This document shows, one piece after another, positions 1-64,000 of a stretch of DNA of 64,000 bases. The position numbers and the translations under genes are program-made. This DNA is from Escherichia phage P479. The DNA lies in sequence record MW269952.1; one strand, written 5' to 3'. Within the stretch, counting starts at the first letter, position 1. Each line of letters opens with the position of its first letter. The notes under the pieces were generated by a model. It had not been told where the DNA came from. It ran no database searches and worked only from the letters and a program-made list of their open reading frames with translations.

Positions 1-1
1 T

Positions 2-2227
2 ATTGATATTGCTGCTAAGCTGCAGGAAGACGGTGGTGATGAAGTCCCTGAAGAAATCCTGGAAAAAATTGTTTATATGGCTTTCGATTCAGAAGAAGAA
101 ATGCTCCAGCAGTATTTGGTATTCTGGAACGAGAAAACTCCGGTTATGTTAACTGGTTGGAACATTGAGAAGTTTGATATTCCATATATCTACAACCGCC
201 TTAAAAATGTATTTGGTGAAGCTACAGCAAAACGTCTGAGCCCACATCGTCGTACAAAAGTTAAGGTCATTAACAACGGCTTTGGTGAAGAACAAGAAAT
301 CATTCAGATTCTGGGTATCTCTGTTCTGGATTATCTGGACCTGTATAAAAAGTTCAGCTTCACAAACCAACCGTCTTATTCGTTGGATTATGTTGCGGAA
401 TCTGAACTGGGTGTTGGTAAACTCCCGTATGATGGCCCGATTTCTAAACTGCGCGAATCAAATCACCAGCGGTATATTTCTTATAACATCATCGACGTTT
501 ATCGTGTTGTGCAGATTGACCGTAAGCGGCAGTTTATTAACCTGAGTCAGTCAATGGGTTATTATGCAAAGATGCAGATTCAGTCTGTATTCAGCCCAAT
601 CAAAACTTGGGATGCGATTATCTTTAACAGCCTGAAGACTCAAAACAAAGTCATTCCGGAAACCAAATCGCATGTTCGTCAATCGTTCCCTGGTGCATTT
701 GTTAAGGAACCGATTCCAAACGCGTACAAATATGTAATGAGCTGTGACTTAACATCTCTGTATCCGAGCATCATCCGACAGATTAACATCAGTCCAGAAA
801 CGATTGCCGGTTCATTTGCTCCAGCCCAGATGTATGAATACATCGCAGGAACTGCTGACCGTCCATCTGATACATTTAGTTGTGCTCCAAATGGTATGAT
901 GTATTTTAAAGATGTTGCGGGTATTATTCCGACAGAAGTCACCAAGGTGTTTAATCAGCGTAAAGAACACAAAGGCTATATGCTTGCGGCTCAACGTAAT
1001 GGTGAACTGATTAAGGAAGCTCTGCGTAATCCAGGAACTGGTACAACCGAGCCTGAAGTTGATTATCGTTATGACTTTGATGATAATATGAAAACAACCT
1101 TGCATGGTCTGAATCAAACAGTTCTGAATGGTATGTTGTACAAAGCGCAGATGGAAGAAGTTGCAGGCATGACCGCACAGATTAACCGTAAACTACTTAT
1201 CAACAGTTGTTATGGTGCTCTGGGTAATATCTGGTTCCGTTACTTTGACCTGCGAAATGCGACCGCGATTACATCTTTCGGACAACTTGCATTGCAGTGG
1301 ATTGAGCGTAAAGTTAACGAATACTTCGATAGTGTTTGTGGGACAAGCGGCGAAACTTATGTATTCTATGGCGATACTGACTCCATTTATATCCAGTGCG
1401 ATAACCTGATTAAAAAGGTTGGTGGCGAATCTAAATTCCGTGATACAAACCACCTGGTTGACTTCATGGACAAGTTTGCGAAAGACCGTCTGGAACCGGC
1501 AATCGATAAAGCTTTCCGTGAGCTGGCTGAATACATGAACAACAAACAGCACCTTATGTTTATGGACCGTGAAGCGATTGCATGTCCTCCGCTAGGTTCT
1601 AAAGGTGTGGGTGGATTCTGGACGGCGAAGAAGCGTTATGCGCTGAACGTGTACGATATGGAAGGCACACGATATGCTGTTCCGAAACTGAAAATCATGG
1701 GTCTGGAAACTCAAAAGTCGAGTACTCCAAAGGCATGTCAGAAAGCTCTGAAAGAATGTATCCGCCGTATGCTGCAAGAAGGTGAAGAATCTCTGCAGAC
1801 ATACTTCAAGGAATTCAATAAGGAATTTAATGAGCTTAACTACATGACCATCGCTGGTGTATCATCGGTTAACAACATCCAGAAATATAATGAAGGTGGT
1901 TTCCCTGGATTTAAGTGTCCGGCTCATATCAAAGGTGTGCTTGCATATATGCGTGCAACTAAAGGCCTGAAGACTGTTCCACAAATCATGGAAGGGGAAA
2001 AGGTGTATGTACTTCCTCTTAAAGTTGGCAACCCGTTTGGTGAAACCGTGATTGCATGGCCATCAGGGATTGAACTCCCGATTGAAATTCGTGACCAAGT
2101 CCTGCAGTGGATGGACTACAACACACTGTTCCAGAAGACTTTTGTTAAGCCATTAACAGGTTTCTCTGAAGCCGCAAAGGTTGATTACGAAAAGAAAGCA
2201 ACTCTTTTTGACATGTTTGACTTTTAA
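2..2227 (+). CDS. 43: DNA polymerase gp43, family B (5' end outside window)
   Basis: Frame open from the window edge; motifs KLLINSCYGALG and YGDTDSIY; followed by imm/uvsX as in T4. Confidence 0.93.
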   Translation: MDIAAKLQEDGGDEVPEEILEKIVYMAFDSEEEMLQQYLVFWNEKTPVMLTGWNIEKFDIPYIYNRLKNVFGEATAKRLSPHRRTKVKVINNGFGEEQEIIQILGISVLDYLDLYKKFSFTNQPSYSLDYVAESELGVGKLPYDGPISKLRESNHQRYISYNIIDVYRVVQIDRKRQFINLSQSMGYYAKMQIQSVFSPIKTWDAIIFNSLKTQNKVIPETKSHVRQSFPGAFVKEPIPNAYKYVMSCDLTSLYPSIIRQINISPETIAGSFAPAQMYEYIAGTADRPSDTFSCAPNGMMYFKDVAGIIPTEVTKVFNQRKEHKGYMLAAQRNGELIKEALRNPGTGTTEPEVDYRYDFDDNMKTTLHGLNQTVLNGMLYKAQMEEVAGMTAQINRKLLINSCYGALGNIWFRYFDLRNATAITSFGQLALQWIERKVNEYFDSVCGTSGETYVFYGDTDSIYIQCDNLIKKVGGESKFRDTNHLVDFMDKFAKDRLEPAIDKAFRELAEYMNNKQHLMFMDREAIACPPLGSKGVGGFWTAKKRYALNVYDMEGTRYAVPKLKIMGLETQKSSTPKACQKALKECIRRMLQEGEESLQTYFKEFNKEFNELNYMTIAGVSSVNNIQKYNEGGFPGFKCPAHIKGVLAYMRATKGLKTVPQIMEGEKVYVLPLKVGNPFGETVIAWPSGIELPIEIRDQVLQWMDYNTLFQKTFVKPLTGFSEAAKVDYEKKATLFDMFDF

Positions 2228-2296
2228 GTGTTTACAACGGCAATGGATTGCCGTATGATTACCGCATCAACTGATGAATAACTTAAGGATATTAAA

Positions 2297-2539
2297 ATGG
2301 AAACATTAATTGCGGGTACTGTTGTTCTTGGGGCTGGTTCTTTCTTCCTGGCTGCACTGACATATTTTCTGCCGTGGATTATCGCGCTGCTGCGTGGTAC
2401 CAAAAGTAATTGCGGAATCTTCTTTGTTAACCTCCTGTTAGGTTGGACAATGGTCGGATGGTTTATTGCATTTATCTGGGCACTCGTTGCTGAACGTAAA
2501 TCAAACGCACAAGTAATTATCATCAAGGAAGCAAAATGA
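2297..2539 (+). CDS. imm: Superinfection immunity (Imm)-like small membrane protein
   Basis: 80 aa, two TM helices, GW..AFIWAL motif; sits directly after gene 43 as T4 imm does. Confidence 0.6.
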   Translation: METLIAGTVVLGAGSFFLAALTYFLPWIIALLRGTKSNCGIFFVNLLLGWTMVGWFIAFIWALVAERKSNAQVIIIKEAK

Positions 2540-2679
2540 AGATAATTACAATTATTGTACTGATTGCATTTTTTAGTATGTCAATCTACTGGGCAATAAT
2601 GACTCCACATATGATTCCAACTTTAATTTTGGGTTGGGTATTTTTGGGGCTCCAAGCCCGCTATGAATGTTTTAATTAG
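2536..2679 (+). CDS. small membrane protein (47 aa)
   Basis: ATGA overlap with imm stop; hydrophobic; same AGGAAGCAAAATGAA initiation context as the next gene; not in ORF track (<60 aa). Confidence 0.4.
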   Translation: MKIITIIVLIAFFSMSIYWAIMTPHMIPTLILGWVFLGLQARYECFN

Positions 2680-2687
2680 GAAGCAAA

Positions 2688-3191
2688 ATGAAAAAGTTAG
2701 CTATCGCAGCTGTTATGCTGCTATCTGGTTGTGCTTACCAGGGCGATGTTGTTAATGCCAACGAGATTGGTAAAGCGCGAATTGCTGCAGACCGTCAGGT
2801 GCACAATGGTTCCTTTGATTTCAAAGGTGGTACTGGACTTATCTACAAACGCGACAACAATCAATGTGGAAACAACTGCGCGAAATATGCTCAACAAGAA
2901 ATTGAGTACAAACGCGAGCAAGCTGCGAAGCATGACGAAATCATTGCCAAGCTGGAAGCAGAAACCAAGCGACAAAATGACCTGGATACTGTTAACCAGA
3001 TTTCACAGGTCTGCATGTCATACATCAATATGCAGATAAACATCATGCGCGCAGAAGCTTATCAGGCAGCAGAGACGGGTTCTCCAAAAGCTAATGAGTA
3101 CCGCGATATGTATCAGCGTTCTGCTCAAAACCGTCTGAGCTATATTAATAAATGTGTAGCTAAAGAGAAAGCACGCCAAGGTATTAACTAA
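2688..3191 (+). CDS. putative lipoprotein
   Basis: Signal peptide with lipobox LLSGC; RBS-spaced ATG. Confidence 0.6.
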   Translation: MKKLAIAAVMLLSGCAYQGDVVNANEIGKARIAADRQVHNGSFDFKGGTGLIYKRDNNQCGNNCAKYAQQEIEYKREQAAKHDEIIAKLEAETKRQNDLDTVNQISQVCMSYINMQINIMRAEAYQAAETGSPKANEYRDMYQRSAQNRLSYINKCVAKEKARQGIN

Positions 3192-3212
3192 ACAAACTGC
3201 GAGAAGAATATT

Positions 3213-3341
3213 ATGATTGGTATGTTATTGATTAGCCTATGGTTGTTGTCTGCATTTGGTATTGGTTTTATGTACTGGTGGGACAAACGTCAGACCCGGA
3301 AGATTGTTGAACGTGCAATTAATCGTGGATTCAATCGTTAA
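3213..3341 (+). CDS. small membrane protein (42 aa)
   Basis: RBS GAGAAGAATATTATG; single TM helix; below ORF-track cutoff. Confidence 0.35.
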   Translation: MIGMLLISLWLLSAFGIGFMYWWDKRQTRKIVERAINRGFNR

Positions 3342-3420
3342 TTGCTCTGAAAATACAGTGATATAATTATCCTATCTTAAACCTGTGAGAAAAATATAAT
3401 GGTGCCTATGGAAAAAATGA

Positions 3421-4599
3421 ATGTCTATTGCAGATTTGAAATCCCGTTTGATTAAAGCTTCTACATCCAAAATGACCGCGACTCTTACCAAGTCCAAGTT
3501 TTTTAATGATAAAGATGTAGTTCGTACAAAAATCCCGATGCTGAACATTGCAATCAGCGGTGCACTAGATGGTGGTATGCAGTCAGGTTTGACTATTTTT
3601 GCTGGTCCGTCAAAACACTTTAAATCCAATATGGGTTTAACGATGGTCTCTGCATATATGAACAAATACCCCGATGCAATCTGTTTGTTCTATGATTCAG
3701 AATTTGGTATCACAGAAGCATATCTTCGTGCAATGAAAGTTGACCCGGAACGTGTTATCCACACGCCAATCCAGTCGGTTGAACAATTGAAAGTTGATAT
3801 GGTTAACCAGCTTGAAGCAATTGAGCGTGGTGAAAAAGTCATTATCTTTATTGACTCAATCGGTAACATGGCGTCGAAAAAAGAAACAGAAGATGCGATG
3901 AACGAAAAAGTTGTTGGCGATATGACTCGTGCTAAATCCCTGAAATCTCTGTTCCGTATTGTTACTCCATATTTTAGCATCAAGGATATTCCTTGTGTCG
4001 CGGTTAACCATACAATCGAGACGATTGAGATGTACAGTAAAACCGTTATGACCGGCGGTACAGGTGTTATGTATTCCGCGGACACCGTATTCATTATCGG
4101 TAAACGTCAGATTAAAGAAACTGGTAAAGAACTTGAAGGCTTCCAATTTGTTCTGAACGCCGAAAAATCCCGTATGGTCAAAGAGAAAAGTAAATTCTTC
4201 ATTGATGTAAAATTCGATGGGGGTATTGACCCGTATTCTGGCCTGCTTGATATGGCAATGGAAATCGGATTTGTGGTGAAACCAAAAGTTGGTTGGTATA
4301 ACCGTGAATATCTTGATGTTGAGACCGGTGAAATGGTCCGCGAAGAAAAATCATGGCGTGCAAAAGATACTAACTGCACCGAATTCTGGGGCCCGCTGTT
4401 CAAACACGAACCTTTCCGTGATGCAATCAAACGCCATTACCAACTGGGTGCAATCGATAGCAATGCTGTTGTTGATGCCGAAGTTGATGCGCTTATTGCT
4501 TCCAAGGTTGAAAAATACACTGCTCCTGAAGGTAAGACAAAACCGTCCGCTGCAGATATCGAAAACGATTTAGATATGATGGAAGACCTTGATGAATGA
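3421..4599 (+). CDS. uvsX: UvsX RecA-like recombinase
   Basis: 392 aa; N-terminus MSIADLKSRLIKAS and Walker A GPSKHFKS match T4 UvsX; acidic C-terminus. Confidence 0.93.
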   Translation: MSIADLKSRLIKASTSKMTATLTKSKFFNDKDVVRTKIPMLNIAISGALDGGMQSGLTIFAGPSKHFKSNMGLTMVSAYMNKYPDAICLFYDSEFGITEAYLRAMKVDPERVIHTPIQSVEQLKVDMVNQLEAIERGEKVIIFIDSIGNMASKKETEDAMNEKVVGDMTRAKSLKSLFRIVTPYFSIKDIPCVAVNHTIETIEMYSKTVMTGGTGVMYSADTVFIIGKRQIKETGKELEGFQFVLNAEKSRMVKEKSKFFIDVKFDGGIDPYSGLLDMAMEIGFVVKPKVGWYNREYLDVETGEMVREEKSWRAKDTNCTEFWGPLFKHEPFRDAIKRHYQLGAIDSNAVVDAEVDALIASKVEKYTAPEGKTKPSAADIENDLDMMEDLDE

Positions 4600-4933
4600 T
4601 ATCGATTTATCTGATTTAGATAATTTCGAGAAAGATGCGGAGGGAGCTAAGGCTCCTTCTGTACCTTACTACGAAAAAAGTTTGGAGATTATCCGGCAAT
4701 CCATGGGAACTGTGCGACAGGAAATTCTGTTATCACTCCCTGATGGGTCCAGTCACATTGTGTACGTAACCGGAATTAAAATTGAACCATCTGGAAAAGT
4801 TTCAGTTGATTTCGGCACCCCTTCTGAAGACCGCAAAGCGGAGCTTGCAGTGCATGTAGAAAAGTGTGTTACAATGCAAATACAAGATGAAATTGATAAG
4901 ATTAAAATGAAAAAGAGGTGGTGGAAGTGGTAG
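4589..4933 (+). CDS. 40: gp40-like protein (head vertex assembly chaperone in T4)
   Basis: 114 aa between uvsX and 41; assignment by position and size. Confidence 0.5.
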   Translation: MMNDIDLSDLDNFEKDAEGAKAPSVPYYEKSLEIIRQSMGTVRQEILLSLPDGSSHIVYVTGIKIEPSGKVSVDFGTPSEDRKAELAVHVEKCVTMQIQDEIDKIKMKKRWWKW

Positions 4934-6357
4934 AAACTATTTTATCCCAGCTACTCTTTAACAAGGAATATTTTGTTAAAGTCTGGCCATATCTGAATAA
5001 CACATATTTTGAAAAGGGTCCTGCAAAGACCCTTTTTAATACGATTAACGAACACGTAAAAGAATATCAAGCGGTACCAACTAAGACTGCACTTGATATC
5101 GCGCTCGACAGTTCTGACCTTTCTGAAGTCGAATATGAAGGCACAAAGAAACTCTTAGGAGTCCTGGCCGATACACCAGAAGACCAGGAATGGTTGGTTA
5201 AAGAAACCGAGAAGTATGTACAGAAGTCTGCGATGTTCAATGCCACATCCAGGATTATCGAAATCCAGAGTAATGCCGAACTTCCGAAAGACAAACGTGA
5301 TAAACGAATCCCGGATATTGGTGCCATCCCTGACATCATGCGCGATGCATTGTCTATCTGTTTTGACTCTGCTCTGGGCCATGACTGGTTAAACGATTAC
5401 GAAGCTCGATTCCAGACTTATCTGAACAAATCGAAGAAGGTTCCGTTCCGTATTAACATCCTGAATAAAATCACAAAGGGTGGGGTTGAGTACGGTACAG
5501 AGAATGTTTTACTGGCCGGGACGAACGTCGGCAAATCCCTTGGACTTTGTTCGTTAGCCGCTGACTATCTTCAGACTGGTCATAATGTGCTTTATATAAG
5601 CATGGAAATGGCTGAAGAAGTATGTGCCAAACGTATTGATGCCAACTTGCTGGATGTATCTCTGGATGATATTGATGAAGGTCATGTGTCATGGGCAGAA
5701 TACAAAAGTAAGATGGAAAAATGGCGCGCAGCAGGGACTCTTGGGACTCTGAAGATAAAACAATATCCAACTGGTGGTGCTCATGCGGATACCTTCCGCG
5801 CATTATTGAATGAATACAAACTGAAGCAAGGGTTTGTGCCGGATGTGATTATTGTTGACTACCTGGCAATCTGTGCAAGCTCAAGACTGAAAACGTTTAC
5901 CGAAAACAGTTACGGTCTGATTAAGATGGTTGCAGAAGAACTTCGTGGTCTGGCGGTCGAGAAAAATGTGGTCCTGTGGACTGCAGCACAGACAACCAGG
6001 GGTGCGAACGTTGCAGCTGAGATTGATATGGCTGACATTGCAGAATCCTTTGGTATTGCTCACACGGCCGACTTTATGTTGGGTGTTGTTGAGACCGAAG
6101 AATTCGCTCAAATGGGACTACAGTTAATCAAACAACTTAAGTCTCGTTATGGCGATAAGAACTACTATAATAAATTCAAGATGGGTGTTAAGAAAGGTAA
6201 TCAGCGCTGGTACGAGGTTGATGATGATTCAGCTCCTAAACAAGGCTCTACGGTTAAAGAAGCCACTGGTGAGATGAATCGCCAGGCTGAAATGAATAGA
6301 CAAACCAGGGTCAACAGGAGCGACCTGGACGACCTTGCTGCTCAAATGAAATTCTAA
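4918..6357 (+). CDS. 41: gp41 replicative DnaB-like helicase
   Basis: 479 aa; Walker A GTNVGKS; RecA-like core; T4 gp41 is ~475 aa. Confidence 0.92.
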   Translation: MVEVVETILSQLLFNKEYFVKVWPYLNNTYFEKGPAKTLFNTINEHVKEYQAVPTKTALDIALDSSDLSEVEYEGTKKLLGVLADTPEDQEWLVKETEKYVQKSAMFNATSRIIEIQSNAELPKDKRDKRIPDIGAIPDIMRDALSICFDSALGHDWLNDYEARFQTYLNKSKKVPFRINILNKITKGGVEYGTENVLLAGTNVGKSLGLCSLAADYLQTGHNVLYISMEMAEEVCAKRIDANLLDVSLDDIDEGHVSWAEYKSKMEKWRAAGTLGTLKIKQYPTGGAHADTFRALLNEYKLKQGFVPDVIIVDYLAICASSRLKTFTENSYGLIKMVAEELRGLAVEKNVVLWTAAQTTRGANVAAEIDMADIAESFGIAHTADFMLGVVETEEFAQMGLQLIKQLKSRYGDKNYYNKFKMGVKKGNQRWYEVDDDSAPKQGSTVKEATGEMNRQAEMNRQTRVNRSDLDDLAAQMKF

Positions 6358-6376
6358 AGACCTTCGGGTCTTTTTC
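6356..6376 (+). terminator. intrinsic terminator, UUCG tetraloop (after gene 41)
   Basis: AGACC-TTCG-GGTCT then TTTTT. Confidence 0.65.
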
Positions 6377-6384
6377 ATTTTAGA

Positions 6385-6446
6385 GGTTTACATCACCATA
6401 AAAAGGGTGTACTATTATCCCATCAACTACTGATGAGGATAATAAA
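6385..6446 (+). promoter_or_regulatory. early promoter-like cassette, degenerate copy
   Basis: GTTTACA and GGTGTAC then conserved leader CCATCAACTACTGATGAGGATAATAAAATG; -10 spacing atypical. Confidence 0.4.
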
Positions 6447-6695
6447 ATGTTATTAGTTAATGTGCATTACCAGTTCAAATCTGAAGAAGCTCTCCAAAAG
6501 TATGCTGATATTTGTGAGCATAATAAAAGAACAGCTGCCATTGTTGGTCTGAAGCCTTTTAAAATTTTGGATTGCTCCTTGAACAGAGCAAGGCGCTGGT
6601 GTAGTGTTGCCTGTCATGCTTCAGTTGAAGGGAATGATTATTTTTTCATTACTTTCAATGCACAAGATTTTCATTTAATTAATGAATTAAAATAG
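6447..6695 (+). CDS. hypothetical protein (82 aa)
   Basis: ORF preceded by conserved leader CCATCAACTACTGATGAGGATAATAAAATG. Confidence 0.55.
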   Translation: MLLVNVHYQFKSEEALQKYADICEHNKRTAAIVGLKPFKILDCSLNRARRWCSVACHASVEGNDYFFITFNAQDFHLINELK

Positions 6696-6750
6696 TGTAC
6701 AAGCCCCTTGTCTTAGGACATAATGATTTCATATTGAGTTACACAATAAA
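6691..6750 (+). promoter_or_regulatory. early promoter (GTGTACA, 17 bp, CATAAT) plus leader box
   Basis: GTGTACA 6696-6702, CATAAT 6719-6724, box CATATTGAGTTACACAAT. Confidence 0.6.
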
Positions 6751-6773
6751 CCAACTGTTAAAAGGAAAACCAT

Positions 6774-7076
6774 ATGTTTAATCAAACCGACATGAATCGT
6801 TACTATTTTGGACAATTCGCTCGCCGTGATGAAAACTGTGCTGCTCTTATCGCATCAGGCATTCAAACTGGTAAATTAATAAAGCTCAAAAGCGATGTTC
6901 AACCTTCATCTGTTCGCAGCTCTCTTCGTGAATATCTGCTTGCAGGCGGTGAAGTATATGTTATCGCTGAACCTTTTGTTAATGTGTGCGATGATTACAC
7001 AATTAGTGTGACTGTTATGCACCCAACTACTGGGAAAATTCGTTGTCTGACTATGCACAACTATGAGTTGGCATAA
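6774..7076 (+). CDS. hypothetical protein (100 aa)
   Basis: ORF with upstream promoter cassette and RBS AAAGGAAAA. Confidence 0.55.
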   Translation: MFNQTDMNRYYFGQFARRDENCAALIASGIQTGKLIKLKSDVQPSSVRSSLREYLLAGGEVYVIAEPFVNVCDDYTISVTVMHPTTGKIRCLTMHNYELA

Positions 7077-7085
7077 GTGAACAAA

Positions 7086-7137
7086 GGGGCTTACAGCCCC
7101 TTTTTCTTATGTTATAATGACCCTATCAACTACTGGA
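7086..7137 (+). promoter_or_regulatory. stem-loop with embedded -35, then TATAAT and leader box
   Basis: Hairpin GGGGCTTACAGCCCC (CTTACA in loop), TATAAT 7114-7119, box CCTATCAACTACTGGAG. Confidence 0.55.
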
Positions 7138-7144
7138 GAATAAA

Positions 7145-7462
7145 ATGAAAACCATTGATTGCAAGGCAGAATACAAAGTTTATTATCATGGGTCAAGCTC
7201 TAATGCTGGAATCCAAAATATGCTTTGTCCTCCTGATGCAACTGGTGTTCTGTCAGAAGTTGGGCGTAAGAAAAATTTAGGGCGTGTGTTTTTTACTGAA
7301 GATATTGGTTTGGCGCGTATCTATGCAGGAAGAGCAGCTCGCTCATATGGAGGAGAACCCCGTCTTTATCGTGTGATTGCACCTGTTGACGTGGTTTGTT
7401 TAAATGATACTAAAGGCGCAACAGTTTATCATGCTGCCTGGGCGTTTTGTGAGGAAATCTAA
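7145..7462 (+). CDS. hypothetical protein (105 aa) with YHGSS motif
   Basis: ORF with RBS GGAGAATAAAATG; H-G-S near N-terminus plus conserved Y and C-terminal EE. Confidence 0.55.
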   Translation: MKTIDCKAEYKVYYHGSSSNAGIQNMLCPPDATGVLSEVGRKKNLGRVFFTEDIGLARIYAGRAARSYGGEPRLYRVIAPVDVVCLNDTKGATVYHAAWAFCEEI

Positions 7463-7666
7463 ATGTATAAATTAGAGAACGTAGTGTTTATTGGTTGGTT
7501 TGAAAATGGCAATATGTTTACCAAAGAAACTGCGCTGGATGTCAGTGACAAAAATATGATTGAATGGGTTACAGTGCAGTATGCAGAAGTGAATAATGCG
7601 CTGGTTAAAGCCTTTGTTAATGATAATAAAGTTTTTGAATATGATTATCGTTCTAACGAAAAATAA
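7463..7666 (+). CDS. hypothetical protein (67 aa)
   Basis: Start abuts the stop of the 7145 ORF (TAAATG). Confidence 0.5.
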   Translation: MYKLENVVFIGWFENGNMFTKETALDVSDKNMIEWVTVQYAEVNNALVKAFVNDNKVFEYDYRSNEK

Positions 7667-7668
7667 CA

Positions 7669-7721
7669 GTTTACATCAAAGGGATAATGCTGTATATTAT
7701 CCCTATCAACTACTGAGGAGA
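7669..7721 (+). promoter_or_regulatory. early promoter plus stem-loop cassette
   Basis: GTTTACA 7669-7675; stem GGGATAAT...ATTATCCC over the -10; box TATCAACTACTGAGGAG. Confidence 0.6.
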
Positions 7722-7726
7722 TTGAA

Positions 7727-8020
7727 ATGAAAAAGTTATTAATCGCAGCAATTCTTACCGTAGCATCATGTGGTACAGCTCCAGTTACTGCTGGACTTGA
7801 TAAAGACCTTTGTGAGTGGTCTATGACCGCCGACCAGACTGATGTTGAACATCAGATTTATGCTGATATCATGAACATTACTAAACGTGACCGTCCAGAT
7901 ATGGTTAAAGAAGTATCTGACCAACTGGCTTCTGGTGACGTTATGCAGTATAACTATGTTCTGTATTGCGATGCTTCATTTGACAACAGCAAGATTGTTC
8001 AATGGGTTACAGGTGAATAA
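7727..8020 (+). CDS. putative lipoprotein
   Basis: Signal peptide with lipobox VASCG. Confidence 0.55.
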   Translation: MKKLLIAAILTVASCGTAPVTAGLDKDLCEWSMTADQTDVEHQIYADIMNITKRDRPDMVKEVSDQLASGDVMQYNYVLYCDASFDNSKIVQWVTGE

Positions 8021-8021
8021 A

Positions 8022-8459
8022 ATGATTAACAGAACTTTAGTTATCAAAAAACTTCGTTGTAAAAATCAAAATGCACAAGCATACAGGATGTTTTGGAGCG
8101 ACGAAATTCAATACCTGGGTTATTTTCTTGTTGATAGTGATAATAGAATTACGTTTGCTCATAAACTTCTTAACAAAGAATTAAACCATTGGCAAGAACT
8201 TATTGCGGTCAAGTCTAAATTATTTTCGCGCAATACAATGCACCAATTGGTTTATTTTTTCGCTGACGGTATTCCCGACAAGGTTGAGTTTGACGGGTTT
8301 GAATTTAAAGACATCAACCCTGATAATGAATTGAATGGCAGTATTGTTAATATGGGTATCCCAGGTAAGTACATCAAAAACAGTCTTTTGAAACTTCTGG
8401 AAACCCCTGTTTATTCAGTTGATGACCAGATTTTTAATGCCTTCATGAAGCGAGATTAG
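8022..8459 (+). CDS. hypothetical protein (146 aa)
   Basis: In-frame ATG at 8022 just after the previous stop (track ORF starts upstream at 7887); C-terminus DDQIFNAFMKRD. Confidence 0.5.
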   Translation: MINRTLVIKKLRCKNQNAQAYRMFWSDEIQYLGYFLVDSDNRITFAHKLLNKELNHWQELIAVKSKLFSRNTMHQLVYFFADGIPDKVEFDGFEFKDINPDNELNGSIVNMGIPGKYIKNSLLKLLETPVYSVDDQIFNAFMKRD

Positions 8460-8460
8460 T

Positions 8461-8817
8461 ATGAGTTATTATAATTTTCTGAATTTTGAACTGGCGAGCA
8501 ATAATGATGGTAATGCCCATTATGAATTCCGTGAGCCTCGGTTTAATCAGGCGATTGGTTATATTATCGTCAAAGATGATGTTATCATAAAGGCTCGCTC
8601 ATTCATGGTAATGAATGGACCTTATGAAGATACTCGCGGCTATCCATTTGATAAAAAGAATGTGCGCGATTGTGCAGCATGGATAACCGGAAACCCTGAA
8701 ATTGGGGTCATGATATCTACTGAAGCGAATGACATTCTGGAAGGGGTCGTCAAAGCTCAAGAACCGCCTACTGATATTGATGACCAGATTTTTAATGCCT
8801 TCATGAAGCGAGGTTGA
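8461..8817 (+). CDS. hypothetical protein (118 aa)
   Basis: ORF; C-terminus DDQIFNAFMKRG encoded by a 36-bp copy of the preceding gene's 3' end. Confidence 0.5.
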   Translation: MSYYNFLNFELASNNDGNAHYEFREPRFNQAIGYIIVKDDVIIKARSFMVMNGPYEDTRGYPFDKKNVRDCAAWITGNPEIGVMISTEANDILEGVVKAQEPPTDIDDQIFNAFMKRG

Positions 8818-8818
8818 T

Positions 8819-9040
8819 ATGTATGTTTTGACCCAATTCTCTAAAGCAATATATAGTTACTCTTGCCAGTGGGAAGTCTTTATTGATACCCCTTCGCCTA
8901 AGTATGGTGTTTTTGGGCGAGTAACTACGCAAGCTTACGTTGCGCGACCGACTAAACGTCAGATTCGTAAACTTAAAAAGGCACATCGTCAATTGATTAA
9001 AAGAAGGGAACAATATGAGTGCAATGTGTACGGGCTCTAA
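8819..9040 (+). CDS. hypothetical basic protein (73 aa)
   Basis: ORF, Lys/Arg-rich C-terminal half. Confidence 0.45.
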   Translation: MYVLTQFSKAIYSYSCQWEVFIDTPSPKYGVFGRVTTQAYVARPTKRQIRKLKKAHRQLIKRREQYECNVYGL

Positions 9041-9206
9041 GATTTCTGTCTTCCAGATTTTTGAAGAATATGAAATCGTGTCGCAAGACCAAGAAGCAAT
9101 CCATGTTATCGCTGATGATGGGGTTACCTGGATTATTCCGTTGTATCATGAAGACACTTATGAAGTGACTGATGCAAATGGTGATAAAGCTATCTTCGTT
9201 GTATAA
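9015..9206 (+). CDS. hypothetical acidic protein (63 aa)
   Basis: ORF overlapping the previous one. Confidence 0.4.
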   Translation: MSAMCTGSKISVFQIFEEYEIVSQDQEAIHVIADDGVTWIIPLYHEDTYEVTDANGDKAIFVV

Positions 9207-9209
9207 ATA
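9202..9209 (+). promoter_or_regulatory. late-promoter motif TATAAATA upstream of the 9226 ORF
   Basis: Exact TATAAATA 17 nt before ATG 9226. Confidence 0.4.
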
Positions 9210-9225
9210 GCGGAAAGGGGGTGTT

Positions 9226-9393
9226 ATGAAAACATTCAAAGATTTTATCAACGAAAATATGGTTGCCGGTGATGCAGGTGGAAACCCAACTAATATCGCA
9301 ACAGGTACCACTTCCGGGGCAGTTGTCAATAAAGGCCCTGAACAAATCCCATCAAAAAAGCGTAAGAACAAAGACGATAAACCTACAGTATAA
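9226..9393 (+). CDS. hypothetical protein (55 aa), possibly late-expressed
   Basis: RBS AAAGGGGGTG; exact TATAAATA 17 nt upstream; not in ORF track. Confidence 0.4.
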   Translation: MKTFKDFINENMVAGDAGGNPTNIATGTTSGAVVNKGPEQIPSKKRKNKDDKPTV

Positions 9394-9410
9394 TGGTCCT
9401 TCGGGGCCAT
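9393..9410 (+). other. imperfect stem-loop before gene 61
   Basis: ATGGTCC-TTCG-GGGCCAT, one mismatch, no T tract. Confidence 0.35.
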
Positions 9411-9425
9411 TGAAATGAGGAAACT

Positions 9426-10454
9426 ATGTCATATATTGATAAAGAATTTGCAGTCAGAGCTTTATCGTATCAACCACGTTATAGAGAAGTCACCGGGAGC
9501 ACATTTAAAGCAAACTGTCGTTGCAAGGTTTGTGGGGACTCCCAGAAAGATTCACACAAGGCTCGATTCTGGGCGTATACTAATCCGGCTGATGGCGCGG
9601 TTTACGTGAAATGTTTTAACTGTGACTACTCCACGCATATAAGCAAATACATAAAAGAGTTTGAGCCTGATTTACACCGGGAATATATGGTTGAGAAGTA
9701 CAAGGAGAACGCCTTCGGGCGACAACGTAATGAAGTTGCAGAAGCTCCGAAAGAACCAGAAAAAACTCCGGTTATCGAACAGCTTGCTTTTTGTGAAAGA
9801 CTCGATACTTTACCAGAAGCACATCCGATAGTTAAGTATGTAAAAAGTCGATGTATTCCAAGCAATGTTTGGAACCGACTATGGTTTACAAACCAATGGC
9901 CTGCATTAGTTAACTCCGTTAATCCTGGGACGTATAAGAATGAAACGAATGAACCACGCTTGGTTATTCCTATCTTCAACGGCAAAAAAGAAATCGAATC
10001 TTTCCAAGGACGAGCTCTTCGCAAAGATGCACCACAAAAATATATCACAATCAAAGCTCACCCAGAAGCTTCCAAAGTCTATGGCGTAGACAAGATTGAT
10101 GAGCGTAAACGCGTATGGGTAATGGAAGGTCCGATTGATAGTTTGTTTATCCCTAACAGCATTGCGATAACTGGTGGAACATTGTCATTGGAAGCCGTTC
10201 CTTATCCAGAAACCAGAGTATGGGTAATGGACAACGAACCAAGACATCCGGATACGATTAAACGTATGAAGAAGCTCGTTGAAGCTGGCGAAGCTGTTAT
10301 GTTCTGGGACAATGCACCATGGCATACGAAAGACATAAATGAGATGGTTAAATCAGAAGGAGCAACCCCTGAACAAATCGAATCATATATGGCCGATAAC
10401 GTTGCTCAAGGATTGATGGCGAGAATGCGACTTTCGAAGTACGCAAAAGTTTAG
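9426..10454 (+). CDS. 61: gp61 DNA primase
   Basis: 342 aa (same as T4 gp61); zinc ribbon CRCKVCGD...CFNCDYS; TOPRIM-like EGPIDSL. Confidence 0.9.
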   Translation: MSYIDKEFAVRALSYQPRYREVTGSTFKANCRCKVCGDSQKDSHKARFWAYTNPADGAVYVKCFNCDYSTHISKYIKEFEPDLHREYMVEKYKENAFGRQRNEVAEAPKEPEKTPVIEQLAFCERLDTLPEAHPIVKYVKSRCIPSNVWNRLWFTNQWPALVNSVNPGTYKNETNEPRLVIPIFNGKKEIESFQGRALRKDAPQKYITIKAHPEASKVYGVDKIDERKRVWVMEGPIDSLFIPNSIAITGGTLSLEAVPYPETRVWVMDNEPRHPDTIKRMKKLVEAGEAVMFWDNAPWHTKDINEMVKSEGATPEQIESYMADNVAQGLMARMRLSKYAKV

Positions 10455-10651
10455 GAAGGGATTCCGGTAAAGTAACCGATGATGGAATGGATATGTTCCA
10501 TTGTGACCTGGAGTAAGTGTACCCCTTGTGTTGCAGCGATAGGCACAACCAGTAAGTTCCACAGGAAAACATCAAGAGCTAAAAAGCCCATGATGAGCTT
10601 CTTGTCTTTCTTACTGGTTAATTTCCAAATCTGATAGAATAATGTTCCCAT
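10451..10651 (-). CDS. small membrane protein, paralog A (66 aa)
   Basis: Minus-strand ORF; TM helix LWNLLVVPIAATQGVHLLQV; paralog of 10660..10857. Confidence 0.5.
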   Translation of the reverse strand: MGTLFYQIWKLTSKKDKKLIMGFLALDVFLWNLLVVPIAATQGVHLLQVTMEHIHSIIGYFTGIPS

Positions 10652-10659
10652 AGTTCCAC

Positions 10660-10857
10660 CTATATAAGGCCGATTAATGCCAGTGAAACATCTACAACTG
10701 ATTCGAGCGCGACGACTGGTAATATAACACCATGTGCCATTGCAACTGGAGCAACAATGAAGTTCCAGAGTAGAACTAAACAGAGTACCGAAAGGACCAG
10801 AATCGTTCGCTTACGACTGCCTTTGATGGCTTGAATTAGACTAGATAGTTTTAGCAT
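10660..10857 (-). CDS. small membrane protein, paralog B (65 aa)
   Basis: Minus-strand ORF; strong RBS GAAAGGGGGA; late-promoter-like CATAAATA upstream; TM helix LWNFIVAPVAMAHGVILPVV. Confidence 0.55.
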   Translation of the reverse strand: MLKLSSLIQAIKGSRKRTILVLSVLCLVLLWNFIVAPVAMAHGVILPVVALESVVDVSLALIGLI

Positions 10858-10873
10858 ACATCCCCCTTTCTTG

Positions 10874-10881
10874 TATTTATG
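10874..10881 (-). promoter_or_regulatory. late-promoter-like CATAAATA (minus-strand membrane protein pair)
   Basis: 7/8 match to TATAAATA 17 nt upstream of ATG at 10857; strong RBS follows. Confidence 0.4.
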
Positions 10882-10941
10882 CTTTAAACCAATACGATAT
10901 AATTAACATACAAACAACATGAATTGATAAGGAAAAATATA

Positions 10942-11457
10942 ATGGCTCATTTTAATGAATGTTCTCAACTGATTGCTGGTGTTGATAAAGCTCAGGGCGC
11001 TTATGATAATGCAATTTTTGAAGGCACTGACCCACTGCAAGTTATGCTTGATATGCAGAAATCATTGCAGGTTCGTCTGGCTAATGACCGTGATTATTGC
11101 TACCATCCAGATAAATTAGCGACTGCTGGTGATGTTGTTGCTTGGATGCGCGAACAAAAAGACTGCATTGACGATGAATTCCGTGAACTGATTACTTCAT
11201 TGGGTGAAATGTCTAAAGGTGAAAAAGATGCATCTGCTGTCTGGAAAAAATGGAAGGCTCGTTATACTGAAGCGCAAGCTAAACCAATTTCAGAAATGTC
11301 CCCAGAAGACCAGCTTGAAATTAAATTTGAATTAATTGATATCATGCATTTCGTATTCAATATGGCTATTGGTTTGAATATGTCTGCGGAAGAATTGTTC
11401 AAACTGTATTATCTGAAAAATGCCGAGAACTTTGCGAGACAGGACCGTGGCTATTAA
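10942..11457 (+). CDS. 56: gp56-like nucleoside triphosphate pyrophosphatase (dCTPase/dUTPase family)
   Basis: 172 aa from ATG at 10942 (track starts at upstream TTG); all-alpha MazG-like pattern; T4 gp56 is ~171 aa; position between 61 and soc. Confidence 0.7.
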   Translation: MAHFNECSQLIAGVDKAQGAYDNAIFEGTDPLQVMLDMQKSLQVRLANDRDYCYHPDKLATAGDVVAWMREQKDCIDDEFRELITSLGEMSKGEKDASAVWKKWKARYTEAQAKPISEMSPEDQLEIKFELIDIMHFVFNMAIGLNMSAEELFKLYYLKNAENFARQDRGY

Positions 11458-12103
11458 GGCAAGATTTCATAGGACGTATATAATTAAAGTTAAAACGCCG
11501 AAAGGCGTTTTTTGGTATGGTGGTAAACACGAAACCAATGTACTAGACCCATATAAAGACCGATATTCAGGCTCCGGAAAAATACTCTGGAACATATATA
11601 AAAAGTATGGAGTCAAATATCAAATTCGCTGGTTTGTTGGTCACCAGAATAGGGAAATGGCGTTTGAACATGAAAGATATCTAATATCATTATTAAATTC
11701 TAAACATGGTTCAAACTGTATTAATATTTTACCTGGTGGGCAGGGCGGAGGCGGATATGAATGGACTGATGAAATGAAGTTGGCCCAAACACTACGTTTA
11801 AATAAGCCCGAAACTAAAGCTAAAATGAAAAGCGCCCAATGTGTTGCTCAAAATCGCCCTGAACGCAAATCCAGACAATCAAAAGCAATGAGCGAGTTTT
11901 ATGCAAATGGTGGAAATAAAATCGTATCAGAAGCCACATCTAAAGCGCAAAGAACTGCAGCTCATTGGCATGAACCATTGAAAAGTGAAATCTATCAGAT
12001 TTGGCTTTCATTAGGTAAACCCGGTGGAGCTTCTGCTGTGGTTAAAGCACTTAAGGGAAAATACGAAACAACCCCCAGCGCACTTAAACTTTTAATATAT
12101 TAA
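11420..12103 (+). CDS. GIY-YIG homing endonuclease (Seg-like)
   Basis: YIIKVKTPKGVFWYGG ... YSGSGK resembles Seg proteins; start overlaps last 38 nt of gene 56. Confidence 0.65.
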   Translation: MPRTLRDRTVAIKARFHRTYIIKVKTPKGVFWYGGKHETNVLDPYKDRYSGSGKILWNIYKKYGVKYQIRWFVGHQNREMAFEHERYLISLLNSKHGSNCINILPGGQGGGGYEWTDEMKLAQTLRLNKPETKAKMKSAQCVAQNRPERKSRQSKAMSEFYANGGNKIVSEATSKAQRTAAHWHEPLKSEIYQIWLSLGKPGGASAVVKALKGKYETTPSALKLLIY

Positions 12104-12117
12104 TTTAGAGGCATTTA

Positions 12118-12345
12118 ATGAAAAATAAATTACGCTTGGTTATAGACGCAGAAATTGATGAAAACATAAATTATGATTTTCAGCAAGTCACAATTGAAAA
12201 TTTTAAATCATCTCTTATGCGCACTGGATATGAAGTCAAGGAACACGAAGGTGTATTGTCCTTTATCAAAGATGCGAAAGCAACTATTGACTTTAGCGTT
12301 AGTTTAAATGGGGTTGAAGAAAAAGAAACATTTAAAATGTATTGA
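12118..12345 (+). CDS. hypothetical protein (75 aa)
   Basis: ORF. Confidence 0.45.
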   Translation: MKNKLRLVIDAEIDENINYDFQQVTIENFKSSLMRTGYEVKEHEGVLSFIKDAKATIDFSVSLNGVEEKETFKMY

Positions 12346-12353
12346 TATAAATA
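12346..12353 (+). promoter_or_regulatory. late promoter TATAAATA (soc)
   Basis: Exact TATAAATA 32 nt upstream of soc ATG, then RBS AAAGGAG. Confidence 0.7.
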
Positions 12354-12384
12354 CACCTGTAATTAAACAACAAAGGAGTTAATT

Positions 12385-12618
12385 ATGGGTGGTTTCGTTA
12401 ATATCAAAACCTTTACGCATCCAGCTGGTGAAGGTAAAGAAGTTAAAGGTGTTGAAGTATCAGTTCCGTTTGAAATCTATTCGAACGAGCACCGTATTGC
12501 GGATGCACACTATCAGACTTTCCCTTCGGCCGTTGCAGCCTATACTACTGTAGTGACTGATGCAGCCGATTGGCGAACTAAGAACGCGGCGATGTTTACG
12601 CCTACCCCAGTAGTTTAA
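12385..12618 (+). CDS. soc: Soc small outer capsid protein
   Basis: 77 aa; VNIKTF and AHYQTFPS match T4 Soc; exact late promoter TATAAATA upstream; terminator after. Confidence 0.85.
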   Translation: MGGFVNIKTFTHPAGEGKEVKGVEVSVPFEIYSNEHRIADAHYQTFPSAVAAYTTVVTDAADWRTKNAAMFTPTPVV

Positions 12619-12623
12619 TTATA

Positions 12624-12647
12624 GGGAACCTTCGGGTTCCCTTTTTG
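12624..12647 (+). terminator. intrinsic terminator (after soc)
   Basis: GGGAACC-TTCG-GGTTCCC then TTTTT. Confidence 0.75.
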
Positions 12648-12649
12648 CT

Positions 12650-12690
12650 TTTAATAGAGATGGTATAATTATCTCAACTACAGAGGAGAA
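12650..12690 (+). promoter_or_regulatory. stem-loop with TATAAT in loop plus leader box
   Basis: AGAGATggtataattATCTC; box CAACTACAGAGGAG. Confidence 0.45.
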
Positions 12691-12694
12691 TACT

Positions 12695-12892
12695 ATGTTA
12701 AACCGTTGGATTAAACCAAACAAAACTTTAGACGAAGTTATTGCCCATGATGTACATTTTAAGTATGGTCTGGGTGCGTTTGATGAGGTTGTCGTACATT
12801 CATTCATGATGCACGATGATGATTCTTTAGAATTCAATATTGAAATCCGTTGTGATGATGGTAAAGTTGAATTTAAACGAGGTTTCCTATGA
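12695..12892 (+). CDS. hypothetical protein (65 aa)
   Basis: ORF after promoter/stem-loop cassette. Confidence 0.5.
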   Translation: MLNRWIKPNKTLDEVIAHDVHFKYGLGAFDEVVVHSFMMHDDDSLEFNIEIRCDDGKVEFKRGFL

Positions 12893-13248
12893 TTAGTTGG
12901 CTCAAGAATTTATTCAAGACCAAAGCAGGCGAAGGTGTGGTTCCTGTTAGCCTACCAGATGTCAAGCTAAGAGAATATGTTTACATGGGCGATGGTATGA
13001 TGGAAGAAGTTCGTCGCCGACCAGAAAAAGCCGGTAATGTCGGACCAGGTGCATTGCCATTGAATTCGAAAAAGTTAAAAGAGCATCTGGATTCAAGACG
13101 TTCTACGAGTCATGTTGATACTACACCACATATCGATACTACTTCGATTGTGGTTACTGCAGCTGCAGTTAGTTCGTGGACTGGTGATTCGTCTTATTCC
13201 TCCTATGATTCAGGAAGCTGTGATTCGTCTTCCAGCTCGTGTGATTAA
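12889..13248 (+). CDS. hypothetical protein with Ser-rich low-complexity C-terminus
   Basis: 119 aa; tail DSSYSSYDSGSCDSSSSSCD. Confidence 0.5.
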   Translation: MISWLKNLFKTKAGEGVVPVSLPDVKLREYVYMGDGMMEEVRRRPEKAGNVGPGALPLNSKKLKEHLDSRRSTSHVDTTPHIDTTSIVVTAAAVSSWTGDSSYSSYDSGSCDSSSSSCD

Positions 13249-13443
13249 ATGAGAATTACAAGTTGGCTTAAAGATTGGTTGGTTACTCCAGGGATTGATG
13301 ATTCCTGGGTGGCCAGAGCCGAGGAAGAAATGCAGCGCGAAGCTGAAGAATGGGCCGCCGCAAGCGTCAAAGATATGCAGGAAAAGAAGACCGAACGAGC
13401 TGCGCTTAAACTGATGCGTGATATCTACGGAGATAAATCATGA
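13249..13443 (+). CDS. hypothetical protein (64 aa)
   Basis: ORF abutting the previous stop. Confidence 0.45.
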
Positions 13444-13589
13444 CACAAGAAGAAGCTGAACGTCAGGCAAAAGAAGCACTGGATTTGCTTTTGAAAATTG
13501 GCAGTAAAATGATGGAAGAAAATGAAAAGTACATCAAGGAAAATAAAGTTCCTGATGGTCCATTAGTTGGTAAGAGGAAAACATTATGA
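13440..13589 (+). CDS. hypothetical protein (49 aa)
   Basis: ATGA overlap; charged; hand-translated. Confidence 0.35.
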
Positions 13590-14068
13590 AAGTATATGAA
13601 TTAGAATTCTATATCCGTGATTCATCCGGCCAAACACGACCTTACGATGCAACAGCCTGTCTTATCATGGTTTACAATGGCATGGATTCGGTTACTGAGT
13701 TGGAAACAAAATTAATGAACCTGACGATGCCAGAAAATGTCACGATGAAGGTATTTCATAACAAAAACGTTAATGTGGCTGAAGGGTGTCCGTTTACTGT
13801 TTCCGAAGCTCTGCATATCAAAGGCTATCGCCACCCGGACCTTTATGGCGAAGATATCATTTTCTATAAAGATAGAGATAAAATGGCCACTGAACGCCTT
13901 AAAGGTCGCACATATCTGATTTCCACTACCGACGACCTTGCTGAAGTTGAACGTCAGATTTGGAAGCACTTTGATATCGGCTTGCGCTTTACTTTAACAG
14001 AAGAAGCTATTCAAGATACTAAAATGCGTGCTCGTATGTATGGTTACGGTCCTATCGGTGGCTACTAA
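13586..14068 (+). CDS. hypothetical protein (160 aa)
   Basis: ORF, ATGA-coupled. Confidence 0.55.
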
Positions 14069-14247
14069 TGGATTTATTTGAACTTTTTGAAGAGCCTAAA
14101 GCTCCCACAGAAGCCCGTGTGGACCTATTTGACGAACTTGATGCGATTATACAGAAGCATGGTTTTAGTCTCCCAATGGAAGTTCTACGCGACCTGGCCT
14201 CATATTACGACGACCCACCTCCATGGGCACCATGGGTGAAACGATGA
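14068..14247 (+). CDS. hypothetical acidic protein (59 aa)
   Basis: TAATG coupling; hand-translated. Confidence 0.35.
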   Translation: MDLFELFEEPKAPTEARVDLFDELDAIIQKHGFSLPMEVLRDLASYYDDPPPWAPWVKR

Positions 14248-14477
14248 ACTGGTTAACAAATATTCCCACATCGGCGCTGGATATCGACCGTAAACACGCT
14301 CATAAGGAAATTGAGCAACAAAAAATTAATCGCTTACAAAGGATTAAGACTGAATCCGAGACAATTAAAGTCAAACGCCCGACAGAATCGAAAAGTTCTT
14401 ACTCATCATATCAATCTCCGATTGGCATGGCCGCAGACATTGCAGTCTTTGGCGTCCCACTTGGAGTATTTAAGTAG
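14244..14477 (+). CDS. hypothetical protein (77 aa)
   Basis: In-frame ATG inside track ORF 14223..14477, coupled by ATGA. Confidence 0.45.
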   Translation: MNWLTNIPTSALDIDRKHAHKEIEQQKINRLQRIKTESETIKVKRPTESKSSYSSYQSPIGMAADIAVFGVPLGVFK

Positions 14478-14533
14478 TTTACTTACTCCCCTCCTAATGA
14501 CATAATGGTCTTTCTTACAACAGAGAGGCCATT

Positions 14534-15094
14534 ATGAACATCATCAAATCTGATACCGAACCCAACCAGTTAAAATTTAGTGAAATGGAGATAGCTTCAT
14601 TATTTGAATGCCGCACATCAAAAGTCGATAAGACCTTGCATTCAAACGTTAACTCAATCATCAAGTCAAGGTTATCTGTACCTGATACAGTCTTGTATCG
14701 TGGGGTTACCCAGCAAGAGATTGATTTGTTAGATGAAGCAAAAGAATCAATGCAACCTTTTGAATTTGGAAGGATAACCTCCTTTACAGAAGACTATGGT
14801 ATTGCCAGGGATTTTGCTGCAATGGAATATGTGTCAAGGACTATCATCAGATTGAATCATACAAAAGCTTTTTGTTACCATGATGCGATGCGCAAAATCG
14901 CGCTTGATGTTCCACTGGAATTCTTCAATACAGCCTCTGGTTCCAAACAGGCAGCAACGTTAAGACGTGAAGAATACATGGACATGATTGATTCTGAGCT
15001 TGAATGGTTTGTTCCAGTTGACCAGAAATTCGTGGTGGTTGATGCTGGATTTGTTGGTGATTATTATGTTCTTGACTGTGTACAAGAGCAATAA
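14534..15094 (+). CDS. ModA/ModB-like ADP-ribosyltransferase (paralog 1)
   Basis: 186 aa; R-S-E triad candidates LYRG, SFT, ELEW; position between soc and dda as T4 modA/modB. Confidence 0.6.
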   Translation: MNIIKSDTEPNQLKFSEMEIASLFECRTSKVDKTLHSNVNSIIKSRLSVPDTVLYRGVTQQEIDLLDEAKESMQPFEFGRITSFTEDYGIARDFAAMEYVSRTIIRLNHTKAFCYHDAMRKIALDVPLEFFNTASGSKQAATLRREEYMDMIDSELEWFVPVDQKFVVVDAGFVGDYYVLDCVQEQ

Positions 15095-15138
15095 GACACG
15101 TTAAGATGTTCCTATCAACTACTGATGAGGATAATAAA
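15072..15138 (+). promoter_or_regulatory. early promoter (inside 3' end of upstream gene) plus leader box
   Basis: TTGACTGTGTACA then GTTAAGATGTTCC; box CCTATCAACTACTGATGAGGATAATAAAATG. Confidence 0.5.
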
Positions 15139-15753
15139 ATGCTGTACGCAAGTCACCAATTAGCAGAGTACATCAATGCAGTTAAATGTGAATATTTTCG
15201 TGAAAATACCCAGATTGAAATTGATGAAATTTACTCTGAGTTGGAACAGAGTACACTCTGGCAGTGCATGGAAAATAAGCCAGACACTATCCAGGAAACT
15301 TTGAACAAAATTATTCGTAAGAATTTGACTTCTGTTGTGCCTGGTAAGTTATATCGCGGGATTTCTAAGAAAACTTTGGCATATCTTGAAACCGTAGGAT
15401 GTGTTGGTGCTACGATTGAGTTTGACCGTGTAATGAGTTTCTCCAAAGATTTCAGTGTTGCGCGTAACTTTGCTTCCTTTAGCTTCTATGGAACCAAAAA
15501 TATTTTCTGTATTAATGATGCACCATTCGCATTTGATTATCAGGAAGCGATTTTTAAAATGATTTGTGCGGCACCTCCTGAAGAGTTCAACGGACTATAT
15601 CCTGAAATAACTCGTTCTTCAAACTTGCAATTAGTAAATGATGAAGATGAGATGATGTTCCCTGCGGGAACTACGCTACGCGTGGACTCTATTGAGAGCA
15701 TTTATAGATGGGAAGACTATAAATTATGGAATCTTTCCGTTCTTTCTTACTGA
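15139..15753 (+). CDS. ModA/ModB-like ADP-ribosyltransferase (paralog 2)
   Basis: 204 aa from ATG 15139 (track N-terminus reads through the conserved leader); LYRG, SFS, EDE motifs. Confidence 0.6.
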   Translation: MLYASHQLAEYINAVKCEYFRENTQIEIDEIYSELEQSTLWQCMENKPDTIQETLNKIIRKNLTSVVPGKLYRGISKKTLAYLETVGCVGATIEFDRVMSFSKDFSVARNFASFSFYGTKNIFCINDAPFAFDYQEAIFKMICAAPPEEFNGLYPEITRSSNLQLVNDEDEMMFPAGTTLRVDSIESIYRWEDYKLWNLSVLSY

Positions 15754-15827
15754 AGTATTCTGGGTTAACAAAAGGCCAAAGACCTTAGAACCATTATACA
15801 CAGTAAAAATAAAAGCGTTAAAGGCTA

Positions 15828-15880
15828 AAAAGTAGTGTACATAAAAGATGTATAGTGTATAATGAATCCATACTGAGTTT
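15828..15880 (+). promoter_or_regulatory. early promoter cassette
   Basis: AAAAGTAGTGTACA; TATAAT 15858-15863 (17-bp spacer); box CCATACTGAGTT. Confidence 0.6.
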
Positions 15881-15909
15881 TCAATCGTCCGTAAGATGAG
15901 AAAAATATC

Positions 15910-16653
15910 ATGAATATGTCAAAAGAAGAGTTTGAATTAAAAGTTTACAAACGTCGCGAGCATACCAAAACGTCTGCAAAACGTCGTAACAAGGATTTCA
16001 ATCTGTCTAGTAAGTATATCGCCAATCTTTTGAAACAAGAATTCTGTGCGTATTCTGGTGAACGTTTTGATGAAAATTCAACTCAAGATAAAGTTTCCTT
16101 TGAACGCTTTAACAATGATATAGGTTATATTGAAGGCAATGTTATCCCTGTCAAAACTAAGTACAACGGTTTACGTGCTGATTTATCTCTTGATGAACTT
16201 AAACGTGCGCAGACTCGTTTGGCGGTGCGTATTAATGGCGGTTCTAAGATGCCCAATAGTTTTAAAGTAACTCCTGCTGACTATTATAAAATTCGCAAAA
16301 TTGTTAAAAATATTAAAGATACCGAACGTGGAATCAAGAAACGTCAAAAACATTTAAAAGAGCTTTATAAAAGTGGCGCTAAAGATACCACCCCTTCTGT
16401 GATTGCAGTCAAGGCTCGTATCCATGGACAAATGGCTTCCATCGGAACTAGTCAACGTGGGCTGAAAATGGTTATGGGTGGTCCTGACTGGCGTCTGAAA
16501 ATGAAATCATCTGACGCTGAAACGCGTTACGATATGTATGATAAAATTATTCAAGGTCTGGAGCGTTTAGATAAGTTGTCATTCATTGACCGCCTTAAAC
16601 TGAAACGTGGTCTACCTTTGAACGCGTCAATTTTTAAACTGATTAGAGGTTAA
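15910..16653 (+). CDS. srd: Srd-position protein with degenerate HNH-like segment
   Basis: 247 aa between mod genes and dda; basic; weak HNH-like FERFNNDIGYIEGNV without the catalytic His; assignment by position and size only. Confidence 0.35.
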   Translation: MNMSKEEFELKVYKRREHTKTSAKRRNKDFNLSSKYIANLLKQEFCAYSGERFDENSTQDKVSFERFNNDIGYIEGNVIPVKTKYNGLRADLSLDELKRAQTRLAVRINGGSKMPNSFKVTPADYYKIRKIVKNIKDTERGIKKRQKHLKELYKSGAKDTTPSVIAVKARIHGQMASIGTSQRGLKMVMGGPDWRLKMKSSDAETRYDMYDKIIQGLERLDKLSFIDRLKLKRGLPLNASIFKLIRG

Positions 16654-16657
16654 TGTG

Positions 16658-16954
16658 ATGTACTACGCATATGTGCTGGTTCACAAAGATAAAGATGGTT
16701 TTGAACGCCCATTGGAGTATGATGGAAAGGTTACCTTATACACCACAAAAGCGGGCGCAGAATATGAACTTGCCAACTATTCATATACTACAAACCGCTA
16801 TTTACGCATGGGACGTATTGAAACACGGTATACTCCCAGAAAATGGTGGTTTGATAAGCGGGAAACAAAAACTGTTTTTCCTACTGAAGAACACGCACGA
16901 GAATTGAAATTAGTTTTAGATACTTTATATGTTAAGCGAGTAAAATTGGCATGA
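16658..16954 (+). CDS. hypothetical protein (98 aa)
   Basis: ATG 16658 directly after GTG; overlaps dda start. Confidence 0.5.
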   Translation: MYYAYVLVHKDKDGFERPLEYDGKVTLYTTKAGAEYELANYSYTTNRYLRMGRIETRYTPRKWWFDKRETKTVFPTEEHARELKLVLDTLYVKRVKLA

Positions 16955-18279
16955 TTAAATTTGAAGACTTGAACACAGGACAAAAAGAAGCTTTTGATTA
17001 TATCACTGAAGCTATTCAGCGACGTTCAGGGGAATGTATCACTCTGAATGGTCCAGCTGGTACAGGTAAAACTACTCTGACAAAATTTGTCATTGACCAT
17101 TTAGTGCGTAATGGAGTTATGGGAATTGTGCTTGCTGCACCAACTCACCAGGCGAAAAAAGTTTTATCTAAATTGTCTGGTCAAACAGCGAATACAATCC
17201 ATAGTATCTTGAAGATTAACCCGACCACATATGAAGACCAAAACGTTTTTGAACAGCGCGAAATGCCTGATATGTCAAAATGTAATGTTCTGGTTTGTGA
17301 TGAAGCGAGTATGTATGACGGGTCTCTGTTTAAGATTATTCTTAACTCTGTTCCTGAATGGTGTACTATTCTTGGGATTGGTGATATGCACCAGCTGCAG
17401 CCAGTTGACCCAGGAAGCACACAACAAAAGATAAGCCCATTCTTTACGCATCCTAAGTTCAAACAGATTCATCTGACTGAGGTCATGCGAAGCAATGCTC
17501 CTATCATTGAAGTGGCGACAGAAATTCGTAATGGTGGCTGGTTCCGTGATTGTATGTATGAAGGTCATGGCGTACAGGGGTTTACCTCACAAACCGCTTT
17601 AAAGGATTTCATGATAAACTATTTCGGTATTGTAAAAGATGCTGATATGTTGATGGAAAACCGGATGTATGCTTACACGAATAAATCAGTTGAAAAACTG
17701 AACAATATTATTCGTCGCAAGCTCTATGAAACGGATAAAGCATTTTTACCGTATGAAGTCCTGGTTATGCAAGAGCCGCACATGAAAGAGCTGGAATTTG
17801 AAGGCAAGAAATTCAGCGAAACCATTTTTAATAATGGTCAGTTGGTTCGCATCAAGGATTGCAAATACACTTCCACCATTCTCCGTTGTAAAGGGGAATC
17901 ACACCAGTTAGTGATTAATTACTGGGACCTGGAAGTTGAGTCAATTGATGAAGATGAAGAATATCAGGTTGACCGCATCAAAGTTTTACCAGAAGACCAG
18001 CAACCAAAATTCCAGGCATATCTGGCTAAAGTTGCTGACACATACAAACAGATGAAAGCCGCTGGTAAACGTCCAGAGTGGAAAGACTTCTGGAAAGCTC
18101 GCCGGACCTTCTTGAAAGTTCGTGCTCTTCCGGTCAGTACAATCCACAAGGCCCAGGGCGTTTCAGTGGACAAAGCATTCATCTATACTCCATGCATCCA
18201 TATGGCCGAAGCTTCATTAGCGAGCCAGTTGGCTTATGTTGGAATCACACGAGCGAGGTACGACGCATATTATGTATAA
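16951..18279 (+). CDS. dda: Dda DNA helicase (SF1)
   Basis: 442 aa; Walker A GPAGTGKTT; T4 Dda is 439 aa. Confidence 0.9.
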   Translation: MIKFEDLNTGQKEAFDYITEAIQRRSGECITLNGPAGTGKTTLTKFVIDHLVRNGVMGIVLAAPTHQAKKVLSKLSGQTANTIHSILKINPTTYEDQNVFEQREMPDMSKCNVLVCDEASMYDGSLFKIILNSVPEWCTILGIGDMHQLQPVDPGSTQQKISPFFTHPKFKQIHLTEVMRSNAPIIEVATEIRNGGWFRDCMYEGHGVQGFTSQTALKDFMINYFGIVKDADMLMENRMYAYTNKSVEKLNNIIRRKLYETDKAFLPYEVLVMQEPHMKELEFEGKKFSETIFNNGQLVRIKDCKYTSTILRCKGESHQLVINYWDLEVESIDEDEEYQVDRIKVLPEDQQPKFQAYLAKVADTYKQMKAAGKRPEWKDFWKARRTFLKVRALPVSTIHKAQGVSVDKAFIYTPCIHMAEASLASQLAYVGITRARYDAYYV

Positions 18280-18511
18280 GGTACATAAAGAAGATTTAGA
18301 TAATCTTATCTATGGTATTCAGGACGCGGTTGAATTTTTCGAAGATAATCCGACTATCGTCGTGCAGGGTAATTACGTTTTACTGGAACTGAATCTTATT
18401 CGGAAACGTATGGCCGCGATTGAATATTTTAACAATGAAGAGCCAGGGATTTTTATCTCCGACTATGTTGCTGGCGAAATTCAGAAATTAAAAGAGATGT
18501 GCGATGATTGA
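18272..18511 (+). CDS. hypothetical protein (79 aa)
   Basis: In-frame ATG overlapping dda stop. Confidence 0.45.
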   Translation: MYKVHKEDLDNLIYGIQDAVEFFEDNPTIVVQGNYVLLELNLIRKRMAAIEYFNNEEPGIFISDYVAGEIQKLKEMCDD

Positions 18512-19187
18512 TGCTATTATTGACTTTGAAACTCTGGGAAACGGCTCGAAGGGAGCCGTTATTGACCTGGCTCTGATTACATTCGAATCTGACCCTGCTA
18601 TTGTAGAATCATTCGAAACTCTGGTTAATCGCGGCAAACGCATTAAGTTCAGCCTTGAATATCAAAAAGGTAAGCGGCTGTTCGACACAACAACTATGGG
18701 TTGGTGGAAAAAGCAATCAGCCGAAGCACGTGTTAACCTGGTCCCTTCTGCGCAAGATGTTGATACTTTAACTGGTATCCAACAGGCGATTGACTATCTG
18801 AATGGTAATGGAATTAACAAATATGAAAGCCTTATGTGGTGTCGTGGAATGTCTTTTGACTTCCCGTTATTTGTTGACCTTATCCGTGACCTGCAGCGCA
18901 ATGAGGGCATTCCCGAGCGTGAATTGAATACCTATAACCTGGAGCCGGTTGTATTCTGGAACCAGCGAGATATCAGAACCGCAATCGAAGCCCTGTCACT
19001 CGTCCGTAAAATGTGTGAAACTCCATTACCAAAGGGGACTTTAGATGGATTCGTGGCACACGATTCGGTGCATGACTGCGCGAAAGATATTTTGATGTTG
19101 AAGTATGCCCAGCGCTATGCTCTTGGTTTAGATGAAGTTCCTTCCGAAGAAGATGCAGACCCATTATCTTTGCCGAAAAAACGATAA
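18504..19187 (+). CDS. dexA: DexA exonuclease A
   Basis: 227 aa (same as T4 DexA); DnaQ-like DFETLG start; follows dda. Confidence 0.85.
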   Translation: MIDAIIDFETLGNGSKGAVIDLALITFESDPAIVESFETLVNRGKRIKFSLEYQKGKRLFDTTTMGWWKKQSAEARVNLVPSAQDVDTLTGIQQAIDYLNGNGINKYESLMWCRGMSFDFPLFVDLIRDLQRNEGIPERELNTYNLEPVVFWNQRDIRTAIEALSLVRKMCETPLPKGTLDGFVAHDSVHDCAKDILMLKYAQRYALGLDEVPSEEDADPLSLPKKR

Positions 19188-19254
19188 AAAGTAGTGTACA
19201 AGGCCAATGGAAAGAGACATAATCATCTCATCAACTACTGATGAGGATAACAAA
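19187..19254 (+). promoter_or_regulatory. early promoter cassette
   Basis: AAAAGTAGTGTACA; CATAAT 19218-19223; box CATCAACTACTGATGAGGATAACAAAATG. Confidence 0.6.
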
Positions 19255-19512
19255 ATGATTACTTCTTTTGAAATTGGCCAACAATATGAAATGTCTGCTC
19301 TTCAAGCTGCTGAAGCAGGTCTGACTAAAGCGTTTGAATGCGCATTTACAAATATTCGTGGTAAAATCTTTACTGTCAATAAAATTGCGGTATATGATAA
19401 AGAAACAGACATGAACAAAGGCATCTACCTGAACGTGTCAAATGCAAAAGGTCGTCGTGAAATTATGGTTGTACAACCTAATCAACTGGCGATGTTCAAT
19501 AAGGTTGCATAA
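19255..19512 (+). CDS. hypothetical protein (85 aa)
   Basis: ATG after conserved leader; track start 19207 lies inside the promoter cassette. Confidence 0.5.
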   Translation: MITSFEIGQQYEMSALQAAEAGLTKAFECAFTNIRGKIFTVNKIAVYDKETDMNKGIYLNVSNAKGRREIMVVQPNQLAMFNKVA

Positions 19513-20267
19513 TGAAACCAGAATTTATTGACTTTGATGTTGTAAGTATGTATGTTCGCCCAATTAAACCATTAAAACTTGAGAAACAAAATATGACTAT
19601 TGAAATTAACAAAACTTATCAACTGATTGAACCTATTATTCAAAACGCAGCTATGGTTTCTGGGTATAATACTCTGGCTGATGCTTTAGGTGAAGGTGAA
19701 TTTATTGTTGAAACTTTTGTAAAAAGTAACTGGTTTGATAAAGCATATATTCTGCATGCACGTCGCCTTGATACAAATGAAGTAGAAAAAATTATGGTTT
19801 ATGAAGCTGAGATTGAACTCTTCAAAGAAGTTGAAGAAACTCCTATCAAAGTTGGTAAAACCTACCAGCTTATTGAAGATGATAGTCAATTTGGAAAGAC
19901 TGTCGCAATGCATGCTGGTTGGCGGGTACTGAAAGGTATTTTTGGATTTACTCCATTTACCGTTAAAACAGTTAAGTACCACAATCACCAAAGCATCTTT
20001 GAATTTACTGCAGTCAATGAATCAGGTGACAATCTTGAAGCTATCCTTTATCCGCGTGAATCTGTACTGCTGGAAGAAGTTAGCGAACTGGGCGACCCTA
20101 TTGACTTGCTATGTAAACCAGTTCAAATCAAACGCCCATTTAACAGTTCCATTTGTGGTTGGGTAACAGACCAGTGGATTGAAGATGGTGTTGAACTCCT
20201 GAACGTTGTCCATGCTGGTGAATTTACTGTTGTACCACGTTCCATGGTTGTTGAAATTTTTAATTAA
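19512..20267 (+). CDS. MotB-related protein with internal duplication (251 aa)
   Basis: C-terminus GWVTDQWIEDGVELLNVVHAGEFTVVP matches the C-terminus of the next ORF; internal repeat KTYQLIE. Confidence 0.5.
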   Translation: MKPEFIDFDVVSMYVRPIKPLKLEKQNMTIEINKTYQLIEPIIQNAAMVSGYNTLADALGEGEFIVETFVKSNWFDKAYILHARRLDTNEVEKIMVYEAEIELFKEVEETPIKVGKTYQLIEDDSQFGKTVAMHAGWRVLKGIFGFTPFTVKTVKYHNHQSIFEFTAVNESGDNLEAILYPRESVLLEEVSELGDPIDLLCKPVQIKRPFNSSICGWVTDQWIEDGVELLNVVHAGEFTVVPRSMVVEIFN

Positions 20268-20274
20268 ATTTAAA

Positions 20275-20318
20275 GTGTACAAACTCATGGGGTCAGAGTA
20301 TAATGACCCCACTGGAGA
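20275..20318 (+). promoter_or_regulatory. early promoter plus stem-loop cassette (44-bp repeat copy 1)
   Basis: AGTGTACAAACTCATGGGGTCAGAGTATAATGACCCCACTGGAG; -10 in hairpin loop. Confidence 0.65.
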
Positions 20319-20346
20319 ATAAACTTATTAATCAAGAGAGAAAATT

Positions 20347-20838
20347 ATGAAAGTTGAAGAAGGTGATATTGTACGTGTTTCTAAAGAATCTCGTTCTAAA
20401 GCTGCTGGTCGTTTTGTTGAGGTTGTGAGTCTTCGCACTAATTTAGTAGGTGGAATTAAAGAAGTTAAAGTGCGTATTATTCCTAAACATGGTCATGCTG
20501 AAACTCAATTGGCTTATGTACATCCTAAATTCCTGGAATCAACTGAATTTACTGGATACATCGCTCCAGTAGTTGAAGAAGTTGAAACCATCGACCAGTC
20601 TCATGTTGGGGTTGATTTTAAATGGAAATTAGGTAAAGGTGTCTTTTTCGTTTCACCTAAACCGTTTGAATACAATTGCATGTACGGTCCGACTTATGAA
20701 ACCACTAGTATGTCCGGTTACATCACCGACCAGTGGGTTGAAGAAGGTGTTAAGCTGTATAATATCGTGTTCCTTGGAACCTTTAAAGTAGTTCCTGAGA
20801 GCTTTATCGTTGAGTATGCCGATATTCATTTTGCCTAA
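20347..20838 (+). CDS. motB: MotB-like protein
   Basis: 163 aa (T4 MotB 162 aa); N-terminal KOW-like GDIVRV; position between dexA and 39. Confidence 0.5.
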   Translation: MKVEEGDIVRVSKESRSKAAGRFVEVVSLRTNLVGGIKEVKVRIIPKHGHAETQLAYVHPKFLESTEFTGYIAPVVEEVETIDQSHVGVDFKWKLGKGVFFVSPKPFEYNCMYGPTYETTSMSGYITDQWVEEGVKLYNIVFLGTFKVVPESFIVEYADIHFA

Positions 20839-20839
20839 A

Positions 20840-20884
20840 TTATAAAATAATGATAGGGTTTGCCCTATCATTGAGGAGAATATT
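20840..20884 (+). promoter_or_regulatory. stem-loop plus RBS cassette
   Basis: TGATAGGGtttgCCCTATCA (8-bp stem) then TTGAGGAGAATATTATG. Confidence 0.45.
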
Positions 20885-21109
20885 ATGTTTAATGAAGATT
20901 GTGTGACCACTTCCCTGACCGCTGAAGAGTTTTGGGAAACCGCTGAAAGTGATAAAGTGATTGTGAAGAAAAACATCAATGAATTTCTTTGTACCACTGA
21001 TATCATTTATGTGTATGCGTATGAAGGTGCGGAATTACCTAGCTATGCATTGTTCCGCGAAGAATCAGAAGATGGTACAGATTTCTGGAAGGAGACTTAT
21101 AATGTCTAA
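20885..21109 (+). CDS. hypothetical acidic protein (74 aa)
   Basis: ORF after stem-loop and RBS GAGGAGAATATTATG. Confidence 0.5.
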   Translation: MFNEDCVTTSLTAEEFWETAESDKVIVKKNINEFLCTTDIIYVYAYEGAELPSYALFREESEDGTDFWKETYNV

Positions 21110-21473
21110 ATTTGAAACTGACAAGTGGTATTATTTTAAAGATAATGTTGCTGAAAGCAGATTCCGTTTGTTATGCACAGATAATGATAATATAGCTGAT
21201 GCTATAATCAATGGCGAGGGATTTAGACCAGTCAGAATTGAAGGCGGTGATGTGTATAAAATGGAATTATCAACTGGTGAATTTGTGAGCCTATTCATAA
21301 AGGAAGATGAATTCCGTTTCTTTGAAGAAGAAAAAGATGGCGATACTGAAGATGAATGCGAAGACGCAGCTCCATCTGAGCCAAGCGAATTCCCTTTGAC
21401 TAAAATCACCATTTCTAATAACTCTGAAGCCTGGACCGTTTACCAGATGTTGAAAGCACACTTTAAGGAATAA
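21102..21473 (+). CDS. hypothetical protein with acidic tail (123 aa)
   Basis: In-frame ATG at 21102 overlapping previous stop. Confidence 0.5.
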   Translation: MSKFETDKWYYFKDNVAESRFRLLCTDNDNIADAIINGEGFRPVRIEGGDVYKMELSTGEFVSLFIKEDEFRFFEEEKDGDTEDECEDAAPSEPSEFPLTKITISNNSEAWTVYQMLKAHFKE

Positions 21474-21474
21474 C

Positions 21475-21651
21475 ATGCCACTTTATGACTATAAATGCCA
21501 ATCCAATGACTGCGCGAAAGAATACGAAAAAATCAAGAAAATCTCTGAAAGAGATAATGATGTTTGCCCTGATTGCCATCGGCTGGCTGTTCGGTTAGTC
21601 TCGGCTCCTAAACATGTTAATGGTGGTTTTTACGACCTGCTGACTAAGTGA
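21475..21651 (+). CDS. FmdB-like zinc-ribbon protein (58 aa)
   Basis: MPLYDYKC...C and CPDC pairs; hand-translated; below track cutoff. Confidence 0.5.
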   Translation: MPLYDYKCQSNDCAKEYEKIKKISERDNDVCPDCHRLAVRLVSAPKHVNGGFYDLLTK

Positions 21652-21657
21652 GAAATT

Positions 21658-21918
21658 ATGAAGTACATTAATCGTTCTATTGCAGCGCTGGTTCTGGCAG
21701 TTTCATTGGCTGGCTGTACTGATACAGATAATGCTATTCGTGTGTTAGATGCAAACGGCTATGAACAAATCCAAATCACCGGATATAACTGGTTCTCTTG
21801 CGGTAAAGATGATTTCCAACATACAGGCTTTACGGCCGTGGGTCCAACTGGTAAGAAAGTTGAAGGAACTGTTTGTTCTGGTTTGCTATTCAAGAACAGT
21901 ACCATCCGATTTGAATAA
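21658..21918 (+). CDS. putative lipoprotein
   Basis: Signal peptide with lipobox LAGC; terminator follows. Confidence 0.55.
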   Translation: MKYINRSIAALVLAVSLAGCTDTDNAIRVLDANGYEQIQITGYNWFSCGKDDFQHTGFTAVGPTGKKVEGTVCSGLLFKNSTIRFE

Positions 21919-21936
21919 GGCCTTCGGGCCTTTTTG
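21917..21936 (+). terminator. intrinsic terminator
   Basis: AAGGCC-TTCG-GGCCTT then TTTT. Confidence 0.7.
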
Positions 21937-21981
21937 CTTTAAAATATGTGACTTATAATACCTCCATACACAAGAGGAAAG

Positions 21982-22782
21982 ATGATGATTAATGAAGTAT
22001 TCGGGATAATAAAAAATAAATTTCCTGATTATATTCCACCATCGAGTGGAAATAGTGGGATTTATATAATTTATAATTTAATATCTCAAAAATATTATAT
22101 AGGAAGTTCAAATGATTTTCATCGTAGAATTGCCACGCATTTTCGGAATTTATCCAAAGGTGTTGGCATAAACAGCCATTTACAGTTTGCATATGACAAA
22201 TACGGTAAAGAATCATTTGTATGCGAACTAATAGAAAATATAGAAGTTTATAATAAAAAATATTTCTTGAAAAGAGAAAGTTTCTGGATAACTGAATTAA
22301 ATTCTATCAAAAACGGTTATAATATAACGTTGGCGGATTTTGGTGGTGACACAATGTCCAATCATCCAAGAAAAGCGGAAATTAATTTACTTAAAGGCGA
22401 AGCCGTTAAAAAACGGAATAAACTGTTAGATAAAACCGAATATAATAGAATATATGGAACTGGTGTTAAAAGAAAGCCATACCCCGATGATTTTGGTTAT
22501 AATGTCTCCCTGCGTAAAGCAGGCGAAAATCATCATTTCTTTGGCAAACATCTTTCTCTTGAACACAAAGATAAATTATCAAAATTATTCTCTGGTGGTA
22601 AAAATCCCGAGGCTAAAACGTACTCTATAAATGGGGTCATATTCACAACCCGAAAAGAAGCCGCCGAAGTTCTTGGTATTAGTTATCCTACATTACGAAA
22701 ACGCTGCAAATCCGATGATGTAAAATGGTCCAGTTGGAAATGTTTAGGTTATACTAAAAATTTAGAGGTCAAAAATGATTAA
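21982..22782 (+). CDS. GIY-YIG homing endonuclease (Seg-like)
   Basis: GIYIIYNLISQKYYIGSS; AT-rich; basic C-terminal DNA-binding region; overlaps start of gene 39 by 8 nt. Confidence 0.8.
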   Translation: MMINEVFGIIKNKFPDYIPPSSGNSGIYIIYNLISQKYYIGSSNDFHRRIATHFRNLSKGVGINSHLQFAYDKYGKESFVCELIENIEVYNKKYFLKRESFWITELNSIKNGYNITLADFGGDTMSNHPRKAEINLLKGEAVKKRNKLLDKTEYNRIYGTGVKRKPYPDDFGYNVSLRKAGENHHFFGKHLSLEHKDKLSKLFSGGKNPEAKTYSINGVIFTTRKEAAEVLGISYPTLRKRCKSDDVKWSSWKCLGYTKNLEVKND

Positions 22783-24607
22783 GAATGAAATTCAAATCCT
22801 TTCTGATGTAGCTCACGTAAAAGCTCGCCCATCAATGTACATCGGTAGTGTTACCAATGAAGACAAAGAAATTTTTCTGTTTGGTGAATATAAAAAGGTT
22901 CAATACGTTCCAGGTTTAATTAAATTAATCGAAGAAATTGCAAATAACTCTATTGATGAAGCTATTCGCACCAATTTTAAATTTGCAAACAAAATTTCAT
23001 TGAATATTGATATCAAAACAAACGAAGTGACCGTTGAAGATAATGGTCGAGGCATTCCACAGGCGATTGTTGTAACCCCAGAAGGCGAAGAAATTCCTGG
23101 GCCGGTCGCTGCATGGACCAAGGTTCGTTCGGGTGGAAACTTTAGTGATGATGCAAATCGTGTTACCACTGGGATGAACGGAGTGGGGTCCAGTCTTACC
23201 AACATTTTTTCAATATTGTTCACAGGCACCACATCAGATGGGAAAAATGAATTAACCGTTAATTGTTCAAATGGACTTGATAATATTTCATGGAAATCAA
23301 AACCATCAAAGTTGCAAGGAACTAAAGTTAAATTTATTCCGGATTTTTCGAATTTTGAAACGTCTGGTTTTGACGAAACATATGTCCAAATTATGCTTGA
23401 CCAAATCCAGACTCTTGCAGTCATTTATCCGGATATCGAATTCAAGTTCAATGGTAAAAAAGTGCAAGGTCACTTTAAAAAATATGCCAAGCAATACGAT
23501 GATGAAATCATTATTCAGGAACAAGATAATTGCTCAATTGCAATTGGTCGGTCACCCGATGGTTTCCGTCATGTGACTTATGTTAACGGAATCCATACAA
23601 AAAATGGTGGTCACCATATTGAATGTGTTATGGATGAAATGTGTGATGTGTTAATCCCGGCGATTAAACGCAAGTATAAAATTGAAGTAACCAAAGCACG
23701 CGTTAAAGAATGTATTACATTGTTGATGTTTATTCGCAATATGAAGAACATGCGATTTGATTCCCAGACCAAGGAGCGATTGACTTCTCCGGCTGGCGAA
23801 ATCAAATCACATATCCAGGTTGATGGCAAAAAGTTAGCTGGTTCGTTGTTAAAATCAGAAGCTGTTCTGATGCCTATTATTGAAGCTGCATTAGCCCGTA
23901 AATTGGCTGCAGAGAAAGCAGCAGAGACTAAGGCAAATAAGAAAGCTTCAAAGGCCAAGGTACAAAAGCATATCAAGGCCAACGAATGGGGCAATGATAA
24001 GCTGGAAACGACTCTATTCCTGACCGAAGGGGATTCTGCAACTGGTCCATTTATCAAGGTTCGCGACCGTGAATTGCAAGGTGCTTATCCATTACGTGGT
24101 AAGTTTAAAAACACATGGGGTTTGAAAGCGGTTGACGTTATGAAGAACGCTGAAGCCTTTGATGTGTGTGCAATTACTGGATTAACGATTGGACAACCAG
24201 CCGAGAATATGAATTACCGAAACATTGCTATCATGACAGATGCGGATGTGGATGGCGTCGGTAGTATCTATCCATCGTTATTGGCGTTTTTCAGTAACTG
24301 GCCAGAGCTGTTCCATGAAGGGCGAATTCGCTTTGTGAAAACTCCTGTTATTATTGCACAGCTCAAAGATAAACAAGAATGGTTCTATTCTCTTCCTGAC
24401 TATGAAGAAGCTAAGGATAAACTTCCGAAGCACACCATCCGATATATCAAGGGGCTTGGTTCTCTGGAAGATTCCGAGTACAAACGCGTATTGCTCGAAC
24501 CAGTATTCGAAGTTGTTCAATTACCTGACAACTGGAAAGAACTGTTTGAAATGTTATTCGGTAAAGATTCCCAGCAGCGTAAAGACTGGATGAATGCGAC
24601 GCTATAA
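22775..24607 (+). CDS. 39: DNA topoisomerase II large subunit, gp39 with gp60 region fused
   Basis: 610 aa; GHKL ATPase (IDEAIRTNF, GRGIP) plus TOPRIM (LTEGDSA) in one ORF. Confidence 0.9.
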   Translation: MIKNEIQILSDVAHVKARPSMYIGSVTNEDKEIFLFGEYKKVQYVPGLIKLIEEIANNSIDEAIRTNFKFANKISLNIDIKTNEVTVEDNGRGIPQAIVVTPEGEEIPGPVAAWTKVRSGGNFSDDANRVTTGMNGVGSSLTNIFSILFTGTTSDGKNELTVNCSNGLDNISWKSKPSKLQGTKVKFIPDFSNFETSGFDETYVQIMLDQIQTLAVIYPDIEFKFNGKKVQGHFKKYAKQYDDEIIIQEQDNCSIAIGRSPDGFRHVTYVNGIHTKNGGHHIECVMDEMCDVLIPAIKRKYKIEVTKARVKECITLLMFIRNMKNMRFDSQTKERLTSPAGEIKSHIQVDGKKLAGSLLKSEAVLMPIIEAALARKLAAEKAAETKANKKASKAKVQKHIKANEWGNDKLETTLFLTEGDSATGPFIKVRDRELQGAYPLRGKFKNTWGLKAVDVMKNAEAFDVCAITGLTIGQPAENMNYRNIAIMTDADVDGVGSIYPSLLAFFSNWPELFHEGRIRFVKTPVIIAQLKDKQEWFYSLPDYEEAKDKLPKHTIRYIKGLGSLEDSEYKRVLLEPVFEVVQLPDNWKELFEMLFGKDSQQRKDWMNATL

Positions 24608-24610
24608 ATA
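24603..24610 (+). promoter_or_regulatory. late-promoter motif TATAAATA at the gene 39 stop
   Basis: Exact TATAAATA overlapping the gp39 stop, upstream of ORF 24650. Confidence 0.4.
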
Positions 24611-24613
24611 GAT

Positions 24614-24629
24614 GTGGGAGAATATTCTC
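24614..24629. other. perfect 16-bp palindrome just after the gene 39 stop
   Basis: GGGAGAATATTCTCCC. Confidence 0.5.
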
Positions 24630-24649
24630 CCGTCTTATAGGAGAAGTCC

Positions 24650-24802
24650 ATGAAAAAGTGGTGGGTTACGTTGTCAAATGGCGAATACGGTTATCTGTGG
24701 GCCGATACTAAACCTTTGTTTGCATCCTTTGTCACCATTATGTGCGAGACCTGGGATGGCGAATACTATACCGCATATGGGCAAGTCTATAAAGTTGAGT
24801 AG
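24650..24802 (+). CDS. hypothetical protein (50 aa), possibly late-expressed
   Basis: RBS AGGAGAAG; exact TATAAATA at 24603; terminator follows; hand-translated. Confidence 0.4.
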   Translation: MKKWWVTLSNGEYGYLWADTKPLFASFVTIMCETWDGEYYTAYGQVYKVE

Positions 24803-24805
24803 CCA

Positions 24806-24829
24806 AAAGGACCTTCGGGTCCTTTTTTA
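24806..24829 (+). terminator. intrinsic terminator
   Basis: AAAGGACC-TTCG-GGTCCTTT then TTTT. Confidence 0.75.
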
Positions 24830-24831
24830 TT

Positions 24832-24878
24832 ATGTACAAGCCATAAAAATTGTGTTAAGATGTCCTTGAGGTGAAAAT
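24832..24878 (+). promoter_or_regulatory. early promoter
   Basis: TGTACA 24833-24838, 17 bp, TAAGAT in GTTAAGATGTCC; same -10 variant as at 15100. Confidence 0.5.
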
Positions 24879-25163
24879 ATGATTATGTCCGACGGAAGTT
24901 TAGTTAATCTGCAGAATGTTGCACGTTGTATTATGGAAGCTGGTCTGAGGAAGGTGCAGGAGCTCCCAGATAGCGACAGGAAGCGAAGTTACTTGTTAGC
25001 TGTAAGAACAGCAGCCATGAGCATTAAGGCTGGCCAGAAGGTCCCTGAGGAGCGAATTGAAGCACTCCTTGCATTGATATACCATGACCAAGAACATAAA
25101 GCTACCATGCGTAGTATGAGAAAAATATTACAGGAGATTGGAAATGACGAACTTCAAAGTTAA
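24879..25163 (+). CDS. hypothetical protein (94 aa)
   Basis: ORF. Confidence 0.5.
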   Translation: MIMSDGSLVNLQNVARCIMEAGLRKVQELPDSDRKRSYLLAVRTAAMSIKAGQKVPEERIEALLALIYHDQEHKATMRSMRKILQEIGNDELQS

Positions 25164-25347
25164 TATGGAACTGTTTGATAAAGCTGTTCATAAAGAATAC
25201 CGCGTTATCCAACGATTTTTTGATATAAGAGAAGCTGAAGAGTTTAAAGAACGCTTCAAAGAAATCCGTATTAAAATAGCTTCAGACACCGCAACAAAGG
25301 ATGAACTTCTTGAAGTTGCAGAATTAATCAAACGTAACATAAAGTGA
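25138..25347 (+). CDS. hypothetical protein (69 aa)
   Basis: ORF overlapping the previous one. Confidence 0.45.
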   Translation: MEMTNFKVNMELFDKAVHKEYRVIQRFFDIREAEEFKERFKEIRIKIASDTATKDELLEVAELIKRNIK

Positions 25348-25354
25348 GAAAAAC

Positions 25355-27589
25355 ATGATTTTAGAAACTGAAAAGGAAACAATCCTTGGTAATGGTGCCA
25401 AGGCATCAGCATTCACAATCCAGGCATCTCCGAAGGTGTTTAAGATTCTGACCAGCGACCTTTATACAAACAAGGTGCGCGCGGTTGTCCGTGAGCTGAT
25501 TACCAATATGATTGATGCTCATATGCTCAATGGCTGTCAGGATAAATTCATTGTGCAAGCTCCTGGTGAACTGGACCCACGTTTTGTATGTCGTGACTTT
25601 GGTCCGGGTATGAGTGATTTCCAGATTCGTGGTGATGAAAATACCCCAGGTCTGTATAACAGTTTCTTTGCATCATCCAAGGCAGAATCCAATGATTTTA
25701 TTGGTGGCTTTGGTCTGGGTTCTAAATCTCCGTTTAGTTATACAGAGACGTTTAGCCTGATTTCATATCATGATGGACAAGTTAATGGTTATGTCGCTTA
25801 TATGGACGGCGATGGTCCACAGATTAAGCCAACCTTTAGCGAACCAATGAAACCTGGTGACCGGACGGGGATTGAAGTTGTTGTCCCGGTTGATAGTAAT
25901 GATTTTGGTAAGTTCCGCCACGAGATTGCATATATCATGCGCCCATTTGCCGGACTGGCTGAAGTACAAGGCGTAGGCGAAATTAATTACTTCCCAGAAT
26001 TTGATGATTATTATGCTCCAGCGCGTATTGATTATAGCAGCCCAGAACGTTATGGACTTTATGCAATTTATGGTGGAATTGTTTATCCGATTGGTGATGG
26101 TTATACAAAGAAAACCTGGATGACTGCCAAAAATGATGTTGTCTTTATTAAGTTCCCGATGGGTTCGCTGGATATTGCACCTTCTCGCGAAGCGTTATCA
26201 CTGGACAAACGTACGGTCGCAAATATCGTTGAACGTATTGAAGCCCTTGATAAGAAAGTCATGGAAGATGATTGTAAGAAATGGCAGGAATCAGAATGTA
26301 TCCGCCATACGTATCGCGAATTGCAGAGTCTGAGTTATGAAGCTCGTAATTTTCTGAAAGCTCGTAATGCTGAAACGAAATTTACAAAATCACAATTGAC
26401 TTTTAACCAGATGTACGAAATGTTCGAGCTGGACAAAGACCTTATTAATGCCGGGGTTGTCTATGATATCTATAGCACCACCCGTCTGAAACGTCTGCGT
26501 AACTCAAGCTCGAACACGAATACTGCAAGCCTGACAAGCATGTTTGGTATTCATAATGATACCTTGAATATTGTTATTGACGATGCTAAAGGGCGAATTG
26601 CGATGATTCGTGGTATCAGTTCAATGCTGTATGACACCAGCGCGAAAGCCAAAAAGCTCAAAGCATCTGGTAAAGTCCCGACTGTACAAGGTAGCAGTCT
26701 ATTGTTCGTTGACCCAACCAGCGAAATTCAAACACGTCTGATGGTTCAACTTCAAGAACGATTTAAAGGCGATACAGTTAATATCTATCGTACGTCTGAA
26801 CTGACCGCCCTTGTAAAAGACTGGATTCCGGTTGCGGACCCGAAAGAGCGTGTTAAGTCAAAGACTCCATCGGTGATTCGTTGGACTAAAACCAATGGTC
26901 GCTGGCAGTCTGTTGAAGAATTTACATGTGCAGCTGATGCAGAGGAAATCGATGGTTATGCTGTATTCATTAACCGCAGTAGCATTTCCCCGTTGAATCA
27001 AGAATATGGCACCACGACCTTCGGGACTCAAACATTATGCAAACTGGCAAACCTGTTGGAAATCAATGAATTCTGTGTTATTCGTCCACAGCTTCAGAAA
27101 AAGGTTACCAAGCTGGCACAGTGCGATTGTCTGATTGAAGCTGCAGTCAATCGTTATGTGGAATTGATTGATGCGGTTGATGTGGACCAGTACATTGCCG
27201 CTTCAAGCCGTTCGCGTTATTATATTCCTATCCTGTCTGAATATGCAGAACTGAATTTTATGTTCAAGTATTTTTATGCAAAAGACGTTCAGAAAGATGT
27301 GAATACTGACTATGCTGAACTAATGCAGTTCAATAAGTTCTTTGCTTATAACGCATATAACAGTGGAACAGTTGATAAGACCATGCAGGAAACTCTGGTC
27401 CTTTGCAATAAGATTTATGACGACCTGACCAAAAACGCTTCGGTAACAAGCGATAAAATGGTTTTTGAATTTGAAAAGAATCACCCGATTGTTTCACACT
27501 TTTTATATAACCGTAACGCTATGTCAACTGAACAAGTACAGAACGTTGCTCAAATCATGAAGGCCGTGGAAGCGGCCAATAAGGAATAA
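25355..27589 (+). CDS. rIIA: RIIA lysis-inhibition / exclusion-protection protein
   Basis: 744 aa; GHKL-like ELITNMIDAH; followed by rIIB. Confidence 0.88.
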   Translation: MILETEKETILGNGAKASAFTIQASPKVFKILTSDLYTNKVRAVVRELITNMIDAHMLNGCQDKFIVQAPGELDPRFVCRDFGPGMSDFQIRGDENTPGLYNSFFASSKAESNDFIGGFGLGSKSPFSYTETFSLISYHDGQVNGYVAYMDGDGPQIKPTFSEPMKPGDRTGIEVVVPVDSNDFGKFRHEIAYIMRPFAGLAEVQGVGEINYFPEFDDYYAPARIDYSSPERYGLYAIYGGIVYPIGDGYTKKTWMTAKNDVVFIKFPMGSLDIAPSREALSLDKRTVANIVERIEALDKKVMEDDCKKWQESECIRHTYRELQSLSYEARNFLKARNAETKFTKSQLTFNQMYEMFELDKDLINAGVVYDIYSTTRLKRLRNSSSNTNTASLTSMFGIHNDTLNIVIDDAKGRIAMIRGISSMLYDTSAKAKKLKASGKVPTVQGSSLLFVDPTSEIQTRLMVQLQERFKGDTVNIYRTSELTALVKDWIPVADPKERVKSKTPSVIRWTKTNGRWQSVEEFTCAADAEEIDGYAVFINRSSISPLNQEYGTTTFGTQTLCKLANLLEINEFCVIRPQLQKKVTKLAQCDCLIEAAVNRYVELIDAVDVDQYIAASSRSRYYIPILSEYAELNFMFKYFYAKDVQKDVNTDYAELMQFNKFFAYNAYNSGTVDKTMQETLVLCNKIYDDLTKNASVTSDKMVFEFEKNHPIVSHFLYNRNAMSTEQVQNVAQIMKAVEAANKE

Positions 27590-27590
27590 T

Positions 27591-28565
27591 ATGTTTAATA
27601 TTAAAGCTTTATCCAAATTTGACCAAAACCAGGTAGTTTCTCTTTATAAAACTGGTAATTATACCCAACAGGAACTAGCAGATAATTTCGGTGTATCGGT
27701 TGACACCATTCGCCGCGTTTTGAAAAATGATAAAGAATCAAAATTAGCTAAAACCATTTCTGCATCATTGAAAGCCGCTGTCGGGGTGGCGATTAATGCT
27801 CCAGTGACAGTAACGGTTGAAGTTCCGGTTGTTGAAGATACAATCGGCGGTAGCCGTCCAGAAATCGTATGGAACGCATCAAGCAAATTCGTTTCCATCA
27901 CTGAAGGTCGTACAGTCTGGAACGCAACAAAAGACCATAAACACTTTGATGATATTATTCAGGCATTGATTGAATTCCGTTATGAAGATGCTATCGAGTT
28001 TATTTCAATCAAAGCTGCAGTACAAAAATATGTGAAAGGCGATGTGCGTATTGAAGGTGGTAGTCTGTTCTATCAGGGAATTGAACTGCGCTCCGGCCTG
28101 GTTACTCGTATCATTGATTCAATGCAAAATGGCGAAGACTTTGAATTCTATCTGCCGTTCCTTGAGAATCTCCTTGAGAACCCGAGTGAGAAAGCTGTAC
28201 AGCGTTTGTTTGACTTCCTGGTTGCAAACGATATCGAAATCACCGAAGACGGTCATTTCATCGCATGGAAAATGGTTCGTTCAACCTACAAAGATTGCCA
28301 CTCAAACACATTCGACAACAGCCCTGGCCAATATGTTAAAATGCCGCGCTCTCGTGTGAATGACAATGACGAACAGACCTGTTCAACTGGGCTGCACGTT
28401 TGTTCTAAAGGTTATATCGGAAGTGGCTTTGGCCATGGTGATGGCCGCATCGTATCCTGTAAAGTTCACCCGCGTGATGTTGTAAGTATCCCGGTGGATT
28501 ATGGGGATAGTAAGATGAGGGTCTGTGGTTACCTGGTTCTTGATGATGTAACTGAACAATTCTAA
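27591..28565 (+). CDS. rIIB: RIIB protein
   Basis: 324 aa directly after rIIA (T4 rIIB 312 aa). Confidence 0.8.
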   Translation: MFNIKALSKFDQNQVVSLYKTGNYTQQELADNFGVSVDTIRRVLKNDKESKLAKTISASLKAAVGVAINAPVTVTVEVPVVEDTIGGSRPEIVWNASSKFVSITEGRTVWNATKDHKHFDDIIQALIEFRYEDAIEFISIKAAVQKYVKGDVRIEGGSLFYQGIELRSGLVTRIIDSMQNGEDFEFYLPFLENLLENPSEKAVQRLFDFLVANDIEITEDGHFIAWKMVRSTYKDCHSNTFDNSPGQYVKMPRSRVNDNDEQTCSTGLHVCSKGYIGSGFGHGDGRIVSCKVHPRDVVSIPVDYGDSKMRVCGYLVLDDVTEQF

Positions 28566-28573
28566 ATTAATCG

Positions 28574-28587
28574 GGGCTTCGGCCCCT
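28574..28587 (+). other. GC stem-loop with UUCG loop after rIIB (no T tract)
   Basis: GGGGC-TTCG-GCCCC followed by RBS of the next ORF. Confidence 0.4.
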
Positions 28588-28598
28588 AATGAGGCTTT

Positions 28599-28796
28599 AT
28601 GTTAGGTTTCCAAGCACGTGCAGTTGAAGAACATGACCAGCTGGTTTTGAAAATCAATGCTCTTGAAGAATTTATTAAGGGCGGTGTTTTTGAAACTCTC
28701 GATGCTCGTCAACAAGGTCTTTTGATTGCCCAGTTAGACGCGATGGGCGCATATGCTCATGTACTGGCAACTCGTATCTCTTATTTTGGTGAATAA
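28599..28796 (+). CDS. hypothetical protein (65 aa)
   Basis: ORF after stem-loop, RBS TGAGG. Confidence 0.5.
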   Translation: MLGFQARAVEEHDQLVLKINALEEFIKGGVFETLDARQQGLLIAQLDAMGAYAHVLATRISYFGE

Positions 28797-28799
28797 ATT

Positions 28800-29069
28800 A
28801 TGATTAAGCATTTCAATGTGTCAGACCGTGACATCAAAGTTTCAAATCTCCGGGGTCATCATTATGCAGGAATAGTTTACTGCGGTAAGCTCATCAAGCA
28901 TGAAGGTGATGTTCACTATGGTTGGTTGGAATGTGATGAAGTAGTTGTTGGGGAATTCCCTGACCCGGATTCTGATACATTTGATGCTCATGACCGTTTG
29001 TATTATGGCGAGCTTCACATCCGTGGAATCGTCGGTATCGATGAGGTCGTAAATGATTCAGAAGAGTAA
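28800..29069 (+). CDS. hypothetical protein (89 aa)
   Basis: ORF. Confidence 0.5.
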   Translation: MIKHFNVSDRDIKVSNLRGHHYAGIVYCGKLIKHEGDVHYGWLECDEVVVGEFPDPDSDTFDAHDRLYYGELHIRGIVGIDEVVNDSEE

Positions 29070-29646
29070 AACATGGGAGCATCTGAAAAAGATGCCCTCC
29101 TTTCTTTATACAAAGGAAGACTTAAACCCCGAATCCCTGCAGAAGATTGTAGATACTGCCAGGTATTCATTGCGTAAAGACCCAGGTCAGGACCGTGAGC
29201 AAGTCATGCAAAGATGCATGGTTGCTACAATGGCTGAACAAGCTATTGCTAAATGGACCTCCGGTTTTTTATGTGGCGGCGATGAAGATTACGATAATCC
29301 TTACTCCTTTGCATTTGATGTAGTTTCGAAGGAAGGGGTAAGAATCGAAGTCAAGACCCACCAGTCTGGTTCCAAATGGATATCCGTGCATACTGGCCAC
29401 CAGGGCGATTATCCGCATGGTTACGGGATTAATCTTGGGCCATTTATGCAGCACAAGCTTGCTGACCTTATGATTATGCTCGATGTAAAAGAGACTCACA
29501 AAGGTTATAGATTTAAACCAAAATTCCTTGCTGGGCCTGGTGCTTTCGTTCCTGAGTCTGGTCTTGTGCAGAAGTCACAAGGGGATGGTTGGTACCTCCG
29601 TTCTTGTTCAGAAGAAAAATTTCCCTATCACCGGTTTACAAGCTGA
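29053..29646 (+). CDS. putative PD-(D/E)xK-type nuclease (197 aa)
   Basis: FDVVSKEGVRIEVKT resembles a D...E-x-K core; occupies the T4 denB position. Confidence 0.35.
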   Translation: MIQKSKTWEHLKKMPSFLYTKEDLNPESLQKIVDTARYSLRKDPGQDREQVMQRCMVATMAEQAIAKWTSGFLCGGDEDYDNPYSFAFDVVSKEGVRIEVKTHQSGSKWISVHTGHQGDYPHGYGINLGPFMQHKLADLMIMLDVKETHKGYRFKPKFLAGPGAFVPESGLVQKSQGDGWYLRSCSEEKFPYHRFTS

Positions 29647-29693
29647 ACCAACTGTGTAATAATGTCCTCATACCAACAAATGAGGACATTATC

Positions 29694-29969
29694 ATGGAAC
29701 ACGTTACTACTCACAACATCAAACAAATTCTTATCCAAGCACTCAAAAACAACAACATCAATTTTCCAACTCATGAAATTTTTGATGTAACATTCAACGA
29801 AGTCCAGGGTCAAGTTGCATATTATGACGTTATTGTTTATCTTTCAGAATTTGAAGTCTACCACCTGACTGAAATTGCTTTATATCTCTATCGCGGGACT
29901 GCAGATTTTACTGGGGTTGTGAATGCGGTTGGTGCATATAAAGAAGTTAAAGAACAAATGCACAATTAA
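29694..29969 (+). CDS. hypothetical protein (91 aa)
   Basis: In-frame ATG after a 10-bp hairpin. Confidence 0.45.
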   Translation: MEHVTTHNIKQILIQALKNNNINFPTHEIFDVTFNEVQGQVAYYDVIVYLSEFEVYHLTEIALYLYRGTADFTGVVNAVGAYKEVKEQMHN

Positions 29970-30044
29970 AAAGTAGTGTACATCAGTATGGAGTCAGTGC
30001 ATAATGGCTTCATACTGAGTTACCAAACAGTCTGGAGAAACAAA
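29968..30044 (+). promoter_or_regulatory. early promoter cassette
   Basis: AAAAGTAGTGTACA; CATAAT 30000-30005; box TCATACTGAGTTAC; RBS GGAGAAA. Confidence 0.6.
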
Positions 30045-30308
30045 ATGAAATTTAAATTTTACTATGTCAAGCATAAAGTTACTGGGGAATTTGTTGCATC
30101 CGCGACCTTTGTCACCGGCGAAGGCGATACATACACCACAATGTTTTTATCAAAATGGGAATCAGACCAACCATATCTGTCAACTCGCGAAGACCTTCAA
30201 CGTTTGATTGATGGGCAATATAATAATTCCTGGTCCATTGATGTGTATAAATGTATTCAACATGCAATTGTTGAAAATCAACTTGAAATCATTGAGGTGG
30301 AATTGTGA
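30045..30308 (+). CDS. hypothetical protein (87 aa)
   Basis: ATG after RBS GGAGAAACAAA; track start 29976 is a GTG inside the promoter. Confidence 0.5.
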   Translation: MKFKFYYVKHKVTGEFVASATFVTGEGDTYTTMFLSKWESDQPYLSTREDLQRLIDGQYNNSWSIDVYKCIQHAIVENQLEIIEVEL

Positions 30309-30391
30309 GCAGCAGAACCTGGTGTTTTATCTGGATGTTGTGCATCCCAGTAATTTGTGTTTGTTTTAGTTTATTATTATTGAAACTTGCA

Positions 30392-30453
30392 TAAAAGAGT
30401 GTACATCTCCGGTGGTTGTAGTATAATGAACCTATCAACTACTGGAGATGATT
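30392..30453 (+). promoter_or_regulatory. early promoter cassette
   Basis: GTGTACA 30399-30405, 17 bp, TATAAT 30422-30427; box CCTATCAACTACTGGAG. Confidence 0.6.
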
Positions 30454-30564
30454 ATGAAAAAGTTACTTAAAGCCATTTGGAACATGTTTGTACTGTTTGT
30501 TGTCCTGAGCATTTTCCCAATTGTTTTTATGATTGACCATGTGCGTGTTTACTTTAACTTCTGA
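30454..30564 (+). CDS. small membrane protein (36 aa)
   Basis: RBS GGAGATGATT; hydrophobic; hand-translated. Confidence 0.35.
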   Translation: MKKLLKAIWNMFVLFVVLSIFPIVFMIDHVRVYFNF

Positions 30565-30574
30565 GGAAAATATT

Positions 30575-30721
30575 ATGGGTAATCGAATTTATAAAGTAAA
30601 GCTGCATGGTAAAGTGATTAAAACCCTTAGCTTTAATGCTTATATCAGTGCTGATTGTGCTCGTGATATCCTCATTGAGGAAGGTTATAGCAAATACATT
30701 CAAATTGAAGAAATTCTTTAA
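30575..30721 (+). CDS. hypothetical protein (48 aa)
   Basis: Preceded by CTGAGGAAAATATTATG. Confidence 0.4.
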   Translation: MGNRIYKVKLHGKVIKTLSFNAYISADCARDILIEEGYSKYIQIEEIL

Positions 30722-30738
30722 TTACTGAGGAAAATATT

Positions 30739-30942
30739 ATGAAACTTTTTAAAGATGTGGTAGTCGGTGAGAGCTTTGTATTGCATAATGGCCAACAACT
30801 GATTCGTATTTCTCCTTTGCAAGTTGGGACCGAATTACAACCTGTTAATGCTACAGACCTCAATGATTCAACTAAGCGTTTTTGCGTAGGTCCTAGTGTA
30901 CAGTGTCTTACTGTTGATGAACTGATGGCTATTTCTGAATAA
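30739..30942 (+). CDS. hypothetical protein (67 aa)
   Basis: Preceded by the same CTGAGGAAAATATTATG context. Confidence 0.45.
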   Translation: MKLFKDVVVGESFVLHNGQQLIRISPLQVGTELQPVNATDLNDSTKRFCVGPSVQCLTVDELMAISE

Positions 30943-30952
30943 GGAAAATATT

Positions 30953-31297
30953 ATGTCTAAAGTATTTTTTGGTAATCGCAACATTATGTTCTTTAAACAG
31001 ATTAGCATATCAGAAGCATTTGATTTAAGTTATTCAGGTGGTACAAAAGCTGTTAGCCTTAAAAATTTGATGTCTGCAGAATTTGCATTCTATCAGGACC
31101 CTGAAACTGGTTTCTACAAATTTATTAAGTTCCGCATGACTATGGACCGCGATTATCGTGACGTTTATTATACAAGTTATGAAAGTGTTATCAATGCAAT
31201 TCGTGAAGCTTATGGATTGGATTCGTTGTCTCTTGACCGCCTGTACAATGCAAGCCTTTACACCAGCGGATTTATTTTAGAACAGCTTCAAAAATAG
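30953..31297 (+). CDS. hypothetical protein (114 aa)
   Basis: Preceded by AAGGAAAATATTATG. Confidence 0.5.
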   Translation: MSKVFFGNRNIMFFKQISISEAFDLSYSGGTKAVSLKNLMSAEFAFYQDPETGFYKFIKFRMTMDRDYRDVYYTSYESVINAIREAYGLDSLSLDRLYNASLYTSGFILEQLQK

Positions 31298-31370
31298 TGT
31301 ACAAACTCTTGGGGTCAGAGTATAATGACCCCACTGGAGCACAAAACTTTAACTTATTGAGGAAATTAAT
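31296..31370 (+). promoter_or_regulatory. early promoter plus stem-loop cassette (44-bp repeat copy 2)
   Basis: AGTGTACAAACTCTTGGGGTCAGAGTATAATGACCCCACTGGAG; 43/44 identical to 20275-20318. Confidence 0.65.
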
Positions 31371-31820
31371 ATGTCTACTTACATGACCCGTCGTGACGTA
31401 CTGAATGCTGGCGCTACTACTGTTGCTTACATCCATAATGGTAATTATGTTGCAGGGCGCCCAACTAAAGAAGCTGTCACTCAACCAGGTTTTTATTTCG
31501 TGGTTAAAGGCGAAGGCGAATCACGTATTGTTGCTGCACGTTTTTATGTTGGTAACCAACGTTCACAACAAGGGTTTGACACTGTATTAAGTCACATCCG
31601 CAAACAACGTTCACAACTGTCGCGCACAATGGCGAACAATGGTGTTATCTATGAAGTCCTGTTTGTTCCAGTTTCTAAAATGAAACCTTTGACAACTGGT
31701 TATGGTAAAGGTCAAATTGCGATGGCGTTCACACGCTCACATAGTTCTGATTGTCAGACCCTTTCAGAAATGAATCGCATGCTTGCTGATAACTTTAAAT
31801 TCATTCTACAGAGCTATTAA
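31371..31820 (+). CDS. ndd: Ndd-like nucleoid disruption protein
   Basis: 149 aa (T4 Ndd ~151 aa); [10 protein letters not shown] and [11 protein letters not shown] recalled as Ndd-like; between rIIB and 52. Confidence 0.5.
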
Positions 31821-31909
31821 TATGAGTAATTTCCATAATGAACATGTGATGCAATGGCATCGTCATAATCTGAAATTAACTGGCGTCTTTGGACGCCTGT
31901 GAGGAAAAT

Positions 31910-32074
31910 ATGCAATCAGTTTTTACTTTTATCTGGCTTGTAGCTGTTATCGTTGCTGTGACTCTTTTTGCTACAGGTGTATGGGTCCCAAGTACTCTTT
32001 TTGCAGGATTTATTTGCACATGGTTTGTACTGGATGCCTTAGTCAAATTTCTGGAATCAGCGGTTAATAAATGA
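31910..32074 (+). CDS. small membrane protein (54 aa)
   Basis: RBS GAGGAAAATATG; two hydrophobic segments. Confidence 0.45.
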   Translation: MQSVFTFIWLVAVIVAVTLFATGVWVPSTLFAGFICTWFVLDALVKFLESAVNK

Positions 32075-32211
32075 TTAAGAAAATCTTGGGCTACTCGTTA
32101 GCCCTTGCTACCTTATTGGTAGCGCTGTATTATGGAGTTATGTTTGCATTAGTGCAGGTTGTGCTTTTTATTTCTGATGCTATAATGGCAGTACATTCAC
32201 TGATATGGTAA
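32071..32211 (+). CDS. small membrane protein (46 aa)
   Basis: ATGA-coupled; hydrophobic; hand-translated. Confidence 0.35.
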   Translation: MIKKILGYSLALATLLVALYYGVMFALVQVVLFISDAIMAVHSLIW

Positions 32212-32215
32212 AAAT

Positions 32216-33547
32216 ATGCAACTGAATAAACGTGATTTAAAAGACATTATTGATGTGGAAGCATTGTCATATGCTATCTACACTGTGGAAGGTCGTGCCA
32301 TCCCAAACATGATTGATGGTTTTAAACCAGTTCACAGATTTGTTATGGCGAGAGCATTAGACCTGGCTCGTGGTGATAAGAATAAATTCCATAAGGTTGC
32401 ATCCATCGCAGGTGGCGTAGCTGATTATGGTTATCACCACGGCGAAGCATCAGCGGAAGAAGCAACTTCTGGTTTGGTCGCAACATATAAAAATGAATAC
32501 CCCATGTTTGATGGACAAGGCAACTTTGGTTCCAGAATGGTGCCAGAAGCATCATCAGCTCGTTATGTATTCGCAAGGGTTTCAAAGAACTTTTATAACT
32601 TGTTTAAGGATACAGAATATGCTCCGGTCCATCCTGATGAAGAACATAAGCCTCCTGCTTTTTATCTTCCTGTTATTCCTACTGTATTACTTAACGCCAC
32701 TTCTGGGATTGCTGTTGGCTTCGCTACTGATATTCTTCCTCATTCGTTCCAGGACGTCAAGGAAGCTGTTAAAGCTATCGTGGAAGGTCGTGAGCCGGTT
32801 GCTCCGAAAGTAAAATATCCAGAATTCCGTGGTGAAGTTGTTGAGTTGGAAGAGCCTGGTAAGTATGAGCTTCACGGCACGTACAAAATGACCTCCAGGA
32901 CTCAAATGGAAATTACTGAAATCCCGGTCCAATGGAACCTGGAAAAGTATACAAGTAAAATTCTGGACCCGCTGGAAGAGAAAGGTTTTATCACCTGGAA
33001 AGATAACTGCGGCGAGCATGGTTTTGGGTTTAAGATTAAATTCCGCAAAGAATACAAGTTGGATGGTACCGAAGAAGAGAATCATGAGAAAATCATGAAA
33101 GACTTTGGTCTGATTGAGAAGCTCTCCCAGAATTTAACGGTGCTTAATCACAAAGGCAAATTGGCTGAATACACCAACACGCTTGACCTGATTCGCGATT
33201 TCGTTGATGTCCGTAAGACTTATGTTCAAGTGCGAATTGACAGTAAGATTAAAGAAACTGAAGCCGCGTTTAAACTGGCCCGGGCAAAAGTCTTCTTTAT
33301 TAAAGAAGTGATTGATGGTAAGGTTGTTATCCAGGGGAAACCTCGTAAGAAGTTGATTGAGGAGCTCCAGGCGAGTGAAATATATGGCGATTATGCAGAG
33401 AAGTTAGTGGCGATGAACATCTACCATATGACCTCTGATGAAGCCAAAAAGCTTGCAGATGAAGCAAAGGCTAAGAAAGCTGAGCATGAGTACTGGAAGA
33501 CAACTGATGTTAAAACTGAATACCTTAATGATTTGGAGGCTCTATGA
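32216..33547 (+). CDS. 52: DNA topoisomerase II medium subunit gp52
   Basis: 443 aa (T4 gp52 442 aa); GyrA-like N-terminus. Confidence 0.88.
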   Translation: MQLNKRDLKDIIDVEALSYAIYTVEGRAIPNMIDGFKPVHRFVMARALDLARGDKNKFHKVASIAGGVADYGYHHGEASAEEATSGLVATYKNEYPMFDGQGNFGSRMVPEASSARYVFARVSKNFYNLFKDTEYAPVHPDEEHKPPAFYLPVIPTVLLNATSGIAVGFATDILPHSFQDVKEAVKAIVEGREPVAPKVKYPEFRGEVVELEEPGKYELHGTYKMTSRTQMEITEIPVQWNLEKYTSKILDPLEEKGFITWKDNCGEHGFGFKIKFRKEYKLDGTEEENHEKIMKDFGLIEKLSQNLTVLNHKGKLAEYTNTLDLIRDFVDVRKTYVQVRIDSKIKETEAAFKLARAKVFFIKEVIDGKVVIQGKPRKKLIEELQASEIYGDYAEKLVAMNIYHMTSDEAKKLADEAKAKKAEHEYWKTTDVKTEYLNDLEAL

Positions 33548-33642
33548 GTTTTGGAGTTGAGTTTGCATTGCTTTGTATTTTCGCGGCAATCGCAGGTGTG
33601 ATTGTTGGTATGTTTATTGGTAATAAGATAGATAAAGACTAG
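33544..33642 (+). CDS. tiny membrane peptide (32 aa)
   Basis: ATGA overlap with gp52 stop; single TM; terminator follows. Confidence 0.3.
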   Translation: MSFGVEFALLCIFAAIAGVIVGMFIGNKIDKD

Positions 33643-33665
33643 GACCCTTCGGGGTCCTTTTTTAT
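33641..33665 (+). terminator. intrinsic terminator (after gene 52 operon)
   Basis: AGGACCC-TTCG-GGGTCCT then TTTTTT. Confidence 0.75.
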
Positions 33666-33669
33666 TTTA

Positions 33670-33756
33670 AAAAAGTAGTGTACAATCCCCTTGACCTGAT
33701 GCATAATGATTCCATACTGAGTTACACAATGAATCACAAAAACTTTGGAGAATAAA
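33670..33756 (+). promoter_or_regulatory. early promoter cassette
   Basis: AAAAAGTAGTGTACA; CATAAT 33702-33707; box CCATACTGAGTTACACAAT. Confidence 0.6.
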
Positions 33757-33972
33757 ATGTTTACTGCACAACAGAATGAAGGTCAAGAATACATTAACGC
33801 TAAATTCAAATCCAATAAAGAAGCTTGCTATTATTACTTTGACATGTTCAAGCTGGCAAACTCTAAAGAAGAACGTAAACAAGCGATTGATGTGATTGTT
33901 TCTACTTCCCATATGAAACGTACTGTGGTACAATCATATGCATCAAATTATATGAAATCTATTAAGGGATAA
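33757..33972 (+). CDS. hypothetical protein (71 aa)
   Basis: ATG after RBS GGAGAATAAA; track start is an upstream TTG. Confidence 0.5.
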   Translation: MFTAQQNEGQEYINAKFKSNKEACYYYFDMFKLANSKEERKQAIDVIVSTSHMKRTVVQSYASNYMKSIKG

Positions 33973-33974
33973 TT

Positions 33975-34583
33975 GTGAACAAGTTAAATTATATCGTTAA
34001 ATGCTCCCAGAACACGCTGCATGAGACTGATGTCAATGCTCTGGTGTTTGTATACAAAAACAACTTCGTGCGTCCAGAGGTTGTTTTAGACCAGCAGAAC
34101 ACATCAATTGATAGCATACAGACCTTGTTGAATAACAACTATGTTGAAGCTTCTGGTGATGGTTTGATGGTTACAGAAAAAGGCGTTGACCTTATTCTGG
34201 ATGCAGCTGAACTTTGGGCAAATGAAAATAATCCTGACCTTCTGGAAGTGAAGAAGACAAGAACAAAACGCGGTGTGACTGATGAAATGGAAGCGACTGC
34301 AGAATATATCAAAGAGCAATTGTTGTCTATTGGTATTGACTTTAAGAGCATTTCAGAAGACCGCAGCAATCTGATTGTGAAGTTCAAACGTATCAAGACA
34401 TTAAAACAGATTGATGTACGTCGTGATGGTCAGATTCGTGTGCATGCGTATAATACTGAACAAAAGATAGTAAAACAGTTTACAGACGTGGGATTTAGCG
34501 TTAAAGTAGGTGGATTGAATAACTACATTGACAACGTTATGTCAACTGAAAACATTCAACATGTTATTAACATCTTAAAGTGA
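33975..34583 (+). CDS. motA: MotA-like middle-transcription activator (tentative)
   Basis: 202 aa, GTG start; SGDGL segment and size/position (between 52 and asiA) as T4 MotA. Confidence 0.4.
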   Translation: MNKLNYIVKCSQNTLHETDVNALVFVYKNNFVRPEVVLDQQNTSIDSIQTLLNNNYVEASGDGLMVTEKGVDLILDAAELWANENNPDLLEVKKTRTKRGVTDEMEATAEYIKEQLLSIGIDFKSISEDRSNLIVKFKRIKTLKQIDVRRDGQIRVHAYNTEQKIVKQFTDVGFSVKVGGLNNYIDNVMSTENIQHVINILK

Positions 34584-34593
34584 GGAAATTATT

Positions 34594-34770
34594 ATGAACA
34601 TCTATCTGATTAAGTACTTAAAAGATGGTAAAGAACGTGATTACCAAATCCCCGCAAAAAATGAATATGATGCGTGCGTTCGCCTTGGTCAGATTCATGG
34701 CGATGACCGTGAATATCGCGATGATGTTGAAATTGAAATCCAATCTGTAACTTTGAAAGTGAGAGGCTAA
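34594..34770 (+). CDS. hypothetical protein (58 aa)
   Basis: RBS TGAGGAAATTATTATG; hand-translated. Confidence 0.4.
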   Translation: MNIYLIKYLKDGKERDYQIPAKNEYDACVRLGQIHGDDREYRDDVEIEIQSVTLKVRG

Positions 34771-34772
34771 TT

Positions 34773-35105
34773 ATGAATAAGCTGAATATTGTTAATGAAT
34801 TACGCGCTTGTGTGGAACCTACTCAAGAAGGTTGGGATGTTTGGTATCATGGCGCTTACCTTGGAACTATTGTCAAGGTCAAAGCTGGTCAGTATCTTAT
34901 CCATCGTCAGGATGATGCAGTAGCTCCATTTGGTGCACGCAAGAACTTCATGGCAGCGATTGGTGCCTTTGTTCCAGCAGCATATGAAGTATATAAAGCT
35001 GACTATAAAGAATACCAGGAATCACAACCAGTTATTCGCTCAATTGGTGTTAATAAAGCTCAACAGAAAAGTCTGTGGCAACGTGTTAAAGGTTGGTTCA
35101 AATGA
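34773..35105 (+). CDS. hypothetical protein (110 aa)
   Basis: ORF with RBS GAGAGG. Confidence 0.5.
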
Positions 35106-35590
35106 ATCCATTAAAAGGTAAAGAATTATCCTTTAAAGACCGTATGACCTTGTTGGATAAAGCTCTTTCTCGCGAGACTCCTGAAAGTCTCGCTGCTAAA
35201 TTACAGGCATATGGTGATTACACCGAATATACAGAAGAGGATGTTTTAGAAGAAGTCCCGGAAATCTGTTGGCAGATTGCTCATTGGAACAACAATGAAA
35301 AATATCAGCGCAGGATTGTGTGTGCAGCTAACCGCTTTAAGTTAAAAAATGGTGGGACTCTGGTTATTCCTGGCGCCAGACATTATTCCAAGGATATGGC
35401 AGAAGTGCTTGACCAGGTAAGTGATAAACTCGTGTCAGACCATGTTTGTGGTGATAATCAAGGATTTATTGACCAATACAGCAATTATTGGACCCGCGAA
35501 GAAGCAATGATTATTGCGACTTATGCAAATCAGGTGCACATTGAACGTGGCGGTAGTGAGAAAGAACTTTATTCAGAGGACCTTTACTAA
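35102..35590 (+). CDS. hypothetical protein (162 aa)
   Basis: In-frame ATG 35102 with ATGA coupling. Confidence 0.5.
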
Positions 35591-35868
35591 TGAACCTTAA
35601 ACAACTCCAAATTGATGCGATTGAAAACCATATTAATCATATCAAACATCTGAATACCATGATGGAAGACAACTGGGGAACTTATGTCAACCAACCAGGT
35701 TGGGATGCCCTAGACCATGAATATATAAAGGATATTAGTGATAACACATATAGAGTTAGAGAAGGTCTGAAACCCTTCCTGCGTGATATGTATATTGCGA
35801 CTAATAAAGAAATTATTAGCTCTCTTGAATACCAATTAAGGAAATTACATGAACAACCTGGTAGCTAA
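35590..35868 (+). CDS. hypothetical protein (92 aa)
   Basis: ORF; same size as T4 Arn but similarity not assessed. Confidence 0.5.
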   Translation: MNLKQLQIDAIENHINHIKHLNTMMEDNWGTYVNQPGWDALDHEYIKDISDNTYRVREGLKPFLRDMYIATNKEIISSLEYQLRKLHEQPGS

Positions 35869-35967
35869 ACACGATTTCAATAAGGCGTCTGTCCATAAGG
35901 ATAAGAAGAAAAACTTTAAAGAATCTAATCGTAAACAGAAACATAAAGGTAAAGGCTATGATTACTA
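35848..35967 (+). CDS. small Lys-rich peptide (39 aa), doubtful
   Basis: Hand-translated ORF overlapping both neighbours. Confidence 0.2.
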
Positions 35968-36239
35968 AACTCCATACGTGCGAAGCAACTGAATTAGTTA
36001 TTCTCATTGATGAACTTTTTAAAATTCATGCTGCTGTCGGCGACGAAATCTATGCAGAAATTCTTTGTGATTTGGATAGTAGTTTTGGCTATATCCAACC
36101 AGAATACACAATTCGGTTTTCTTGTGAACGTCCAGGTTATGCTAAAGTAACTTTCGGGTCCGGTTTAGATGAAGAACAAGTCTTAAGTGAAATCCAGGAA
36201 GAAATTGATGATTTTGGTTTAGAAGATTATATTGATTGA
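35958..36239 (+). CDS. hypothetical acidic protein (93 aa)
   Basis: ORF. Confidence 0.5.
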   Translation: MITKLHTCEATELVILIDELFKIHAAVGDEIYAEILCDLDSSFGYIQPEYTIRFSCERPGYAKVTFGSGLDEEQVLSEIQEEIDDFGLEDYID

Positions 36240-36249
36240 GGAGTAAGCT

Positions 36250-36414
36250 ATGAGTCATAACTTAGAGAACACCATCACTGGGCAACGCACACGCGAGCAG
36301 GCTTGCTTTGAGGAATTCCTTGGAGCTGATTTTAAGTTCCAGGAACCAGTTGAACAGATGTATCAGGAATATGTTGTACAGATGAAAAATCATGTGTACA
36401 ACCCAGAGGAATAA
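36250..36414 (+). CDS. hypothetical protein (54 aa)
   Basis: RBS TGAGGAGTAAGCTATG; hand-translated. Confidence 0.4.
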   Translation: MSHNLENTITGQRTREQACFEEFLGADFKFQEPVEQMYQEYVVQMKNHVYNPEE

Positions 36415-36472
36415 TAGTACAATATCCTTACTGAATAATTGAATGTCTTATTGAATACTTGAGTAAATTAAA

Positions 36473-36748
36473 ATGACTAAATTTGAAATCGTTTCTGAAA
36501 TTGTTACTGTAACTTCAATTTTGATTAAAACCGACCGGGAAGATATTACGATGAAGCGTGATGTGTTTATCGCGTTTTTGAATGAGTTGGGATTGCGGAA
36601 TGAGAATGGGAATGAGTTAAACAATGTATCGTTTAACAAGTTGTTTAAAAGTTTATCCGAAGATGAAATTGAACAAATCATTGAACAATTTAACGAAGGA
36701 TTCGAAGATATACACCGTTATCTTATGATGTATACCTCCGGATTCTAA
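36473..36748 (+). CDS. asiA: AsiA anti-sigma70 factor
   Basis: 91 aa; VTVTSILIK, FIAFLNE, FNEGFE, RYLMMYT match T4 AsiA. Confidence 0.85.
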   Translation: MTKFEIVSEIVTVTSILIKTDREDITMKRDVFIAFLNELGLRNENGNELNNVSFNKLFKSLSEDEIEQIIEQFNEGFEDIHRYLMMYTSGF

Positions 36749-37398
36749 CGTGTACGCCCAAGCGTACGACCTGCTTGTCCACACATAGCAGAAAGCCTAT
36801 CAAAACCAAGGTTAGGTTTTTGCTTATACCAGTACAGTGAGACTGTACCTGCATAAACGTTTTCCAAATTAAAGAATGGGCAGCTGAACATATATGCGAA
36901 GCTGCTTTTTTTCTTTGTTGGTAAGAATACAGATTCCGTACTGGATTCAAAATAATTACCATTAACCCCCGCCAAATATTCCGCCGAAGTCTTATCTATT
37001 GGAAACCCACCTAAATTTTTTTCGTCGACTGTATCAGGCAATATCCCCTCGTATCCCACCATATCCACAAAGTAGTTAAGGTTAGTTGGTCTAAAAGAAT
37101 ATATTGCTGTAAAGTCTGCCCCACTTGACGAGTGGACTATCTGGATTTGCTCGATAGCTGCAATTTTAAATCTGTTATCCTGGTCTTGCCTTATCATTTC
37201 AGTGTATGAGGCATATGAAGCATCCCTGTACGCATCTAAAATTGCATCACCTTTATACCAGATTACCGCCATTAAAAATAATAGAACAATAACTAGTACC
37301 CTGGAAAAAACAACTTTCCCGGTCGCATTATCTTTAAAAATTCTATCAAGAAGTCCAAAAAGTAGGTCGGGTATTGATATTCCTACTTTTGGTTCCAT
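36745..37398 (-). CDS. t: Holin T
   Basis: 217 aa; LLFGLLDRIFKDNATGKV, N-terminal TM, MCGQAGRTLGR match T4 gpt; late promoter upstream. Confidence 0.9.
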   Translation of the reverse strand: MEPKVGISIPDLLFGLLDRIFKDNATGKVVFSRVLVIVLLFLMAVIWYKGDAILDAYRDASYASYTEMIRQDQDNRFKIAAIEQIQIVHSSSGADFTAIYSFRPTNLNYFVDMVGYEGILPDTVDEKNLGGFPIDKTSAEYLAGVNGNYFESSTESVFLPTKKKSSFAYMFSCPFFNLENVYAGTVSLYWYKQKPNLGFDRLSAMCGQAGRTLGRTR

Positions 37399-37416
37399 AC
37401 TTTTCTCCTTTAAAGA

Positions 37417-37424
37417 TATTTATA
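37417..37424 (-). promoter_or_regulatory. late promoter TATAAATA (holin t)
   Basis: Minus strand TATAAATA ~19 nt upstream of t ATG, RBS GGAG between. Confidence 0.65.
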
Positions 37425-37439
37425 ATTTAATACTTCGTA

Positions 37440-38240
37440 TTATAACCAACGCCCGTAGATTGTACCTGTGGCACCCCATGAAGGAGAACTTCCTGCAACT
37501 GCTGCGCCAGAACCGCCACCGGCTCCAACTTTAAGAACCTTACCCCCATCCGACCATGCGTCTGCACCATTACCGCCAGCATCACCGCCCCGACCTGAGT
37601 GGGCGTTACCATAATCGTATCCACCGCCAGGGCTTTCATAAGAAGCACCGCCGCCGGAATACCCGCCACCGCCGCCAGGGCCAAATGGACGTCCACCACC
37701 ACCACCGATATCTTGCCAGTTGGCACCTGAGTGAGGACGATACGCAATGCCGCCGCCGCCGCCGCCACCGCCACAGATAACCCCATAGTTCCATATATGA
37801 AGTCTGCCACCAATATCGTTTACAATGCAGTCACCACCCCATTGACCGTTACCGTCGCCACCTGAATGGGTCCATCCGCCGTGGCCACCTCGACCCCACA
37901 TATGAACCCCACCATGAATATTCAAAGTAACATATTCGTTAGGTGTGTCGGCCTTCATAAAGAACAATGGAACATCACGGGTATAAGATACCAAATCACC
38001 TGTGATATTAAACACAATAGGCGCACTACCGGCTTCAAAGCAACGGTCGCGGAACCATTGGCCGTTAAAGTTATGGTCTGCTCCAAGTGTATGAATAATT
38101 TCTCTTGAGCGACCTGCAAATTGACTCATCCAGCAAGGAACACCTAATCTTAATTGACCAGCTGCTTGACTCATCCAGCGCTGGCCCGTTTCATTTACGG
38201 CTGAACTTCCAATCCAGCCAGGAACACCAACTACTGCCAT
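37440..38240 (-). CDS. 38: gp38 receptor-binding adhesin (T2-type, glycine-rich motifs)
   Basis: 266 aa with poly-Gly tracts between variable segments; directly downstream of gp37. Confidence 0.8.
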
Positions 38241-38254
38241 AATTTATCTCCAAA

Positions 38255-38267
38255 GGGGCAAAGCCCC
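38255..38267 (-). other. stem-loop between genes 37 and 38
   Basis: GGGGC-TTT-GCCCC then TTTGGAG RBS of gene 38. Confidence 0.4.
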
Positions 38268-38273
38268 TTGTTG

Positions 38274-41200
38274 TTAGAATTTAAAATAATTACTAATTTT
38301 GCGAGCAATTTTAGTGAAGAAAGGCGTTTTTAATTCTTTAATTTCTTCACTCATTTCCTGAATAGCCTTAATTAAAAGAGCATTCACAGCAGAGTTAGAA
38401 ATTGTTAAAATCTCTTCTGGGTTATCAAGAGATCCGACATTAGAAGTGCTAACAGCGTCCGGTAATACTTCTTGCAAATCCTGTGCGATAATACCAATCT
38501 CATGGCCGATAACTTCGCGGTCAGAAAGAGATTTAACTTTATCATAGGTTTTAACTTTGAGTTTATTTACCTTATCCACCGCATTCTCTTCGTAGTCTTC
38601 AACATTAATTTTCAAACGACGGTCAGAACGAATATAAACGTCGTTACAATATACAGAAGCACTAGATGTGAAATCACCATTTGCAGACCATTCGTACCAG
38701 CCGCCTTTGTTCATATGCATCATTACGGTAGCGTTACCACCGCCAGCATGAACACCCATTGACGCAAGATAATCAGCACCCCAATGAACTGCTTTCCAAA
38801 TTGAATATGCTTGGTTTTGTGAATCCTGACAGTCTACCAACAATCCAGCCGGGCGATCTCGCCAGTCTACCCATGCACCACCAGAAACTTCACCGCGAAT
38901 AAGCCCTTGATCTCCGGCAAAAGGAACACGCTCTCCCGCTTTAATCATTGCACCCTGGAAGTGATGACTAAATGAACCCCCATGATTATTTCGTATATGT
39001 AAAATACCCTCATCTGTAGCCCAGATAACAGCCTTTTCTGCATCGCTATCATCTTTAAACCAGATGTGGCGAGCGCCAGCAGAGTTTTTGATGGTTATTC
39101 CGGAAGGTCCATGCGCAGTAAAATTGCCAGCAACATCAAAATTCAAACTGTTATCTGTCCTGCGTTCCGTATAGAAGTGATAACCTTTGGAATCACTGAC
39201 TTCCATCACTGCCGCGCGACCAACTTCTGAATTTCCCCAATTATTAATAGAGAATCGTTCAGAGCTATTATTCATCTGATTTAGGTATAATGTACCATCA
39301 GTGAATGTTTCGCCAAAGAAACGAGTTTTAATTGCACCTGTCGCTAAAGTACGTTCAGTGGAAAAATGGGCGCCTTGACTATCTTCTAACTGGATGATGT
39401 TATCACGAGCGTTATTGCTATCACCCCAATGGTTAAATTTAAAATAATCTCGTGATCCTAAACGTCCGGCGTCAAAAGTCATCAAGCCTTTCATGTTAAT
39501 ATCACCGCCGACCAGAACGTTATCCGGGAAGTTAACTGTACCATCAGCATTAAATCTTGATGTATGGCCCTGTGTTCCATCTTCTTTGATATGGTGTATC
39601 ACGAATGTACCTGAATTAATTTCAGTACCTAAAGACCAAACTGCTTTACCTTGAAGGTATTTTTGCTTAACAATCGGATAATATTTGTTTACAGCATCAT
39701 CATCGATTTCCTGGAAAATAGGAGCTGCTTGAACATACTGAATATCATAACCACCAGCGCCTGCGCCATGACCAGTAAATTTAATATAGCCGTTTGCTGC
39801 GAACGTATTGTAACTTGATTGTAAATCTGGAATAGTAACTTTACCAGTATCTAAAGCTATACTAAACGGGCGAAGTGGACCGATATCGCCATGTTTACCT
39901 TCACCGTAAGCAGTTGGAATAATATGAAGACTTCCTTCTGAACGTCTAAAAATGACCCCGTAATCGTTGTTCCAGATGCGGAGCCCGTTAACAGCACTTG
40001 TAGTAATTTCACCAGCGGTGTGGACCGCTCTATCAACCAAAATATCTTTTTTAACAACAAGATTTTCGTTAATAGTTTGTTGCCCATTTAATACAGCCTC
40101 AATGGTATTATCTTTATTGCGCTGGATATAATGCATTGTGCCAGTGACATCAGATATTTCCATTATGTTTTTACGAGTACCATCTACTGTATTAAAGGTG
40201 TTACCCCACACAGAAAGCCTCATATCATCAACAGAACTTTGTCCTGATGTATTTCCTTTAAACACCAAAGAAGATGAACTAGCTTGTCCATCAATAGCAA
40301 TTAGTCCGCCGCGAACATCAAGATTGCCAGGAGTAACCAACAACCCGCCATGAGTGTTAACGTTTGTTACACCTTTGCCACGAAAATAATGGTGATATTT
40401 GCCGCTTTGGTGATAACCTAAAAGAGTTTGACCGTCGCCGAAGCCGTTTTTATCATTAGTAGTATTAACAATAACTAATGGGTAGTTTTGAGTTGTAGGA
40501 AGAATTAAATCAGAACCGTTGGTTGAATAACCCGCAACTAACTGTTTAAGGCTTGTAACTTCAGTTGGAGTTGTAAGTAAAGTATAAGCTCCATTATTAA
40601 TTGTATGGAACTGGCCGTCTTGTCTCCATTTCAGACCGGTGTCATTATCGCCTAAAGCAATAGAACCTTTACCTAAGGCAGAACCGACCATCGGCCCGGA
40701 TTCAATACCTACTGCAATAGAATGTCCTGCCTGTAAGCCGCCGGAATAAGAAAATGACAACATGTACTCTGTTGGGGTCGAACCCGAATACCAACTTATG
40801 CCATTATTTTCGCAAATTTCATGAAGTATTGCAGATGCCGGGTCGGTACGTACAACGCGCAAATAGTTTTTATCCGTGACAGAATTATTATTTGCTAATG
40901 AAGATATATCGTAATCGCCAATATTCTTACTGTCTGCATTAACAGTATTAGTATAAATTACTGGAGATTTTACCGATGTTCCGGCGGAAATAGACGGAGC
41001 ATAAAATAAACCGTCGCCGTTGAATGCAAAAATATTAGATGTTGAATTAGTGTAATCCTGAACACGAACGTTCAAGATTTGCTTGGTATCCCCAGCACGG
41101 TTTTGAGAATAAATTATACCTCTTTCGCGGGCATCAGCCAAATCCTGGAATCGAACATGCGCAGTACCATTAGCACGTACCAAAATCTCGCCCATATCCG

Positions 41201-41519
41201 TCATTAGGCGAGATTTTGCTGTGACATCACCAGTTGCTGTTATACTACCAGTAGTAGTAAAATGTCCAGACGTTTGTGAAATGGCTCCGGCTATAGTATA
41301 GGTACCGGTTTGGGTGTAATTTCCTTTATGGATAACGTTACCATCGATATTACCACCTTTAGCAAAGCCAAGGTCGATGATGGCGCCGGTGTCATCTTTA
41401 GTAAAAAGTAAGCGGTCTTTCAGGTTGATAGCCAGTTCACCTTCAGCAAGAACTGTTGGCGCCGGGCGAACGCCGGCAACCTTACTTCTTTTAAATTGTA
41501 TTTGTTTTAAAGTAGCCAT
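38274..41519 (-). CDS. 37: gp37 long tail fibre distal subunit
   Basis: 1081 aa; N-terminus MATLKQIQFKRSKVAGV; position after gp36. Confidence 0.88.
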   Translation of the reverse strand: MATLKQIQFKRSKVAGVRPAPTVLAEGELAINLKDRLLFTKDDTGAIIDLGFAKGGNIDGNVIHKGNYTQTGTYTIAGAISQTSGHFTTTGSITATGDVTAKSRLMTDMGEILVRANGTAHVRFQDLADARERGIIYSQNRAGDTKQILNVRVQDYTNSTSNIFAFNGDGLFYAPSISAGTSVKSPVIYTNTVNADSKNIGDYDISSLANNNSVTDKNYLRVVRTDPASAILHEICENNGISWYSGSTPTEYMLSFSYSGGLQAGHSIAVGIESGPMVGSALGKGSIALGDNDTGLKWRQDGQFHTINNGAYTLLTTPTEVTSLKQLVAGYSTNGSDLILPTTQNYPLVIVNTTNDKNGFGDGQTLLGYHQSGKYHHYFRGKGVTNVNTHGGLLVTPGNLDVRGGLIAIDGQASSSSLVFKGNTSGQSSVDDMRLSVWGNTFNTVDGTRKNIMEISDVTGTMHYIQRNKDNTIEAVLNGQQTINENLVVKKDILVDRAVHTAGEITTSAVNGLRIWNNDYGVIFRRSEGSLHIIPTAYGEGKHGDIGPLRPFSIALDTGKVTIPDLQSSYNTFAANGYIKFTGHGAGAGGYDIQYVQAAPIFQEIDDDAVNKYYPIVKQKYLQGKAVWSLGTEINSGTFVIHHIKEDGTQGHTSRFNADGTVNFPDNVLVGGDINMKGLMTFDAGRLGSRDYFKFNHWGDSNNARDNIIQLEDSQGAHFSTERTLATGAIKTRFFGETFTDGTLYLNQMNNSSERFSINNWGNSEVGRAAVMEVSDSKGYHFYTERRTDNSLNFDVAGNFTAHGPSGITIKNSAGARHIWFKDDSDAEKAVIWATDEGILHIRNNHGGSFSHHFQGAMIKAGERVPFAGDQGLIRGEVSGGAWVDWRDRPAGLLVDCQDSQNQAYSIWKAVHWGADYLASMGVHAGGGNATVMMHMNKGGWYEWSANGDFTSSASVYCNDVYIRSDRRLKINVEDYEENAVDKVNKLKVKTYDKVKSLSDREVIGHEIGIIAQDLQEVLPDAVSTSNVGSLDNPEEILTISNSAVNALLIKAIQEMSEEIKELKTPFFTKIARKISNYFKF

Positions 41520-41527
41520 AATGCCTC

Positions 41528-42175
41528 TTAATAATATCCAAAATCTTGTACGGAGTCTTTAAGAACGATTTGGTCAAAACGGGGCACGTGAGCCGGGTCT
41601 GATGCTGGGTTCCTAGAGAAGAAATTAGGTGCTGACAAGTTACCTGTCATTGTTTGCAATGTACTATTATTTAGTTCTACCTGTTGCTGGTTAGTTACAT
41701 TACCAAGACCAACTTGAGCTTTTGACGGAGTATTTCCTGGAGAAAATACACGACCTGTTTCATCATAAATTTGTCGAGCTAACGTATCACCCATAACAGT
41801 AAGACGTTTTGCTCCTGTCGTAGTGTCAGGGTCAAAAATAACGAATGGTGTTCCCGTTTCAGTCTCAAATCCAAACGGCCCTTTAATACGGAAAGATGCA
41901 GTAAATGGTGTGCCGCCCGTTCTCGCTCCCAACTTAATCCCGTAACCATTTGAATCGTTAAATGTCAAGCCTTGTTCGAAATATACGTTTGCTTTATAAT
42001 TACCACCAAGAGCTTTAGAAACGAAATCGTTATCGACTGCTTGTGGTTTGTTGTATTCGGAATAAATTTTATAAGTTTTGAAATATAAGTCATTACTGAC
42101 TGGTGTTAATGGGAAATTACCCTGGTGCCAGAGGACCGAACCTCCGGCTGTTGAGCCTAGTTTTAAATCTGCCAT
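41528..42175 (-). CDS. 36: gp36 long tail fibre hinge protein
   Basis: 215 aa (T4 gp36 ~221 aa); late promoter upstream. Confidence 0.8.
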   Translation of the reverse strand: MADLKLGSTAGGSVLWHQGNFPLTPVSNDLYFKTYKIYSEYNKPQAVDNDFVSKALGGNYKANVYFEQGLTFNDSNGYGIKLGARTGGTPFTASFRIKGPFGFETETGTPFVIFDPDTTTGAKRLTVMGDTLARQIYDETGRVFSPGNTPSKAQVGLGNVTNQQQVELNNSTLQTMTGNLSAPNFFSRNPASDPAHVPRFDQIVLKDSVQDFGYY

Positions 42176-42210
42176 TTATAAGTCCTCTTCAACCGGCATA
42201 TGATATTTTG

Positions 42211-42218
42211 TATTTATA
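42211..42218 (-). promoter_or_regulatory. late promoter TATAAATA (gene 36)
   Basis: Minus strand TATAAATA ~36 nt upstream of gp36 ATG. Confidence 0.65.
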
Positions 42219-42220
42219 AC

Positions 42221-42244
42221 GAAAAAAGGACTCCGAAGAGTCCT
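42221..42244 (-). terminator. intrinsic terminator on minus strand (after gene 35)
   Basis: Minus strand AGGACTC-TTCG-GAGTCCT then TTTTTT. Confidence 0.65.
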
Positions 42245-43373
42245 ATTGTTTTTCTCGTAGTTCGGCTGCGTATATCTTGCCGGCTCTCGGAGCTTGTGCA
42301 TCTGGTAATGTTACAATTGTATTACCTGTATTTGTTGCATCGTTTGCATATGACATCCTTATGCCGTTGACACCAAATTCAGCTGGTTTGAATGCCGAGT
42401 CACCTCTGGTTATCTCACCAATAACAATATTACGTATTGACCCAGTTCCCGCAGCTACAGTCCTTGATGTTACTACTGTAAAGCCATCGGCTCCCGCTGG
42501 AATCTCGACATATCTTTCGAAACTTGCCCATGCACCAGCTGGAACGTTTGCTGCAATATCGATGTTTGTATTTGATATCGGAGAAGTGCTAGGGCTTTTA
42601 AAGAATCGAACCGAAGTCCTTACAGTCCCGGCGGCTTTCAGTGCAGCGTCAAATGACATCTGAAACTTCAGGTAAAGCACATCCAAAGGTAAAAGGTTAT
42701 AGGTGCTCATAGGAGTCACCAGGTCCTCTGTGGGGAACCTTCTAATCGCGGTTGATGTTCCATCACCTGTTGATGAATACGTGTTCTCGTCTTCCGTTAT
42801 GCGCACAGGATAGCCTGTTGCTCCTATATCACTAAAGGTATCATAAATGACTTCAAGCGGAGTCGAAACATCCTCAACTAACTTCCCGTCATTATACTTA
42901 ACATGCTCCGAAACAATTACGTTCCGGCCGGTTATGTAAAAAGCCGAGTACGATGTATCAACTTTGTCAATCAGCCATTTATCTGGGAATGCCCTTGAAC
43001 CGCATTTACGGAACCAATCAATTAATGGCTGTGATGCGTTTAGTTTCCCTGAAGAAATAAAAGCAATCAATCTTCCGGCTGGAACAGATTCCACAAAGGT
43101 GATTAATGCCTGACTGATTGCATCATGTGTGCTAGTCAATGAATAGTTTTTCGTGTTAACAATTTTATTCGTAGTTGTATCAATTTCCAATAGAGTCAGA
43201 CCATTACCAAAAGTAGTTGGTCCAATTCGTTCATCCTGAAATTTGATATACGATTTCACCGTGGAAAGAGTACAGCTCCCTGCTATACTCATTTTAAATT
43301 TAACGGCATTATTTTCTGATATAACTGGCGTTTGGACGTATCCTTGTCCAAACTCTGCCATAAATTTTTCCAT
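42243..43373 (-). CDS. 35: gp35 long tail fibre hinge connector
   Basis: 376 aa (T4 gp35 372 aa); between 34 and 36. Confidence 0.8.
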   Translation of the reverse strand: MEKFMAEFGQGYVQTPVISENNAVKFKMSIAGSCTLSTVKSYIKFQDERIGPTTFGNGLTLLEIDTTTNKIVNTKNYSLTSTHDAISQALITFVESVPAGRLIAFISSGKLNASQPLIDWFRKCGSRAFPDKWLIDKVDTSYSAFYITGRNVIVSEHVKYNDGKLVEDVSTPLEVIYDTFSDIGATGYPVRITEDENTYSSTGDGTSTAIRRFPTEDLVTPMSTYNLLPLDVLYLKFQMSFDAALKAAGTVRTSVRFFKSPSTSPISNTNIDIAANVPAGAWASFERYVEIPAGADGFTVVTSRTVAAGTGSIRNIVIGEITRGDSAFKPAEFGVNGIRMSYANDATNTGNTIVTLPDAQAPRAGKIYAAELREKQ

Positions 43374-43381
43374 ATTACCTC

Positions 43382-46300
43382 TTATTCAATCCATTCGAAC
43401 TTAACGGATTTAGTGGTCGGGTCTGGGATGATACGCACGTTACCGATACGCAACCAATCGAGAATGGTTAAGTTCCCCATCGTTGTGTTGTCAGCCGGTA
43501 ATGCACCAACATCCTCTGCAGATGGAGGGTTATCCGCGGTGTAAACCATTGCGAAAGTCGTCCATGCAGATTTATTTTTCTGCCAGGTACGGGTATAACG
43601 AATAGTACCACCGTTCAATCCAGTTGGATAGCAAACCCAATCTTGATAGCACGAATCCAGCGTATTACCGAACTGAGTCAATGTACCAGGATATTTAATT
43701 TGTTTATCACGAACTGAATAGTCAAACCAGGTTCCGCGCAGTTTCTGACCAGAACTACTCAATACTTCGTCACCGAGCGAGCCGTCATCATTACGATAAC
43801 GAATAGCAGGCGAGGCGAAAGTTCCGTTTTCAGTTAACCAACCAGAAGCATTCCAAACTTCATCAGTTACCCCAGCAGGTTTAGTTTGAACTGTATCAAT
43901 GTTTACCTGACGTTTTAACTTCATTGTCCAGTAGCCAGGGAACTGGCTATAAGTCGGTTCATCATTGATATCGACAGACCAGAAGCCAACAGTATCTGCA
44001 GTCGGAGCTTGTGCGATAAGACTTGGTTTCGTACCGAATACACGGACCGGAGCATTCACACGGAGCACACCAGACATTGTATCACCGGCTTGGTTAACAA
44101 AGTTTCTATCTACAATCTCAACAGCGTTTTTCTCGGTCAGGACTTTAAATGCACCGCCACCGTTTGCTATGATATTACCAGCATCAAGAGTTTTAAGCAC
44201 TAAATTCTGCGAGTTATCACCCAGAGCCAGAGTTGCGCCAGAAGCTTCACCCGTCGTGGTTGCAATAGTACGACCATTTAGAACGTAATTATTTTTGGCT
44301 TGAACATCGTTACCGGCGCTGAGGTTGTTCAATACAGCAACATTACCCGAGGCGGTGTTTAATGTCAATACGTTAGTCGTATCGCCAATAGTCATTGTCG
44401 TTCCGGCGGAAGGAGCAGTGATTTTCCACTTGTTAGTTCCGTTAACAACATTCACAGTTCCGAACGTCGAAGTGCCAGCCGTTACATCAGTAAACACTGC
44501 AGTGCTCGTCGATACAACCGGAGCAGAGATATTTGTCTGTTTAGTAAGAGTTAACACACCTTCAACAGTCTGAGCAATATCACGACGAATAAACTGGGTC
44601 GAATCAAGGTTATCCAGTTTTTCAGCATTAACAGCCATCGCATTTATCGGTAAGAAGTTTTGCAATACGCGGTTTAATTCGTAAGGCGAAACCGCATATC
44701 CAGATTTTGCATAGCTAACCAGTTTACTTGGGTCCGGAGTATACACACCATTTGCATATGTAAATCCTGCACCAGTCGTTGTAGTTGCGGCCGAAGTAGC
44801 TGCACCAGAAGATAAACGAACAAATCCACGCAGTGTTTCAGATGCTTCCCAGGTTGTTTCCGTTTGTGCAATATATTTCAGCGCCGACGGACTGATGGCC
44901 AAGACTTTTGATGTGCCTGCTGTTGCTTCTGTGTTTGTCGCGATGCGAACAATACCTTCGGCATTTTCAGTGGCTTTTTTCGACATCAATTTAAGCGGAG
45001 TAACGATTGTTTTATCGTCAGTGCCGGTATTGACTTCACCCTGAGTTGCTAATCTTGCCGTACCACGCTGAGTCTCATTTGCTTCAAGAATATTCAGGCT
45101 ATAATGGTCCCAGAGCGTCCCTGTTTCTACTAAACCACTTAATGCATTAACAGAAGTACGAGCAGTATTATTAAATCTATTTTTAATTTTTAATGGGGTT
45201 GAGATACGAGTATCATCAGTTCCAGTATCAAATTCTGATTGCGTAGCAATCTCGGCTATGCCGGTTAACGTTTCTGATGCTTTACGGTCATTTAACGTTT
45301 TGGGAGTCACAGCTCTGGTATAATCGGTTCCTGCATCTGTTTCAACCTGGGTAGCAATCTCGATTAAACCGATACGGGAATCAAGAGCAGTTTTGCGATG
45401 TAACATTTCTGGAGTAACGACTGCGTTTGCCCATCCAGATTGAGAAGTACCAGCAATTACTTCACTTTCAACCGCAAGAATAACCGCGCCTTGCTGAGTG
45501 TAAGTAGCTTTGTACTGGTCAAGAGCTTTCGGGGAAACAACCAGATTAACCGTATTTTTATTATAAACGTTTGTACCATTTAATTCACGTGAAGCAGCAG
45601 GAGTTGTACCAGTCGTTGAAACGTAAGTTACAATACCAGATAGCGATTCTGAGCCCTGACGCGCTTGCAGTTTCTTTGGAGTGATAATTGTGGTATCATC
45701 TACACCTGCATCGGTTTCTTGCTGTGTGGCGAGTTCTGCGAGCCCACGTCTCGTTTCTGTTGCCGTACGTTCATTGAGTTTTTTCGGGGAAATAATTACA
45801 TCATCAACAAATGCAAAATCACTGTTCTGATTTACTTGAGCAGTCGTTGCGATTCTGGCAATGCCTCGTTGGTTCTCTTTAGCAACACGGTTGGCCAAAG
45901 TCTGAGGGGTAATTGCGAGTTCTTTCTCTGGGTTATTTTCATGGTCAACGTTTGCCTGAGTCTGGTTTGCCAGAGCAATAACACCAAGACGCGTACGCGT
46001 GGAATCATTTAATGAGTCAACCCGTTCAACAGTCGGAACGTTTTGAGCAACAACCCAATAACTTGTTCCAGACACTTCATCTTCTGCATATGACAATTCA
46101 ATAACTGGAGTATAACTGATATTACCATTAAAGGTCAATGAATCAACCATCACCCAAGTTGTATCCGGTGGATACTCGGAACGTTTAGGGAATTGCAGCA
46201 ATTTAATGTCAGATGCAATCTTATCACCAACAGCAGCTCTTATATTAACGGTCTGTGATTTACGGAGATAGTTCAGTGCAATCTTAACAATGTCGCCTTG

Positions 46301-47338
46301 CAAAACATCAGTTGGTAAATCGATATTAATCGTTGCCGGAGTTGAGTTATCTTCGCCAAATACAATGACGCTTTCGTTTGGTAAAAGTTTAACACTGTCA
46401 CGAATAACGCGCAGACGAGTTTTAAAATCACCATCCCAAACATACCAGAGTTTTTCGGCAGCATTATAAACGAAGAAACCATCACCTGTGGTACGGAATT
46501 CCATTTGATGCTGACCAGCTTTACCAAGACTAGAACTGGTGTCAAAGGTTTCAACCATCAGGTGGAACGTTGGTCCCATGCCATCGATATCAACAGATTT
46601 GACAATATCACCCTGGTTTGCATACTTAGGAAGAATGAAAGTAATCGGTGCACCAGTTGTATAACGACGCATAATAAAGTCGCCAGCTTGTGCATGGAAA
46701 CGACCTGTCGATGGTTCTACTCTGATGCCACGTTCTTCGTTGCCAGCTTCCCAAAATTGCCATAAGCGGTTTGAAAAAATAAGCATGTTATAAGAGAATG
46801 GTTTGGTAATTAAAACTTCCGGATATTGATTACCAAAGCGAACAATCTTTTGGTTACCTGCCCCTGGTACGTTGCTTGACTGGATTTTAATTTCATTGTA
46901 ACCAACGTTCCCACCGATATCTTTAATAACGATGGTATCACCATCAACCGGGTTTGGAGGCAATGTAAATGTGGTAAAGCTTGCAGCAGAGTCGACGGCG
47001 ATAAATTCGCCCGAGTTAAGCTGACGAGTTGGAGATGCAACAGTTTCCCATTTAGGGTCAGTACGAGTTGCTAACCAATACTGAGGGGTAAATGCTCCCG
47101 CAGGAGCCGCGATATCACGTTGAGCAACCCAAATACGGTTATCATTAATAACTGCAAAGTTCTTTTTGTATCCGCGTGTTGCATCATATTGTTGAACTGT
47201 GTTTTCTTCTATAAAGAAATCTACGTTAACGCCGTCTGATAAAACTGAGTAATCAGCTTTTGCGACATTAATGACTTTCTCACCAGCAGCATCGAGACCG
47301 GATGTTGCTCTGAATGCTGGTTTTAAAATATCGGCCAT
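43382..47338 (-). CDS. 34: gp34 long tail fibre proximal subunit
   Basis: 1318 aa (T4 gp34 1289 aa); late promoter TATAAATA upstream. Confidence 0.88.
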   Translation of the reverse strand: MADILKPAFRATSGLDAAGEKVINVAKADYSVLSDGVNVDFFIEENTVQQYDATRGYKKNFAVINDNRIWVAQRDIAAPAGAFTPQYWLATRTDPKWETVASPTRQLNSGEFIAVDSAASFTTFTLPPNPVDGDTIVIKDIGGNVGYNEIKIQSSNVPGAGNQKIVRFGNQYPEVLITKPFSYNMLIFSNRLWQFWEAGNEERGIRVEPSTGRFHAQAGDFIMRRYTTGAPITFILPKYANQGDIVKSVDIDGMGPTFHLMVETFDTSSSLGKAGQHQMEFRTTGDGFFVYNAAEKLWYVWDGDFKTRLRVIRDSVKLLPNESVIVFGEDNSTPATINIDLPTDVLQGDIVKIALNYLRKSQTVNIRAAVGDKIASDIKLLQFPKRSEYPPDTTWVMVDSLTFNGNISYTPVIELSYAEDEVSGTSYWVVAQNVPTVERVDSLNDSTRTRLGVIALANQTQANVDHENNPEKELAITPQTLANRVAKENQRGIARIATTAQVNQNSDFAFVDDVIISPKKLNERTATETRRGLAELATQQETDAGVDDTTIITPKKLQARQGSESLSGIVTYVSTTGTTPAASRELNGTNVYNKNTVNLVVSPKALDQYKATYTQQGAVILAVESEVIAGTSQSGWANAVVTPEMLHRKTALDSRIGLIEIATQVETDAGTDYTRAVTPKTLNDRKASETLTGIAEIATQSEFDTGTDDTRISTPLKIKNRFNNTARTSVNALSGLVETGTLWDHYSLNILEANETQRGTARLATQGEVNTGTDDKTIVTPLKLMSKKATENAEGIVRIATNTEATAGTSKVLAISPSALKYIAQTETTWEASETLRGFVRLSSGAATSAATTTTGAGFTYANGVYTPDPSKLVSYAKSGYAVSPYELNRVLQNFLPINAMAVNAEKLDNLDSTQFIRRDIAQTVEGVLTLTKQTNISAPVVSTSTAVFTDVTAGTSTFGTVNVVNGTNKWKITAPSAGTTMTIGDTTNVLTLNTASGNVAVLNNLSAGNDVQAKNNYVLNGRTIATTTGEASGATLALGDNSQNLVLKTLDAGNIIANGGGAFKVLTEKNAVEIVDRNFVNQAGDTMSGVLRVNAPVRVFGTKPSLIAQAPTADTVGFWSVDINDEPTYSQFPGYWTMKLKRQVNIDTVQTKPAGVTDEVWNASGWLTENGTFASPAIRYRNDDGSLGDEVLSSSGQKLRGTWFDYSVRDKQIKYPGTLTQFGNTLDSCYQDWVCYPTGLNGGTIRYTRTWQKNKSAWTTFAMVYTADNPPSAEDVGALPADNTTMGNLTILDWLRIGNVRIIPDPTTKSVKFEWIE

Positions 47339-47369
47339 GTGCTTTATCCTTATTGATTTGGTATATGTG

Positions 47370-47377
47370 TATTTATA
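47370..47377 (-). promoter_or_regulatory. late promoter TATAAATA (gene 34)
   Basis: Minus strand reads TATAAATA ~32 nt upstream of gp34 ATG. Confidence 0.7.
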
Positions 47378-47434
47378 TTGCTTTAAAAATTTTATGCTAA
47401 TATAATCGAGTCAACTAATTGAACAGAGGTTCAT

Positions 47435-48379
47435 ATGAATTTAGATTTTTTACTCCCTGAAGAAGACCGCCAAAAAGATGGTTTTCAGTTACTCGATTTT
47501 AGTCAGCTCATCATGGCTGCAGCCTTTCAGGAATTCGGCAAAGACGCGGGCTTTCCTAAAGTAACAACTGCAATGACCAGGCACCTGGTTCTGAACTCCA
47601 TCAGAAAAAATATTGTGCAGTTCAAGAAGCTCGGTTATACGATTCCGATTATTTGTGTTGATAACTCGAAGAATGGCTATTGGCGCCGGACTAAATCTTA
47701 TTATTATAAGAAAAACCGTGCGAAAGCTCGTGAAGAGTCTCAATTCGATTGGGAAGGTCTACATGCTGCCATGCACATCATCATCGATGAAATGGAAAAA
47801 CACATGCCTTACATCGTGATGAATATGGATAAAGTCGAGGCTGATGACCATATTGCAGTATTAACGAAGTTGCTCACTGGTCTCGGACATCCGGTTATGA
47901 TTGTTTCTTCGGATGGTGACTTTACACAGTTGCATAAATTCCCTGGGGTGAAACAATGGTCCCCGATGCAGAAAAAATATGTCAAAACTAAATCAGGCGA
48001 TGCCCTTATGGATTGCGTGACAAAGGTTGTTAAAGGTGACAAAAAAGATAACGTGTCGAGCATCAAGGTTCGTGGTGATTTTTATTACACTCACGAAGAA
48101 GGTGAACGCACTCCACCGACCCGTGCAGCCGAGCTTGAACAAATTGCGCTCAACTATTACGACCATGACGTGCTGAAAACGCTTTTAACAGAAGAGCAAT
48201 ATAATAGATTCTGTGAAAACCAATTGTTGATTGATATGGACTTTATCCCAACGGAAATATCCGCTTCAATCTTAGAACGATATAATAACTACGTTATCCC
48301 AGCCAAAAGTAAAGTTTATCCTTACTTTGTTAAGTCTGGTCTGTCTAAACTAACTGCAAACATTGCTGAATTTTATTAA
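47435..48379 (+). CDS. rnh: RNase H (FEN-family 5'-3' exonuclease)
   Basis: 314 aa; CVDNSKNGYWRR..YYYKKNRAKAREES and SSDGDFTQLHK match T4 rnh. Confidence 0.9.
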   Translation: MNLDFLLPEEDRQKDGFQLLDFSQLIMAAAFQEFGKDAGFPKVTTAMTRHLVLNSIRKNIVQFKKLGYTIPIICVDNSKNGYWRRTKSYYYKKNRAKAREESQFDWEGLHAAMHIIIDEMEKHMPYIVMNMDKVEADDHIAVLTKLLTGLGHPVMIVSSDGDFTQLHKFPGVKQWSPMQKKYVKTKSGDALMDCVTKVVKGDKKDNVSSIKVRGDFYYTHEEGERTPPTRAAELEQIALNYYDHDVLKTLLTEEQYNRFCENQLLIDMDFIPTEISASILERYNNYVIPAKSKVYPYFVKSGLSKLTANIAEFY

Positions 48380-48387
48380 GGTATATT

Positions 48388-48657
48388 ATGAAAGAGAAAA
48401 AAGTGAAAGTTGAATTTTGTCCTGATACTCATGGTGCTGAACTGGCCAAGCTGATTAAAGCTGCTTCCGATACCAAATTAAAAATGGAAGCATATGCAGA
48501 CGAAATTAAAGACCTTAAAGACAAGGCAAAAACCGAATTAGGCGTTGACGGTAAGATGTTCAATACACAGCTCGGCCTGTATCATAAAGGCACCCGTGAG
48601 CGTTTTGAAGATGAAAAAACCGAAGCTGTGGAGCTCTATGATGTCCTCTTTAGTTAA
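48388..48657 (+). CDS. dsbA: DsbA-like double-stranded DNA binding protein
   Basis: 89 aa (same as T4 DsbA); between rnh and 33. Confidence 0.6.
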   Translation: MKEKKVKVEFCPDTHGAELAKLIKAASDTKLKMEAYADEIKDLKDKAKTELGVDGKMFNTQLGLYHKGTRERFEDEKTEAVELYDVLFS

Positions 48658-48931
48658 TTTTGATACACAGAAAACTGAATCGCCTTCCGGGGCGATTAGT
48701 AAGCAGCAAAACGGGCTTGATATTGAAGCCATGGTCGAGTCAACTGAAATGTCTTATCTGGAAGCTGCGACTGCCTGGTTGGAAGAACGTGGAATTCCTG
48801 AAGGTAATTTTGCTCGATATATCCCTGCGGGAATCGTCGATAAGATTATGAATGAAGCATATGATGATAACCTGCTTCGTCCGAGTATGTCTCGTACACA
48901 GAAAACTAATACGCTGGACTTTTTGTTATGA
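48638..48931 (+). CDS. 33: gp33 late transcription co-activator
   Basis: 97 aa from in-frame ATG 48638; between dsbA and 59. Confidence 0.6.
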   Translation: MMSSLVNFDTQKTESPSGAISKQQNGLDIEAMVESTEMSYLEAATAWLEERGIPEGNFARYIPAGIVDKIMNEAYDDNLLRPSMSRTQKTNTLDFLL

Positions 48932-49596
48932 TTACGATTCGCATGCCTCCAAATAACAACCGATATATAAATGGTAAATCAGTATACCAACTGTACTTAT
49001 CCATCAAACAGCATTTTTCGGGTCGTTATGATATTATCAAATATAACTGGACCATGCGAATCTCCGATAGTGCTTATCAAAAACGTCGCGATAAGTATTT
49101 TTTCGAAAAGCTTAGCGATAAGTACACTCTCAAAGAATTAACGTTAATATTCATGTCAAACCTGGTTGCAAACCAGGATGCATGGATAGGCGATATAAGT
49201 GATGCCGATGCTCTGATATTTTATAGAGAATACATTGGCCGACTTAAAAGAATTAGACAAGTATACGAAGATGATATAAAGAACATCTATTACTTCAGTA
49301 AGAAAGTCGAAGTCAAATCGCTCCAAGAGATTTTCGAGTATAATACTAAAGTGAATACAAGTTATATTTTCAAACTTCTCCAATCGAATGTTATCTCATT
49401 TGAAACGTTTTGTTTGCTTGATTCATTTTTAGGCATTATAAATAAACATGATGAACAGACTAACGACTTGGTTTGGGAAAAGTATTCAACCAAACTAAAT
49501 GCCTATAAGAAAATCTTAAATATAGATTCTCTTGAAGCTCGTAAATTGTTCATCGAGACCGTTAAAAACTGTCAAATAACGCTTCAATCACTTTGA
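48928..49596 (+). CDS. 59: gp59 helicase loader
   Basis: 222 aa; GKSVYQLYL..KQH, YNWTMR, KRRDKYFF, NLVANQDAWIGD match T4 gp59. Confidence 0.9.
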   Translation: MITIRMPPNNNRYINGKSVYQLYLSIKQHFSGRYDIIKYNWTMRISDSAYQKRRDKYFFEKLSDKYTLKELTLIFMSNLVANQDAWIGDISDADALIFYREYIGRLKRIRQVYEDDIKNIYYFSKKVEVKSLQEIFEYNTKVNTSYIFKLLQSNVISFETFCLLDSFLGIINKHDEQTNDLVWEKYSTKLNAYKKILNIDSLEARKLFIETVKNCQITLQSL

Positions 49597-49656
49597 AGTA
49601 TAATTAATACGTAATCAAAACAACTGCTAAAAATCAAATAATCTAAGGAAAATCAT

Positions 49657-50568
49657 ATGTCTATGTTTAAACGTAAAAACCCTGCTGACCTGGCTGCTTC
49701 CCTTAACGCTCTGAAAGGTGGTGCTGGTTTCTCTTCTGACGATAAAAAAGAATGGAAACTGAAAGATACTGATGGTGTCGGCTCTGCGGTTATTCGTTTC
49801 CTGCCTTCTAAGAATGAAGAAAATCCATCTCCGTTCATCAAGCTCGTTAACCACGGCTTTAAAAACGCGGGTCAATGGTATATTGAAAACTGTACTTCTA
49901 CTCACGGTGATTATGAAAACTGTCCTGTGTGTGCGTACATGAATAAGAATGACCTGTACAATACAAACGAATCCGAATATCGTAAACTGAAGCGTAATAC
50001 TTCTTACTGGGCTAACATCCTGGTCATTAAAGACCCTGCTGTTCCGTCTAATGAAGGTCAAGTATTCAAATACCGCTTCGGCAAGAAAATCATGGACAAA
50101 ATCAACCAGATGGTTGAAGTCGATGTTGACATGGGTGAAACTGCTATCGATGTAACTTGTCCGTTTGAAGGTGCGAACTTCGTACTGAAATCTAAAATGG
50201 TTTCCGGTTATAAAAACTACGATGATTCCAAATTCATGAACCAGTCTGAAATCGCTGGTATCAATGATGAAGCATTCCAGAAAAAACTTTGGGACGAAAT
50301 GTCTGACCTGAATGAATTGCTGGTATTTAAATCCCTTGAAGAGAATCAGAAGAAATTCTCTAAAGTAATGGGTACAGCTGCTCTCGGTGGTGCTGCTTCT
50401 AAAGCTGCTGCACAAGCCGATAAACTGGGCGCTGACCTGGACGATTTTGATAAAGATATGGAAGACTTCACTTCCAGCAAACCTGCTAAGTCTGAACGCA
50501 CTGCGACTGCTCCAAGCACTCCAGAGCCTTCTGATGATGGTCTTGACGACCTTCTGGCTGGCCTTTAA
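49657..50568 (+). CDS. 32: gp32 single-stranded DNA binding protein
   Basis: 303 aa; IRFLPSKN, zinc site [14 protein letters not shown], acidic C-terminus. Confidence 0.93.
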
Positions 50569-50572
50569 TATA

Positions 50573-50597
50573 AGGGGACCTTCGGGTCCCTTTTTTA
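50573..50597 (+). terminator. intrinsic terminator (after gene 32)
   Basis: GGGGACC-TTCG-GGTCCC then TTTTTT. Confidence 0.8.
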
Positions 50598-50602
50598 TTT
50601 TC

Positions 50603-50678
50603 AAAAAGTAGTGTACAAGTCCCTTGAGCTAAGGCATAATGATTCCATCAACTACTGATAACAACTGAGGAAATAAAA
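50603..50678 (+). promoter_or_regulatory. early promoter cassette
   Basis: AAAAAGTAGTGTACA; CATAAT 50635-50640; box CCATCAACTACTGATAACAACTGAGGAAA. Confidence 0.6.
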
Positions 50679-51041
50679 ATGGAAATCGGCAAAAAATATG
50701 AGTTCAATCCACATCGTATTAAATCTTTCATTGATATTAGTTCATCGAATGCTAGTATGGTCGACATCATCCAAGAAAATGGCGGTTGGTTTGAAGTTAA
50801 ATCAATATCAAGTGCAGACGGCTATGATTATGTAACCGAAATCATTTGTGCTAATGGTGCAATCTATAATGATGATGGCATGGGTGATGATTATTTTGAA
50901 CTTAGTGAAGAAGAGTTTTATTGCTTCCGTGAATACTCCAATTATACAAAAACACCTTCGGGGGCGGTTTCTATTAATTGTGTTGTAGATGCTAATAACG
51001 TCGACCAAATCATTGAACTTCTACAAAAAGCTTTCAAATAG
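50679..51041 (+). CDS. hypothetical protein, paralog of 51390 ORF (120 aa)
   Basis: GKKYEFNP, DDYFELSEEEFYCF, IIELLQKAF mirror the 51390 ORF. Confidence 0.55.
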   Translation: MEIGKKYEFNPHRIKSFIDISSSNASMVDIIQENGGWFEVKSISSADGYDYVTEIICANGAIYNDDGMGDDYFELSEEEFYCFREYSNYTKTPSGAVSINCVVDANNVDQIIELLQKAFK

Positions 51042-51043
51042 CA

Positions 51044-51103
51044 GTTTGCAACGGGTCTATGATTATGTTATTATAGACCTATCAACTACATGAGGAAAAT
51101 AAA
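51044..51103 (+). promoter_or_regulatory. stem-loop cassette with leader box
   Basis: GGTCTATgattatgttattATAGACC; box TATCAACTACATGAGGAAAATAAAATG. Confidence 0.5.
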
Positions 51104-51331
51104 ATGGCTAAGGTTAATATTGATATCGTTGATTTTGAATACACTTACGAAGTTATCCGTAATCGTTATCCTTCTTTGTGTATGACTTACATTAAAGATA
51201 CCCAATTCTTTAGTATTCAAATTGAAGTTCAAGGTCCTCTCAAAGACCTTACCCGCTTTATGCAAAATGAATATTGCGAAGGGATGCACCCGGAAGATGC
51301 TGAATTTTATATGGGCTTGATTCAAGCTTAG
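51104..51331 (+). CDS. hypothetical protein (75 aa)
   Basis: ORF after stem-loop cassette. Confidence 0.5.
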
Positions 51332-51389
51332 TATACAAACCAACGGGAACATGATAATATGTTCCCTCAACAAAAATGAGGAAATTAAA
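51331..51389 (+). promoter_or_regulatory. early promoter plus stem-loop cassette
   Basis: GTATACA; stem GGGAACATgataatATGTTCCC with GATAAT in loop. Confidence 0.5.
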
Positions 51390-51758
51390 ATGATGGAAAC
51401 TGGTAAATTTTACGTATTAGACCCTGCTGCTAAAAAACAATTCATCGCTGGTAGTCCTGATGATAATTCGTGCATGGTCAAGTTGATGGAACAACATGGT
51501 AGTTCCTTCAAAGTCCTGGATATGTGCTATATTGAAGGTGATTATTTTGTTGAAAAAGTTGAAATGAAAGATGGTACCATCCTGAATAGTATGGGTGATT
51601 TTGATGAGTACTTTGAACTCGCTGAATGGGAATTCTGTCACTTCCTGGAAGTTGATGGCGATGCTCCTGATGTTGATACCCAAACCATTCATGTGCAAGT
51701 CAATCACAAAAATGCCGCAGAAGTCATTGCACTGATTAAAGCAACTTTTGGGGTCTAA
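51390..51758 (+). CDS. hypothetical protein, paralog of 50679 ORF (122 aa)
   Basis: In-frame ATG 51390 after RBS TGAGGAAATTAAA. Confidence 0.55.
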   Translation: MMETGKFYVLDPAAKKQFIAGSPDDNSCMVKLMEQHGSSFKVLDMCYIEGDYFVEKVEMKDGTILNSMGDFDEYFELAEWEFCHFLEVDGDAPDVDTQTIHVQVNHKNAAEVIALIKATFGV

Positions 51759-52014
51759 TATGACTAAAGATGATTTCCTGGATGCAGTAGAAAAGGCGAG
51801 TGAACAGTTTGAAGTAATGGGTGTACGTTTACATAAAGACAGAAATTATGGTCTGGATGTTCAAACATACTCATTATGGCTTGTTGGTGAACATAGTCTT
51901 GCAACCAATCTGGTGATGGGTGTAGATACCTATCCTTTATTAGTTAAGTCCAGAAGTATGGAAAAAGCCACCAAGGAAATGACTAAACTTGGAAAATGGC
52001 TTGATAAAATTTAA
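51748..52014 (+). CDS. hypothetical protein (88 aa)
   Basis: ORF. Confidence 0.5.
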   Translation: MGSNMTKDDFLDAVEKASEQFEVMGVRLHKDRNYGLDVQTYSLWLVGEHSLATNLVMGVDTYPLLVKSRSMEKATKEMTKLGKWLDKI

Positions 52015-52089
52015 AAAGTAGTGTACAACCAAATGGGGCTATAATATAATGGTCCCATACTGAGTTACACAATAAAACTGGAGAATAAA
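52014..52089 (+). promoter_or_regulatory. early promoter cassette
   Basis: AAAAGTAGTGTACA; ATATAAT; box CCCATACTGAGTTACACAAT; RBS CTGGAGAATAAA. Confidence 0.6.
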
Positions 52090-52329
52090 ATGAAATTACA
52101 ACGTGAGAGCATCAAAGATTCAGAAGTTAAAGGCAAATGGTATTTCACAATCCAAGGTAACAATCCAGAAGCTCTGGAAAAAGCTGAAGAAGCTTTGTGC
52201 GCAATGGGTTGGAAAGATGAGTGTGATGGTTGTCCTCTTTATGAAGATGGTAGCTCATCTGGTTTCTGGATTCACCACTCTGACGTTGACCAATTTAAAG
52301 CTGACTGGAAAATCGCTAAGAAAGCGTGA
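52090..52329 (+). CDS. hypothetical protein (79 aa)
   Basis: ORF after promoter cassette. Confidence 0.5.
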   Translation: MKLQRESIKDSEVKGKWYFTIQGNNPEALEKAEEALCAMGWKDECDGCPLYEDGSSSGFWIHHSDVDQFKADWKIAKKA

Positions 52330-52339
52330 GGAAAATATA

Positions 52340-54115
<1,776 letters not shown>

Positions 54116-54116
<1 letters not shown>

Positions 54117-54313
54117 TGAATATTCGTATAGTAAACAATAGATACGGCACCAATGAGGTGCTGTTTGAAAAAATGAACATAAGTCTCGATGAACTGCCTA
54201 AAGAGAAAACAACGATTTTTGTCCAGGGTAAAGAACTTTATGTTATGCGTGTAATTAAATCGTATGAATATGATGATTTCAATCGGTCTATCTGGTTTAT
54301 TGTCGAGGTATAA
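54116..54313 (+). CDS. hypothetical protein (65 aa)
   Basis: ORF coupled to td stop. Confidence 0.45.
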
Positions 54314-54378
54314 TGAAAATTCAAATTGTCGGTATTTTATTTCTGGCCGTAATGGTCGGGCTTAACTTCCTACTATGA
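54313..54378 (+). CDS. tiny hydrophobic peptide (21 aa), doubtful
   Basis: TAATG and ATGA coupling; hand-translated. Confidence 0.2.
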   Translation: MKIQIVGILFLAVMVGLNFLL

Positions 54379-54674
54379 AAGCCTGTCGGGTTGTTAACAA
54401 ATATCAATCCGACTTTGATGTGAATATTCAACGGGGTACCATGTGGGGAAATCCATATAAAGATGGTACCCGAGAAGAAAACATAAAGAACTTTAAAGAA
54501 TATTTCATAGCAAAGATTAAATCGGGTGAAATCAAAAGAGAACACCTTGAAACTCTCCGCGGAATGCGATTAGCCTGCACATGCAAACCGAAGTCATGTC
54601 ATGGTGATGTTATCGCTTTGGTCGTTAACAAACTTTTCAAAGACACCTTTTCGCTCGAGGATTTGGGTACATAA
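54375..54674 (+). CDS. hypothetical Cys/His-cluster protein (99 aa)
   Basis: WGNPY and CTCKPKSCHGDV; resembles a DUF4326-like family from memory. Confidence 0.45.
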   Translation: MKACRVVNKYQSDFDVNIQRGTMWGNPYKDGTREENIKNFKEYFIAKIKSGEIKREHLETLRGMRLACTCKPKSCHGDVIALVVNKLFKDTFSLEDLGT

Positions 54675-54733
54675 ATACGATTCCGCTTCAGGGCACTGTG
54701 ATATAATTATTTAAAATTTAATGAGAGGAAATT

Positions 54734-54979
54734 ATGAATTTACGATTTAAACGCCAGTCAGGCGAAGTCATTTTTGAAATGCCACAATTTACCGAACAGG
54801 ATTTACCTGCGCCAAATTCTTATATCACTATTGACGGAATCAAATTTCTGGCCAAAAGACATGAACGTGTCTACTGTCATGATTCAGCCGGTGATGTCCA
54901 GTCATATTTTGACATCACTGTCCAGTCAGAAGAAGAATATAATGATGAAATGACTTCGGAACTACCAGAGACAATTTAA
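54734..54979 (+). CDS. hypothetical protein (81 aa)
   Basis: ORF with RBS GAGAGGAAATTATG. Confidence 0.5.
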   Translation: MNLRFKRQSGEVIFEMPQFTEQDLPAPNSYITIDGIKFLAKRHERVYCHDSAGDVQSYFDITVQSEEEYNDEMTSELPETI

Positions 54980-55012
54980 GGTTCCCAACCCTTTTGAACT
55001 ATAGAGGAAAAC

Positions 55013-57268
55013 ATGCAAGTACAAAAAAGTAGTGGTGTATCTCAAGATTTTGATGGCCAGAAAATTATTAAAGTTCTTTCTTGGTCATGTGAAGGAACCA
55101 ATATCGACCCATACGAATTATACGAAACAATCAAACCACATCTGCGCGATGGCATGACTACTCGCGATATTCAGACGGTTATCATCAAAGTGTCTGCTGG
55201 GCTTATCTCGGTTGAAGAACCAGATTACCAATATGTTGCAGCCAAAGCTACGATGTTTGCTCTGCGTAAAGATGTTTATGGACAATTTGAGCCGCGTTCT
55301 TTTATTGACCAGATTTCTTATTGTGTTAATGAAGGCAAATACGACCCGGAGCTGTTGTCAAGCTACTCGGCCGAAGAGATTACTTATCTGGAATCTCGTA
55401 TCAAGCATGAACGTGATTTTGACCTGACTTATGCAGGCGCGATGCAACTTAAAGAGAAATACCTGGTTAAAGATAAAACCACTGGTAAAATCTACGAGAC
55501 TCCACAATTCGCTATCATGGCTATCGGCATGGCACTGCACCAGGATGAACCAACGGACCGCCTGAAGCACGTTTGCCGTTTTTATGATGCAGTATCCACC
55601 CGACAGGTTTCGTTGCCCACACCTATCATGGCGGGCGCCAGAACACCTACCAGGCAGTTCAGTTCCTGTGTGGTTATCGAAGCGGCTGACTCCCTGAAGT
55701 CAATTAATAAGACTGCTAATTCAATCATCGAATATATCAGTAAGCGTGCAGGTATCGGTATCAACGTTGGCATGATTCGTGCCGAAGGTTCGAAAATCGG
55801 TATGGGCGAAGTCAAGCATACTGGTGTTATTCCGTTCTGGAAACATTTCCAAACGGCTGTTAAATCATGTTCACAAGGTGGAATCCGTGGCGGCGCTGCT
55901 ACTGCTTATTATCCTATTTGGCATTTGGAAGTTGAAAATTTACTCGTTCTGAAGAACAACAAGGGCGTTGAAGAAAACCGCATCAGACATATGGACTATG
56001 GTGTCCAGCTGAATAACCTGATGATGGAACGACTGGCTAAGAATGATTACATCACTCTGTTTAGTCCACACGAAGCTGGCGGTGAATTGTATTATTCATA
56101 TTTTGATAACCCGGATAAATTCCGCGAGTTATATGAAGCCTTAGAAAAAGACCCGACGGTTCGTAAGAAGCGCATCAAAGCAAAAGATGTATTCGAATTA
56201 TTCATGACCGAACGTTCCGGTACAGCCAGGGTTTATCCGCAGTTCGTCGATAACGTGAATGACTACACTCCGTTCATCCGTGACAAGGCTCCGATTCGTC
56301 AATCAAACCTTTGCTGCGAAATTGCAATCCCAACTACTGATGTGAACAGCGAAGACGCTGAAATCGGATTGTGCACATTGTCTGCATTTGTTCTGGATAG
56401 TTTTGACTGGCAGGACCAAGATAAGATTAACGAGCTAGCCGAAGTTCAAGTTCGTGCACTTGACAACCTGTTGGACTATCAGGGTTATCCGGTTAAAGAA
56501 GCTCTGAAAGCCAAAAAACGCCGCAACCTGGGTGTTGGGGTTACTAACTATGCTGCATGGTTGGCAAGCAATTTCGCTTCCTATGCTGATGCAAATGATT
56601 TAACGCATGAACTGTTCGAGAGATTACAATATGGCCTTATCCGTGCATCAATCAAGCTCGCCAAAGAAAAAGGACCTTGCGAATATTATTCAGACACTCG
56701 TTGGGCTCGAGGCGAATTACCTATCGACTGGTACAATAAAAAGATTGACCAAATCGCAGCTCCAAACTACGTTTGTGACTGGGCGCAGTTGCGGGAAGAC
56801 CTGGTTGAATATGGCATCCGTAATAGCACATTATCAGCACTTATGCCTTGTGAGTCATCTTCCCAAGTTTCTAACAGTACAAACGGTATCGAACCTCCGC
56901 GTGGACCAGTCTCTATTAAAGAGTCAAAAGAGGGTTCCTTTAATCAAGTCGTGCCCAATATTGAGCACAATAAAGGATTGTACGATTACGCATGGGTGCT
57001 AGCTAAGCAGGGTAACAAACCTTATCTGACCCAAGTCGCGATTATGTTGAAATGGATTTGCCAGTCGGCATCAGCAAACACGTATTATGACCCGCAGAAT
57101 TATCCGAAAGGAAAAGTTCCGATGTCAGTTATGCTTGACGACTTGATGTATGGTTGGTACTACGGAATCAAGAATTTTTACTATCACAATACTCGTGATG
57201 GCTCGGGAACAGACGATTACGAAATCGAAGCTCCTAAAGCAGAAGACTGCTCCGCCTGTAAACTGTAA
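55013..57268 (+). CDS. nrdA: Ribonucleotide reductase large subunit NrdA
   Basis: 751 aa; N-terminal ATP cone; class Ia core incl. NLCCEI; terminal Cys pair. Confidence 0.93.
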   Translation: MQVQKSSGVSQDFDGQKIIKVLSWSCEGTNIDPYELYETIKPHLRDGMTTRDIQTVIIKVSAGLISVEEPDYQYVAAKATMFALRKDVYGQFEPRSFIDQISYCVNEGKYDPELLSSYSAEEITYLESRIKHERDFDLTYAGAMQLKEKYLVKDKTTGKIYETPQFAIMAIGMALHQDEPTDRLKHVCRFYDAVSTRQVSLPTPIMAGARTPTRQFSSCVVIEAADSLKSINKTANSIIEYISKRAGIGINVGMIRAEGSKIGMGEVKHTGVIPFWKHFQTAVKSCSQGGIRGGAATAYYPIWHLEVENLLVLKNNKGVEENRIRHMDYGVQLNNLMMERLAKNDYITLFSPHEAGGELYYSYFDNPDKFRELYEALEKDPTVRKKRIKAKDVFELFMTERSGTARVYPQFVDNVNDYTPFIRDKAPIRQSNLCCEIAIPTTDVNSEDAEIGLCTLSAFVLDSFDWQDQDKINELAEVQVRALDNLLDYQGYPVKEALKAKKRRNLGVGVTNYAAWLASNFASYADANDLTHELFERLQYGLIRASIKLAKEKGPCEYYSDTRWARGELPIDWYNKKIDQIAAPNYVCDWAQLREDLVEYGIRNSTLSALMPCESSSQVSNSTNGIEPPRGPVSIKESKEGSFNQVVPNIEHNKGLYDYAWVLAKQGNKPYLTQVAIMLKWICQSASANTYYDPQNYPKGKVPMSVMLDDLMYGWYYGIKNFYYHNTRDGSGTDDYEIEAPKAEDCSACKL

Positions 57269-57909
57269 TGAATTATCAAAACATTTATAATAATTTAATA
57301 TCCCGGGGTAAAACCCGGGAACCTTTAACTGAGTATAAAGAGATTCATCATATTATCCCAAGATGTATGGGTGGCACTGATGAAAAGACAAACCTTGTTG
57401 AGTTAACAGGCCGCGAACATTTCATTGCACATTGGCTTCTTACAAAATTTACCAATTCTGCTGGACTTAATCAAGCCTTTGGTATGATGTGTCTTACCAA
57501 TAAAGGTAGACAATACAATGTTTCTTCTAGACTATACGAAATTGGCAGAAAGCTTTTATCGGAGTCTATGACAGGACGAAAAATGTCTGAGGAAACTAAG
57601 AAGAAAATTAGTGAGACTCTTAAAGGAAGAGAATTCACAAAAGAGCATATTGCTCGTATGCGGAAGCCAAAAACTGAAAAAGCCAAAAAGAATATCGCTG
57701 CAGCTAAGGTTGGTGCGCTTAATCCAATGTATGGTACAATATCTCCAACAAGAGATGTTCCACATACAAAAGAAACATGCGAATTGATTTCTTTAAAAAC
57801 CAAACAAGCCACTGATTATCCGCCCTGTCCACATTGTGGTAAAAAGGTCAATAAGGGTAACGCATTGAGATGGCATTATGATAAATGCAAATTTAAGGAC
57901 TTAAAATGA
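57268..57909 (+). CDS. HNH homing endonuclease (MobE-like) with NUMOD3-type repeats
   Basis: EIHHIIPRCMGG..NLVELTGREHFIAHW; repeats GRKMSEETKKKISETLKG; Zn-finger CPHCGKK; wedged between nrdA and nrdB. Confidence 0.8.
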   Translation: MNYQNIYNNLISRGKTREPLTEYKEIHHIIPRCMGGTDEKTNLVELTGREHFIAHWLLTKFTNSAGLNQAFGMMCLTNKGRQYNVSSRLYEIGRKLLSESMTGRKMSEETKKKISETLKGREFTKEHIARMRKPKTEKAKKNIAAAKVGALNPMYGTISPTRDVPHTKETCELISLKTKQATDYPPCPHCGKKVNKGNALRWHYDKCKFKDLK

Positions 57910-59084
57910 GTACAGTTTTTAACACCAAACAAGTTGATGTTTTGGAGGAGCCGATGTTCTTCGGTTCTGGATTGGGCATCGCCCGTTATGATATCCAACG
58001 TCATAAGGTATTTGAAGAACTTACTGAAAAATCCCTCTCATTTTTCTGGCGACCTGAGGAAGTAAACCTGATGATGGACGGAGCTCAATTTAATAAGCTT
58101 CCTGAACATCAACAAAATATTTTTACCAACAACCTGAAATACCAATCACTTCTGGATAGTATACAGGGTCGTGCTCCAGCTGCAGCATTAGCCGCATTAG
58201 TTTCTGACCCAAGTCTTGATACATGGATTCAGACCTGGACATTCAGCGAGACAATTCACTCTCGTTCTTATACGCACATCATGCGAAATCTCTATACTGA
58301 CCCGGCGAAGGTATTCGACGAAATCCTGTTAGATGATGCAATCATGAAGCGCGCAGAATCCATTGGTCATTACTATGATGATGTTCTGAATAAAACTCGT
58401 CAATGGCAAAACCAGATTGCTTTTGTTGAACTGGCCAAAGAAACTCCCGAAGCGGACGAACGTTTGGAACGAGCTATCAAACAAGAAGCTATCGCCAAAC
58501 GAGCATTGATGAAGTCTCTTTATCTCTGCCTGCATGTTATTAACGCCCTGGAAGCTATTCGTTTTTATGTATCTTTCGCATGTACTTTCAACTTCCATAA
58601 GAACATGGAAATCATGGAAGGTAATGCGAAGATAATGAAGTTCATCGCCCGTGATGAACAGCTTCACCTTAAGGGGACACAATATATTCTTCGTCAGCTG
58701 CAAACTGGTGTAGACGGTGACGAATGGGTTAAAATCGCTCACGAATGCGAAGCAGAAGCCGCAGCTATTTTCATGGAAGTTAATCGCCAGGAAAAAGAAT
58801 GGGCCGTGCATCTGTTTAAAGATGGTGGACTCCCTGGGTTGAGCGTCGAGATTCTTAACCGCTTCATCGATTACCTGACAGTTTCTCGTATGAAGCAATG
58901 CGGTCTCCCTTGTGAAATCGTGTTAGAATCTACTAAGCACCCGATTCCATGGATTCGCGAATATCTTAACTCTGATAATGTGCAATCTGCCCCACAAGAA
59001 GTTGAGTTGTCTGCTTACCTGGTAGCCCAGATTGACAATGACGTCGATGAGAATGTTCTTGCTGGTTTCCGTAAATATCTATAA
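57906..59084 (+). CDS. nrdB: Ribonucleotide reductase small subunit NrdB
   Basis: 392 aa; di-iron ligands; uninterrupted. Confidence 0.92.
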   Translation: MSTVFNTKQVDVLEEPMFFGSGLGIARYDIQRHKVFEELTEKSLSFFWRPEEVNLMMDGAQFNKLPEHQQNIFTNNLKYQSLLDSIQGRAPAAALAALVSDPSLDTWIQTWTFSETIHSRSYTHIMRNLYTDPAKVFDEILLDDAIMKRAESIGHYYDDVLNKTRQWQNQIAFVELAKETPEADERLERAIKQEAIAKRALMKSLYLCLHVINALEAIRFYVSFACTFNFHKNMEIMEGNAKIMKFIARDEQLHLKGTQYILRQLQTGVDGDEWVKIAHECEAEAAAIFMEVNRQEKEWAVHLFKDGGLPGLSVEILNRFIDYLTVSRMKQCGLPCEIVLESTKHPIPWIREYLNSDNVQSAPQEVELSAYLVAQIDNDVDENVLAGFRKYL

Positions 59085-59086
59085 GG

Positions 59087-59107
59087 AAAGGGCTTCGGCC
59101 CTTTTTG
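59087..59107 (+). terminator. intrinsic terminator (after nrdB)
   Basis: AAAGGGC-TTCG-GCCCTTT then TTT. Confidence 0.7.
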
Positions 59108-59110
59108 CCC

Positions 59111-59521
59111 ATGAAACAAATCGCTGATGAATACAGTTTTATAAAATATGCGGAGTTAGAGTTAGTCGATGGTAAAATCCCTATCCTTACTCTCGCAAAC
59201 AAGAAAAATGTTATCTATGCTATTTCAGTTGATGATGAACTAGTGTATATTGGTAAGACGAACAACCTTAAGAAGCGTATCAACTATTACCGGACTGCAA
59301 TTAACCGAATTGAACAGACGAGTGATTCAAACAAATCCCGGATGATACATGAAGCTTTACAAGAAGGTAAAAAGGTGATATTCTATGCACGACAATGTTT
59401 CAATCTGTCAATGACCAATGAACTTGGCACAATGTCAGTCGAAACGATGTCTCTGGAAGAGCCGATGTTCATCAAGCTTTTTAATCCCCCGTGGAATTAC
59501 CAACATAAGGTGAAGAAATGA
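59111..59521 (+). CDS. denA: Endonuclease II DenA (GIY-YIG family)
   Basis: 136 aa from ATG 59111 (T4 DenA 136 aa); VIYAISVDDELVYIGKT; adjacent to nrdB. Confidence 0.7.
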   Translation: MKQIADEYSFIKYAELELVDGKIPILTLANKKNVIYAISVDDELVYIGKTNNLKKRINYYRTAINRIEQTSDSNKSRMIHEALQEGKKVIFYARQCFNLSMTNELGTMSVETMSLEEPMFIKLFNPPWNYQHKVKK

Positions 59522-60654
59522 TTGAATTATATGATAACTTAATGAAGCTTTGCGCCGAATCCGATAAAGGTAAGTTTTTCTATACGGATTTTGTTTCTCC
59601 ATTTGAAACTAAGTTCCGCATCTTTAGCTATAACTATGCTTCCTATAGTGATTGGCTTCTTGATGATGCGCTGGAGTGCCGTGGCATTATGTTTGAAATG
59701 GATGACAATGGTCCAGTTCGCATTGCCGCTCGTCCTATGGAAAAATTCTTTAATCTGGGTGAGAATCCAATGACCATGGACCTTAACCTTGATGAGGTTG
59801 TCCTGGTTACTGCAAAAGCTGATGGTAGCTTGGTTTCTACTTATATGGACCAGACTAATATCGCCTTTAAATCCAAAGGGTCAATCAAAAGCTCCCAAGC
59901 TGCTGAATCCTTGCAGGTGTTTAAACAAGAGCATCGCAGTGCATTCAGGGCTCGCGTAACTGAAATTACTGAAGCTGGTTATACATGCAATATGGAATAT
60001 GTTGCACCAACCAACCGTATTGTTTTGCCTTACCAGGAACGTGACCTGATTTTACTGAACGTTCGTCATAATGAAACGGGTGAATATATTCCTTATCGGG
60101 AACTGTTCAAAGATGCTGCACTCCGTCCTTTCCTGGTTGAAGCATATGACCCGGCGAGCATTGAGAATGTTCGTGGTATGAAAGAGATTGAAGGCTTCGT
60201 CTACGAGTTGGTAAGTGGTCAGAAGTTCAAGCTGAAAACAGAATGGTATTGTGCTCTGCACCATACTAAAGACTCCATTAATAATAATGAGCGTCTGTTT
60301 GAAGTTGTTGTTGCTGGCGGCGCAGATGATGTTATTGCCATGTTTACTGGTGATGATTATGCTCGCGAAAAGGTTAATGCCTTTACCATTGTACATCTGG
60401 ATTATCTGTCTAATACGCTGGGATTGTTGCTTGATGCCCAGAAACAATTGGCAGGAAAAGACCGTCGTGAGTTTGCGATTAAAGGTCAAGAGTTGTGTAA
60501 ACCATATCCGGGATTGTTCTCCGTATTAATGAACACCTATCAACGCCCACAGGAAACTGAACAAACGATTGATCAAATCAATAAAGTTTTCCTTAAAAAT
60601 CATAAACTTTACATTCCGTCGGACTACCAAGCGGAAGTAATCCTTCCTGAATAA
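59518..60654 (+). CDS. rnlA: RNA ligase 1 (gp63)
   Basis: 378 aa; RIFSYNYASYSDWLL, ECRGIMFEMD, ligase lysine motif KADGSL match T4 Rnl1. Confidence 0.9.
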   Translation: MIELYDNLMKLCAESDKGKFFYTDFVSPFETKFRIFSYNYASYSDWLLDDALECRGIMFEMDDNGPVRIAARPMEKFFNLGENPMTMDLNLDEVVLVTAKADGSLVSTYMDQTNIAFKSKGSIKSSQAAESLQVFKQEHRSAFRARVTEITEAGYTCNMEYVAPTNRIVLPYQERDLILLNVRHNETGEYIPYRELFKDAALRPFLVEAYDPASIENVRGMKEIEGFVYELVSGQKFKLKTEWYCALHHTKDSINNNERLFEVVVAGGADDVIAMFTGDDYAREKVNAFTIVHLDYLSNTLGLLLDAQKQLAGKDRREFAIKGQELCKPYPGLFSVLMNTYQRPQETEQTIDQINKVFLKNHKLYIPSDYQAEVILPE

Positions 60655-60659
60655 TAAAA

Positions 60660-60725
60660 AAGGGGTGTACAAGCCCCTTCTTTCTATACATAATGGTTCC
60701 ATCAACTACTGATGAGGACTAAAAC
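60660..60725 (+). promoter_or_regulatory. terminator-like hairpin carrying -35 in its loop, plus -10 and leader box
   Basis: AGGGGtgtacaaGCCCCTT; CATAAT 60689-60694 (18-bp spacer); box CCATCAACTACTGATGAGGA. Confidence 0.6.
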
Positions 60726-60959
60726 ATGTTAAACTTAATTACAAATGAAAGAGTTACACAGGCATATGGTGACAGTAATGACGGAATCTATGTCTACAAG
60801 GGAGACCGCCGGATTGGTTTCATTACTGACCTGAAGGCCAAATTGTTAAAAGAACTGAAAGCTCAAACAGGTGATTCTGGGTTTAGAGCAAGAGCCAAAA
60901 AGAAAGATGAACGCCTGGGTGCCAACTCTTTTGGTCCTAGAGGTTACAACCGCTACTAA
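60726..60959 (+). CDS. hypothetical basic protein (77 aa)
   Basis: Shares DGIYVYKG..GF.TDL N-terminal module with the next ORF. Confidence 0.5.
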   Translation: MLNLITNERVTQAYGDSNDGIYVYKGDRRIGFITDLKAKLLKELKAQTGDSGFRARAKKKDERLGANSFGPRGYNRY

Positions 60960-60972
60960 TGAGGAAAATATT

Positions 60973-61476
60973 ATGAATATGCAACTGATTTCAAATGATA
61001 TGATTGTTGATGTATATGGTGACCGCCATGACGGAATCTATGTTTATAAAGGTTCCAAAAATGTTGGGTTCCTTACTGACTTAAGAAAGAAACTGGCGTC
61101 TGATAATAAGTTGAAGGCGAAACAAAAAGAATATCGTGATAAGAAATCAGAAGAGCGGAAAGAAGCCCTTCATGAATCTGTTCCCGAAATGGTTGACTTC
61201 TTAAAGAACCATTTGGTTAAATATGATGCAGAAGTGTTCATCAATCAGACCCAACCTAATGTGCATATCAATGGATGTGTTTGTTATGTTGTGGTTGAAC
61301 CCCTGACACTTCAACACCGCCTGGGAATTAAACACCCAGTGTTAACCCAGGATGATATGGCGGATGAAGTTGGTAATCAGTTCCGCATTTCAACATCTGA
61401 CAGTACAAATCACATCCTCCTGAATGGTTTATCCCAGGATGATATTGTTGAGGTAATCATCAAGTTATGCAAATAA
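60973..61476 (+). CDS. hypothetical protein (167 aa)
   Basis: In-frame ATG 60973; occupies the T4 alc position, similarity not assessed. Confidence 0.5.
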   Translation: MNMQLISNDMIVDVYGDRHDGIYVYKGSKNVGFLTDLRKKLASDNKLKAKQKEYRDKKSEERKEALHESVPEMVDFLKNHLVKYDAEVFINQTQPNVHINGCVCYVVVEPLTLQHRLGIKHPVLTQDDMADEVGNQFRISTSDSTNHILLNGLSQDDIVEVIIKLCK

Positions 61477-61820
61477 GTAATCTCACCACAGGGCTTATGC
61501 TCGCCCTGGTAGTAACTGCTGGTAGTGGTTTCTATCTAAAAGCAAAAGTGGATAATCTCAAGACGGCGGTGGCGGAAGTCACCAAAGTCGCAGAAGATAA
61601 TGCGAAAAATCTGCAATCAGTAAAAGACCAGGTTAATCAAATTAATCTCCTTGACCAACAGCGACAGGAATATGTTGAACACCTGCAGAAGGAAAATGAT
61701 AAACTTCGCGCAGATGCAAAACGTACTAAGGTTGTGGCAGCGAAGCCTAAATTAGTCGAAAAACAGATTAATCAGTCATTTGATAAGTTCGCCCAGGACT
61801 TCCAGGAGCTCACCAAATGA
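61467..61820 (+). CDS. i-spanin (PseT.3-like)
   Basis: 117 aa; N-terminal TM then coiled coil; start overlaps next gene; adjacent to pseT. Confidence 0.6.
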   Translation: MQISNLTTGLMLALVVTAGSGFYLKAKVDNLKTAVAEVTKVAEDNAKNLQSVKDQVNQINLLDQQRQEYVEHLQKENDKLRADAKRTKVVAAKPKLVEKQINQSFDKFAQDFQELTK

Positions 61821-62107
61821 TGAAATCTATCCTGGCAGTATGTTTGGCTATTGGACTCGTTTCATGCGCCCAGAAGCCCGTTGTGGAGCCCACAATCCAA
61901 GTTCATCCTAATTGGCCCGTTGCATTGGCTGATTACAAACAGCAATGGGAAGTGAAGGTAATTGAGGGTCAAGCCTGGGTTGGTATGCCTTTTGAAGCAT
62001 CGCAAGAATTCAGGATTTGGATGAATGATGTAAAAAGGTATGTACATGACCAAAAAGGCATGTTATGTTATTATCGTTCTGAACTAAAAGAGGAACGTTG
62101 CAAATGA
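61817..62107 (+). CDS. o-spanin lipoprotein (PseT.2-like)
   Basis: 96 aa; lipobox LVSCA; ATGA-coupled to i-spanin. Confidence 0.6.
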   Translation: MMKSILAVCLAIGLVSCAQKPVVEPTIQVHPNWPVALADYKQQWEVKVIEGQAWVGMPFEASQEFRIWMNDVKRYVHDQKGMLCYYRSELKEERCK

Positions 62108-62211
62108 TTGAGTCTTGTATTGATGGGTCGGATGTCATTCTATTTGGCTTTACATGCTTTTGTTTTGGAATCATGCTTAGCATGTGTATAAATGGTATTT
62201 TTGGAAAGTAG
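62104..62211 (+). CDS. small Cys-rich membrane peptide (35 aa)
   Basis: ATGA-coupled; hand-translated. Confidence 0.3.
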   Translation: MIESCIDGSDVILFGFTCFCFGIMLSMCINGIFGK

Positions 62212-62274
62212 TTTACAAACTCTTGGGAGCAGAGTATAATGCTCCCACGGATTATAAAATTTGAGGAAATTATT
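62210..62274 (+). promoter_or_regulatory. early promoter plus stem-loop cassette (third relative of the 44-bp repeat)
   Basis: GTTTACAAACTCTTGGGAGCAGAGTATAATGCTCCCA. Confidence 0.6.

Positions 62275-64000
<1,726 letters not shown>

Follow-up and report, generated by a model that had tools for sequence, protein, structure and literature searches.

The T4 ortholog of the genes analysed here is dam.1, a member of the phrog_2024 family which is annotated in the T4T record HM137666 (T4Tp032, ADJ39749.1) and is not annotated in AF158101 or NC_000866. Further members of this family, referred to here as the Dam.1 family, carry the names ORF033w in VR7, ORF030w in RB32, and gp031 and gp032 in VR25. 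The genes occupy the slot between gene 61 and gene 56 or dam, on the opposite strand, in T4, T4T, Mosig-, Dhaka-, Marfa-, Kanagawa-, Mosuguk- and Gelderlandvirus as well as in Roth20, they abut or overlap the 3' end of gene 61, and every genome context that was read contained a Dam.1-family gene in the 61-56 slot. A literature search found no papers under the names 'ORF030w' or 'dam.1', and the literature on T4 ribosome profiling, small proteins and transcription-start mapping held nothing touching the 61-56 locus. Since the gene is absent from the reference annotation (AF158101 / NC_000866), dam.1 is also missing from the T4 gene tables behind the genome-wide knock-down and transposon screens that were checked, and the CRISPRi-ART data for T4 are likewise without a dam.1 gene. 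In Bas37, a close relative of T4, the gene bas37_0144 has a length of 201 nt and lies on the opposite strand with a 4-nt overlap with the primase; it carried transposon insertions at 20 of 24 TA sites, was assigned to the class 'Non-essential', and its change was not significant in the two clinical-isolate comparisons shown (10.1101/2025.11.20.689424). Judged by position, size and strand, bas37_0144 is likely the Dam.1 ortholog of this phage, which by analogy suggests that Dam.1-family genes are dispensable in the laboratory.

In the window, by which the whole stretch of 64,000 nucleotides of Escherichia phage P479 is meant, this slot contains two genes of the family, named here ORF A and ORF B. 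The features of the locus are as follows:

10857 to 10660 (10660..10857), minus strand: ORF A, 65 aa, Dam.1 / phrog_2024 family, promoter-proximal copy
10651 to 10451 (10451..10651), minus strand: ORF B, 66 aa, second Dam.1-family copy
10656..10661, minus strand: ribosome-binding site of ORF B, AGGTGG, overlapping the stop codon of A
9426..10454, plus strand: gp61, DNA primase, convergent neighbour
10942..11457, plus strand: gp56, dCTPase, divergent neighbour

Both ORFs were found on the minus strand at the positions given in the initial annotation, where they occupy the otherwise non-coding gap of 487 bp between gp61 and gp56, and the final 4 nt of ORF B overlap the gp61 stop, an arrangement that conforms to that of the family. 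The pair had been described as the sole minus-strand coding of the early region, and this largely holds: over the equivalent 27 kb, the annotation of VR7 has a single further opposite-strand ORF, which is doubtful and embedded in dda. A and B resemble T4 Dam.1 and phrog_2024 in their length of 65-66 aa, the slot, the strand and the WN...P...G...LP core, as well as in the NATAAATA and the ribosome-binding site upstream, and ORF A is approximately 50% identical to T4 Dam.1. However, T4, Mosigvirus and Dhakavirus carry a single copy, whereas here there are two tandem copies that have diverged deeply. The comparison with Dam.1 names the family and explains no function. Our main reading, to which we assign a probability of about 65%, is that the locus would be a compact late operon for two stacked Dam.1-family inner-membrane proteins with an accessory late role.

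A and B are real genes. The two small proteins had been described as paralogous, which is borne out by a BLASTP match between A and B (E=2e-8, 40% identity over 42 aa) and by the pattern LWN..V.P.A...GV.L..V, found in A as well as in B. The phrog_2024 profile matches both end to end, A with E=2.5e-26 (residues 1-65 of 65) and B with E=2.1e-25 (residues 1-64 of 65), and homologs at the same position were found in 692 phage records for the A type and in 112 for the B type. In a set of 1.84 billion proteins, the family comprises just 15 representative clusters, each of 33-70 aa. Both proteins fit the layout of the family, which consists of 60-74 aa with a basic N-terminus and one hydrophobic helix of 23-24 residues containing W-N-x4-P, followed by G-x2-(L/V/I)-P and an acidic residue, B deviating at one position (P47L); the core conserved across subtypes is WN…P…G…LP…E. 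Change has reached saturation at synonymous sites but remains low at non-synonymous ones, with pN far below pS in all comparisons, for example pN 0.15 and pS 0.92 for the window B against Marfa, a dN/dS of 0.09 for T4 against a relative, and a dN/dS of 0.13, on few substitutions, for the window B against VR25 B. The purifying selection and the synteny rule out chance ORFs. Searches of Pfam, NCBIfam and PDB sequences with single proteins and with profiles gave nothing meaningful, and the only hits of a Foldseek comparison of the AlphaFold2 model with BFVD and the PDB (significance cut-off E 1e-3) were one homolog of the query protein (E=3.5e-3) and helical fragments without significance.

The same data bear on the proposal that the locus acts at the RNA level, in which late antisense transcription into the 3' end of gene 61 would help to shut off the primase, the ORFs being secondary. 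The operon does converge on gp61 with the 4-nt overlap of its stop, an overlap with gene 61 occurs in many lineages, and the search for an intrinsic terminator on the minus strand after B gave only weak matches inside coding sequence, none of them convincing. However, the strong purifying selection acts on the amino acid sequence in all subtypes, conservation extends to the WN...P...G...LP motif and to the asymmetry of charge, the convergent genes of Roth20 are separated by a hairpin rather than overlapping, and positions 10200-11100 gave no Rfam match. We therefore regard an RNA-level function as improbable; an antisense effect could arise as a by-product.

A and B apparently form one two-gene late operon rather than two separately expressed genes, because only 8 nt separate them, the ribosome-binding site of B overlaps the stop of A, and no promoter motif for B is present within the spacing. 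The second genes of L036 and L037 are coupled in like manner. The control signals upstream of A are the following:

10881 to 10874 (10874..10881), minus strand: late-promoter-like element CATAAATA, matching T4 TATAAATA at 7/8 positions
10862..10866, minus strand: ribosome-binding site of ORF A, GGGGG, with GGAGG at this place in relatives
10878..10903, plus strand: MotA-box middle-promoter consensus for gp56, consisting of TATGCTTTA, 11 nt and TATAAT, from a pattern match

The late promoters of T4, which depend on gp55, gp33 and gp45, carry TATAAATA at -13 to -6, and CATAAATA agrees with this consensus at 7/8 positions with the ATAAATA core intact, differing by a C in place of the T at -13. 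Conservation of this T among the late promoters of T4-like phages is poor (PMC1524935). The C in CATAAATA is explained by the MotA box of gp56, which overlaps on the other strand; the shared stretch between the gp56 MotA-box promoter and the late element amounts to 2 bp. The five matches to the MotA-box pattern are all on the plus strand, and the minus strand upstream of A showed no convincing promoter of the sigma-70 or MotA type. A back-to-back arrangement of late and middle promoters recurs at about 47370-47405. The overlapping promoters are a small, tidy case of divergent T-even control signals packed into approximately 30 bp.

Both the 7/8 match and the strong ribosome-binding site had been pointed out before; the latter is the G-rich GGGGG at 10866-10862, and the former is very probably a functional late promoter, with its ATAAATA core kept in place across lineages. 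CATAAATA is invariant in five Gapriverviruses while its flanking bases vary, and in Tequatro-, Mosig-, Dhaka-, Marfa-, Kanagawa- and Mosugukvirus, Roth20, KLB31, ESCO47 and L036 a NATAAATA precedes the start codon by 13-21 nt. The core and the ribosome-binding site persist in lineages whose flanks cannot be aligned, the core even at protein identities below 30%. Between CATAAATA and the ATG at 10857 there are 16 nt, a distance similar to that of the other late-type motifs of the window (18-35 nt). NATAAATA occurs nine times in the 64-kb window against approximately 27 expected, and each of the three other minus-strand copies is followed, 18-35 nt downstream, by a large ORF on that strand, in a block taken to be tail-fibre genes. 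Otherwise, NATAAATA was seen just upstream of a soc homolog and of large minus-strand ORFs.

Some points count against the late promoter. Among the lineages examined, Gelderlandvirus is the exception, with TATTAAATA in place of NATAAATA. If CATAAATA spans -13 to -6, the transcription start would fall near 10868, and the resulting short leader of approximately 11 nt would also speak against this assignment. Unlike the norm for T4 late promoters, CATAAATA lies inside the early-gene block and points against it. The putative late timing of A and B rests on the 7/8 motif and its conservation.

The timing is relevant to the suggestion in the initial annotation that A and B are superinfection-exclusion factors, which would block the entry of the DNA of a second phage in the manner of Imm and Sp of T4. 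T4 establishes its exclusion through early genes, within minutes. The phage studied here has its own homologs of both, on the early strand:

2297..2539, early strand: Imm homolog
7727..8020, early strand: Sp homolog

Like A and B, T4 Imm and Sp are small envelope proteins from the early genome region, and small inner-membrane proteins whose locus shows alleles swapped and stacked between phages would be compatible with phage-phage conflict. However, Imm and Sp are encoded on the early strand and expressed early, whereas A and B lie on the opposite strand in an operon with a late-type promoter only. A and B show no similarity in sequence or fold to Imm or Sp and belong to a different PHROG family; judged by sequence and record annotation, Imm seems to possess two membrane helices, and the N-terminus of Sp resembles a signal peptide. 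With the late-type promoter and the resident Imm and Sp homologs, an exclusion role fits poorly and is considered very unlikely.

Topology prediction, which had been proposed as a check of the membrane location, gave a single-pass protein with the N-terminus inside and the C-terminus outside for all subtypes. The predicted helices are:

10735..10806, minus strand: transmembrane helix of A, residues 18-41, TILVLSVLCLVLLWNFIVAPVAMA, from hydropathy, holding the WN...P motif
10529..10597, minus strand: transmembrane helix of B, residues 19-41, LIMGFLALDVFLWNLLVVPIAAT, from hydropathy and the charge/helix table

The charge of A is split into +5 in the N-terminal part and -2 in the C-terminal part, and in the eight subtypes examined the net charge is +1 to +6 in the N-terminal and -2 to 0 in the C-terminal part. 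AlphaFold2 modelled A with helices at 4-10, 14-41 and 51-62 at a mean pLDDT of 78, the helix 14-41 reaching about 87-91. An N-in/C-in hairpin is possible for A-type proteins, because their C-terminal 19-24 residues, with a mean Kyte-Doolittle value of about 2.0, are hydrophobic enough for a second membrane span.

Small late inner-membrane proteins, as A and B are predicted to be, include the holins, pinholins and antiholins, such as T, RI and RIII of T4 and S68 of phage 21, which act by oligomerisation or helix-helix contacts, as is proposed for A and B. A and B could accordingly be pictured as holin- or pinholin-like pore formers that oligomerise through the Asn and an acidic helix face and, late in infection, make the inner membrane leaky or collapse its potential. 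Their size and their one or two hydrophobic helices are holin-like, the C-terminal helix of A carries a polar stripe (E52, S53, D56, S58), the membrane helices of several subtypes are rich in Gly, Ala, Ser and Thr (up to 42%), and the UniProt entry of one homolog is auto-named 'Holin'; this homolog (E=3.5e-3) and an unnamed protein were the only BFVD matches with E<1. However, sequence and structure searches of the A/B family found no similarity to holins, antiholins or spanins, and the holin family profiles of NCBIfam and Pfam gave no match, the best Pfam hit being GTA_holin_3TM with E=0.08 in 2 of 28 members. In A and B the charged tail is at the N-terminus, not at the C-terminus, which is hydrophobic. 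The neighbours are the primase and the dCTPase, away from the lysis genes t, e, rI and rIII and the spanins, and the likely Bas37 ortholog is non-essential. T4 t mutants do not lyse and continue to respire, a behaviour that speaks against an independent late depolarising protein. Pore formation by A and B is therefore unlikely in our judgement.

Regarding the origin of the pair, the identity between A and B is just 25-34%, whereas B is 71-79% identical to the single copies of Dhakavirus and Marfavirus. The order is reversed in ESCO47 and in a Logan contig, where a Mosigvirus-type copy adjoins the primase. A single genus can hold different subtypes, and homing endonucleases are inserted around the 61-56 locus. 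A local tandem duplication is ruled out by the low A/B identity, the nearer alleles in other genera and the opposite order elsewhere; by these comparisons of sequence, the pair is a stack of two old alleles.

The two copies differ in their fate. A is intact in all Gapriverviruses examined, whereas four different lesions disrupt B in its sister phages (SP18-like, VR20, DK-13/RZ and VR7 genomes): a 97-bp deletion in SP18, a nonsense codon (ATG-TGA) in VR20 and DK-13, and a +1 frameshift in VR7. The lesions indicate that B is degenerating across the genus. In the window, B carries one substitution at a conserved site:

10511..10513, minus strand: codon 47 of B, Leu (CTC) instead of the Pro (CCC) of more than 90% of the family and of the sister phages (P47L)

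This Leu at a near-invariant Pro47, together with the independent inactivations in the sister genomes, raises the question of whether B has already become a remnant without function here, which would leave one working gene (A) and a decaying passenger. On the other hand, the ORF, the start codon and the ribosome-binding site of B are intact here and in VR25, VR26, TH44, TH41 and TH15, and the low dN/dS between the window B and VR25 B, on few substitutions, also argues against it. A remnant B is a serious possibility, albeit one that we would not favour.

According to the preferred reading of a compact late operon, a gp55-type late promoter, CATAAATA, would lie back to back with the MotA-dependent middle promoter of gp56 and give one transcript with a leader of approximately 11 nt, carrying A first and B 8 nt later, the two being probably translationally coupled. 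Each product would be a single-pass inner-membrane protein of approximately 7 kDa, with a basic N-terminus in the cytoplasm, a helix of 23-24 residues that holds a polar pair, Trp-Asn, and is kinked at a Pro, and a short acidic or amphipathic C-terminal helix on the periplasmic side. B would be the resident copy, which abuts the primase and is near the Dhakavirus and Marfavirus alleles, and A would be a second allele, stacked upstream by recombination at the homing-endonuclease-rich locus; A would have been kept throughout the genus, with B redundant and decaying. Both would be accessory late proteins, dispensable in the laboratory, and would probably act by helix-helix packing via the membrane-embedded Asn, either with themselves or with another inner-membrane protein.

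As to the function itself, a role as lysis regulator, as suggested in the initial annotation, is possible, and lysis timing is just a guess. The lack of similarity to holins, antiholins and spanins, the distance from the lysis genes and the N-terminal charged tail speak against such a role too, and no gene is known to have been mapped at the 61-56 locus in the classical screens for rapid-lysis mutants. The leading guess, put forward tentatively, is the tuning of late envelope events, for example lysis timing or lysis inhibition, followed by a still more doubtful one, namely a membrane-level counter-defence or an inhibitor of a host protein. T4 is among the best-studied viruses, yet the conserved dam.1 is not in its reference annotation. 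It is a speculative idea, with the odds clearly against it, that the Dam.1 family has gone unnoticed as a late membrane component of T-even infection in the enterobacterial Tevenvirinae, throughout which it would be conserved, for example as a modulator of holin triggering or lysis inhibition or as a membrane-level counter-defence. If this were true, the allele swapping and stacking between 61 and 56 would represent an arms race, and the missing reference annotation would have let the gene escape the classical and the genome-wide T4 screens. The locus offers concrete features, namely a likely late promoter, a predicted topology, a polar motif, natural knock-outs of B and stacks in two orders. 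Should the family affect lysis timing or host defence, it would be a new player in a classical system; otherwise, it would be one more dispensable accessory gene.

The window phage is T4-type and belongs to the genus Gaprivervirus (VR7/SP18 group), with 91-93% DNA identity to VR26, UPEC01 and TH44 in this region. The 487-bp gap between the primase gene (gp61) and the dCTPase gene (gp56) contains two minus-strand ORFs, A and B.

Features of the locus and its surroundings (window positions)
2297..2539 (+): Imm (superinfection immunity) homolog, 80 aa, with sufficient hydrophobicity for two membrane helices
2536..2679 (+): gp42.1-like hydrophobic ORF, 47 aa, directly after the Imm homolog
9426..10454 (+): primase gp61, neighbour of ORF B
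10651→10451 (-): ORF B, 66 aa
10857→10660 (-): ORF A, 65 aa
10881→10874 (-): late-promoter-like element CATAAATA, 7/8 match
10878-10903 (+): MotA-box middle-promoter consensus (TATGCTTTA, 11 nt, TATAAT), 38 nt upstream of the gp56 start
10942..11457 (+): dCTPase gp56, neighbour on the ORF A side
11420..12103 (+): SegF-like homing endonuclease gene, overlapping the gp56 3' end, named from similarity to the VR7/VR26 annotation

ORF A and ORF B are genes. Both match phrog_2024, a family of unknown function referred to here as Dam.1 after its T4 member, over their full length (E ~1e-25), and their mutual BLASTP match (E=2e-8) bears out the paralogy proposed in the initial annotation. Using tblastn, relatives of ORF A (A-type) were found in 692 phage records and those of ORF B (B-type) in 112. 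In every genome context examined, the family gene runs opposite to gene 61, with gene 56, dam or an inserted homing endonuclease on its other side, and its 3' end abuts or overlaps the primase stop codon; distant subtypes in the Jiaodavirus-like Roth20, Salmonella STP4-a and Klebsiella KLB31 occupy this identical slot. Non-synonymous sites have diverged far less than synonymous ones (window B vs Marfa, pN 0.15 and pS 0.92; T4 vs a close relative, dN/dS 0.09; window A vs T4, dN/dS 0.30). Among 1.84 billion representative proteins, profile searching returned only 15 clusters, all of 33-70 aa, and searches of Pfam, NCBIfam, PDB and Rfam gave no match for either ORF or the locus. Being already catalogued as hypothetical proteins, the family does not represent a new kind of element: Escherichia phage P479 has a hypothetical protein with 100% identity to ORF A, both counterparts are annotated as such in VR25 and VR26, and VR7 carries an annotation for A only, labelled 'similar to RB32 ORF030w'.

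The T4 ortholog, 54% identical to ORF A, is conserved and unannotated in the 309-bp dam-61 gap of the reference records NC_000866 and AF158101 (17738..17938; 3739..3939 in our extracted locus L007); the T4T record HM137666 and UniRef list it as dam.1 (hypothetical protein). A search of the available literature found no paper on T4 dam.1, and two genome-wide screens, CRISPRi-ART and HIDEN-SEQ, do not have the gene in their T4 gene tables because the reference T4 records lack the annotation.

The description of the pair as the only minus-strand coding in the early region is essentially right, the VR7 annotation of the equivalent region having one other opposite-strand ORF, a doubtful one inside dda. 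The early strand also encodes small predicted membrane proteins, namely the Imm homolog and the gp42.1-like ORF. The SegF-like gene has no Pfam match at E<=1, and VR25 has a Soc-like gene in its place; in DK-13 and RZ, other endonucleases separate primase from ORF B. Relative to VR7, the window has about 314 bp more within the interval from the ORF049c-like gene to primase (~2700-9400).

The late-promoter-like element CATAAATA lies 16 nt from the ORF A start codon at 10857, with a G-rich ribosome-binding site in between. By itself, a 7/8 match in AT-rich DNA is weak evidence for a late promoter; the evidence becomes strong because the element is conserved across lineages, the motif is depleted in the window and the variable first base can be explained. 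Nearly all lineages examined have, upstream of the first family gene, an ATAAATA core and after it 13-21 nt and a ribosome-binding site of GGAGG type, although the flanks of the core cannot be aligned between lineages; within Gaprivervirus, the element is invariant and adjacent bases vary.

Late-promoter-like elements upstream of the first family gene
GATAAATA: T4 and PM2
AATAAATA: Mosigvirus and Dhakavirus
TATAAATA: Marfavirus, Kanagawavirus and contig L036
CATAAATA: Roth20, KLB31 and ESCO47
TATTAAATA: Gelderlandviruses, the exception

The window contains 9 copies of NATAAATA as opposed to ~27 expected from base composition, which suggests that stray late promoters have been selected against. 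The three other copies on the minus strand are each found 18-35 nt before a large minus-strand ORF in what is taken to be the tail-fibre gene block, and on the plus strand one copy is located ahead of the soc homolog. Among T4-like late promoters, the T at -13 is poorly conserved (PMC1524935). Here, the MotA-box consensus overlaps the late element by 2 bp, so that the C at -13 pairs with the G of TGCTT in the MotA box. A second back-to-back arrangement of minus-strand late and plus-strand middle promoter motifs, overlapping by a few bases, is found at about 47370-47405, at the divergent junction of the minus-strand ORF 43382..47338, taken to be tail-fibre gene 34, and a plus-strand gene at 47435. 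On the early strand, a perfect TATAAATA at 9202-9209 (+) may be a late promoter; it lies 16 nt upstream of a gp61.1-like ORF (9226..9393), which directly precedes primase. Three more TATAAATA or NATAAATA motifs are located at 24603, 49437 and 54670 (+).

Since ORF B has no promoter motif of its own, is separated from ORF A by 8 nt and has a ribosome-binding site (AGGTGG) overlapping the ORF A stop codon, the two genes probably form one late operon. No convincing terminator was found after ORF B, so late transcripts may, speculatively, extend as antisense RNA into the end of gene 61.

ORF A is always intact within Gaprivervirus, and ORF B has been inactivated in at least four ways.

Loss of ORF B within Gaprivervirus
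SP18-like genomes (about half of the best DNA matches to the region): 97-bp deletion removing the ribosome-binding site and codons 1-29
VR20 and DK-13: ATG-TGA nonsense codon and small deletions
VR7: +1 frameshift
DK-13 and RZ: endonuclease inserted adjacent to ORF B

In the window, ORF B is intact but has Leu at the near-invariant Pro47.

An origin of the pair by local duplication was rejected, as A and B share only about 25-34% identity in global alignment, B is close to the single copies of Dhakavirus and Marfavirus (71-79%), which likewise abut primase, and the reverse order occurs elsewhere. ORF A has no relative outside the genus closer than about 54%. ESCO47 and a metagenomic contig have a B-like gene nearest the promoter and a Mosigvirus-type A beside primase, with one NATAAATA promoter per pair; such reverse-order operons of Mosigvirus-like genomes (L036 2501-2914 and L037 2501-2894) arose independently of the window pair. 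Different subtypes occur within Gelderlandvirus (CGG4-1 vs STP4-a) and within Kanagawavirus (Q7622 vs KLB31), and homing endonuclease genes, in the window the SegF-like one, are inserted at several points near the locus. The simplest reading of these sequences is that alleles were exchanged and stacked through recombination between co-infecting phages.

The predicted transmembrane segment recurs in all eight subtypes examined, which share a variable N-terminal segment of net positive charge (+1 to +6), a hydrophobic helix of 23-24 residues with Trp-Asn and a Pro five residues later, a G-x-x-(L/V/I)-P turn and a neutral to acidic C-terminal part, 22-25 residues long, that includes a conserved Glu or Asp. 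The positive-inside rule predicts an N-in/C-out single-pass protein. AlphaFold2 (20-sequence alignment) placed helices at residues 4-10, 14-41 and 51-62 (mean pLDDT 78); in A-type proteins, the C-terminal helix is sufficiently hydrophobic for a two-span hairpin to be possible. The only hits of the fold searches were a homolog of the query, at a value above the 1e-3 cut-off, and fragments that did not reach significance. A membrane-embedded Asn is a classic driver of helix-helix association, and the proteins might therefore act via oligomerisation or binding of a membrane partner.

The observations of the initial annotation were confirmed and its structural interpretation was supported and sharpened; lysis regulation and superinfection exclusion are the possible functions that it put forward. 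Superinfection exclusion fits poorly with a sole promoter of late type and with the Imm and Sp homologs that the phage encodes separately on the early strand, and against a holin-like role stand the lack of homology to holins, of a C-terminal charged tail and of a lysis-gene context. The HIDEN-SEQ transposon screen included Bas37, a close T4 relative, in which bas37_0144 (201 nt, opposite strand, 4-nt overlap with primase) tolerated insertions at 20/24 TA sites, was classed as non-essential on E. coli K-12 and did not change significantly in the two clinical-isolate comparisons displayed (10.1101/2025.11.20.689424). Size, strand and primase overlap make it a putative Dam.1 ortholog, and the family is on this ground probably accessory. 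Our best guess is that Dam.1 proteins would be late-acting membrane modulators whose target would be lysis timing, lysis inhibition, or a host membrane protein or defence system. In T-even phages, Dam.1 thus constitutes a well-defined and conserved, apparently late gene family that is under-annotated.

Follow-up and report, generated by a model that had tools for sequence, protein, structure and literature searches.

An open reading frame of 227 codons lies between gene 56 and soc in Escherichia phage P479, on the same strand as both, and starts within the 3'-end of gene 56. In its longest reading it runs on the + strand from ATG 11420 to the TAA at 12101-12103 of the window, the 64,000-nt stretch of phage DNA analyzed here. 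This arrangement raises the question of whether the reading frame is a mobile endonuclease gene and how a gene in this position may be expressed and inherited. The locus is made up as follows:

10942..11457, + strand: gene 56 (dCTPase/dUTPase, 171 aa), read from ATG 10942 to TAA 11455-11457, matched by PHROG 173 (6.2e-42) and Pfam dUTPase_2 and named 56 in VR7 and T4
11447..12103, + strand: segF orthologue, 218 aa, with a GTG start homologous to that of T4 and VR7 and an 11-nt overlap with gene 56
12118..12345, + strand: 75-aa ORFan between segF and soc (GC 0.31; SD -5.8 kcal/mol)
12385..12618, + strand: soc (small outer capsid protein), the right conserved flank, matched by Pfam Soc (1.2e-17) and PHROG 1715 (3e-39)

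SegF of T4, formerly gene 69, is reportedly a free-standing GIY-YIG homing endonuclease (work of Belle, Landthaler and Shub, 2002). The reading frame of P479, a T4-like phage of the Gaprivervirus, is very probably segF, the orthologue of this T4 gene. In tblastn searches it matched SegF of VR7 with 92% protein identity (E = 4e-132) and SegF of T4 with 62% identity over residues 5-227 (E = 2e-84), E-values that speak against a chance reading frame. VR26 SegF also reached 92%, the matches to these three phages extended over 98-99% of the length, and gene 56 always adjoined. The product matched PHROG 314 'homing endonuclease' (4e-30), and mean column identity in an alignment of 13 family sequences was 70%. 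The order 56-segF-soc is found in the annotations of VR7, T4, AnYang, MY742, KMB20, Lion_ER11, and Cronus. The initial annotation of a free-standing Seg-like endonuclease was thus supported by sequence as well as by position. P479 segF is an already known gene type and the finding an ordinary one, the protein being present in nr as 'homing endonuclease [Escherichia phage P479]', 218 aa in length and 100% identical to the product read from GTG 11447.

Comparison with VR7 yielded a dN/dS of 0.085 at a dS of 0.50, a sign of purifying selection acting on the SegF protein; values of 0.17-0.24 were obtained with remoter orthologues. The dS of 0.50 also implies that the P479 and VR7 copies are not recent duplicates. 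T4 segF is an active free-standing GIY-YIG endonuclease gene inserted at soc/56 with gene 56 as its target (PMC2988022), and the exclusion of T2 gene 56 is caused by SegF (PMC2330249). By orthology to the T4 enzyme, we infer catalytic activity and the same target site for P479 SegF.

Among relatives, the 56-soc interval carries segF only sporadically. The gene was present in VR7, VR26, and phages of at least four further genera, and absent from TH41, MN01, VR20, VR25, pEC-M719-6WT.2, and T2. TH41 and MN01 are the nearest genomes, about 94-95% identical overall. A full-length segF copy was found in 61 phage records, compared with 433 records matching the region. Within the Gaprivervirus at least six alternative contents of the interval occur, and pEC-M719-6WT.2 has an empty site of 41 nt. 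Mobility of segF is supported by this distribution. The suggested recombination hotspot between 56 and soc is likewise borne out by the absence of segF from the nearest relatives, by the at least six different fillings, and by the mosaic structure of gene 56, the center of which belongs to the allele class of endonuclease carriers:

11062..11421, + strand: center of gene 56, class A allele, delimited by a per-30-nt mismatch table and protein alignments

Over this segment P479 resembles T4, VR7, and DK-13 more than TH41 or T2. At 56/soc, a gene for a Mob-like HNH endonuclease is carried by DK-13 and by the Yersinia phages fPS-2 and PYPS2T. Class A of gp56 was found in all 9 endonuclease carriers, namely 8 out of 8 phages with segF plus DK-13 with its HNH gene, and class B in 6 out of 6 endonuclease-free phages, T2 included. 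These 15 phages are not phylogenetically independent, and hence the link between allele class and endonucleases is suggestive only. The class A center may represent a co-converted tract that is putatively resistant to cleavage. That SegF and an unrelated Mob-like HNH enzyme share one entry point next to the same allele class might, on a rather doubtful reading, mean that the same target region is exploited or protected.

The overlap with gene 56 depends on the start codon of segF, for which two candidates exist. The gene starts with an ATG located 11 nt inside gene 56 in T4, VR7, and four more segF loci; an overlap of 11 bp has been described for T4 (PMC2988022). In P479 this codon is mutated to GTG (11447-11449), and AnYang also has GTG at this position. 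The second candidate is the start that had been assumed in the initial annotation:

11420..11422, + strand: upstream in-frame ATG, 38-nt overlap with gene 56

A start 38 nt inside gene 56 holds for the longest reading frame, but the homologous start is GTG 11447 with its 11-nt overlap. Since the database protein of P479 has 218 aa, matching the GTG start, the longest frame is perhaps not the translated one. We consider GTG 11447 the most likely start from the sequence comparison and ATG 11420 the alternative. Translation from ATG 11420, giving 227 aa, is possible, though we rate it as somewhat improbable. An ATG initiates more strongly than a GTG and this is the sole one available in P479 and in AnYang. 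It has counterparts in AnYang, MY742, Lion_ER11, and Cronus, i.e. in 5 out of 8 orthologous loci including P479, and is the annotated start in the first three of these phages. However, it falls out of the gp56 codons Lys-Asn-Ala (AAA AAT GCC) as a by-product, and the 9 additional residues are not conserved, T4, VR7, and KMB20 having no ATG there. With 35 nt (about 12 codons) between it and the stop of gene 56, it also falls outside the window of seven codons that has been proposed for re-initiation on T4 segF (PMC2988022).

The previously noted lack of an obvious ribosome binding site proved correct, as no anti-SD duplex in front of ATG 11420 scored better than +0.4 kcal/mol, which is no SD at all and also counts against this start. 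An AGGA in front of the preferred GTG 11447 reached -4.0 kcal/mol at a spacing of 1-2 nt, which is too short. Scores of -5.8 to -8.2 at proper spacing were obtained for gene 56, the 75-aa reading frame, and soc.

The change from ATG to GTG also affects the overlapping gene. It gives gp56 an Arg third from last (...QDRGY in P479 vs ...QDHGY in VR7), as in all endonuclease-free alleles. We considered the gene 56 tail NAENFARQDRGY as a patch from a segF-less allele that marks a recombination junction. This was weakened by the fact that, apart from Arg or Asn third from last, the same tail is found in segF-positive AnYang, KMB20, and Cronus, and by the fact that one A-to-G transition explains the GTG.

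Three further features bear on the expression of segF:

10880..10903, + strand: T4 middle-promoter-like sequence upstream of gene 56 (MotA box TGCTTTA, 11 nt, TATAAT; pattern match)
11492..11513, + strand: intrinsic-terminator-like hairpin AAAACGCC-GAAA-GGCGTTTT followed by TT, in the 5' coding region of segF
12346..12353, + strand: late-promoter core TATAAATA for soc, at the right edge of the variable cassette

A search with T4-type promoter patterns gave matches only ahead of gene 56 and ahead of soc, and none inside segF. As segF has no promoter of its own, its transcription would begin at the middle promoter preceding gene 56, which is the presumed source of a transcript also carrying segF. 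T4 segF likewise is a promoter-less cassette relying on upstream promoters (PMC2988022).

The hairpin is located 35-54 nt past the stop codon of gene 56 and within the first 70 nt of the segF coding sequence, where it encodes KTPKGVFW of the GIY-YIG motif region. Its pairing is kept in all 8 orthologues compared, with 100% of cells paired and compensatory changes in 3 of the 8 pairs, and its covariation score was reached by 0 of 500 shuffles. Only 3 of the 35 four-fold sites with conserved amino acid are invariant, and all 3 fall within the stem. Cronus has a different stem with a UUCG loop at the same segF codons. An Rfam scan of 10400-12900 returned only a sub-threshold chance match to a snoRNA.

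The hairpin should stop a share of the transcripts. A GC-rich stem, a loop of 4 nt, and six T (11508-11513) fit the pattern of T4 intrinsic terminators, and the 5' coding region of T4 segF is stated to contain an intrinsic terminator, the mobE analogue of which stops about 30% of transcripts (PMC2988022). These points make it unlikely that the hairpin mainly serves another role, as stabilizer of the gene 56 mRNA 3'-end, as ribosome-slowing site, or as DNA-level element. Such a role would nevertheless agree with a terminator scan that flagged the hairpin on the minus strand only, with a T run that becomes short if A-U pairs are assigned to the stem, and with the Cronus stem, which is trailed by CTATTAT only. 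In addition, soc is served by a late promoter of its own downstream of the hairpin, which makes polarity on soc no issue.

With the hairpin read as a terminator, the expression of segF would be held low at several levels, by the lack of its own promoter, by the hairpin, and by coupled translation. Ribosomes ending gene 56 would re-initiate on segF, most likely at GTG 11447, or else at ATG 11420. The weak-expression arrangement proposed earlier for this gene is thereby supported. It is made up of the overlap with gene 56, a start that lacks a usable SD, the absence of an internal promoter, and the terminator-like hairpin within the coding sequence. The same arrangement has been described for T4 segF (PMC2988022).

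The predicted protein consists of two parts:

11465..11731, + strand: N-terminal GIY-YIG-type nuclease domain, residues ~7-95, beta-beta-alpha-beta-alpha
11762..12100, + strand: C-terminal all-helical region, residues ~106-218, from AlphaFold2 helices and the family alignment

The N-terminal part is predicted to be a divergent GIY-YIG nuclease domain. The AlphaFold2 model (pLDDT 64.6) contains the beta-beta-alpha-beta-alpha core with a three-stranded sheet flanked by helices. The GIY-YIG motif is represented by T10-Y11-I12 and W23-Y24-G25-G26, of which Y11, Y24, and G26 are invariant in the 13 sequences, and the spacing between the 'GIY' Tyr and the 'YIG' Tyr-x-Gly is within 10-13 residues. 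E76 and N93, which would correspond to the metal-binding Glu and the downstream Asn of I-TevI (E75 and N90), are also invariant in this alignment. Aligned by eye, E76-x7-N84-S85-K86 mirrors E75-x7-N83-S84-K85 of I-TevI. The GIY-YIG motif noted initially was thus retained on careful alignment.

The link to GIY-YIG came from the predicted structure only. Neither P479 SegF nor any of the 13 family members matched Pfam GIY-YIG (PF01541) at E <= 10, and phmmer and profile hmmsearch against PDB sequences gave only chance matches (lipid-A-disaccharide synthase, glucoamylase). In hhalign the family profile aligned with the wrong region of the I-TevI catalytic domain at a probability of 0.7%. Two other endonucleases share the N-terminal domain in BLASTP, that of RPN187, encoded between genes 13 and 14 (2e-16), and that of Aeromonas phage 25 (4e-21), and bridging via these two also gave no Pfam GIY-YIG match. 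Furthermore, the Arg that canonical GIY-YIG enzymes keep after the YIG strand (R27 of I-TevI) has no clear invariant equivalent. Residues 27-45 contain no invariant Arg in the 13 sequences; position 39 is R or K, K27, H28, and K45 vary little or not at all, and model confidence is low at 41-46. The negative results of every HMM and profile method, the pLDDT of 64.6, and the missing invariant Arg would suit a nuclease or DNA-binding protein of another fold whose likeness to I-TevI would be a modelling artefact. We regard this as most improbable, and retain the GIY-YIG assignment. The RPN187 endonuclease gave just sub-threshold matches to NUMOD3 and the I-TevI DNA-binding domain.

The C-terminal half of SegF is presumed to be the DNA-binding part, by analogy with the modular build of GIY-YIG homing endonucleases. 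Because a GAA codon is changed to TAA, P479 SegF stops 5 codons earlier than its VR7 counterpart; of the 12 other family members, 11 extend 5 residues further at the C-terminus. Together with the replacement of ATG by GTG, the missing last 5 residues could mean that SegF function is reduced or lost. Both changes, and the nucleotide-level selection on the hairpin itself, would also fit a decaying or inactive relic that is kept as terminator or 3' stabilizer of the gene 56 transcript. This seems very unlikely, as the reading frame is unbroken over 218 codons, all of the about 80 family-invariant residues are kept, and the low dN/dS points to selection on the protein. Moreover, GTG is a legitimate start that is shared with AnYang, and an in-frame ATG is available 27 nt upstream. 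An intact endonuclease gene under purifying selection is the reading that we prefer.

One oddity of the locus, not mentioned in the initial annotation, is the 75-aa reading frame adjoining segF, which stands where VR7 has a 26-nt spacer. It had no match among phages in tblastn, and among 5.8 billion protein clusters P479 itself was the sole match. Two weak HMMER matches among 1.84 billion representatives were unrelated repetitive proteins and were judged spurious. A single-sequence AlphaFold model had a pLDDT of 42 and was unusable. Behind this reading frame, the position of the late-promoter core of soc is conserved in every relative; at the empty site the core follows directly after the gene 56 stop.

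In a mixed infection with a segF-less relative, SegF would introduce a double-strand break into gene 56 of the relative, gene 56 being the target in T4/T2 (PMC2988022, PMC2330249). Repair would then copy the donor gene 56 segment together with segF and the 75-aa reading frame into the recipient, i.e. intronless homing with co-conversion. It is tempting, but rather doubtful, to go further and regard the 56/soc junction as a place of endonuclease turnover and cargo capture, with the 75-aa gene hitch-hiking and the GTG/Arg change reflecting a compromise between host gene and selfish gene in the 11-nt overlap. If this were true, a gene without known relatives, picked up by the segF cassette, would spread by hitch-hiking.

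Beyond correct annotation the finding is of little importance, P479 segF having the textbook anatomy of intronless homing. The locus is a natural example of a throttled selfish nuclease gene, with no promoter, an internal terminator-like hairpin, and a start in the upstream gene. It also exemplifies neighboring sequence that is dragged along, making mosaic essential genes, and the repeated use of one slot by endonucleases of different families. In phage engineering and therapy cocktails, a SegF carrier is expected to out-inherit this region when co-infecting with segF-less relatives.

Compared with known systems, P479 segF shares with T4 segF the 56-soc site, the orientation, the start position 11 nt inside gene 56, a hairpin with GAAA loop at the same codons, and the gp56 allele class. 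It differs in the GTG start instead of ATG, in the extra in-frame ATG 27 nt upstream, and in the 75-aa reading frame that follows. Its protein ends with ...LLIY and lacks the 6-residue tail of T4 (LFRKEDV region). VR7 and VR26 are closer, with the same genus and site, an identical hairpin sequence, and 92% protein identity; in contrast to P479, VR7 has an ATG start and a SegF longer by 5 residues.

I-TevI (PDB 1LN0, 1MK0) is the archetypal GIY-YIG homing endonuclease. Unlike SegF, it is intron-encoded and cuts no further than about 25 bp from its insertion site. The I-TevI helix with R27 and H31 has no clear counterpart in SegF, and the C-terminal halves are unrelated.

A common C-terminal DNA-binding module of SegF and the DK-13 HNH enzyme was considered and rejected (BLASTP E 0.2 over 12 residues), the sequences of the two proteins showing no significant likeness. 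In gene arrangement, T4 MobE resembles SegF as a free-standing homing endonuclease whose gene overlaps the upstream gene and has a terminator in its 5' coding region (PMC2988022). The DK-13 gene is located at the segF site, overlaps gene 56 by 11 nt from an ATG start, and is accompanied by the same gp56 allele class, although MobE and the DK-13-type enzymes are HNH and not GIY-YIG nucleases.

The open reading frame (ORF) between gene 56 and soc is a segF orthologue of a T4-like phage. In tblastn searches of 50,697 phage records its product shared 92% identity with the SegF proteins of Escherichia phages VR7 and VR26 (E 4e-132) and 62% with T4 SegF over residues 5-227 (E 2e-84), and every match adjoins the dCTPase gene. 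It also matched PHROG 314 'homing endonuclease' (4e-30). In the annotated records of VR7, T4, AnYang, MY742, KMB20, Lion_ER11, and Cronus, 56, segF, and soc likewise follow one another on a single strand. The P479 gene is already annotated in databases as a homing endonuclease, the translation from GTG 11447 being 100% identical to the 218-aa 'homing endonuclease [Escherichia phage P479]' of a large protein collection. Over its first 25 kb the window shares 94-95% identity with the Gaprivervirus phages TH41 and MN01.

Layout of the locus
10942 (ATG) to 11455-11457 (TAA), + strand: gene 56; PHROG 173 nucleoside triphosphate pyrophosphohydrolase (6.2e-42), Pfam dUTPase_2
11420 (ATG) to 12101-12103 (TAA), + strand: longest segF ORF, 227 aa
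12118-12345, + strand: 75-aa ORF downstream of segF
12385-12618, + strand: soc; Pfam Soc (1.2e-17)

The minus strand of the 56-soc interval contains only short ORFs of 43-49 aa, and Rfam yielded nothing in the interval beyond one sub-threshold chance match. Between the primase gene and gene 56, the minus strand carries two adjacent, mutually similar small hydrophobic ORFs, 10451-10651 (-, 66 aa) and 10660-10857 (-, 65 aa). Two such ORFs are present in VR25 and MN01 and one in VR7, VR20, and DK-13; this is a further copy-number-variable spot beside the segF locus.

The GIY-YIG motif, proposed in the initial annotation, was not lost on alignment: Y11 (T-Y-I), Y24-G25-G26 (W-Y-G-G), E76, and N93 are invariant in the SegF family, and by eye E76-x7-NSK lines up with E75-x7-NSK of I-TevI. 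Pfam gave no match for the window SegF or any of 13 family members, phmmer and family profile searches against PDB sequences returned chance matches only, and hhalign of the family against the verified I-TevI catalytic domain failed. Curated models probably miss the family because the canonical GIY-YIG Arg is without a clear invariant counterpart, position 39 being R or K. The literature counts T4 SegF among the GIY-YIG homing endonucleases and describes it as active, inserted at soc/56, and directed at gene 56 (PMC2988022; PMC2330249). The divergent SegF-type N-terminal domain recurs (35% identity) in endonucleases at other sites: in RPN187 between genes 13 and 14 (locus L009, 1198-1833) and in Aeromonas phage 25 after nrdA (locus L010, 1168-1938). 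Since the Pfam GIY-YIG model also misses these two enzymes, the SegF-type sub-family seems to be systematically under-annotated.

The overlap of 38 nt with gene 56 described initially is correct for the ORF beginning at ATG 11420. An ATG that gives an 11-nt overlap with gene 56 (...ATGG[CA]TAT/CTAA) is the segF start codon in T4, VR7, MY742, KMB20, Lion_ER11, and Cronus; the window has GTG (11447-11449) in its place, a change that AnYang shows independently. ATG 11420 derives from the gp56 codons AAA AAT GCC (Lys-Asn-Ala), lies one codon downstream of a stop codon, is present in 5 of 8 segF loci, and would add nine unconserved residues. Anti-Shine-Dalgarno (anti-SD) pairing energies bore out, for both starts, the lack of an obvious ribosome binding site.

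Best anti-SD duplexes
ATG 11420: +0.4 kcal/mol, no usable spacing
GTG 11447 (AGGA): -4.0 kcal/mol, spacing 1-2 nt, too short
Gene 56, 75-aa ORF, and soc: -5.8 to -8.2 kcal/mol, spacing 5-7 nt

For T4 segF, with its 11-bp overlap, re-initiation by ribosomes at up to about seven codons from the gene 56 stop was proposed (PMC2988022). GTG 11447 lies within this range and ATG 11420, 35 nt upstream, outside it. We moderately favour GTG 11447 as the segF start. The ATG-to-GTG change converts the overlapping gp56 codon (region 11445-11449) from CAT or AAT to CGT (Arg), and Arg occupies this position in each of the six gp56 proteins analysed from endonuclease-free phages. The change, which AnYang (Dhakavirus) shares with the window, looks like a possible compromise between host gene and selfish gene within the 11-nt overlap.

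Only two T4-type promoter matches were found in 10400-12900, and a terminator-like hairpin lies inside segF.

Transcription-related elements
10880-10903: MotA-box middle-promoter-like sequence TGCTTTA-N11-TATAAT, upstream of gene 56
11492-11513, + strand: hairpin AAAACGCC-GAAA-GGCGTTTT followed by TT, within the segF coding sequence
12346-12353: late-promoter core TATAAATA, immediately before soc

The region corresponding to the middle-promoter-like sequence is the site of oriA in T4. The promoter pattern is in line with that of T4 segF, which has been described as a cassette lacking a promoter (PMC2988022). The hairpin codes for KTPKGVFW of the GIY-YIG motif region and is found at identical codons in 8 of 8 orthologues. 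In Cronus (46% protein identity) stem and loop differ, AATGCTCC-TTCG-GGAGCATT, and the structure is retained. All cells of the hairpin alignment (100%) pair, compensatory changes occur in 3 of 8 pairs, and none of 500 shuffles reached the observed covariation score. Among 35 four-fold degenerate sites with conserved amino acid in the seven closer orthologues, only 3 are invariant, all in the stem, and the fourth four-fold stem site covaries with its partner; we calculate a probability of ~6e-4 that the three invariant sites would all fall among the four stem sites. An intrinsic terminator in the 5' coding region has been reported for T4 segF and also for mobE, of whose transcripts ~30% stop there (PMC2988022), and from this comparison the window hairpin is its putative counterpart in segF. 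Directly 3' of soc (12623-12642) is a second terminator-like hairpin, a strong one, with the sequence AGGGAACC-TTCG-GGTTCCCT and a T run behind it.

Compared with VR7, a GAA-to-TAA change stops the window SegF five codons earlier (...LLIY); all other family members except one have the (E/S/L)-F-R continuation. Furthermore, where VR7 has a 26-nt spacer ahead of the late promoter of soc, the window has a 229-nt segment with the 75-aa ORF (GC 0.31, AGAGG Shine-Dalgarno sequence). This ORF had no relative among the 50,697 phage records, and its sole match in 5.8 billion protein clusters was the identical P479 protein. When 1.84 billion representatives were scanned exhaustively with HMMER, only two weak, probably spurious matches to unrelated repetitive proteins emerged, and a single-sequence structure model was uninformative. 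The ORF may be cargo hitch-hiking with segF.

The proposed mobility hotspot between 56 and soc is supported by at least six forms of this interval among Gaprivervirus and T4 relatives.

Contents of the 56-soc interval
Empty (41 nt, late promoter right behind the gene 56 stop): pEC-M719-6WT.2 and, by match length, about ten more records
Single small ORF: VR20, MN01, TH41
Two small ORFs: VR25; T2 with homologous ORFs
segF alone: VR7, VR26, T4 and others
segF and 75-aa ORF: window only
Mob-like HNH endonuclease and 77-aa ORF: DK-13; about 30 records including Yersinia phages fPS-2 and PYPS2T

Full-length segF is patchy, occurring in only 61 phage records versus 433 matching the region, and is not conserved in all relatives. 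It is under purifying selection (dN/dS 0.085 against VR7 at dS 0.50; 0.17-0.24 against other orthologues). The DK-13 HNH endonuclease (locus L003, 1548-2381; 277 aa; PHROG 655 at 6e-30) is unrelated to SegF and occupies the same 56/soc site. Like segF, its gene opens with an ATG that leaves an 11-nt overlap with gene 56. Copies of >=80% identity occur in about 30 phage records, and the fPS-2 annotation places a terminator within the HNH gene.

Gene 56 itself is mosaic. Over the first ~120 nt it hardly differs from DK-13 and TH41; its centre (about 11062-11421, codons ~41-160) is of the allele class also present in T4, VR7, DK-13, and every further segF carrier. The other class is found in TH41, MN01, VR20, VR25, pEC-M719, and T2. 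In a small, phylogenetically non-independent sample of 15 genomes, one gp56 class was present in 9 of 9 endonuclease carriers (8 segF, 1 HNH) and the other in 6 of 6 endonuclease-free phages including T2. This pattern fits co-conversion of a putatively cleavage-resistant gene 56 allele with the endonuclease. Belle et al. 2002 are said to have found that SegF preferentially cuts T2 gene 56. Exclusion of T2 gene 56 through SegF has been described (PMC2330249).

The initial observation is confirmed and its interpretation supported: a segF orthologue overlaps gene 56, is weakly initiated, and has no promoter. The probable GTG 11447 start, the hairpin, and the adjacent 75-aa ORFan are useful corrections to the first reading. 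Gene 56 overlap, weak initiation, lack of a promoter, an internal terminator-like hairpin, and patchy distribution have already been published for T4 segF.

Follow-up and report, generated by a model that had tools for sequence, protein, structure and literature searches.

Two neighbouring genes on the + strand of Escherichia phage P479 (MW269952.1) belong to the phage Mod ADP-ribosyltransferase family (PF26816 Mod_ADP_RT; PHROG 832; R-S-E clade), and they are very probably the modB- and modA-slot genes of a Gaprivervirus coliphage, each coding for a small, acidic, single-domain mono-ADP-ribosyltransferase of this clade. They lie within a window of 64,000 nucleotides, by which we mean the whole stretch of DNA analysed, as open frames at positions 14534-15094 (186 aa; ORF1) and 15106-15753 (215 aa; ORF2). 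A sequence-only reading had described the pair as tandem ModA/ModB-like ADP-ribosyltransferases, and this identification is borne out by sequence profiles and synteny as well as by the alignment of the catalytic residues and by the predicted fold. The two proteins are paralogues (34% identity over 121 aa, E 2e-18; BLASTP). Their strong divergence, which the same reading had pointed out, is real as a figure but not special, as T4 ModA and ModB share only ~25-30% identity with each other (our comparison; also PMC10468400).

Both ORFs match phrog_832, described as 'RNA polymerase ADP-ribosylase', far beyond chance (E 2.8e-28 for ORF1 and 1.3e-42 for ORF2). A family HMM built here gave 187 and 213 bits, respectively, and matched no other ORF; a third ART (Alt), sought across the window, was not found. 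Pairwise BLASTP of both ORFs against T4 ModA and ModB gave E-values of 3e-12 to 2e-24, so that the alignment check proposed for these two proteins turned out positive, but the C-terminus of Alt, included in the same proposal, has no detectable BLASTP similarity to either ORF. Local Pfam-A and NCBIfam scans returned no significant family match (sub-threshold hits were DRAT, E 0.02, and XopAI, E 0.16), evidently because PF26816 is missing from the Pfam copy scanned. This model is seen in precomputed annotations: it is assigned to P0001, which is 97% identical to ORF1, and carried by P0003, the GenBank protein 'ADP-ribosylase [Escherichia phage P479]' that is 100% identical to ORF2. A word-indexed homologue search yielded 2 sequences for ORF1 and 12 for ORF2, and an exhaustive profile search together with tblastn against phages was needed to recover the whole family.

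The candidate R-S-E elements named in the sequence-only reading (LYRG; SFT/SFS; ELE/EDE) are present and fall on invariant or near-invariant columns of the family. In an alignment of 50-54 divergent members the R, G and E-x-E columns are invariant, and S and F are conserved in at least 90%. For ORF1 the motifs are LYRG (R56, G57), SFT (S83) and ELE (E155, E157), with the catalytic codons at 14699-14701 (R56), 14780-14782 (S83), 14996-14998 (E155) and 15002-15004 (E157) on the + strand. The corresponding LYRG, SFS and EDE motifs of ORF2 place R73, S100, E169 and E171 (numbering of a 204-aa product, see below) at 15355-15357, 15436-15438, 15643-15645 and 15649-15651, also on the + strand. Both sets align with R73/S99/E171/E173 of T4 ModB and R72/S96/E163/E165 of T4 ModA. 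NAD binding by T4 ModB depends on R73, and its E173 is indispensable, according to a preprint (bioRxiv 10.1101/2025.07.11.664405, citing Tiemann 2004); a R73A,G74A mutant is inactive (PMC10468400).

Structure prediction gives confident models for both proteins (AF2 pLDDT 91.2 and pTM 0.84 for ORF1; pLDDT 94.5 and pTM 0.88 for ORF2), which are predicted with confidence to adopt the ADP-ribosyltransferase fold. A missing ART fold had been named as the result that would speak against the identification; instead, the top Foldseek PDB matches of both models are all R-S-E ARTs (probability 1.00, E 1e-6 to 1e-4), namely HopU1, iota Ia and C3 for ORF1 (E down to 1e-6) and Certhrax, HopU1 and C3 for ORF2 (E down to 8e-7). 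Matches in BFVD are phage modA/modB models (TM 0.76-0.85; 0.8 and above for ORF1). In the ORF1 model the conserved R lies in strand 54-57 and S in strand 82-85, and E157 opens strand 157-160. Both proteins are small and stand-alone (186 and 204 aa, about 21-24 kDa), inside the 160-230 aa or so typical of the Mod family, with one domain spanning the whole protein and no MuF or head-packaging domain. A PDB sequence search with ORF1 and ORF2 returned nothing meaningful, and therefore no structure of the Mod family appears to have been solved; a 2025 preprint likewise states that ModB has none.

The fold and the R / S-x-S(T) / E-x-E architecture of the models are shared with C3bot, iota toxin Ia, CDTa, Certhrax, Vis and HopU1. 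However, these proteins are only 8-17% identical to ORF1 and ORF2 (TM about 0.45-0.57), and they are secreted bacterial toxins or effectors with eukaryotic targets, neither phage early proteins nor part of the Mod family. T4 Alt is a 682-aa injected head protein with an R-S-E ART that modifies Arg265 of RNAP alpha. It is included in the same PHROG super-profile, phrog_832, and ORF1 and ORF2 align to the C-terminal positions of that profile (~1240-1440). Alt nevertheless differs as a large, virion-packaged protein of another ART family (Alt/VIP2) than Mod (PMC9503650).

The surroundings of the two genes follow T4 exactly, in agreement with the modA/modB position suggested from the sequence. The order is soc - mrh.2 - mrh.1 - srh - modA.4 - modA.3 - modA.2 - [ORF1][ORF2] - srd - dda.1 - dda, and matches to Pfam and PHROG give the neighbours as T4_MRH (modA.3), phrog_1647 (modA.2), Srd, Phage_Y01A (dda.1) and Dda. 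Placement of the mod pair between modA.2 and srd/dda is common to T4, VR5, SP18, PhAPEC2 and L011. The window shares 98.3% identity with Escherichia phage PSD2001 (Gaprivervirus); the source phage is a T4-like coliphage of the Tevenvirinae (Gaprivervirus). The earlier premise of a non-T4 host context is therefore wrong: its relatives infect E. coli and Shigella, and because of this the host proteins hit by T4 ModA and ModB are all present.

ORF1 is preceded by a Shine-Dalgarno sequence, GAGAGG (14523-14528, + strand), ending 5 nt upstream of the ATG at 14534. For ORF2 the start is most likely the ATG at 15139, not the in-frame ATG at 15106, giving a gene of 204 codons at 15139-15753 (+ strand). 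This start is preferred because GAGGA (15127-15131, + strand) lies 7 nt ahead of it while no Shine-Dalgarno sequence precedes 15106, because the homologues of Dhakavirus VR5 and Mosigvirus PhAPEC2 begin at the aligned Met and lack an upstream in-frame ATG, and because the PSD2001 annotation begins at the same Met. A Shine-Dalgarno sequence is also kept before the aligned start in VR5 (GAGGAG) and PhAPEC2 (AGGAG).

ORF1 and ORF2 are probably co-transcribed, since the gap of 11-44 nt between them has no promoter-like site; in Dhakavirus VR5, by comparison, a promoter-like sequence occurs between the two mod genes. A consensus scan placed a candidate sigma-70 or T4-early-like promoter just upstream of ORF1 (14478-14506, + strand; TTTACT-17-CATAAT with TG, where the preceding G gives GTTTAC). 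A second promoter-like site (15836-15863, + strand; TGTACA-16-TATAAT) matches the consensus in the 156-nt gap before srd and marks the downstream edge of the mod pair. The number of such sites in the region does not exceed shuffled expectation, and both are to be taken as candidates. Rfam returned no match anywhere in the window. The pair appears to sit among early or prereplicative genes that serve host takeover (srh, modA.3/mrh-like, srd, dda), and both genes would be expressed early.

Annotated relatives are found in Gaprivervirus and Dhakavirus, including Shigella phage SP18 (gp020/gp019) and the Escherichia phages PSD2001, P896, vB_EcoM_RZ, VR7, VR20 and VR5. Against the proteins of SP18, PSD2001 and P896, ORF1 is 96-99% and ORF2 100% identical, the gene order is identical, and the GenBank labels of these records already read ADP-ribosylase, modA or modB; essentially no difference separates the Gaprivervirus modB/modA records from ORF1 and ORF2. 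Outside this genus the two genes behave differently. ORF1 is conserved at 95-98% within Gaprivervirus, across about 33 phage genomes, and its tblastn matches among phages are bimodal, with 33 records at or above 90% identity and then none above ~32%. In VR5, of the sister genus Dhakavirus, the modB-slot protein is 32% identical to ORF1, compared with 81% for ORF2 and 66-87% for the flanking genes. Because ORF1 falls to 32% or less against Dhakavirus while its flanks remain at 66-87%, the modB slot seems to be a site of allele replacement, and rapid allelic replacement is observed in the two mod slots as well as at srd.

In an NJ tree of Mod proteins (Kimura distances, bootstrap), ORF1 forms a clade with the metagenomic proteins P0002 (61% identity), P0026 (40%) and P0024 (39%), with bootstrap values of 87-100. 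For P0026 and P0024, cultured phages offer no closer match, and among these phages the ORF1 clade, as judged by sequence, is restricted to Gaprivervirus. We also considered a small upstream ORF found only in Gaprivervirus (orf84, phrog_14077) as a co-inherited partner of the ORF1 type, but dropped it, as it is missing from the metagenomic L011, which has an ORF1-type gene (61% identity).

The correspondence of the pair to T4 ModA and ModB is positional and is not resolved phylogenetically. T4 ModB (NP_049636) occupies the slot of ORF1, where modA.2 is followed by the first of the mod genes, and resembles ORF1 in size, acidic pI, predicted ART fold, an 'LH' motif and a longer loop before the conserved Arg. 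It is the best T4 match of ORF1 (31% identity over 151 aa, E 2e-23, 80 bits, vs 49 bits for ModA; BLASTP) but does not group robustly with it, and ORF2 is equally similar to ModB. T4 ModA (NP_049635) occupies the slot of ORF2, immediately before srd as the second of the mod genes. Common to the two proteins are an NKPD motif, (F/I)PAG following E-x-E, and the shortness of the loop that leads to the conserved Arg; ModA differs in having S-A-S in place of S-F-S and in its long branch. By BLASTP, ORF2 is 38% identical to ModA over 153 aa (73 bits) and 36% identical to ModB, the latter at a slightly higher score (83 bits), and the best non-self matches of T4 ModA are found in the clade containing ORF2. 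The deep nodes of the NJ tree have bootstrap values of only 2-28%, with T4 ModA and T4 ModB each on its own long branch; the link of the ORF1 clade to ModB has 2-4%, and support for grouping ModA with ORF2 is negligible. Because of this low support for the deep branching, we claim no 1:1 orthology with T4 ModA or ModB. The caution of the sequence-only reading about targets was fair, since neither clade groups robustly with either T4 protein.

As for the mechanism, NAD+ would be bound by the beta-1 Arg (R56 in ORF1, R73 in ORF2) together with the beta-2 Ser, and E157 of ORF1 or E171 of ORF2, the catalytic Glu in E-x-E (the ARTT motif), would move ADP-ribose onto arginines of host proteins. Arginine specificity is expected because the motif is E-x-E and not Q-x-E, and from these residues ORF1 and ORF2 may be proposed to carry out NAD+-dependent arginine mono-ADP-ribosylation of host proteins. 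T4 ModA modifies Arg265 of both RNAP alpha subunits and is toxic if expressed in E. coli (PMC2988021), while T4 ModB combines ADP-ribosyltransferase activity with the RNAylation of rS1 and rL2 (PMC10468400). By analogy, ORF2 may act like ModA on RNAP alpha Arg265, and ORF1 like ModB on proteins of translation, among them S1, L2, EF-Tu and trigger factor, and perhaps with NAD-capped RNA as well; we regard this as a tentative expectation whose chances fall slightly short of even, and the T4 targets are not transferable to ORF1 and ORF2 with confidence. The use of NAD-capped RNA as a donor has been shown only for T4 ModB, and T4 ModA and Alt are poor at RNAylation (PMC10468400).

The substrate range of ORF1 in particular may differ, because it is 29-32% identical to all characterised or syntenic Mod proteins outside Gaprivervirus and because, in the alignment, it lacks the N-terminal helix (~17-20 residues) present in other members. 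A possible though not favoured reading is that ORF1 is not the functional equivalent of T4 ModB but a xenologous Mod allele that recombined into the modB slot and acts on another target set or with another NAD-derived donor, while still being an active, Arg-specific ART. The bimodal identity, the sharp drop against VR5 compared with ORF2 and the flanks, the well-supported clade with metagenomic proteins, and the shortening of both the N-terminus and the C-terminal hairpin are consistent with such an origin. Conversely, ModB remains the best T4 match of ORF1, its indel and motif characters are of the ModB type, slot and neighbours are those of T4 modB, and low identities are usual among these fast-evolving proteins: the two T4 ones are themselves far apart, and in other genera many of the Mod proteins reach only 30-40%. 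Carried further, the same observations would make the ORF1 clade a functionally distinct third Mod type, brought into the modB slot through recombination, with substrates or an NAD-derived donor unlike those of both T4 ModA and ModB, which we consider unlikely. The xenologous-allele reading fits the assignment of ORF1 to the Mod family and differs from a ModB-like role in the target only.

Two further readings concern the activity and purpose of the pair. Rapid allele turnover at both mod slots and srd could reflect an arms race with defence systems, in which ORF1 and ORF2 would mainly be counter-defence effectors whose substrates are nucleic acids or immunity proteins of the host and not its transcription and translation machinery. 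As a class, viral ARTs are described as fast-evolving conflict proteins (PMC9503650), and AcrIF11 is a phage ART acting as an anti-CRISPR (PMC12421852). Yet for the characterised members, T4 ModA and ModB, the known targets are RNAP alpha (PMC2988021) and proteins of the ribosome or of translation (PMC10468400), and the neighbours srh, mrh-like and srd are transcription modulators, consistent with host takeover, so that a mainly counter-defence role is improbable. It would be more surprising still if one of the two were a catalytically dead pseudo-enzyme kept as a decoy or scaffold for binding. Degenerate copies are frequent among tandem paralogues, and ORF1 is strongly diverged and the shortest of the family members compared; but both proteins keep all the invariant catalytic residues (R, G, S, E-x-E), both are predicted as complete, high-confidence ART domains, and ORF1 is held at 95-98% across its roughly 33 genomes.

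A Mod pair of active R-S-E enzymes remains the preferred reading, and the gene pair is already known rather than a new discovery. Near-identical proteins (about 97-99% for ORF1, 100% for ORF2) are annotated in GenBank, relatives including SP18 have carried the modB/modA annotation since about 2010, and mod genes are annotated in dozens of sequenced coliphages; the finding is accordingly correct but ordinary, with little weight as a discovery. Taken as a whole, the sequence-only reading stands on the ART identity, the R-S-E elements and the slot, but not on the host premise or on the divergence as something special. The T4 members of the Mod family have been studied since the 1990s. Of wider use is that T4-like coliphages of the same host carry at least 4 or 5 deeply diverged Mod lineages in two slots: T4 ModA, T4 ModB, a Dhakavirus/Mosigvirus upstream type, a shared downstream type and the Gaprivervirus upstream type. 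These lineages form a natural panel for the residues that set target choice or the use of NAD-capped RNA, a question left by the 2023 RNAylation paper (PMC10468400). If ORF1 were indeed a third type, comparing it with Dhakavirus ModB and T4 ModB in one E. coli host would reveal how Mod specificity, including RNAylation, is encoded.

The region around the two genes (window 13500-17000) matches Escherichia phage PSD2001 (Straboviridae, Tevenvirinae, Gaprivervirus) at 98.3% nucleotide identity, and ~35 further coliphage or Shigella phage genomes, including SP18, VR7, VR20 and vB_EcoM_RZ, at 85-97%. The window hence derives from a Gaprivervirus with an E. coli or Shigella host, like T4, and the 'non-T4 host context' assumed in the sequence-only reading is wrong. 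Both genes already carry the labels 'ADP-ribosylase', modB or modA in the records of PSD2001 and those other genomes; the product of the downstream gene, ORF2, is 100% identical to GenBank 'ADP-ribosylase [Escherichia phage P479]', and the upstream gene, ORF1, encodes a protein that shares 98.9% identity with the one annotated as ADP-ribosylase in vB_EcoM_RZ. Because public records annotate both, the pair is a known feature, and the sequence-only reading, while essentially right in its interpretation, loses its implied novelty along with its host premise.

ORF1 is an open reading frame at 14534-15094 (+ strand, 186 aa), preceded by a good Shine-Dalgarno sequence, GAGAGG, at 14523-14528 (+). 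ORF2 is open from a first ATG at 15106 (15106-15753, +, 215 aa), ahead of which no Shine-Dalgarno was read; GAGGA at 15127-15131 (+) instead precedes ATG 15139. The first Met of the ORF2 homologues in VR5 (Dhakavirus) and PhAPEC2 (Mosigvirus) aligns with ATG 15139, with the Shine-Dalgarno kept and no in-frame ATG further upstream, and the counterpart in PSD2001, the nearest genome, is annotated as 204 aa. On these three grounds we took ORF2 as 15139-15753 (+, 204 aa). The two neighbouring + strand genes form the tandem of paralogues that had been proposed (34% identity over 121 aa, E 2e-18). T4 ModA and ModB share ~25-30% (BLAST matrix; PMC10468400), which is of the same order, and the divergence of the pair is no distinguishing feature.

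The pair also lies where T4 has modB and modA, as the sequence-only reading suggested. Pfam and PHROG assignments give the order soc (12385), mrh.2, mrh.1, srh, modA.4, modA.3 (T4_MRH), modA.2, a small phrog_14077 ORF (14223-14477, +, 77-84 aa), ORF1, ORF2, srd (15910-16653, +; an Srd anti-sigma-factor homologue), dda.1 (Phage_Y01A) and the dda helicase gene (16951). The T4 order is modA.2 - modB - modA - srd - dda.1 - dda, which puts ORF1 in the slot of modB and ORF2 in that of modA. The phrog_14077 ORF probably starts at ATG 14244 (77 aa), and has a hydrophobic C-terminus and no assigned function. It occurs in Gapriverviruses at 82-100% identity; a tblastn search of the VR5, PhAPEC2, T4, S16 and JD18 loci returned no counterpart at E <= 1e-3. 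In a metagenomic relative (L011) modA.2 and the ORF1-type gene have no called gene between them, and the small ORF is hence not strictly tied to the latter.

Both proteins belong to the Mod family of ADP-ribosyltransferases (ARTs). They match phrog_832 'RNA polymerase ADP-ribosylase' (ORF1 E 2.8e-28, ORF2 E 1.3e-42), and near-identical database proteins carry PF26816 (Mod_ADP_RT); our Pfam scan of the pair gave no family match because PF26816 was absent from the model set used. A profile built from both paralogues recovered just 80 clusters (E <= 1e-3) among 1.84 billion cluster representatives; the family is small and confined to phages. Alignments of 50-54 divergent members leave no column invariant apart from R56, G57, E155 and E157 of ORF1 (R73, G74, E169 and E171 of ORF2), and S83-F84 (ORF1 numbering) is at least 90% conserved. 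Arginine-specific ARTs of the R-S-E clade bear the signature E-x-E, not Q-x-E. In an explicit alignment the conserved R/S/E/E fall on R73/S99/E171/E173 of T4 ModB and R72/S96/E163/E165 of T4 ModA, so that the elements picked out beforehand (LYRG; SFT/SFS; ELE/EDE) correspond exactly to the catalytic R-S-ExE. The counterpart of this family in Iyer et al. (PMC9503650) is their 'Mod family of the RSE clade'. In T4 ModB, NAD binding needs R73 and catalysis E173, as cited from Tiemann 2004 in a recent preprint (bioRxiv 10.1101/2025.07.11.664405), and the R73A,G74A double mutant has lost its activity (PMC10468400).

An ART fold is present in both confident AlphaFold2 models (ORF1 pLDDT 91.2, pTM 0.84; ORF2 pLDDT 94.5, pTM 0.88). 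The outcome that the sequence-only reading had named as refuting it, a structure prediction lacking an ART fold, therefore did not occur. As expected of this fold, consecutive beta-strands (54-57, 82-85 and 157-160 in the ORF1 model) each contain or begin with one of the catalytic residues, in turn Arg, Ser and the second Glu. The top Foldseek matches in the PDB are exclusively R-S-E ADP-ribosyltransferases (HopU1, iota toxin Ia, C3 exoenzymes, CDTa, Certhrax, Plx2a, Vis and XopAI; E 1e-6 to 1e-4, probability 1.00), and among predicted viral structures the ORF1 model matches phage modA/modB models at TM 0.76-0.85. A PDB sequence search with both proteins found no solved Mod structure, in agreement with a 2025 preprint (bioRxiv 10.1101/2025.07.11.664405).

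The BLAST matrix and an NJ tree (200 bootstraps) distinguish four robust clades. ORF2 falls in a 'downstream' clade with VR5 (81%), Gaprivervirus TH22 (66%) and PhAPEC2 (55%) (BP = 100). An 'upstream' clade unites Dhakavirus and Mosigvirus (BP = 100), which the lone mod gene of Salmonella phage S16 joins (BP = 71), and ORF1 groups with TH22 (95%) and the metagenomic homologues P0002 (61%), P0026 (40%) and P0024 (39%) (BP = 87-100). The fourth is T4 ModA and ModB, each forming one long branch; because deep nodes have only 2-28% support the tree does not settle one-to-one orthology with them. Softer sequence characters support the names given by position: T4 ModA finds its best non-self matches in the ORF2 clade, with which it has NKPD, a short loop and (F/I)PAG in common, and T4 ModB is the top T4 match of ORF1, the two sharing a longer loop and an 'LH' motif. 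A single mod gene fills the slot in S16 (Gelderlandvirus) and JD18 (Jiaodavirus), and the duplication is therefore limited to part of the subfamily.

In a per-gene comparison, ORF1 is 95-98% conserved within Gaprivervirus, but its identity to the VR5 gene in the same slot is only 32%, against 66-87% for flanking genes; in tblastn its identities show two modes, 33 records reaching >=90% and none of the others exceeding ~32%. ORF2 has counterparts at 100% identity in SP18 and PSD2001, against 66% in congeneric TH22 and 81% in VR5 (tblastn: 10 records at >=99%, 34 at 80-90%, 40 at 60-80%), and the modA-slot allele is mosaic within Gaprivervirus too. The srd gene is also mosaic (100% in PSD2001, 84% in VR5, only 50% in congeneric SP18 and TH22), which implies allele exchange between genera. 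The early region is therefore a mosaic of exchanged alleles, well known from T4-like genomes as their 'plastic periphery'.

The best-supported reading is that both genes encode active, arginine-specific mono-ADP-ribosyltransferases expressed before replication for host takeover. What the analysis shows is family membership, catalytic residues, fold and syntenic position; beyond that, each would modify Arg in an NAD-dependent manner, and both would be transcribed early. That one copy is a pseudo-enzyme is very unlikely, since every catalytic residue is intact in both. Tentatively, and with a little less than an even chance, ORF2 may modify Arg265 of RNA polymerase alpha, as T4 ModA does (PMC2988021), and ORF1 may target translation proteins, perhaps with NAD-capped RNA, like T4 ModB (PMC10468400). 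An ORF1 substrate range different from that of T4 ModB is a live alternative, with roughly one chance in three, because ORF1 forms a separate clade and has a truncated N-terminus. A bolder reading, in which the upstream enzyme of Gaprivervirus is a Mod type with a function of its own, has a modest probability.

Promoter-like sites, whose count is no higher than shuffled expectation, were found by consensus match just 5' of ORF1 (G-TTTACT-17-CATAAT with TG, 14478-14506, +) and ahead of srd; the same scan found none between ORF1 and ORF2. In VR5 (L003, 3520-3590) and PhAPEC2 (L005, 2430-2505) the mod genes are ~55 nt apart, with an early-promoter-like GTTTAC / GTGTACA ... TACTAT in the gap; the window's gap (15095-15138, 11-44 nt) is without this element. 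This suggests co-transcription of the pair in Gaprivervirus and separate promoters in Dhakavirus and Mosigvirus.

At 12623-12668 (+) a strong intrinsic-terminator-like hairpin (AGGGAACCTTCGGGTTCCCT plus T-run) follows soc. Directly past it, ahead of mrh.2, TTTGCTTTT-11 nt-TATAAT resembles a middle promoter of T4, in which the MotA box, (a/t)(a/t)(a/t)TGCTTtA, is set ~12 bp from the -10 element (PMC2988021), and may start a transcription unit reaching the mod genes. The mrh.1 homologue (12889-13248, +) has a C-terminal Ser/Asp/Cys-rich low-complexity tail (…SSYSSYDSGSCDSSSSSCD); in TH22 and VR5 only part of the gene aligns, at no more than 51-59% identity. Window 13249-14068 holds srh, modA.4 and one T4_MRH-family gene (modA.3-like, 13586-14068); T4 has a separate mrh between mrh.1 and srh, whereas the window lacks such a gene, and L011 has two T4_MRH genes. 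An Rfam scan of the entire 64-kb window gave no family at gathering score. GC skew, positive elsewhere in the window, falls from about +0.1 to -0.13 across 36000-44000, suggesting a minus-strand gene block.

Follow-up and report, generated by a model that had tools for sequence, protein, structure and literature searches.

The motB.1 and motB genes, an early gene pair on the + strand of the 64,000-nucleotide stretch of Escherichia phage P479 DNA analyzed here (MW269952.1; hereafter, the window), encode partial paralogs that are related through a shared C-terminal module, M, only. In MotB, a disordered linker joins an N-terminal basic KOW-like barrel to M, and MotB.1 is made up, from the N- to the C-terminus, of a leader motif (L), two tandem barrel domains (A and B), and M. 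The explanation that accounts for the pair overall, and that we hold with considerable confidence, is that both proteins are chains of SH3-like barrels ending in M. The MotB.1 of the window is a member of the MotB.1 family with a variant architecture, that is, with two tandem barrels rather than the single LSm/SH3-like five-stranded N-terminal barrel of the class.

The motB.1-motB locus

The window genome is that of a Gaprivervirus, an SP18-like, T4-like phage. The pair occupies a syntenic position (dexA, 101-aa ORF, motB.1, motB, cef, goF, 39.2, 39.1, gene 39), with a gene order corresponding to that of SP18 and T4. The motB.1 gene (19512..20267, + strand) encodes a 251-aa protein of 28.8 kDa and pI 4.8 that matches phrog_2333 (E=2e-78), the MotB.1 family, which comprises categories 2 and 4 of Son 2021; the ortholog of this protein in SP18 is annotated motB.1, the name of the gene that immediately precedes motB in T4-like phages. 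The motB.1 stop at 20267 is followed by the motB start at 20347, and between the two genes lies an early-promoter-like site on the + strand (TGTACA, 17 nt, TATAAT; 20276-20304), which is the best promoter match of the region (10/12 positions). It overlaps a hairpin (arms 20289-20295 and 20304-20310, + strand; both elements together, 20276..20310), the loop of which holds most of the -10 hexamer of the putative early promoter. The hairpin is conserved in the alignment of relatives (T4, SP18, RZ, VR26, and a metagenomic relative), and the changes in its stem are compensatory (GGGGTCA/TGACCCC vs GGGACCA/TGGTCCC).

Upstream of motB.1, the list of open reading frames contains a 101-aa ORF (19207..19512, + strand) whose TAA stop overlaps the motB.1 ATG (TAATG) and which also has an 85-aa form with a start at Met17 (nt 19255). 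The product matches phrog_17795, a family without assigned function, and a search of 5.8 billion proteins yielded no more than 6 clusters, none below 91% identity and all from Gaprivervirus-type phages; this ORF is a genus-restricted orphan gene. The 247-250 aa class of MotB.1 proteins contains an extra N-terminal domain, D0. None of the domains A, B, D0, and M proved to be related to the 101-aa ORF, whose candidacy as a further barrel matching D0 was rejected (Smith-Waterman z=-0.7; hhalign probability <1%). In T4, the upstream neighbor of motB.1 is motB.2, which is unrelated to the L-A part of the window protein: MotB.2 was considered as a relative of this part and discarded (z=0.9, no similarity). 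On the other side of the pair, the window carries a GoF-like gene (21102-21473) in a family where the number of barrels varies, the protein comprising 123 aa in the window vs 239 aa in contig L004.

MotB and its KOW-like barrel

An earlier note on this DNA identified the ORF at 20347-20838 as MotB by size and position, and the identification is correct. The 163-aa, 18.4-kDa product of this + strand gene matches Pfam PF17613 across residues 2-162 of 163 (173.2 bits, cut-off 25, E=4.9e-51) as well as phrog_1671 (E=4e-66), and the gene occupies the syntenic slot in the dexA-to-gene-39 early cluster, between motB.1 and cef. The window protein is the ortholog of T4 MotB, with 53% identity from end to end (E=3e-57), and the two agree in their KOW-like N-terminal domain, linker, and C-terminal domain, in their slot (motB.1-motB-cef), and in the promoter and hairpin upstream. 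The MotB variants of JS98-like phages (183-190 aa) contain a 20-residue linker insert (VESHDGYVCESNDIRGVVAQD) that the window MotB lacks; compared with the L region of MotB.1, this insert ('HDGYVCESND') yields a marginal signal (z=1.6-2.5).

The N-terminal KOW/SH3-like barrel of MotB (residues 1-65; 20347..20541, + strand) is basic (pI 9.8), with family medians of pI 10.1 and net charge +6. The KOW profile (Pfam PF00467) did not match the window MotB at E up to 1, which leaves it below the gathering score, whereas two distant relatives, P0256 and P0269, pass the KOW cut-off of 22.3 (24.8 and 22.9 bits, respectively). Given that the relatives match and the window protein itself does not, the description of MotB as KOW-like, also made in the earlier note, is valid for the fold and lineage of the N-terminal barrel, not for a profile match of the window sequence alone.

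The shared C-terminal module

Alignment of the two ORFs, which the earlier note proposed as a check, puts the C-terminal similarity far above chance. BLASTP aligns residues 211-248 of MotB.1 (nt 20142-20255) with residues 119-156 of MotB (nt 20701-20814), with 20/38 identical (53%, E=1e-12); the Smith-Waterman score is at z=24.7 (2000 shuffles), and profile-profile comparison (hhalign) gives a probability of 99.4% and E=2e-21 over 50 columns. The shared stretch, initially put at about 35 residues, is real but somewhat longer. The Pfam motB family matches MotB.1 at residues 211-247 only, and the N-terminal parts of the two proteins are unrelated (z=0.7), such that the 251-aa protein indeed shares only its C-terminal part with MotB, and the suggested duplication of motB is borne out for M but not for the whole gene, the remainder of which is unrelated.

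Module M consists of about 50-57 residues and begins with 'DLLCKPV' in MotB.1 (residues 195-251; 20094..20264, + strand) and with 'FKWKLGKGV' in MotB, where it is contained in the C-terminal domain (residues 88-163; 20608..20835, + strand) and holds an insert of 11-13 residues. AlphaFold2 (AF2) predicts five strands in the MotB.1 module, from residue 203 to 248, and five in the MotB C-terminal domain (98-110, 116-132, 135-142, 145-150, 154-157; pLDDT about 90). The invariant residues of MotB are F91, K92, D128, W130, E132, G134, and K136-N139, and the invariant motif of M (TDQW-E-(D/E)-G) combines acidic with aromatic character. Compared with four relatives, MotB.1 shows dN/dS of 0.10-0.46, below 1 in every segment and lowest in M (0.07-0.11), all values being based on few substitutions; thus, all parts of MotB.1 are under purifying selection, M most strongly.

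Two homologous barrels in MotB.1

Between L and M, MotB.1 contains the acidic barrel A (residues 28-110; 19593..19841, + strand), a predicted SH3/LSm-like five-stranded domain supported by AF2 and tblastn, and its diverged copy B (residues 111-194; 19842..20093, + strand), supported by alignment, AF2, and tblastn. The earlier note had recognized an internal duplication from two occurrences of KTYQLIE, and the repeat extends over the whole of both domains: residues 29-109 are collinear with 112-193, with 28/83 identical (34%), at Smith-Waterman z=10.5 (Gumbel p~1e-6) and with an hhalign probability of 96.4% (E=1e-9, 78 columns). In the AF2 models, the order of secondary-structure elements is identical in A (strands 35-38, 63-71, 78-85, 91-97, 104-106; helix 46-59) and B (strands 117-120, 149-157, 162-169, 174-179, 187-190; helix 131-144), and each domain has a net charge of -4. 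A and B are homologous domains. In the same models, confidence is low for L (pLDDT <50) and for the arrangement of the domains relative to each other (pTM 0.41-0.46).

The possibility that these similarities result from chance, low complexity, or an ORF artifact, such as a sequencing error that joined two genes, can be dismissed almost entirely. A single identical heptapeptide does contribute much of the visible A/B signal, and a frameshift artifact is known in the motB.1 family, in the T4 reference; however, after removal of the KTYQLIE heptad, the A-B signal persists (z=4.3, p~0.002), all statistics lie far beyond chance, and dozens of Gapriverviruses sequenced independently of each other carry the 250-251 aa motB.1 ORF in intact form, with dN/dS below 1 in every segment. 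At the DNA level, the two KTYQLIE codon runs match at 17/21 nt; recent DNA-level duplication or gene conversion was considered and rejected, the longest motB.1/motB repeat being 41 nt at 78% identity.

The two barrels differ in distribution. By tblastn, A was found in 386 phage records and is the barrel type of the MotB.1 class of about 180 aa, whereas B was found in only 33 phage records, all of the matches listed being of Gaprivervirus type; the A+B tandem is restricted to Gapriverviruses (33 phage records). Because A is 60-65% identical to the A domains of other genera, A and B must have diverged long before the Gaprivervirus radiation. Residues 28-109 of MotB.1 weakly match phrog_622, the GoF-like family (E=0.0022), but A and B are nearer to each other, by the identity and hhalign values above, than either is to the GoF-like barrel.

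An LSm/SH3-like barrel in the N-terminal domain of MotB.1 has been published, as has the LSm-like N-terminal domain common to MotB.1, GoF, and Frd.2 (Kim 2025, PMC12152347). T4 GoF and Frd.2 contain a small five-stranded barrel like A and B, with other C-terminal domains in place of M and with marginal sequence likeness to A and B. The best structural matches come from proteins with tandem Tudor (53BP1) or tandem KOW domains (Spt5 KOW6-7), likewise strings of SH3-like barrels, with a likeness at the fold level only (8-18% identity). A sequence search of the PDB with MotB found nothing, and the sole PDB match of MotB.1 (1v30; E=0.039, 48 residues across the A/B junction) was judged to be due to chance. 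Neither Smith-Waterman nor hhalign detected a sequence relationship between MotB's own domains and A or B; a common SH3-like ancestry, if any, can be seen only in the fold.

Family architectures and the origin of L-A-B-M

The MotB/MotB.1 paralogy, the common C-terminal domain, and a proposed duplication have been reported previously (Son 2021, PMC7827196). We observed eight architectures in this family, in line with the earlier suggestion of domain shuffling around a shared C-terminal module, which turns out to be extensive. Intact T4 MotB.1 (P39415) consists of an LSm/SH3-like barrel followed by the module 'DPTDLLC...GWVTDQWIEDGVELLNVVHAG' and aligns end-to-end with residues 112-251 (B+M) of the window protein (47% identity, E=3e-35); the 111 additional N-terminal residues of the latter, L and barrel A, are absent from T4. 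The class of about 180 aa, present in many Tequatrovirus, Mosigvirus, and Dhakavirus members and probably equivalent to 'Category 4' of Son 2021, has L, an A-type barrel, and M in the same order as the window protein but lacks barrel B, which in the window lies between A and M. By its domain content, the window MotB.1 unites two published classes of MotB.1: the L-A-M class of about 180 aa and the T4-type B-M class of 143 aa.

The L motif (residues 5-24, FIDFDVVSMYVRPIKPLKLE; 19524..19583, + strand) matches the linkers of Karamvirus-like MotB; aligned with those of P0251 and P0258, the leader by itself reaches z=9.1-9.5 (p~4e-6). In the single MotB of these phages (Edwardsiella PEi20, Enterobacter CIP9 and IME523, Kosakonia 305), L is directly fused to a MotB.1-type M, an arrangement that equals the window MotB.1 minus A+B; when A+B were removed in silico, L+M aligned across the junction with a gap of at most 1 residue. 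The Karamvirus-like protein has an N-terminal KOW-like barrel and no LSm-like barrel, and is encoded by one gene per genome as opposed to the pair in the window; such single-gene KOW-L-M forms occur in T4-like phages of Edwardsiella, Enterobacter, Kosakonia, and Klebsiella. With L and M contiguous in these proteins, the A+B tandem lies within an L-M unit that is older. [quoted passage not shown] An exhaustive profile search also retrieved long proteins (P0259, P0260, P0263-P0267; 361-1544 aa), which were treated as spurious on account of several short matches of about 20-25 residues each; P0264, the sole long match inspected by sequence, is a tandem-repeat protein (NIVNFITSRYGEEGKKLYRSWW).

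How the tandem itself arose can be envisaged in two ways. The L-A-B-M form could have originated by recombination or fusion of an A-type with a B-type motB.1, an origin to which we assign roughly even chances when set against an old tandem followed by losses. Under the latter scenario, which we consider somewhat improbable, L-A-B-M would be the ancestral MotB.1, the product of an old in situ barrel duplication, and L-A-M, L-B-M, and B-M would be its deletion derivatives. The border motifs could have mediated such deletions, given that GKTYQL(I/V)E opens and F/LxEV(E/S)E closes both A and B. The junction of the L-B-M protein P0095 is located exactly at GKTYQL, and in the L-A-M proteins of about 180 aa, A ends with 'EVEEQ' directly before 'DPTDLL'. 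An L-B-M form is encoded on a syntenic metagenomic contig. The family also contains deletion remnants, namely, P0261, a 43-aa protein in which the N-terminus of MotB.2 is joined to the last 26 residues of M, and the 29-aa peptide reported in RB69 (Son 2021, PMC7827196), and the closer similarity of A and B to each other than to the GoF-like barrel is compatible with duplication in place. However, the tandem is found in a single genus, whereas single-barrel forms are spread across many genera. The divergence of A and B before the Gaprivervirus radiation fits both models, but under an old tandem, losses must have occurred several times independently.

Possible functions

T4 MotB binds DNA tightly and non-specifically, co-purifies with H-NS/StpA, and is toxic when overexpressed (PMC6070864, PMC7827196); it alters the H-NS footprint, and MotB.1 has the same C-terminal domain (PMC7827196, PMC6070864). 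In T4, knockouts of motB.1 are without phenotype, and its deletion leaves the burst normal (PMC12152347). By transfer from T4 MotB, at 53% identity, the window MotB would perturb H-NS/StpA-DNA complexes early in infection, and we infer DNA contact for its basic KOW-like domain.

The assignment of M is more tentative. Since M is under the strongest constraint and is acidic, in contrast to the basic KOW-like domain, it might be a protein-docking module rather than a DNA binder, and it is possible, although we would not call it probable, that it serves both proteins as a common protein-protein docking or dimerization module; this role is proposed on the basis of conservation and charge, and local patches can still enable an acidic domain to bind nucleic acids. 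M would then carry different N-terminal effector barrels to one common partner. The competing view, which we find doubtful, is that M is a DNA-binding domain of the OB-fold type and MotB.1 a second DNA binder that competes or cooperates with MotB. HHpred placed residues 69-149 of MotB in a cold-shock-like OB fold (PMC7827196), conservation in both proteins is highest in M, and the predicted all-beta five-stranded structure of M is of a type for which nucleic acid binding is common. The charge distribution argues against this view and disfavors a DNA-binding role of the shared module, for which the earlier note had proposed assays: both families have an acidic M (median pI 4.3 in MotB.1 and, for the C-terminal domain, 5.1 in MotB; 4.5 in the MotB.1 of the window), the invariant motif of M is acidic as well, as is, at pI 4.8, the whole of MotB.1, and the basic charge of MotB resides in the KOW-like domain, which is not shared (median net +6).

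Extending the docking reading, L+M could form one conserved docking or dimerization unit into which KOW, A, B, the T4-type barrel, or D0 are plugged; MotB and MotB.1 might pair via M, or might compete via M for the same host partner, for example, the H-NS/StpA-DNA complex, with MotB.1 acting as a modulator of MotB and the two-barrel form as a bivalent adaptor derived from the fused classes. We regard this combined scheme as speculative and rather improbable.

The T4 reference motB.1 allele bears on the published experiments. A comparison across GenBank showed that a 1-nt insertion truncates the protein in the T4 reference, and none of the other T4 records among the matches listed carries it. 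T4 MotB.1 comprises 143 aa in resequenced T4 (expected mass, about 16.4 kDa) vs 119 aa as annotated in the reference; when the two alleles were sought in IMG/VR by exact pattern, the matches numbered 0 and 1, too few to be informative. Published MotB.1 constructs were based on NC_000866.4, with a 13.8 kDa product, and therefore probably lack the last 26 or so residues of M, a loss that could explain negative MotB.1 results.

The relationship between MotB and MotB.1 was already published, and the novelty of the present case is modest, namely, two tandem barrels in place of one. New are the restriction of the A+B tandem to Gapriverviruses, the L and M flanks of this tandem, and the charge contrast between M and the KOW-like domain. 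These are details of relevance to workers on the early 'non-essential' genes of T4 and ordinary biology otherwise. A natural MotB.1 that joins both classes of N-terminal domains indicates that the barrels are interchangeable cassettes, and the L motif together with the charge pattern suggests that M may be the protein-docking unit and the KOW-like domain the DNA binder.

The motB.1-motB locus

The 251-aa ORF at 19512–20267 and the 163-aa ORF at 20347–20838 are motB.1 and motB, a previously described gene pair of an established phage genus. The region shares 96.4% DNA identity with Shigella phage SP18 and 91–96% with the remaining Gapriverviruses among the matches listed, and in SP18 the annotated gene order is the same, with the two ORFs named motB.1 and motB. 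On the + strand throughout, this order is dda (16951–18279), a small ORF (18236–18511), dexA (18504–19187), a 101-aa ORF (19207–19512), motB.1, motB, cef (20885–21109) and a GoF-like gene (21102–21473), 3′ of which lie 39.2, 39.1, a GIY-YIG endonuclease gene and gene 39. It agrees with the T4 order dexA, motB.2, motB.1, motB, cef, goF, although the slot of the 101-aa ORF is occupied in T4 by the unrelated motB.2. The 101-aa ORF, coupled to motB.1 by a TAATG overlap, is an orphan: the search recovered just 6 clusters, near-identical and all of Gaprivervirus-type origin; some of its relatives are annotated as 85-aa proteins starting at Met17.

The motB.1-motB spacer contains, within 20276–20310, the best-scoring early promoter-like site of the region (TGTACA, 17 nt, TATAAT), upstream of motB. 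A conserved 7-bp hairpin in this spacer holds most of the –10 hexamer in its loop and shows compensatory changes in the stem among P479, VR26, T4 and a metagenomic relative. A 10-bp hairpin, AATGATAGGG-TTTG-CCCTATCATT (+ strand, 20849–20872), follows the motB stop and precedes the cef ribosome-binding site; the scan classed it as terminator-like for the minus strand alone. Further downstream, the 266-aa ORF between 39.1 and gene 39 (21982–22782), the stop of which overlaps the start of gene 39, contains GIY-YIG, NUMOD3 and I-TevI DNA-binding domains and is thus a Seg/Tev-like homing endonuclease. SP18 has a different, 132-aa ORF in this slot, which suggests a mobile insertion.

The C-terminal module shared by MotB and MotB.1

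The 163-aa ORF was taken for MotB in an earlier note, and this identification holds: the protein matches Pfam PF17613 over its full length (173 bits) and is 53% identical to T4 MotB. The 251-aa protein matches phrog_2333 over its full length, the Pfam motB match being confined to residues 211–247. Pairwise alignment, the check proposed in the earlier note, shows that the C-terminal similarity is significant: BLASTP yields a sole alignment, of residues 211–248 of MotB.1 with 119–156 of MotB (53% identity, E=1e-12), and the Smith-Waterman score has z=24.7 (2000 shuffles). The N-terminal parts show no relationship in the same comparison (z=0.7), so that, as the note had claimed, the sharing is exclusively C-terminal. 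Comparison of family alignments (A1, 54 MotB sequences; A2, 40 MotB.1 sequences) with hhalign lengthens the module, denoted M, to 50 columns (probability 99.4%, E=2e-21), starting back at ‘LCKPVQI’ in MotB.1 and ‘LGKGVFF’ in MotB, with an insertion of 11–13 residues in MotB.

Tandem barrels in MotB.1

The internal duplication noticed in the 251-aa ORF consists of two domains of about 83 residues, A (28–110) and B (111–194), with 28/83 identities (z=10.5, p~1e-6); the similarity persists when the KTYQLIE heptad is left out (z=4.3) and extends over 78 columns in hhalign (E=1e-9). At the DNA level, no recent repeat is seen. AlphaFold2 with A2 predicts three beta domains in MotB.1 (mean pLDDT 75.8), with an identical order of elements in A and B (strand, helix, three strands, short helix, strand) and five strands in M (203–248); residues 1–27 are not confidently placed. 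A Foldseek search of viral models returned MotB.1 relatives, T4 P39415 among them. For MotB (mean pLDDT 77.7), an N-terminal barrel (8–58), a disordered linker (67–84) and a confident C-terminal beta domain (98–157, pLDDT about 90) are predicted. The description of MotB as KOW-like therefore stands at the level of the predicted fold and fails by sequence, with no Pfam KOW match in the P479 protein itself; two distant relatives, P0256 and P0269, match above the gathering score.

A module map of the family

An exhaustive profile search of 1.84 billion representatives, with alignment A3 of the shared module as query, yielded no more than 36 clusters; the credible members are without exception small proteins (43–251 aa), and wherever checked they have T4-like-phage relatives. 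Denoting the KOW-like barrel K, the LSm/SH3-like barrel S and the ‘IDxDVxSMYxxPxxPL’ motif L, the architectures are K-M (MotB), K-L-M (encoded by the only motB gene in T4-like phages of Edwardsiella, Enterobacter, Kosakonia and Klebsiella), S(T4-type)-M (T4 MotB.1), S(T4-type)-L-M (the family protein P0255), L-A-M (a ~180-aa class), L-B-M (P0095, from a metagenomic contig with conserved synteny), D0-L-A-M (a class of 247–250 aa) and L-A-B-M (MotB.1 of P479). Domain A is present in 386 phage records; B was detected in only 33, Gaprivervirus-type in all those listed.

Intact T4 MotB.1 aligns end to end with residues 112–251 (B+M; 47% identity, E=3e-35), and the ~180-aa class is the counterpart of residues 1–110 (L+A), so that MotB.1 of P479 is the union of both published MotB.1 classes. 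With A and B (25–194) excised in silico, the joined L and M can be aligned through to the K-L-M protein P0251 with a gap of at most 1 residue; in the other L-bearing proteins tested, the junction or its vicinity shows 3-residue deletions or longer insertions. L alone matches the linkers of L-bearing proteins (z=9, p~4e-6). Together, these matches indicate that the barrels sit inside an older L-M unit. The observation in the earlier note is confirmed, and its interpretation, shuffling around a C-terminal module, is supported.

We slightly favor an origin of the L-A-B-M tandem by fusion or recombination of A-type and B-type motB.1 genes because the tandem is limited to one genus. A serious alternative is a tandem of older date, later reduced by deletions between the motifs repeated at the domain borders (GKTYQL, xEVxE): the L-B-M junction is located exactly at GKTYQL, and deletion remnants exist. 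One such remnant is P0261, a 43-aa mini-ORF in which the first ~17 residues of a T4-type MotB.2 are fused to the last 26 of the MotB.1 module; a comparable 29-aa peptide has been reported in RB69 (PMC7827196).

A linker insert of 20 residues, VESHDGYVCESNDIRGVVAQD, is present in some MotB proteins and absent from others, the P479 protein (linker residues ~70–80) being the short form; ‘DGYV’ of the insert marginally resembles the segment preceding L in K-L-M proteins. A related metagenomic phage (L004, 1880–2599) encodes a GoF-like protein of 239 aa, compared with 123 in P479; the two have the same C-terminal tail, and the extra length is at the N-terminus, so that barrel number may be variable among GoF proteins too.

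The T4 reference allele of motB.1

The T4 reference (NC_000866.4, AF158101.6) carries a unique single additional G in motB.1, ATTGGAAGATGG versus ATTGAAGATGG in relatives (about 2850–2940 of the T4 comparison locus L003), which shifts the frame after ‘WVTDQWI’ and results in the annotated 119-aa, 13.8 kDa MotB.1; read in the +1 frame, the remainder of M is unbroken. Among the matches listed, the additional G is missing from 13 other records (260 nt vs 261 nt), of which 11 are T4, T4T among them, and two are RB55 and RB59; these would encode a 143-aa MotB.1 with a complete C-terminal module; MotB.1 is annotated at this length in MT984581 (111–542 of locus L006). Given that Kim et al. built their MotB.1 constructs from NC_000866.4 and reported a 13.8 kDa product (PMC12152347), the protein they assayed was probably truncated.

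Constraint, charge and possible functions

Every part of MotB.1 is constrained, M the most and B the least: dN/dS (Nei-Gojobori, P479 vs VR7 or VR26; small counts) is 0.07–0.11 for M, about 0.2 for A and 0.26–0.41 for B. Much of the higher value for B comes from a hypervariable patch at residues 121–134 (19872–19913), which reads IEDDSQFGKTVAMHA in P479 and VGYGDFDNTNALNA in RZ and VR26.

The N-terminal domain of MotB is basic (family median pI 10.1, net +6; 9.8 in P479) and its C-terminal domain acidic (pI about 5). In MotB.1 (pI 4.8 overall), M (pI about 4.3–4.5) and both A and B (each net –4 or lower) are acidic. T4 MotB is a tight, non-specific DNA binder that co-purifies with H-NS/StpA and changes H-NS footprints (PMC7827196, PMC6070864). 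Both these properties and the improved fitness due to MotB are shown for T4 only. Tentatively, the basic KOW-like barrel of MotB could be the part contacting DNA, and M, which is acidic and highly conserved, could together with L be a common protein-docking or dimerization module carrying different effector barrels. Somewhat less likely is the rival reading that M itself binds DNA, as implied by the OB-fold idea of 2021 and suggested in the earlier note.

Son et al. predicted a KOW N-terminal and an OB-like C-terminal domain in MotB, described MotB.1, encoded upstream of motB, as having the MotB C-terminal domain in common and a different N-terminal domain, proposed a duplication for the pair and grouped relatives into categories by N-terminal domain (PMC7827196); deletion of motB.1 in T4 left the burst normal (PMC12152347). 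The core of the finding is thus already explained by the published C-terminal sharing and proposed duplication. Within the literature searched, MotB.1 appears only in Son 2021 (PMC7827196) and Kim 2025 (PMC12152347), and tandem barrels in neither. What can be added is the module map of the family and, as a minor new variant, the two-barrel, nested architecture of MotB.1.
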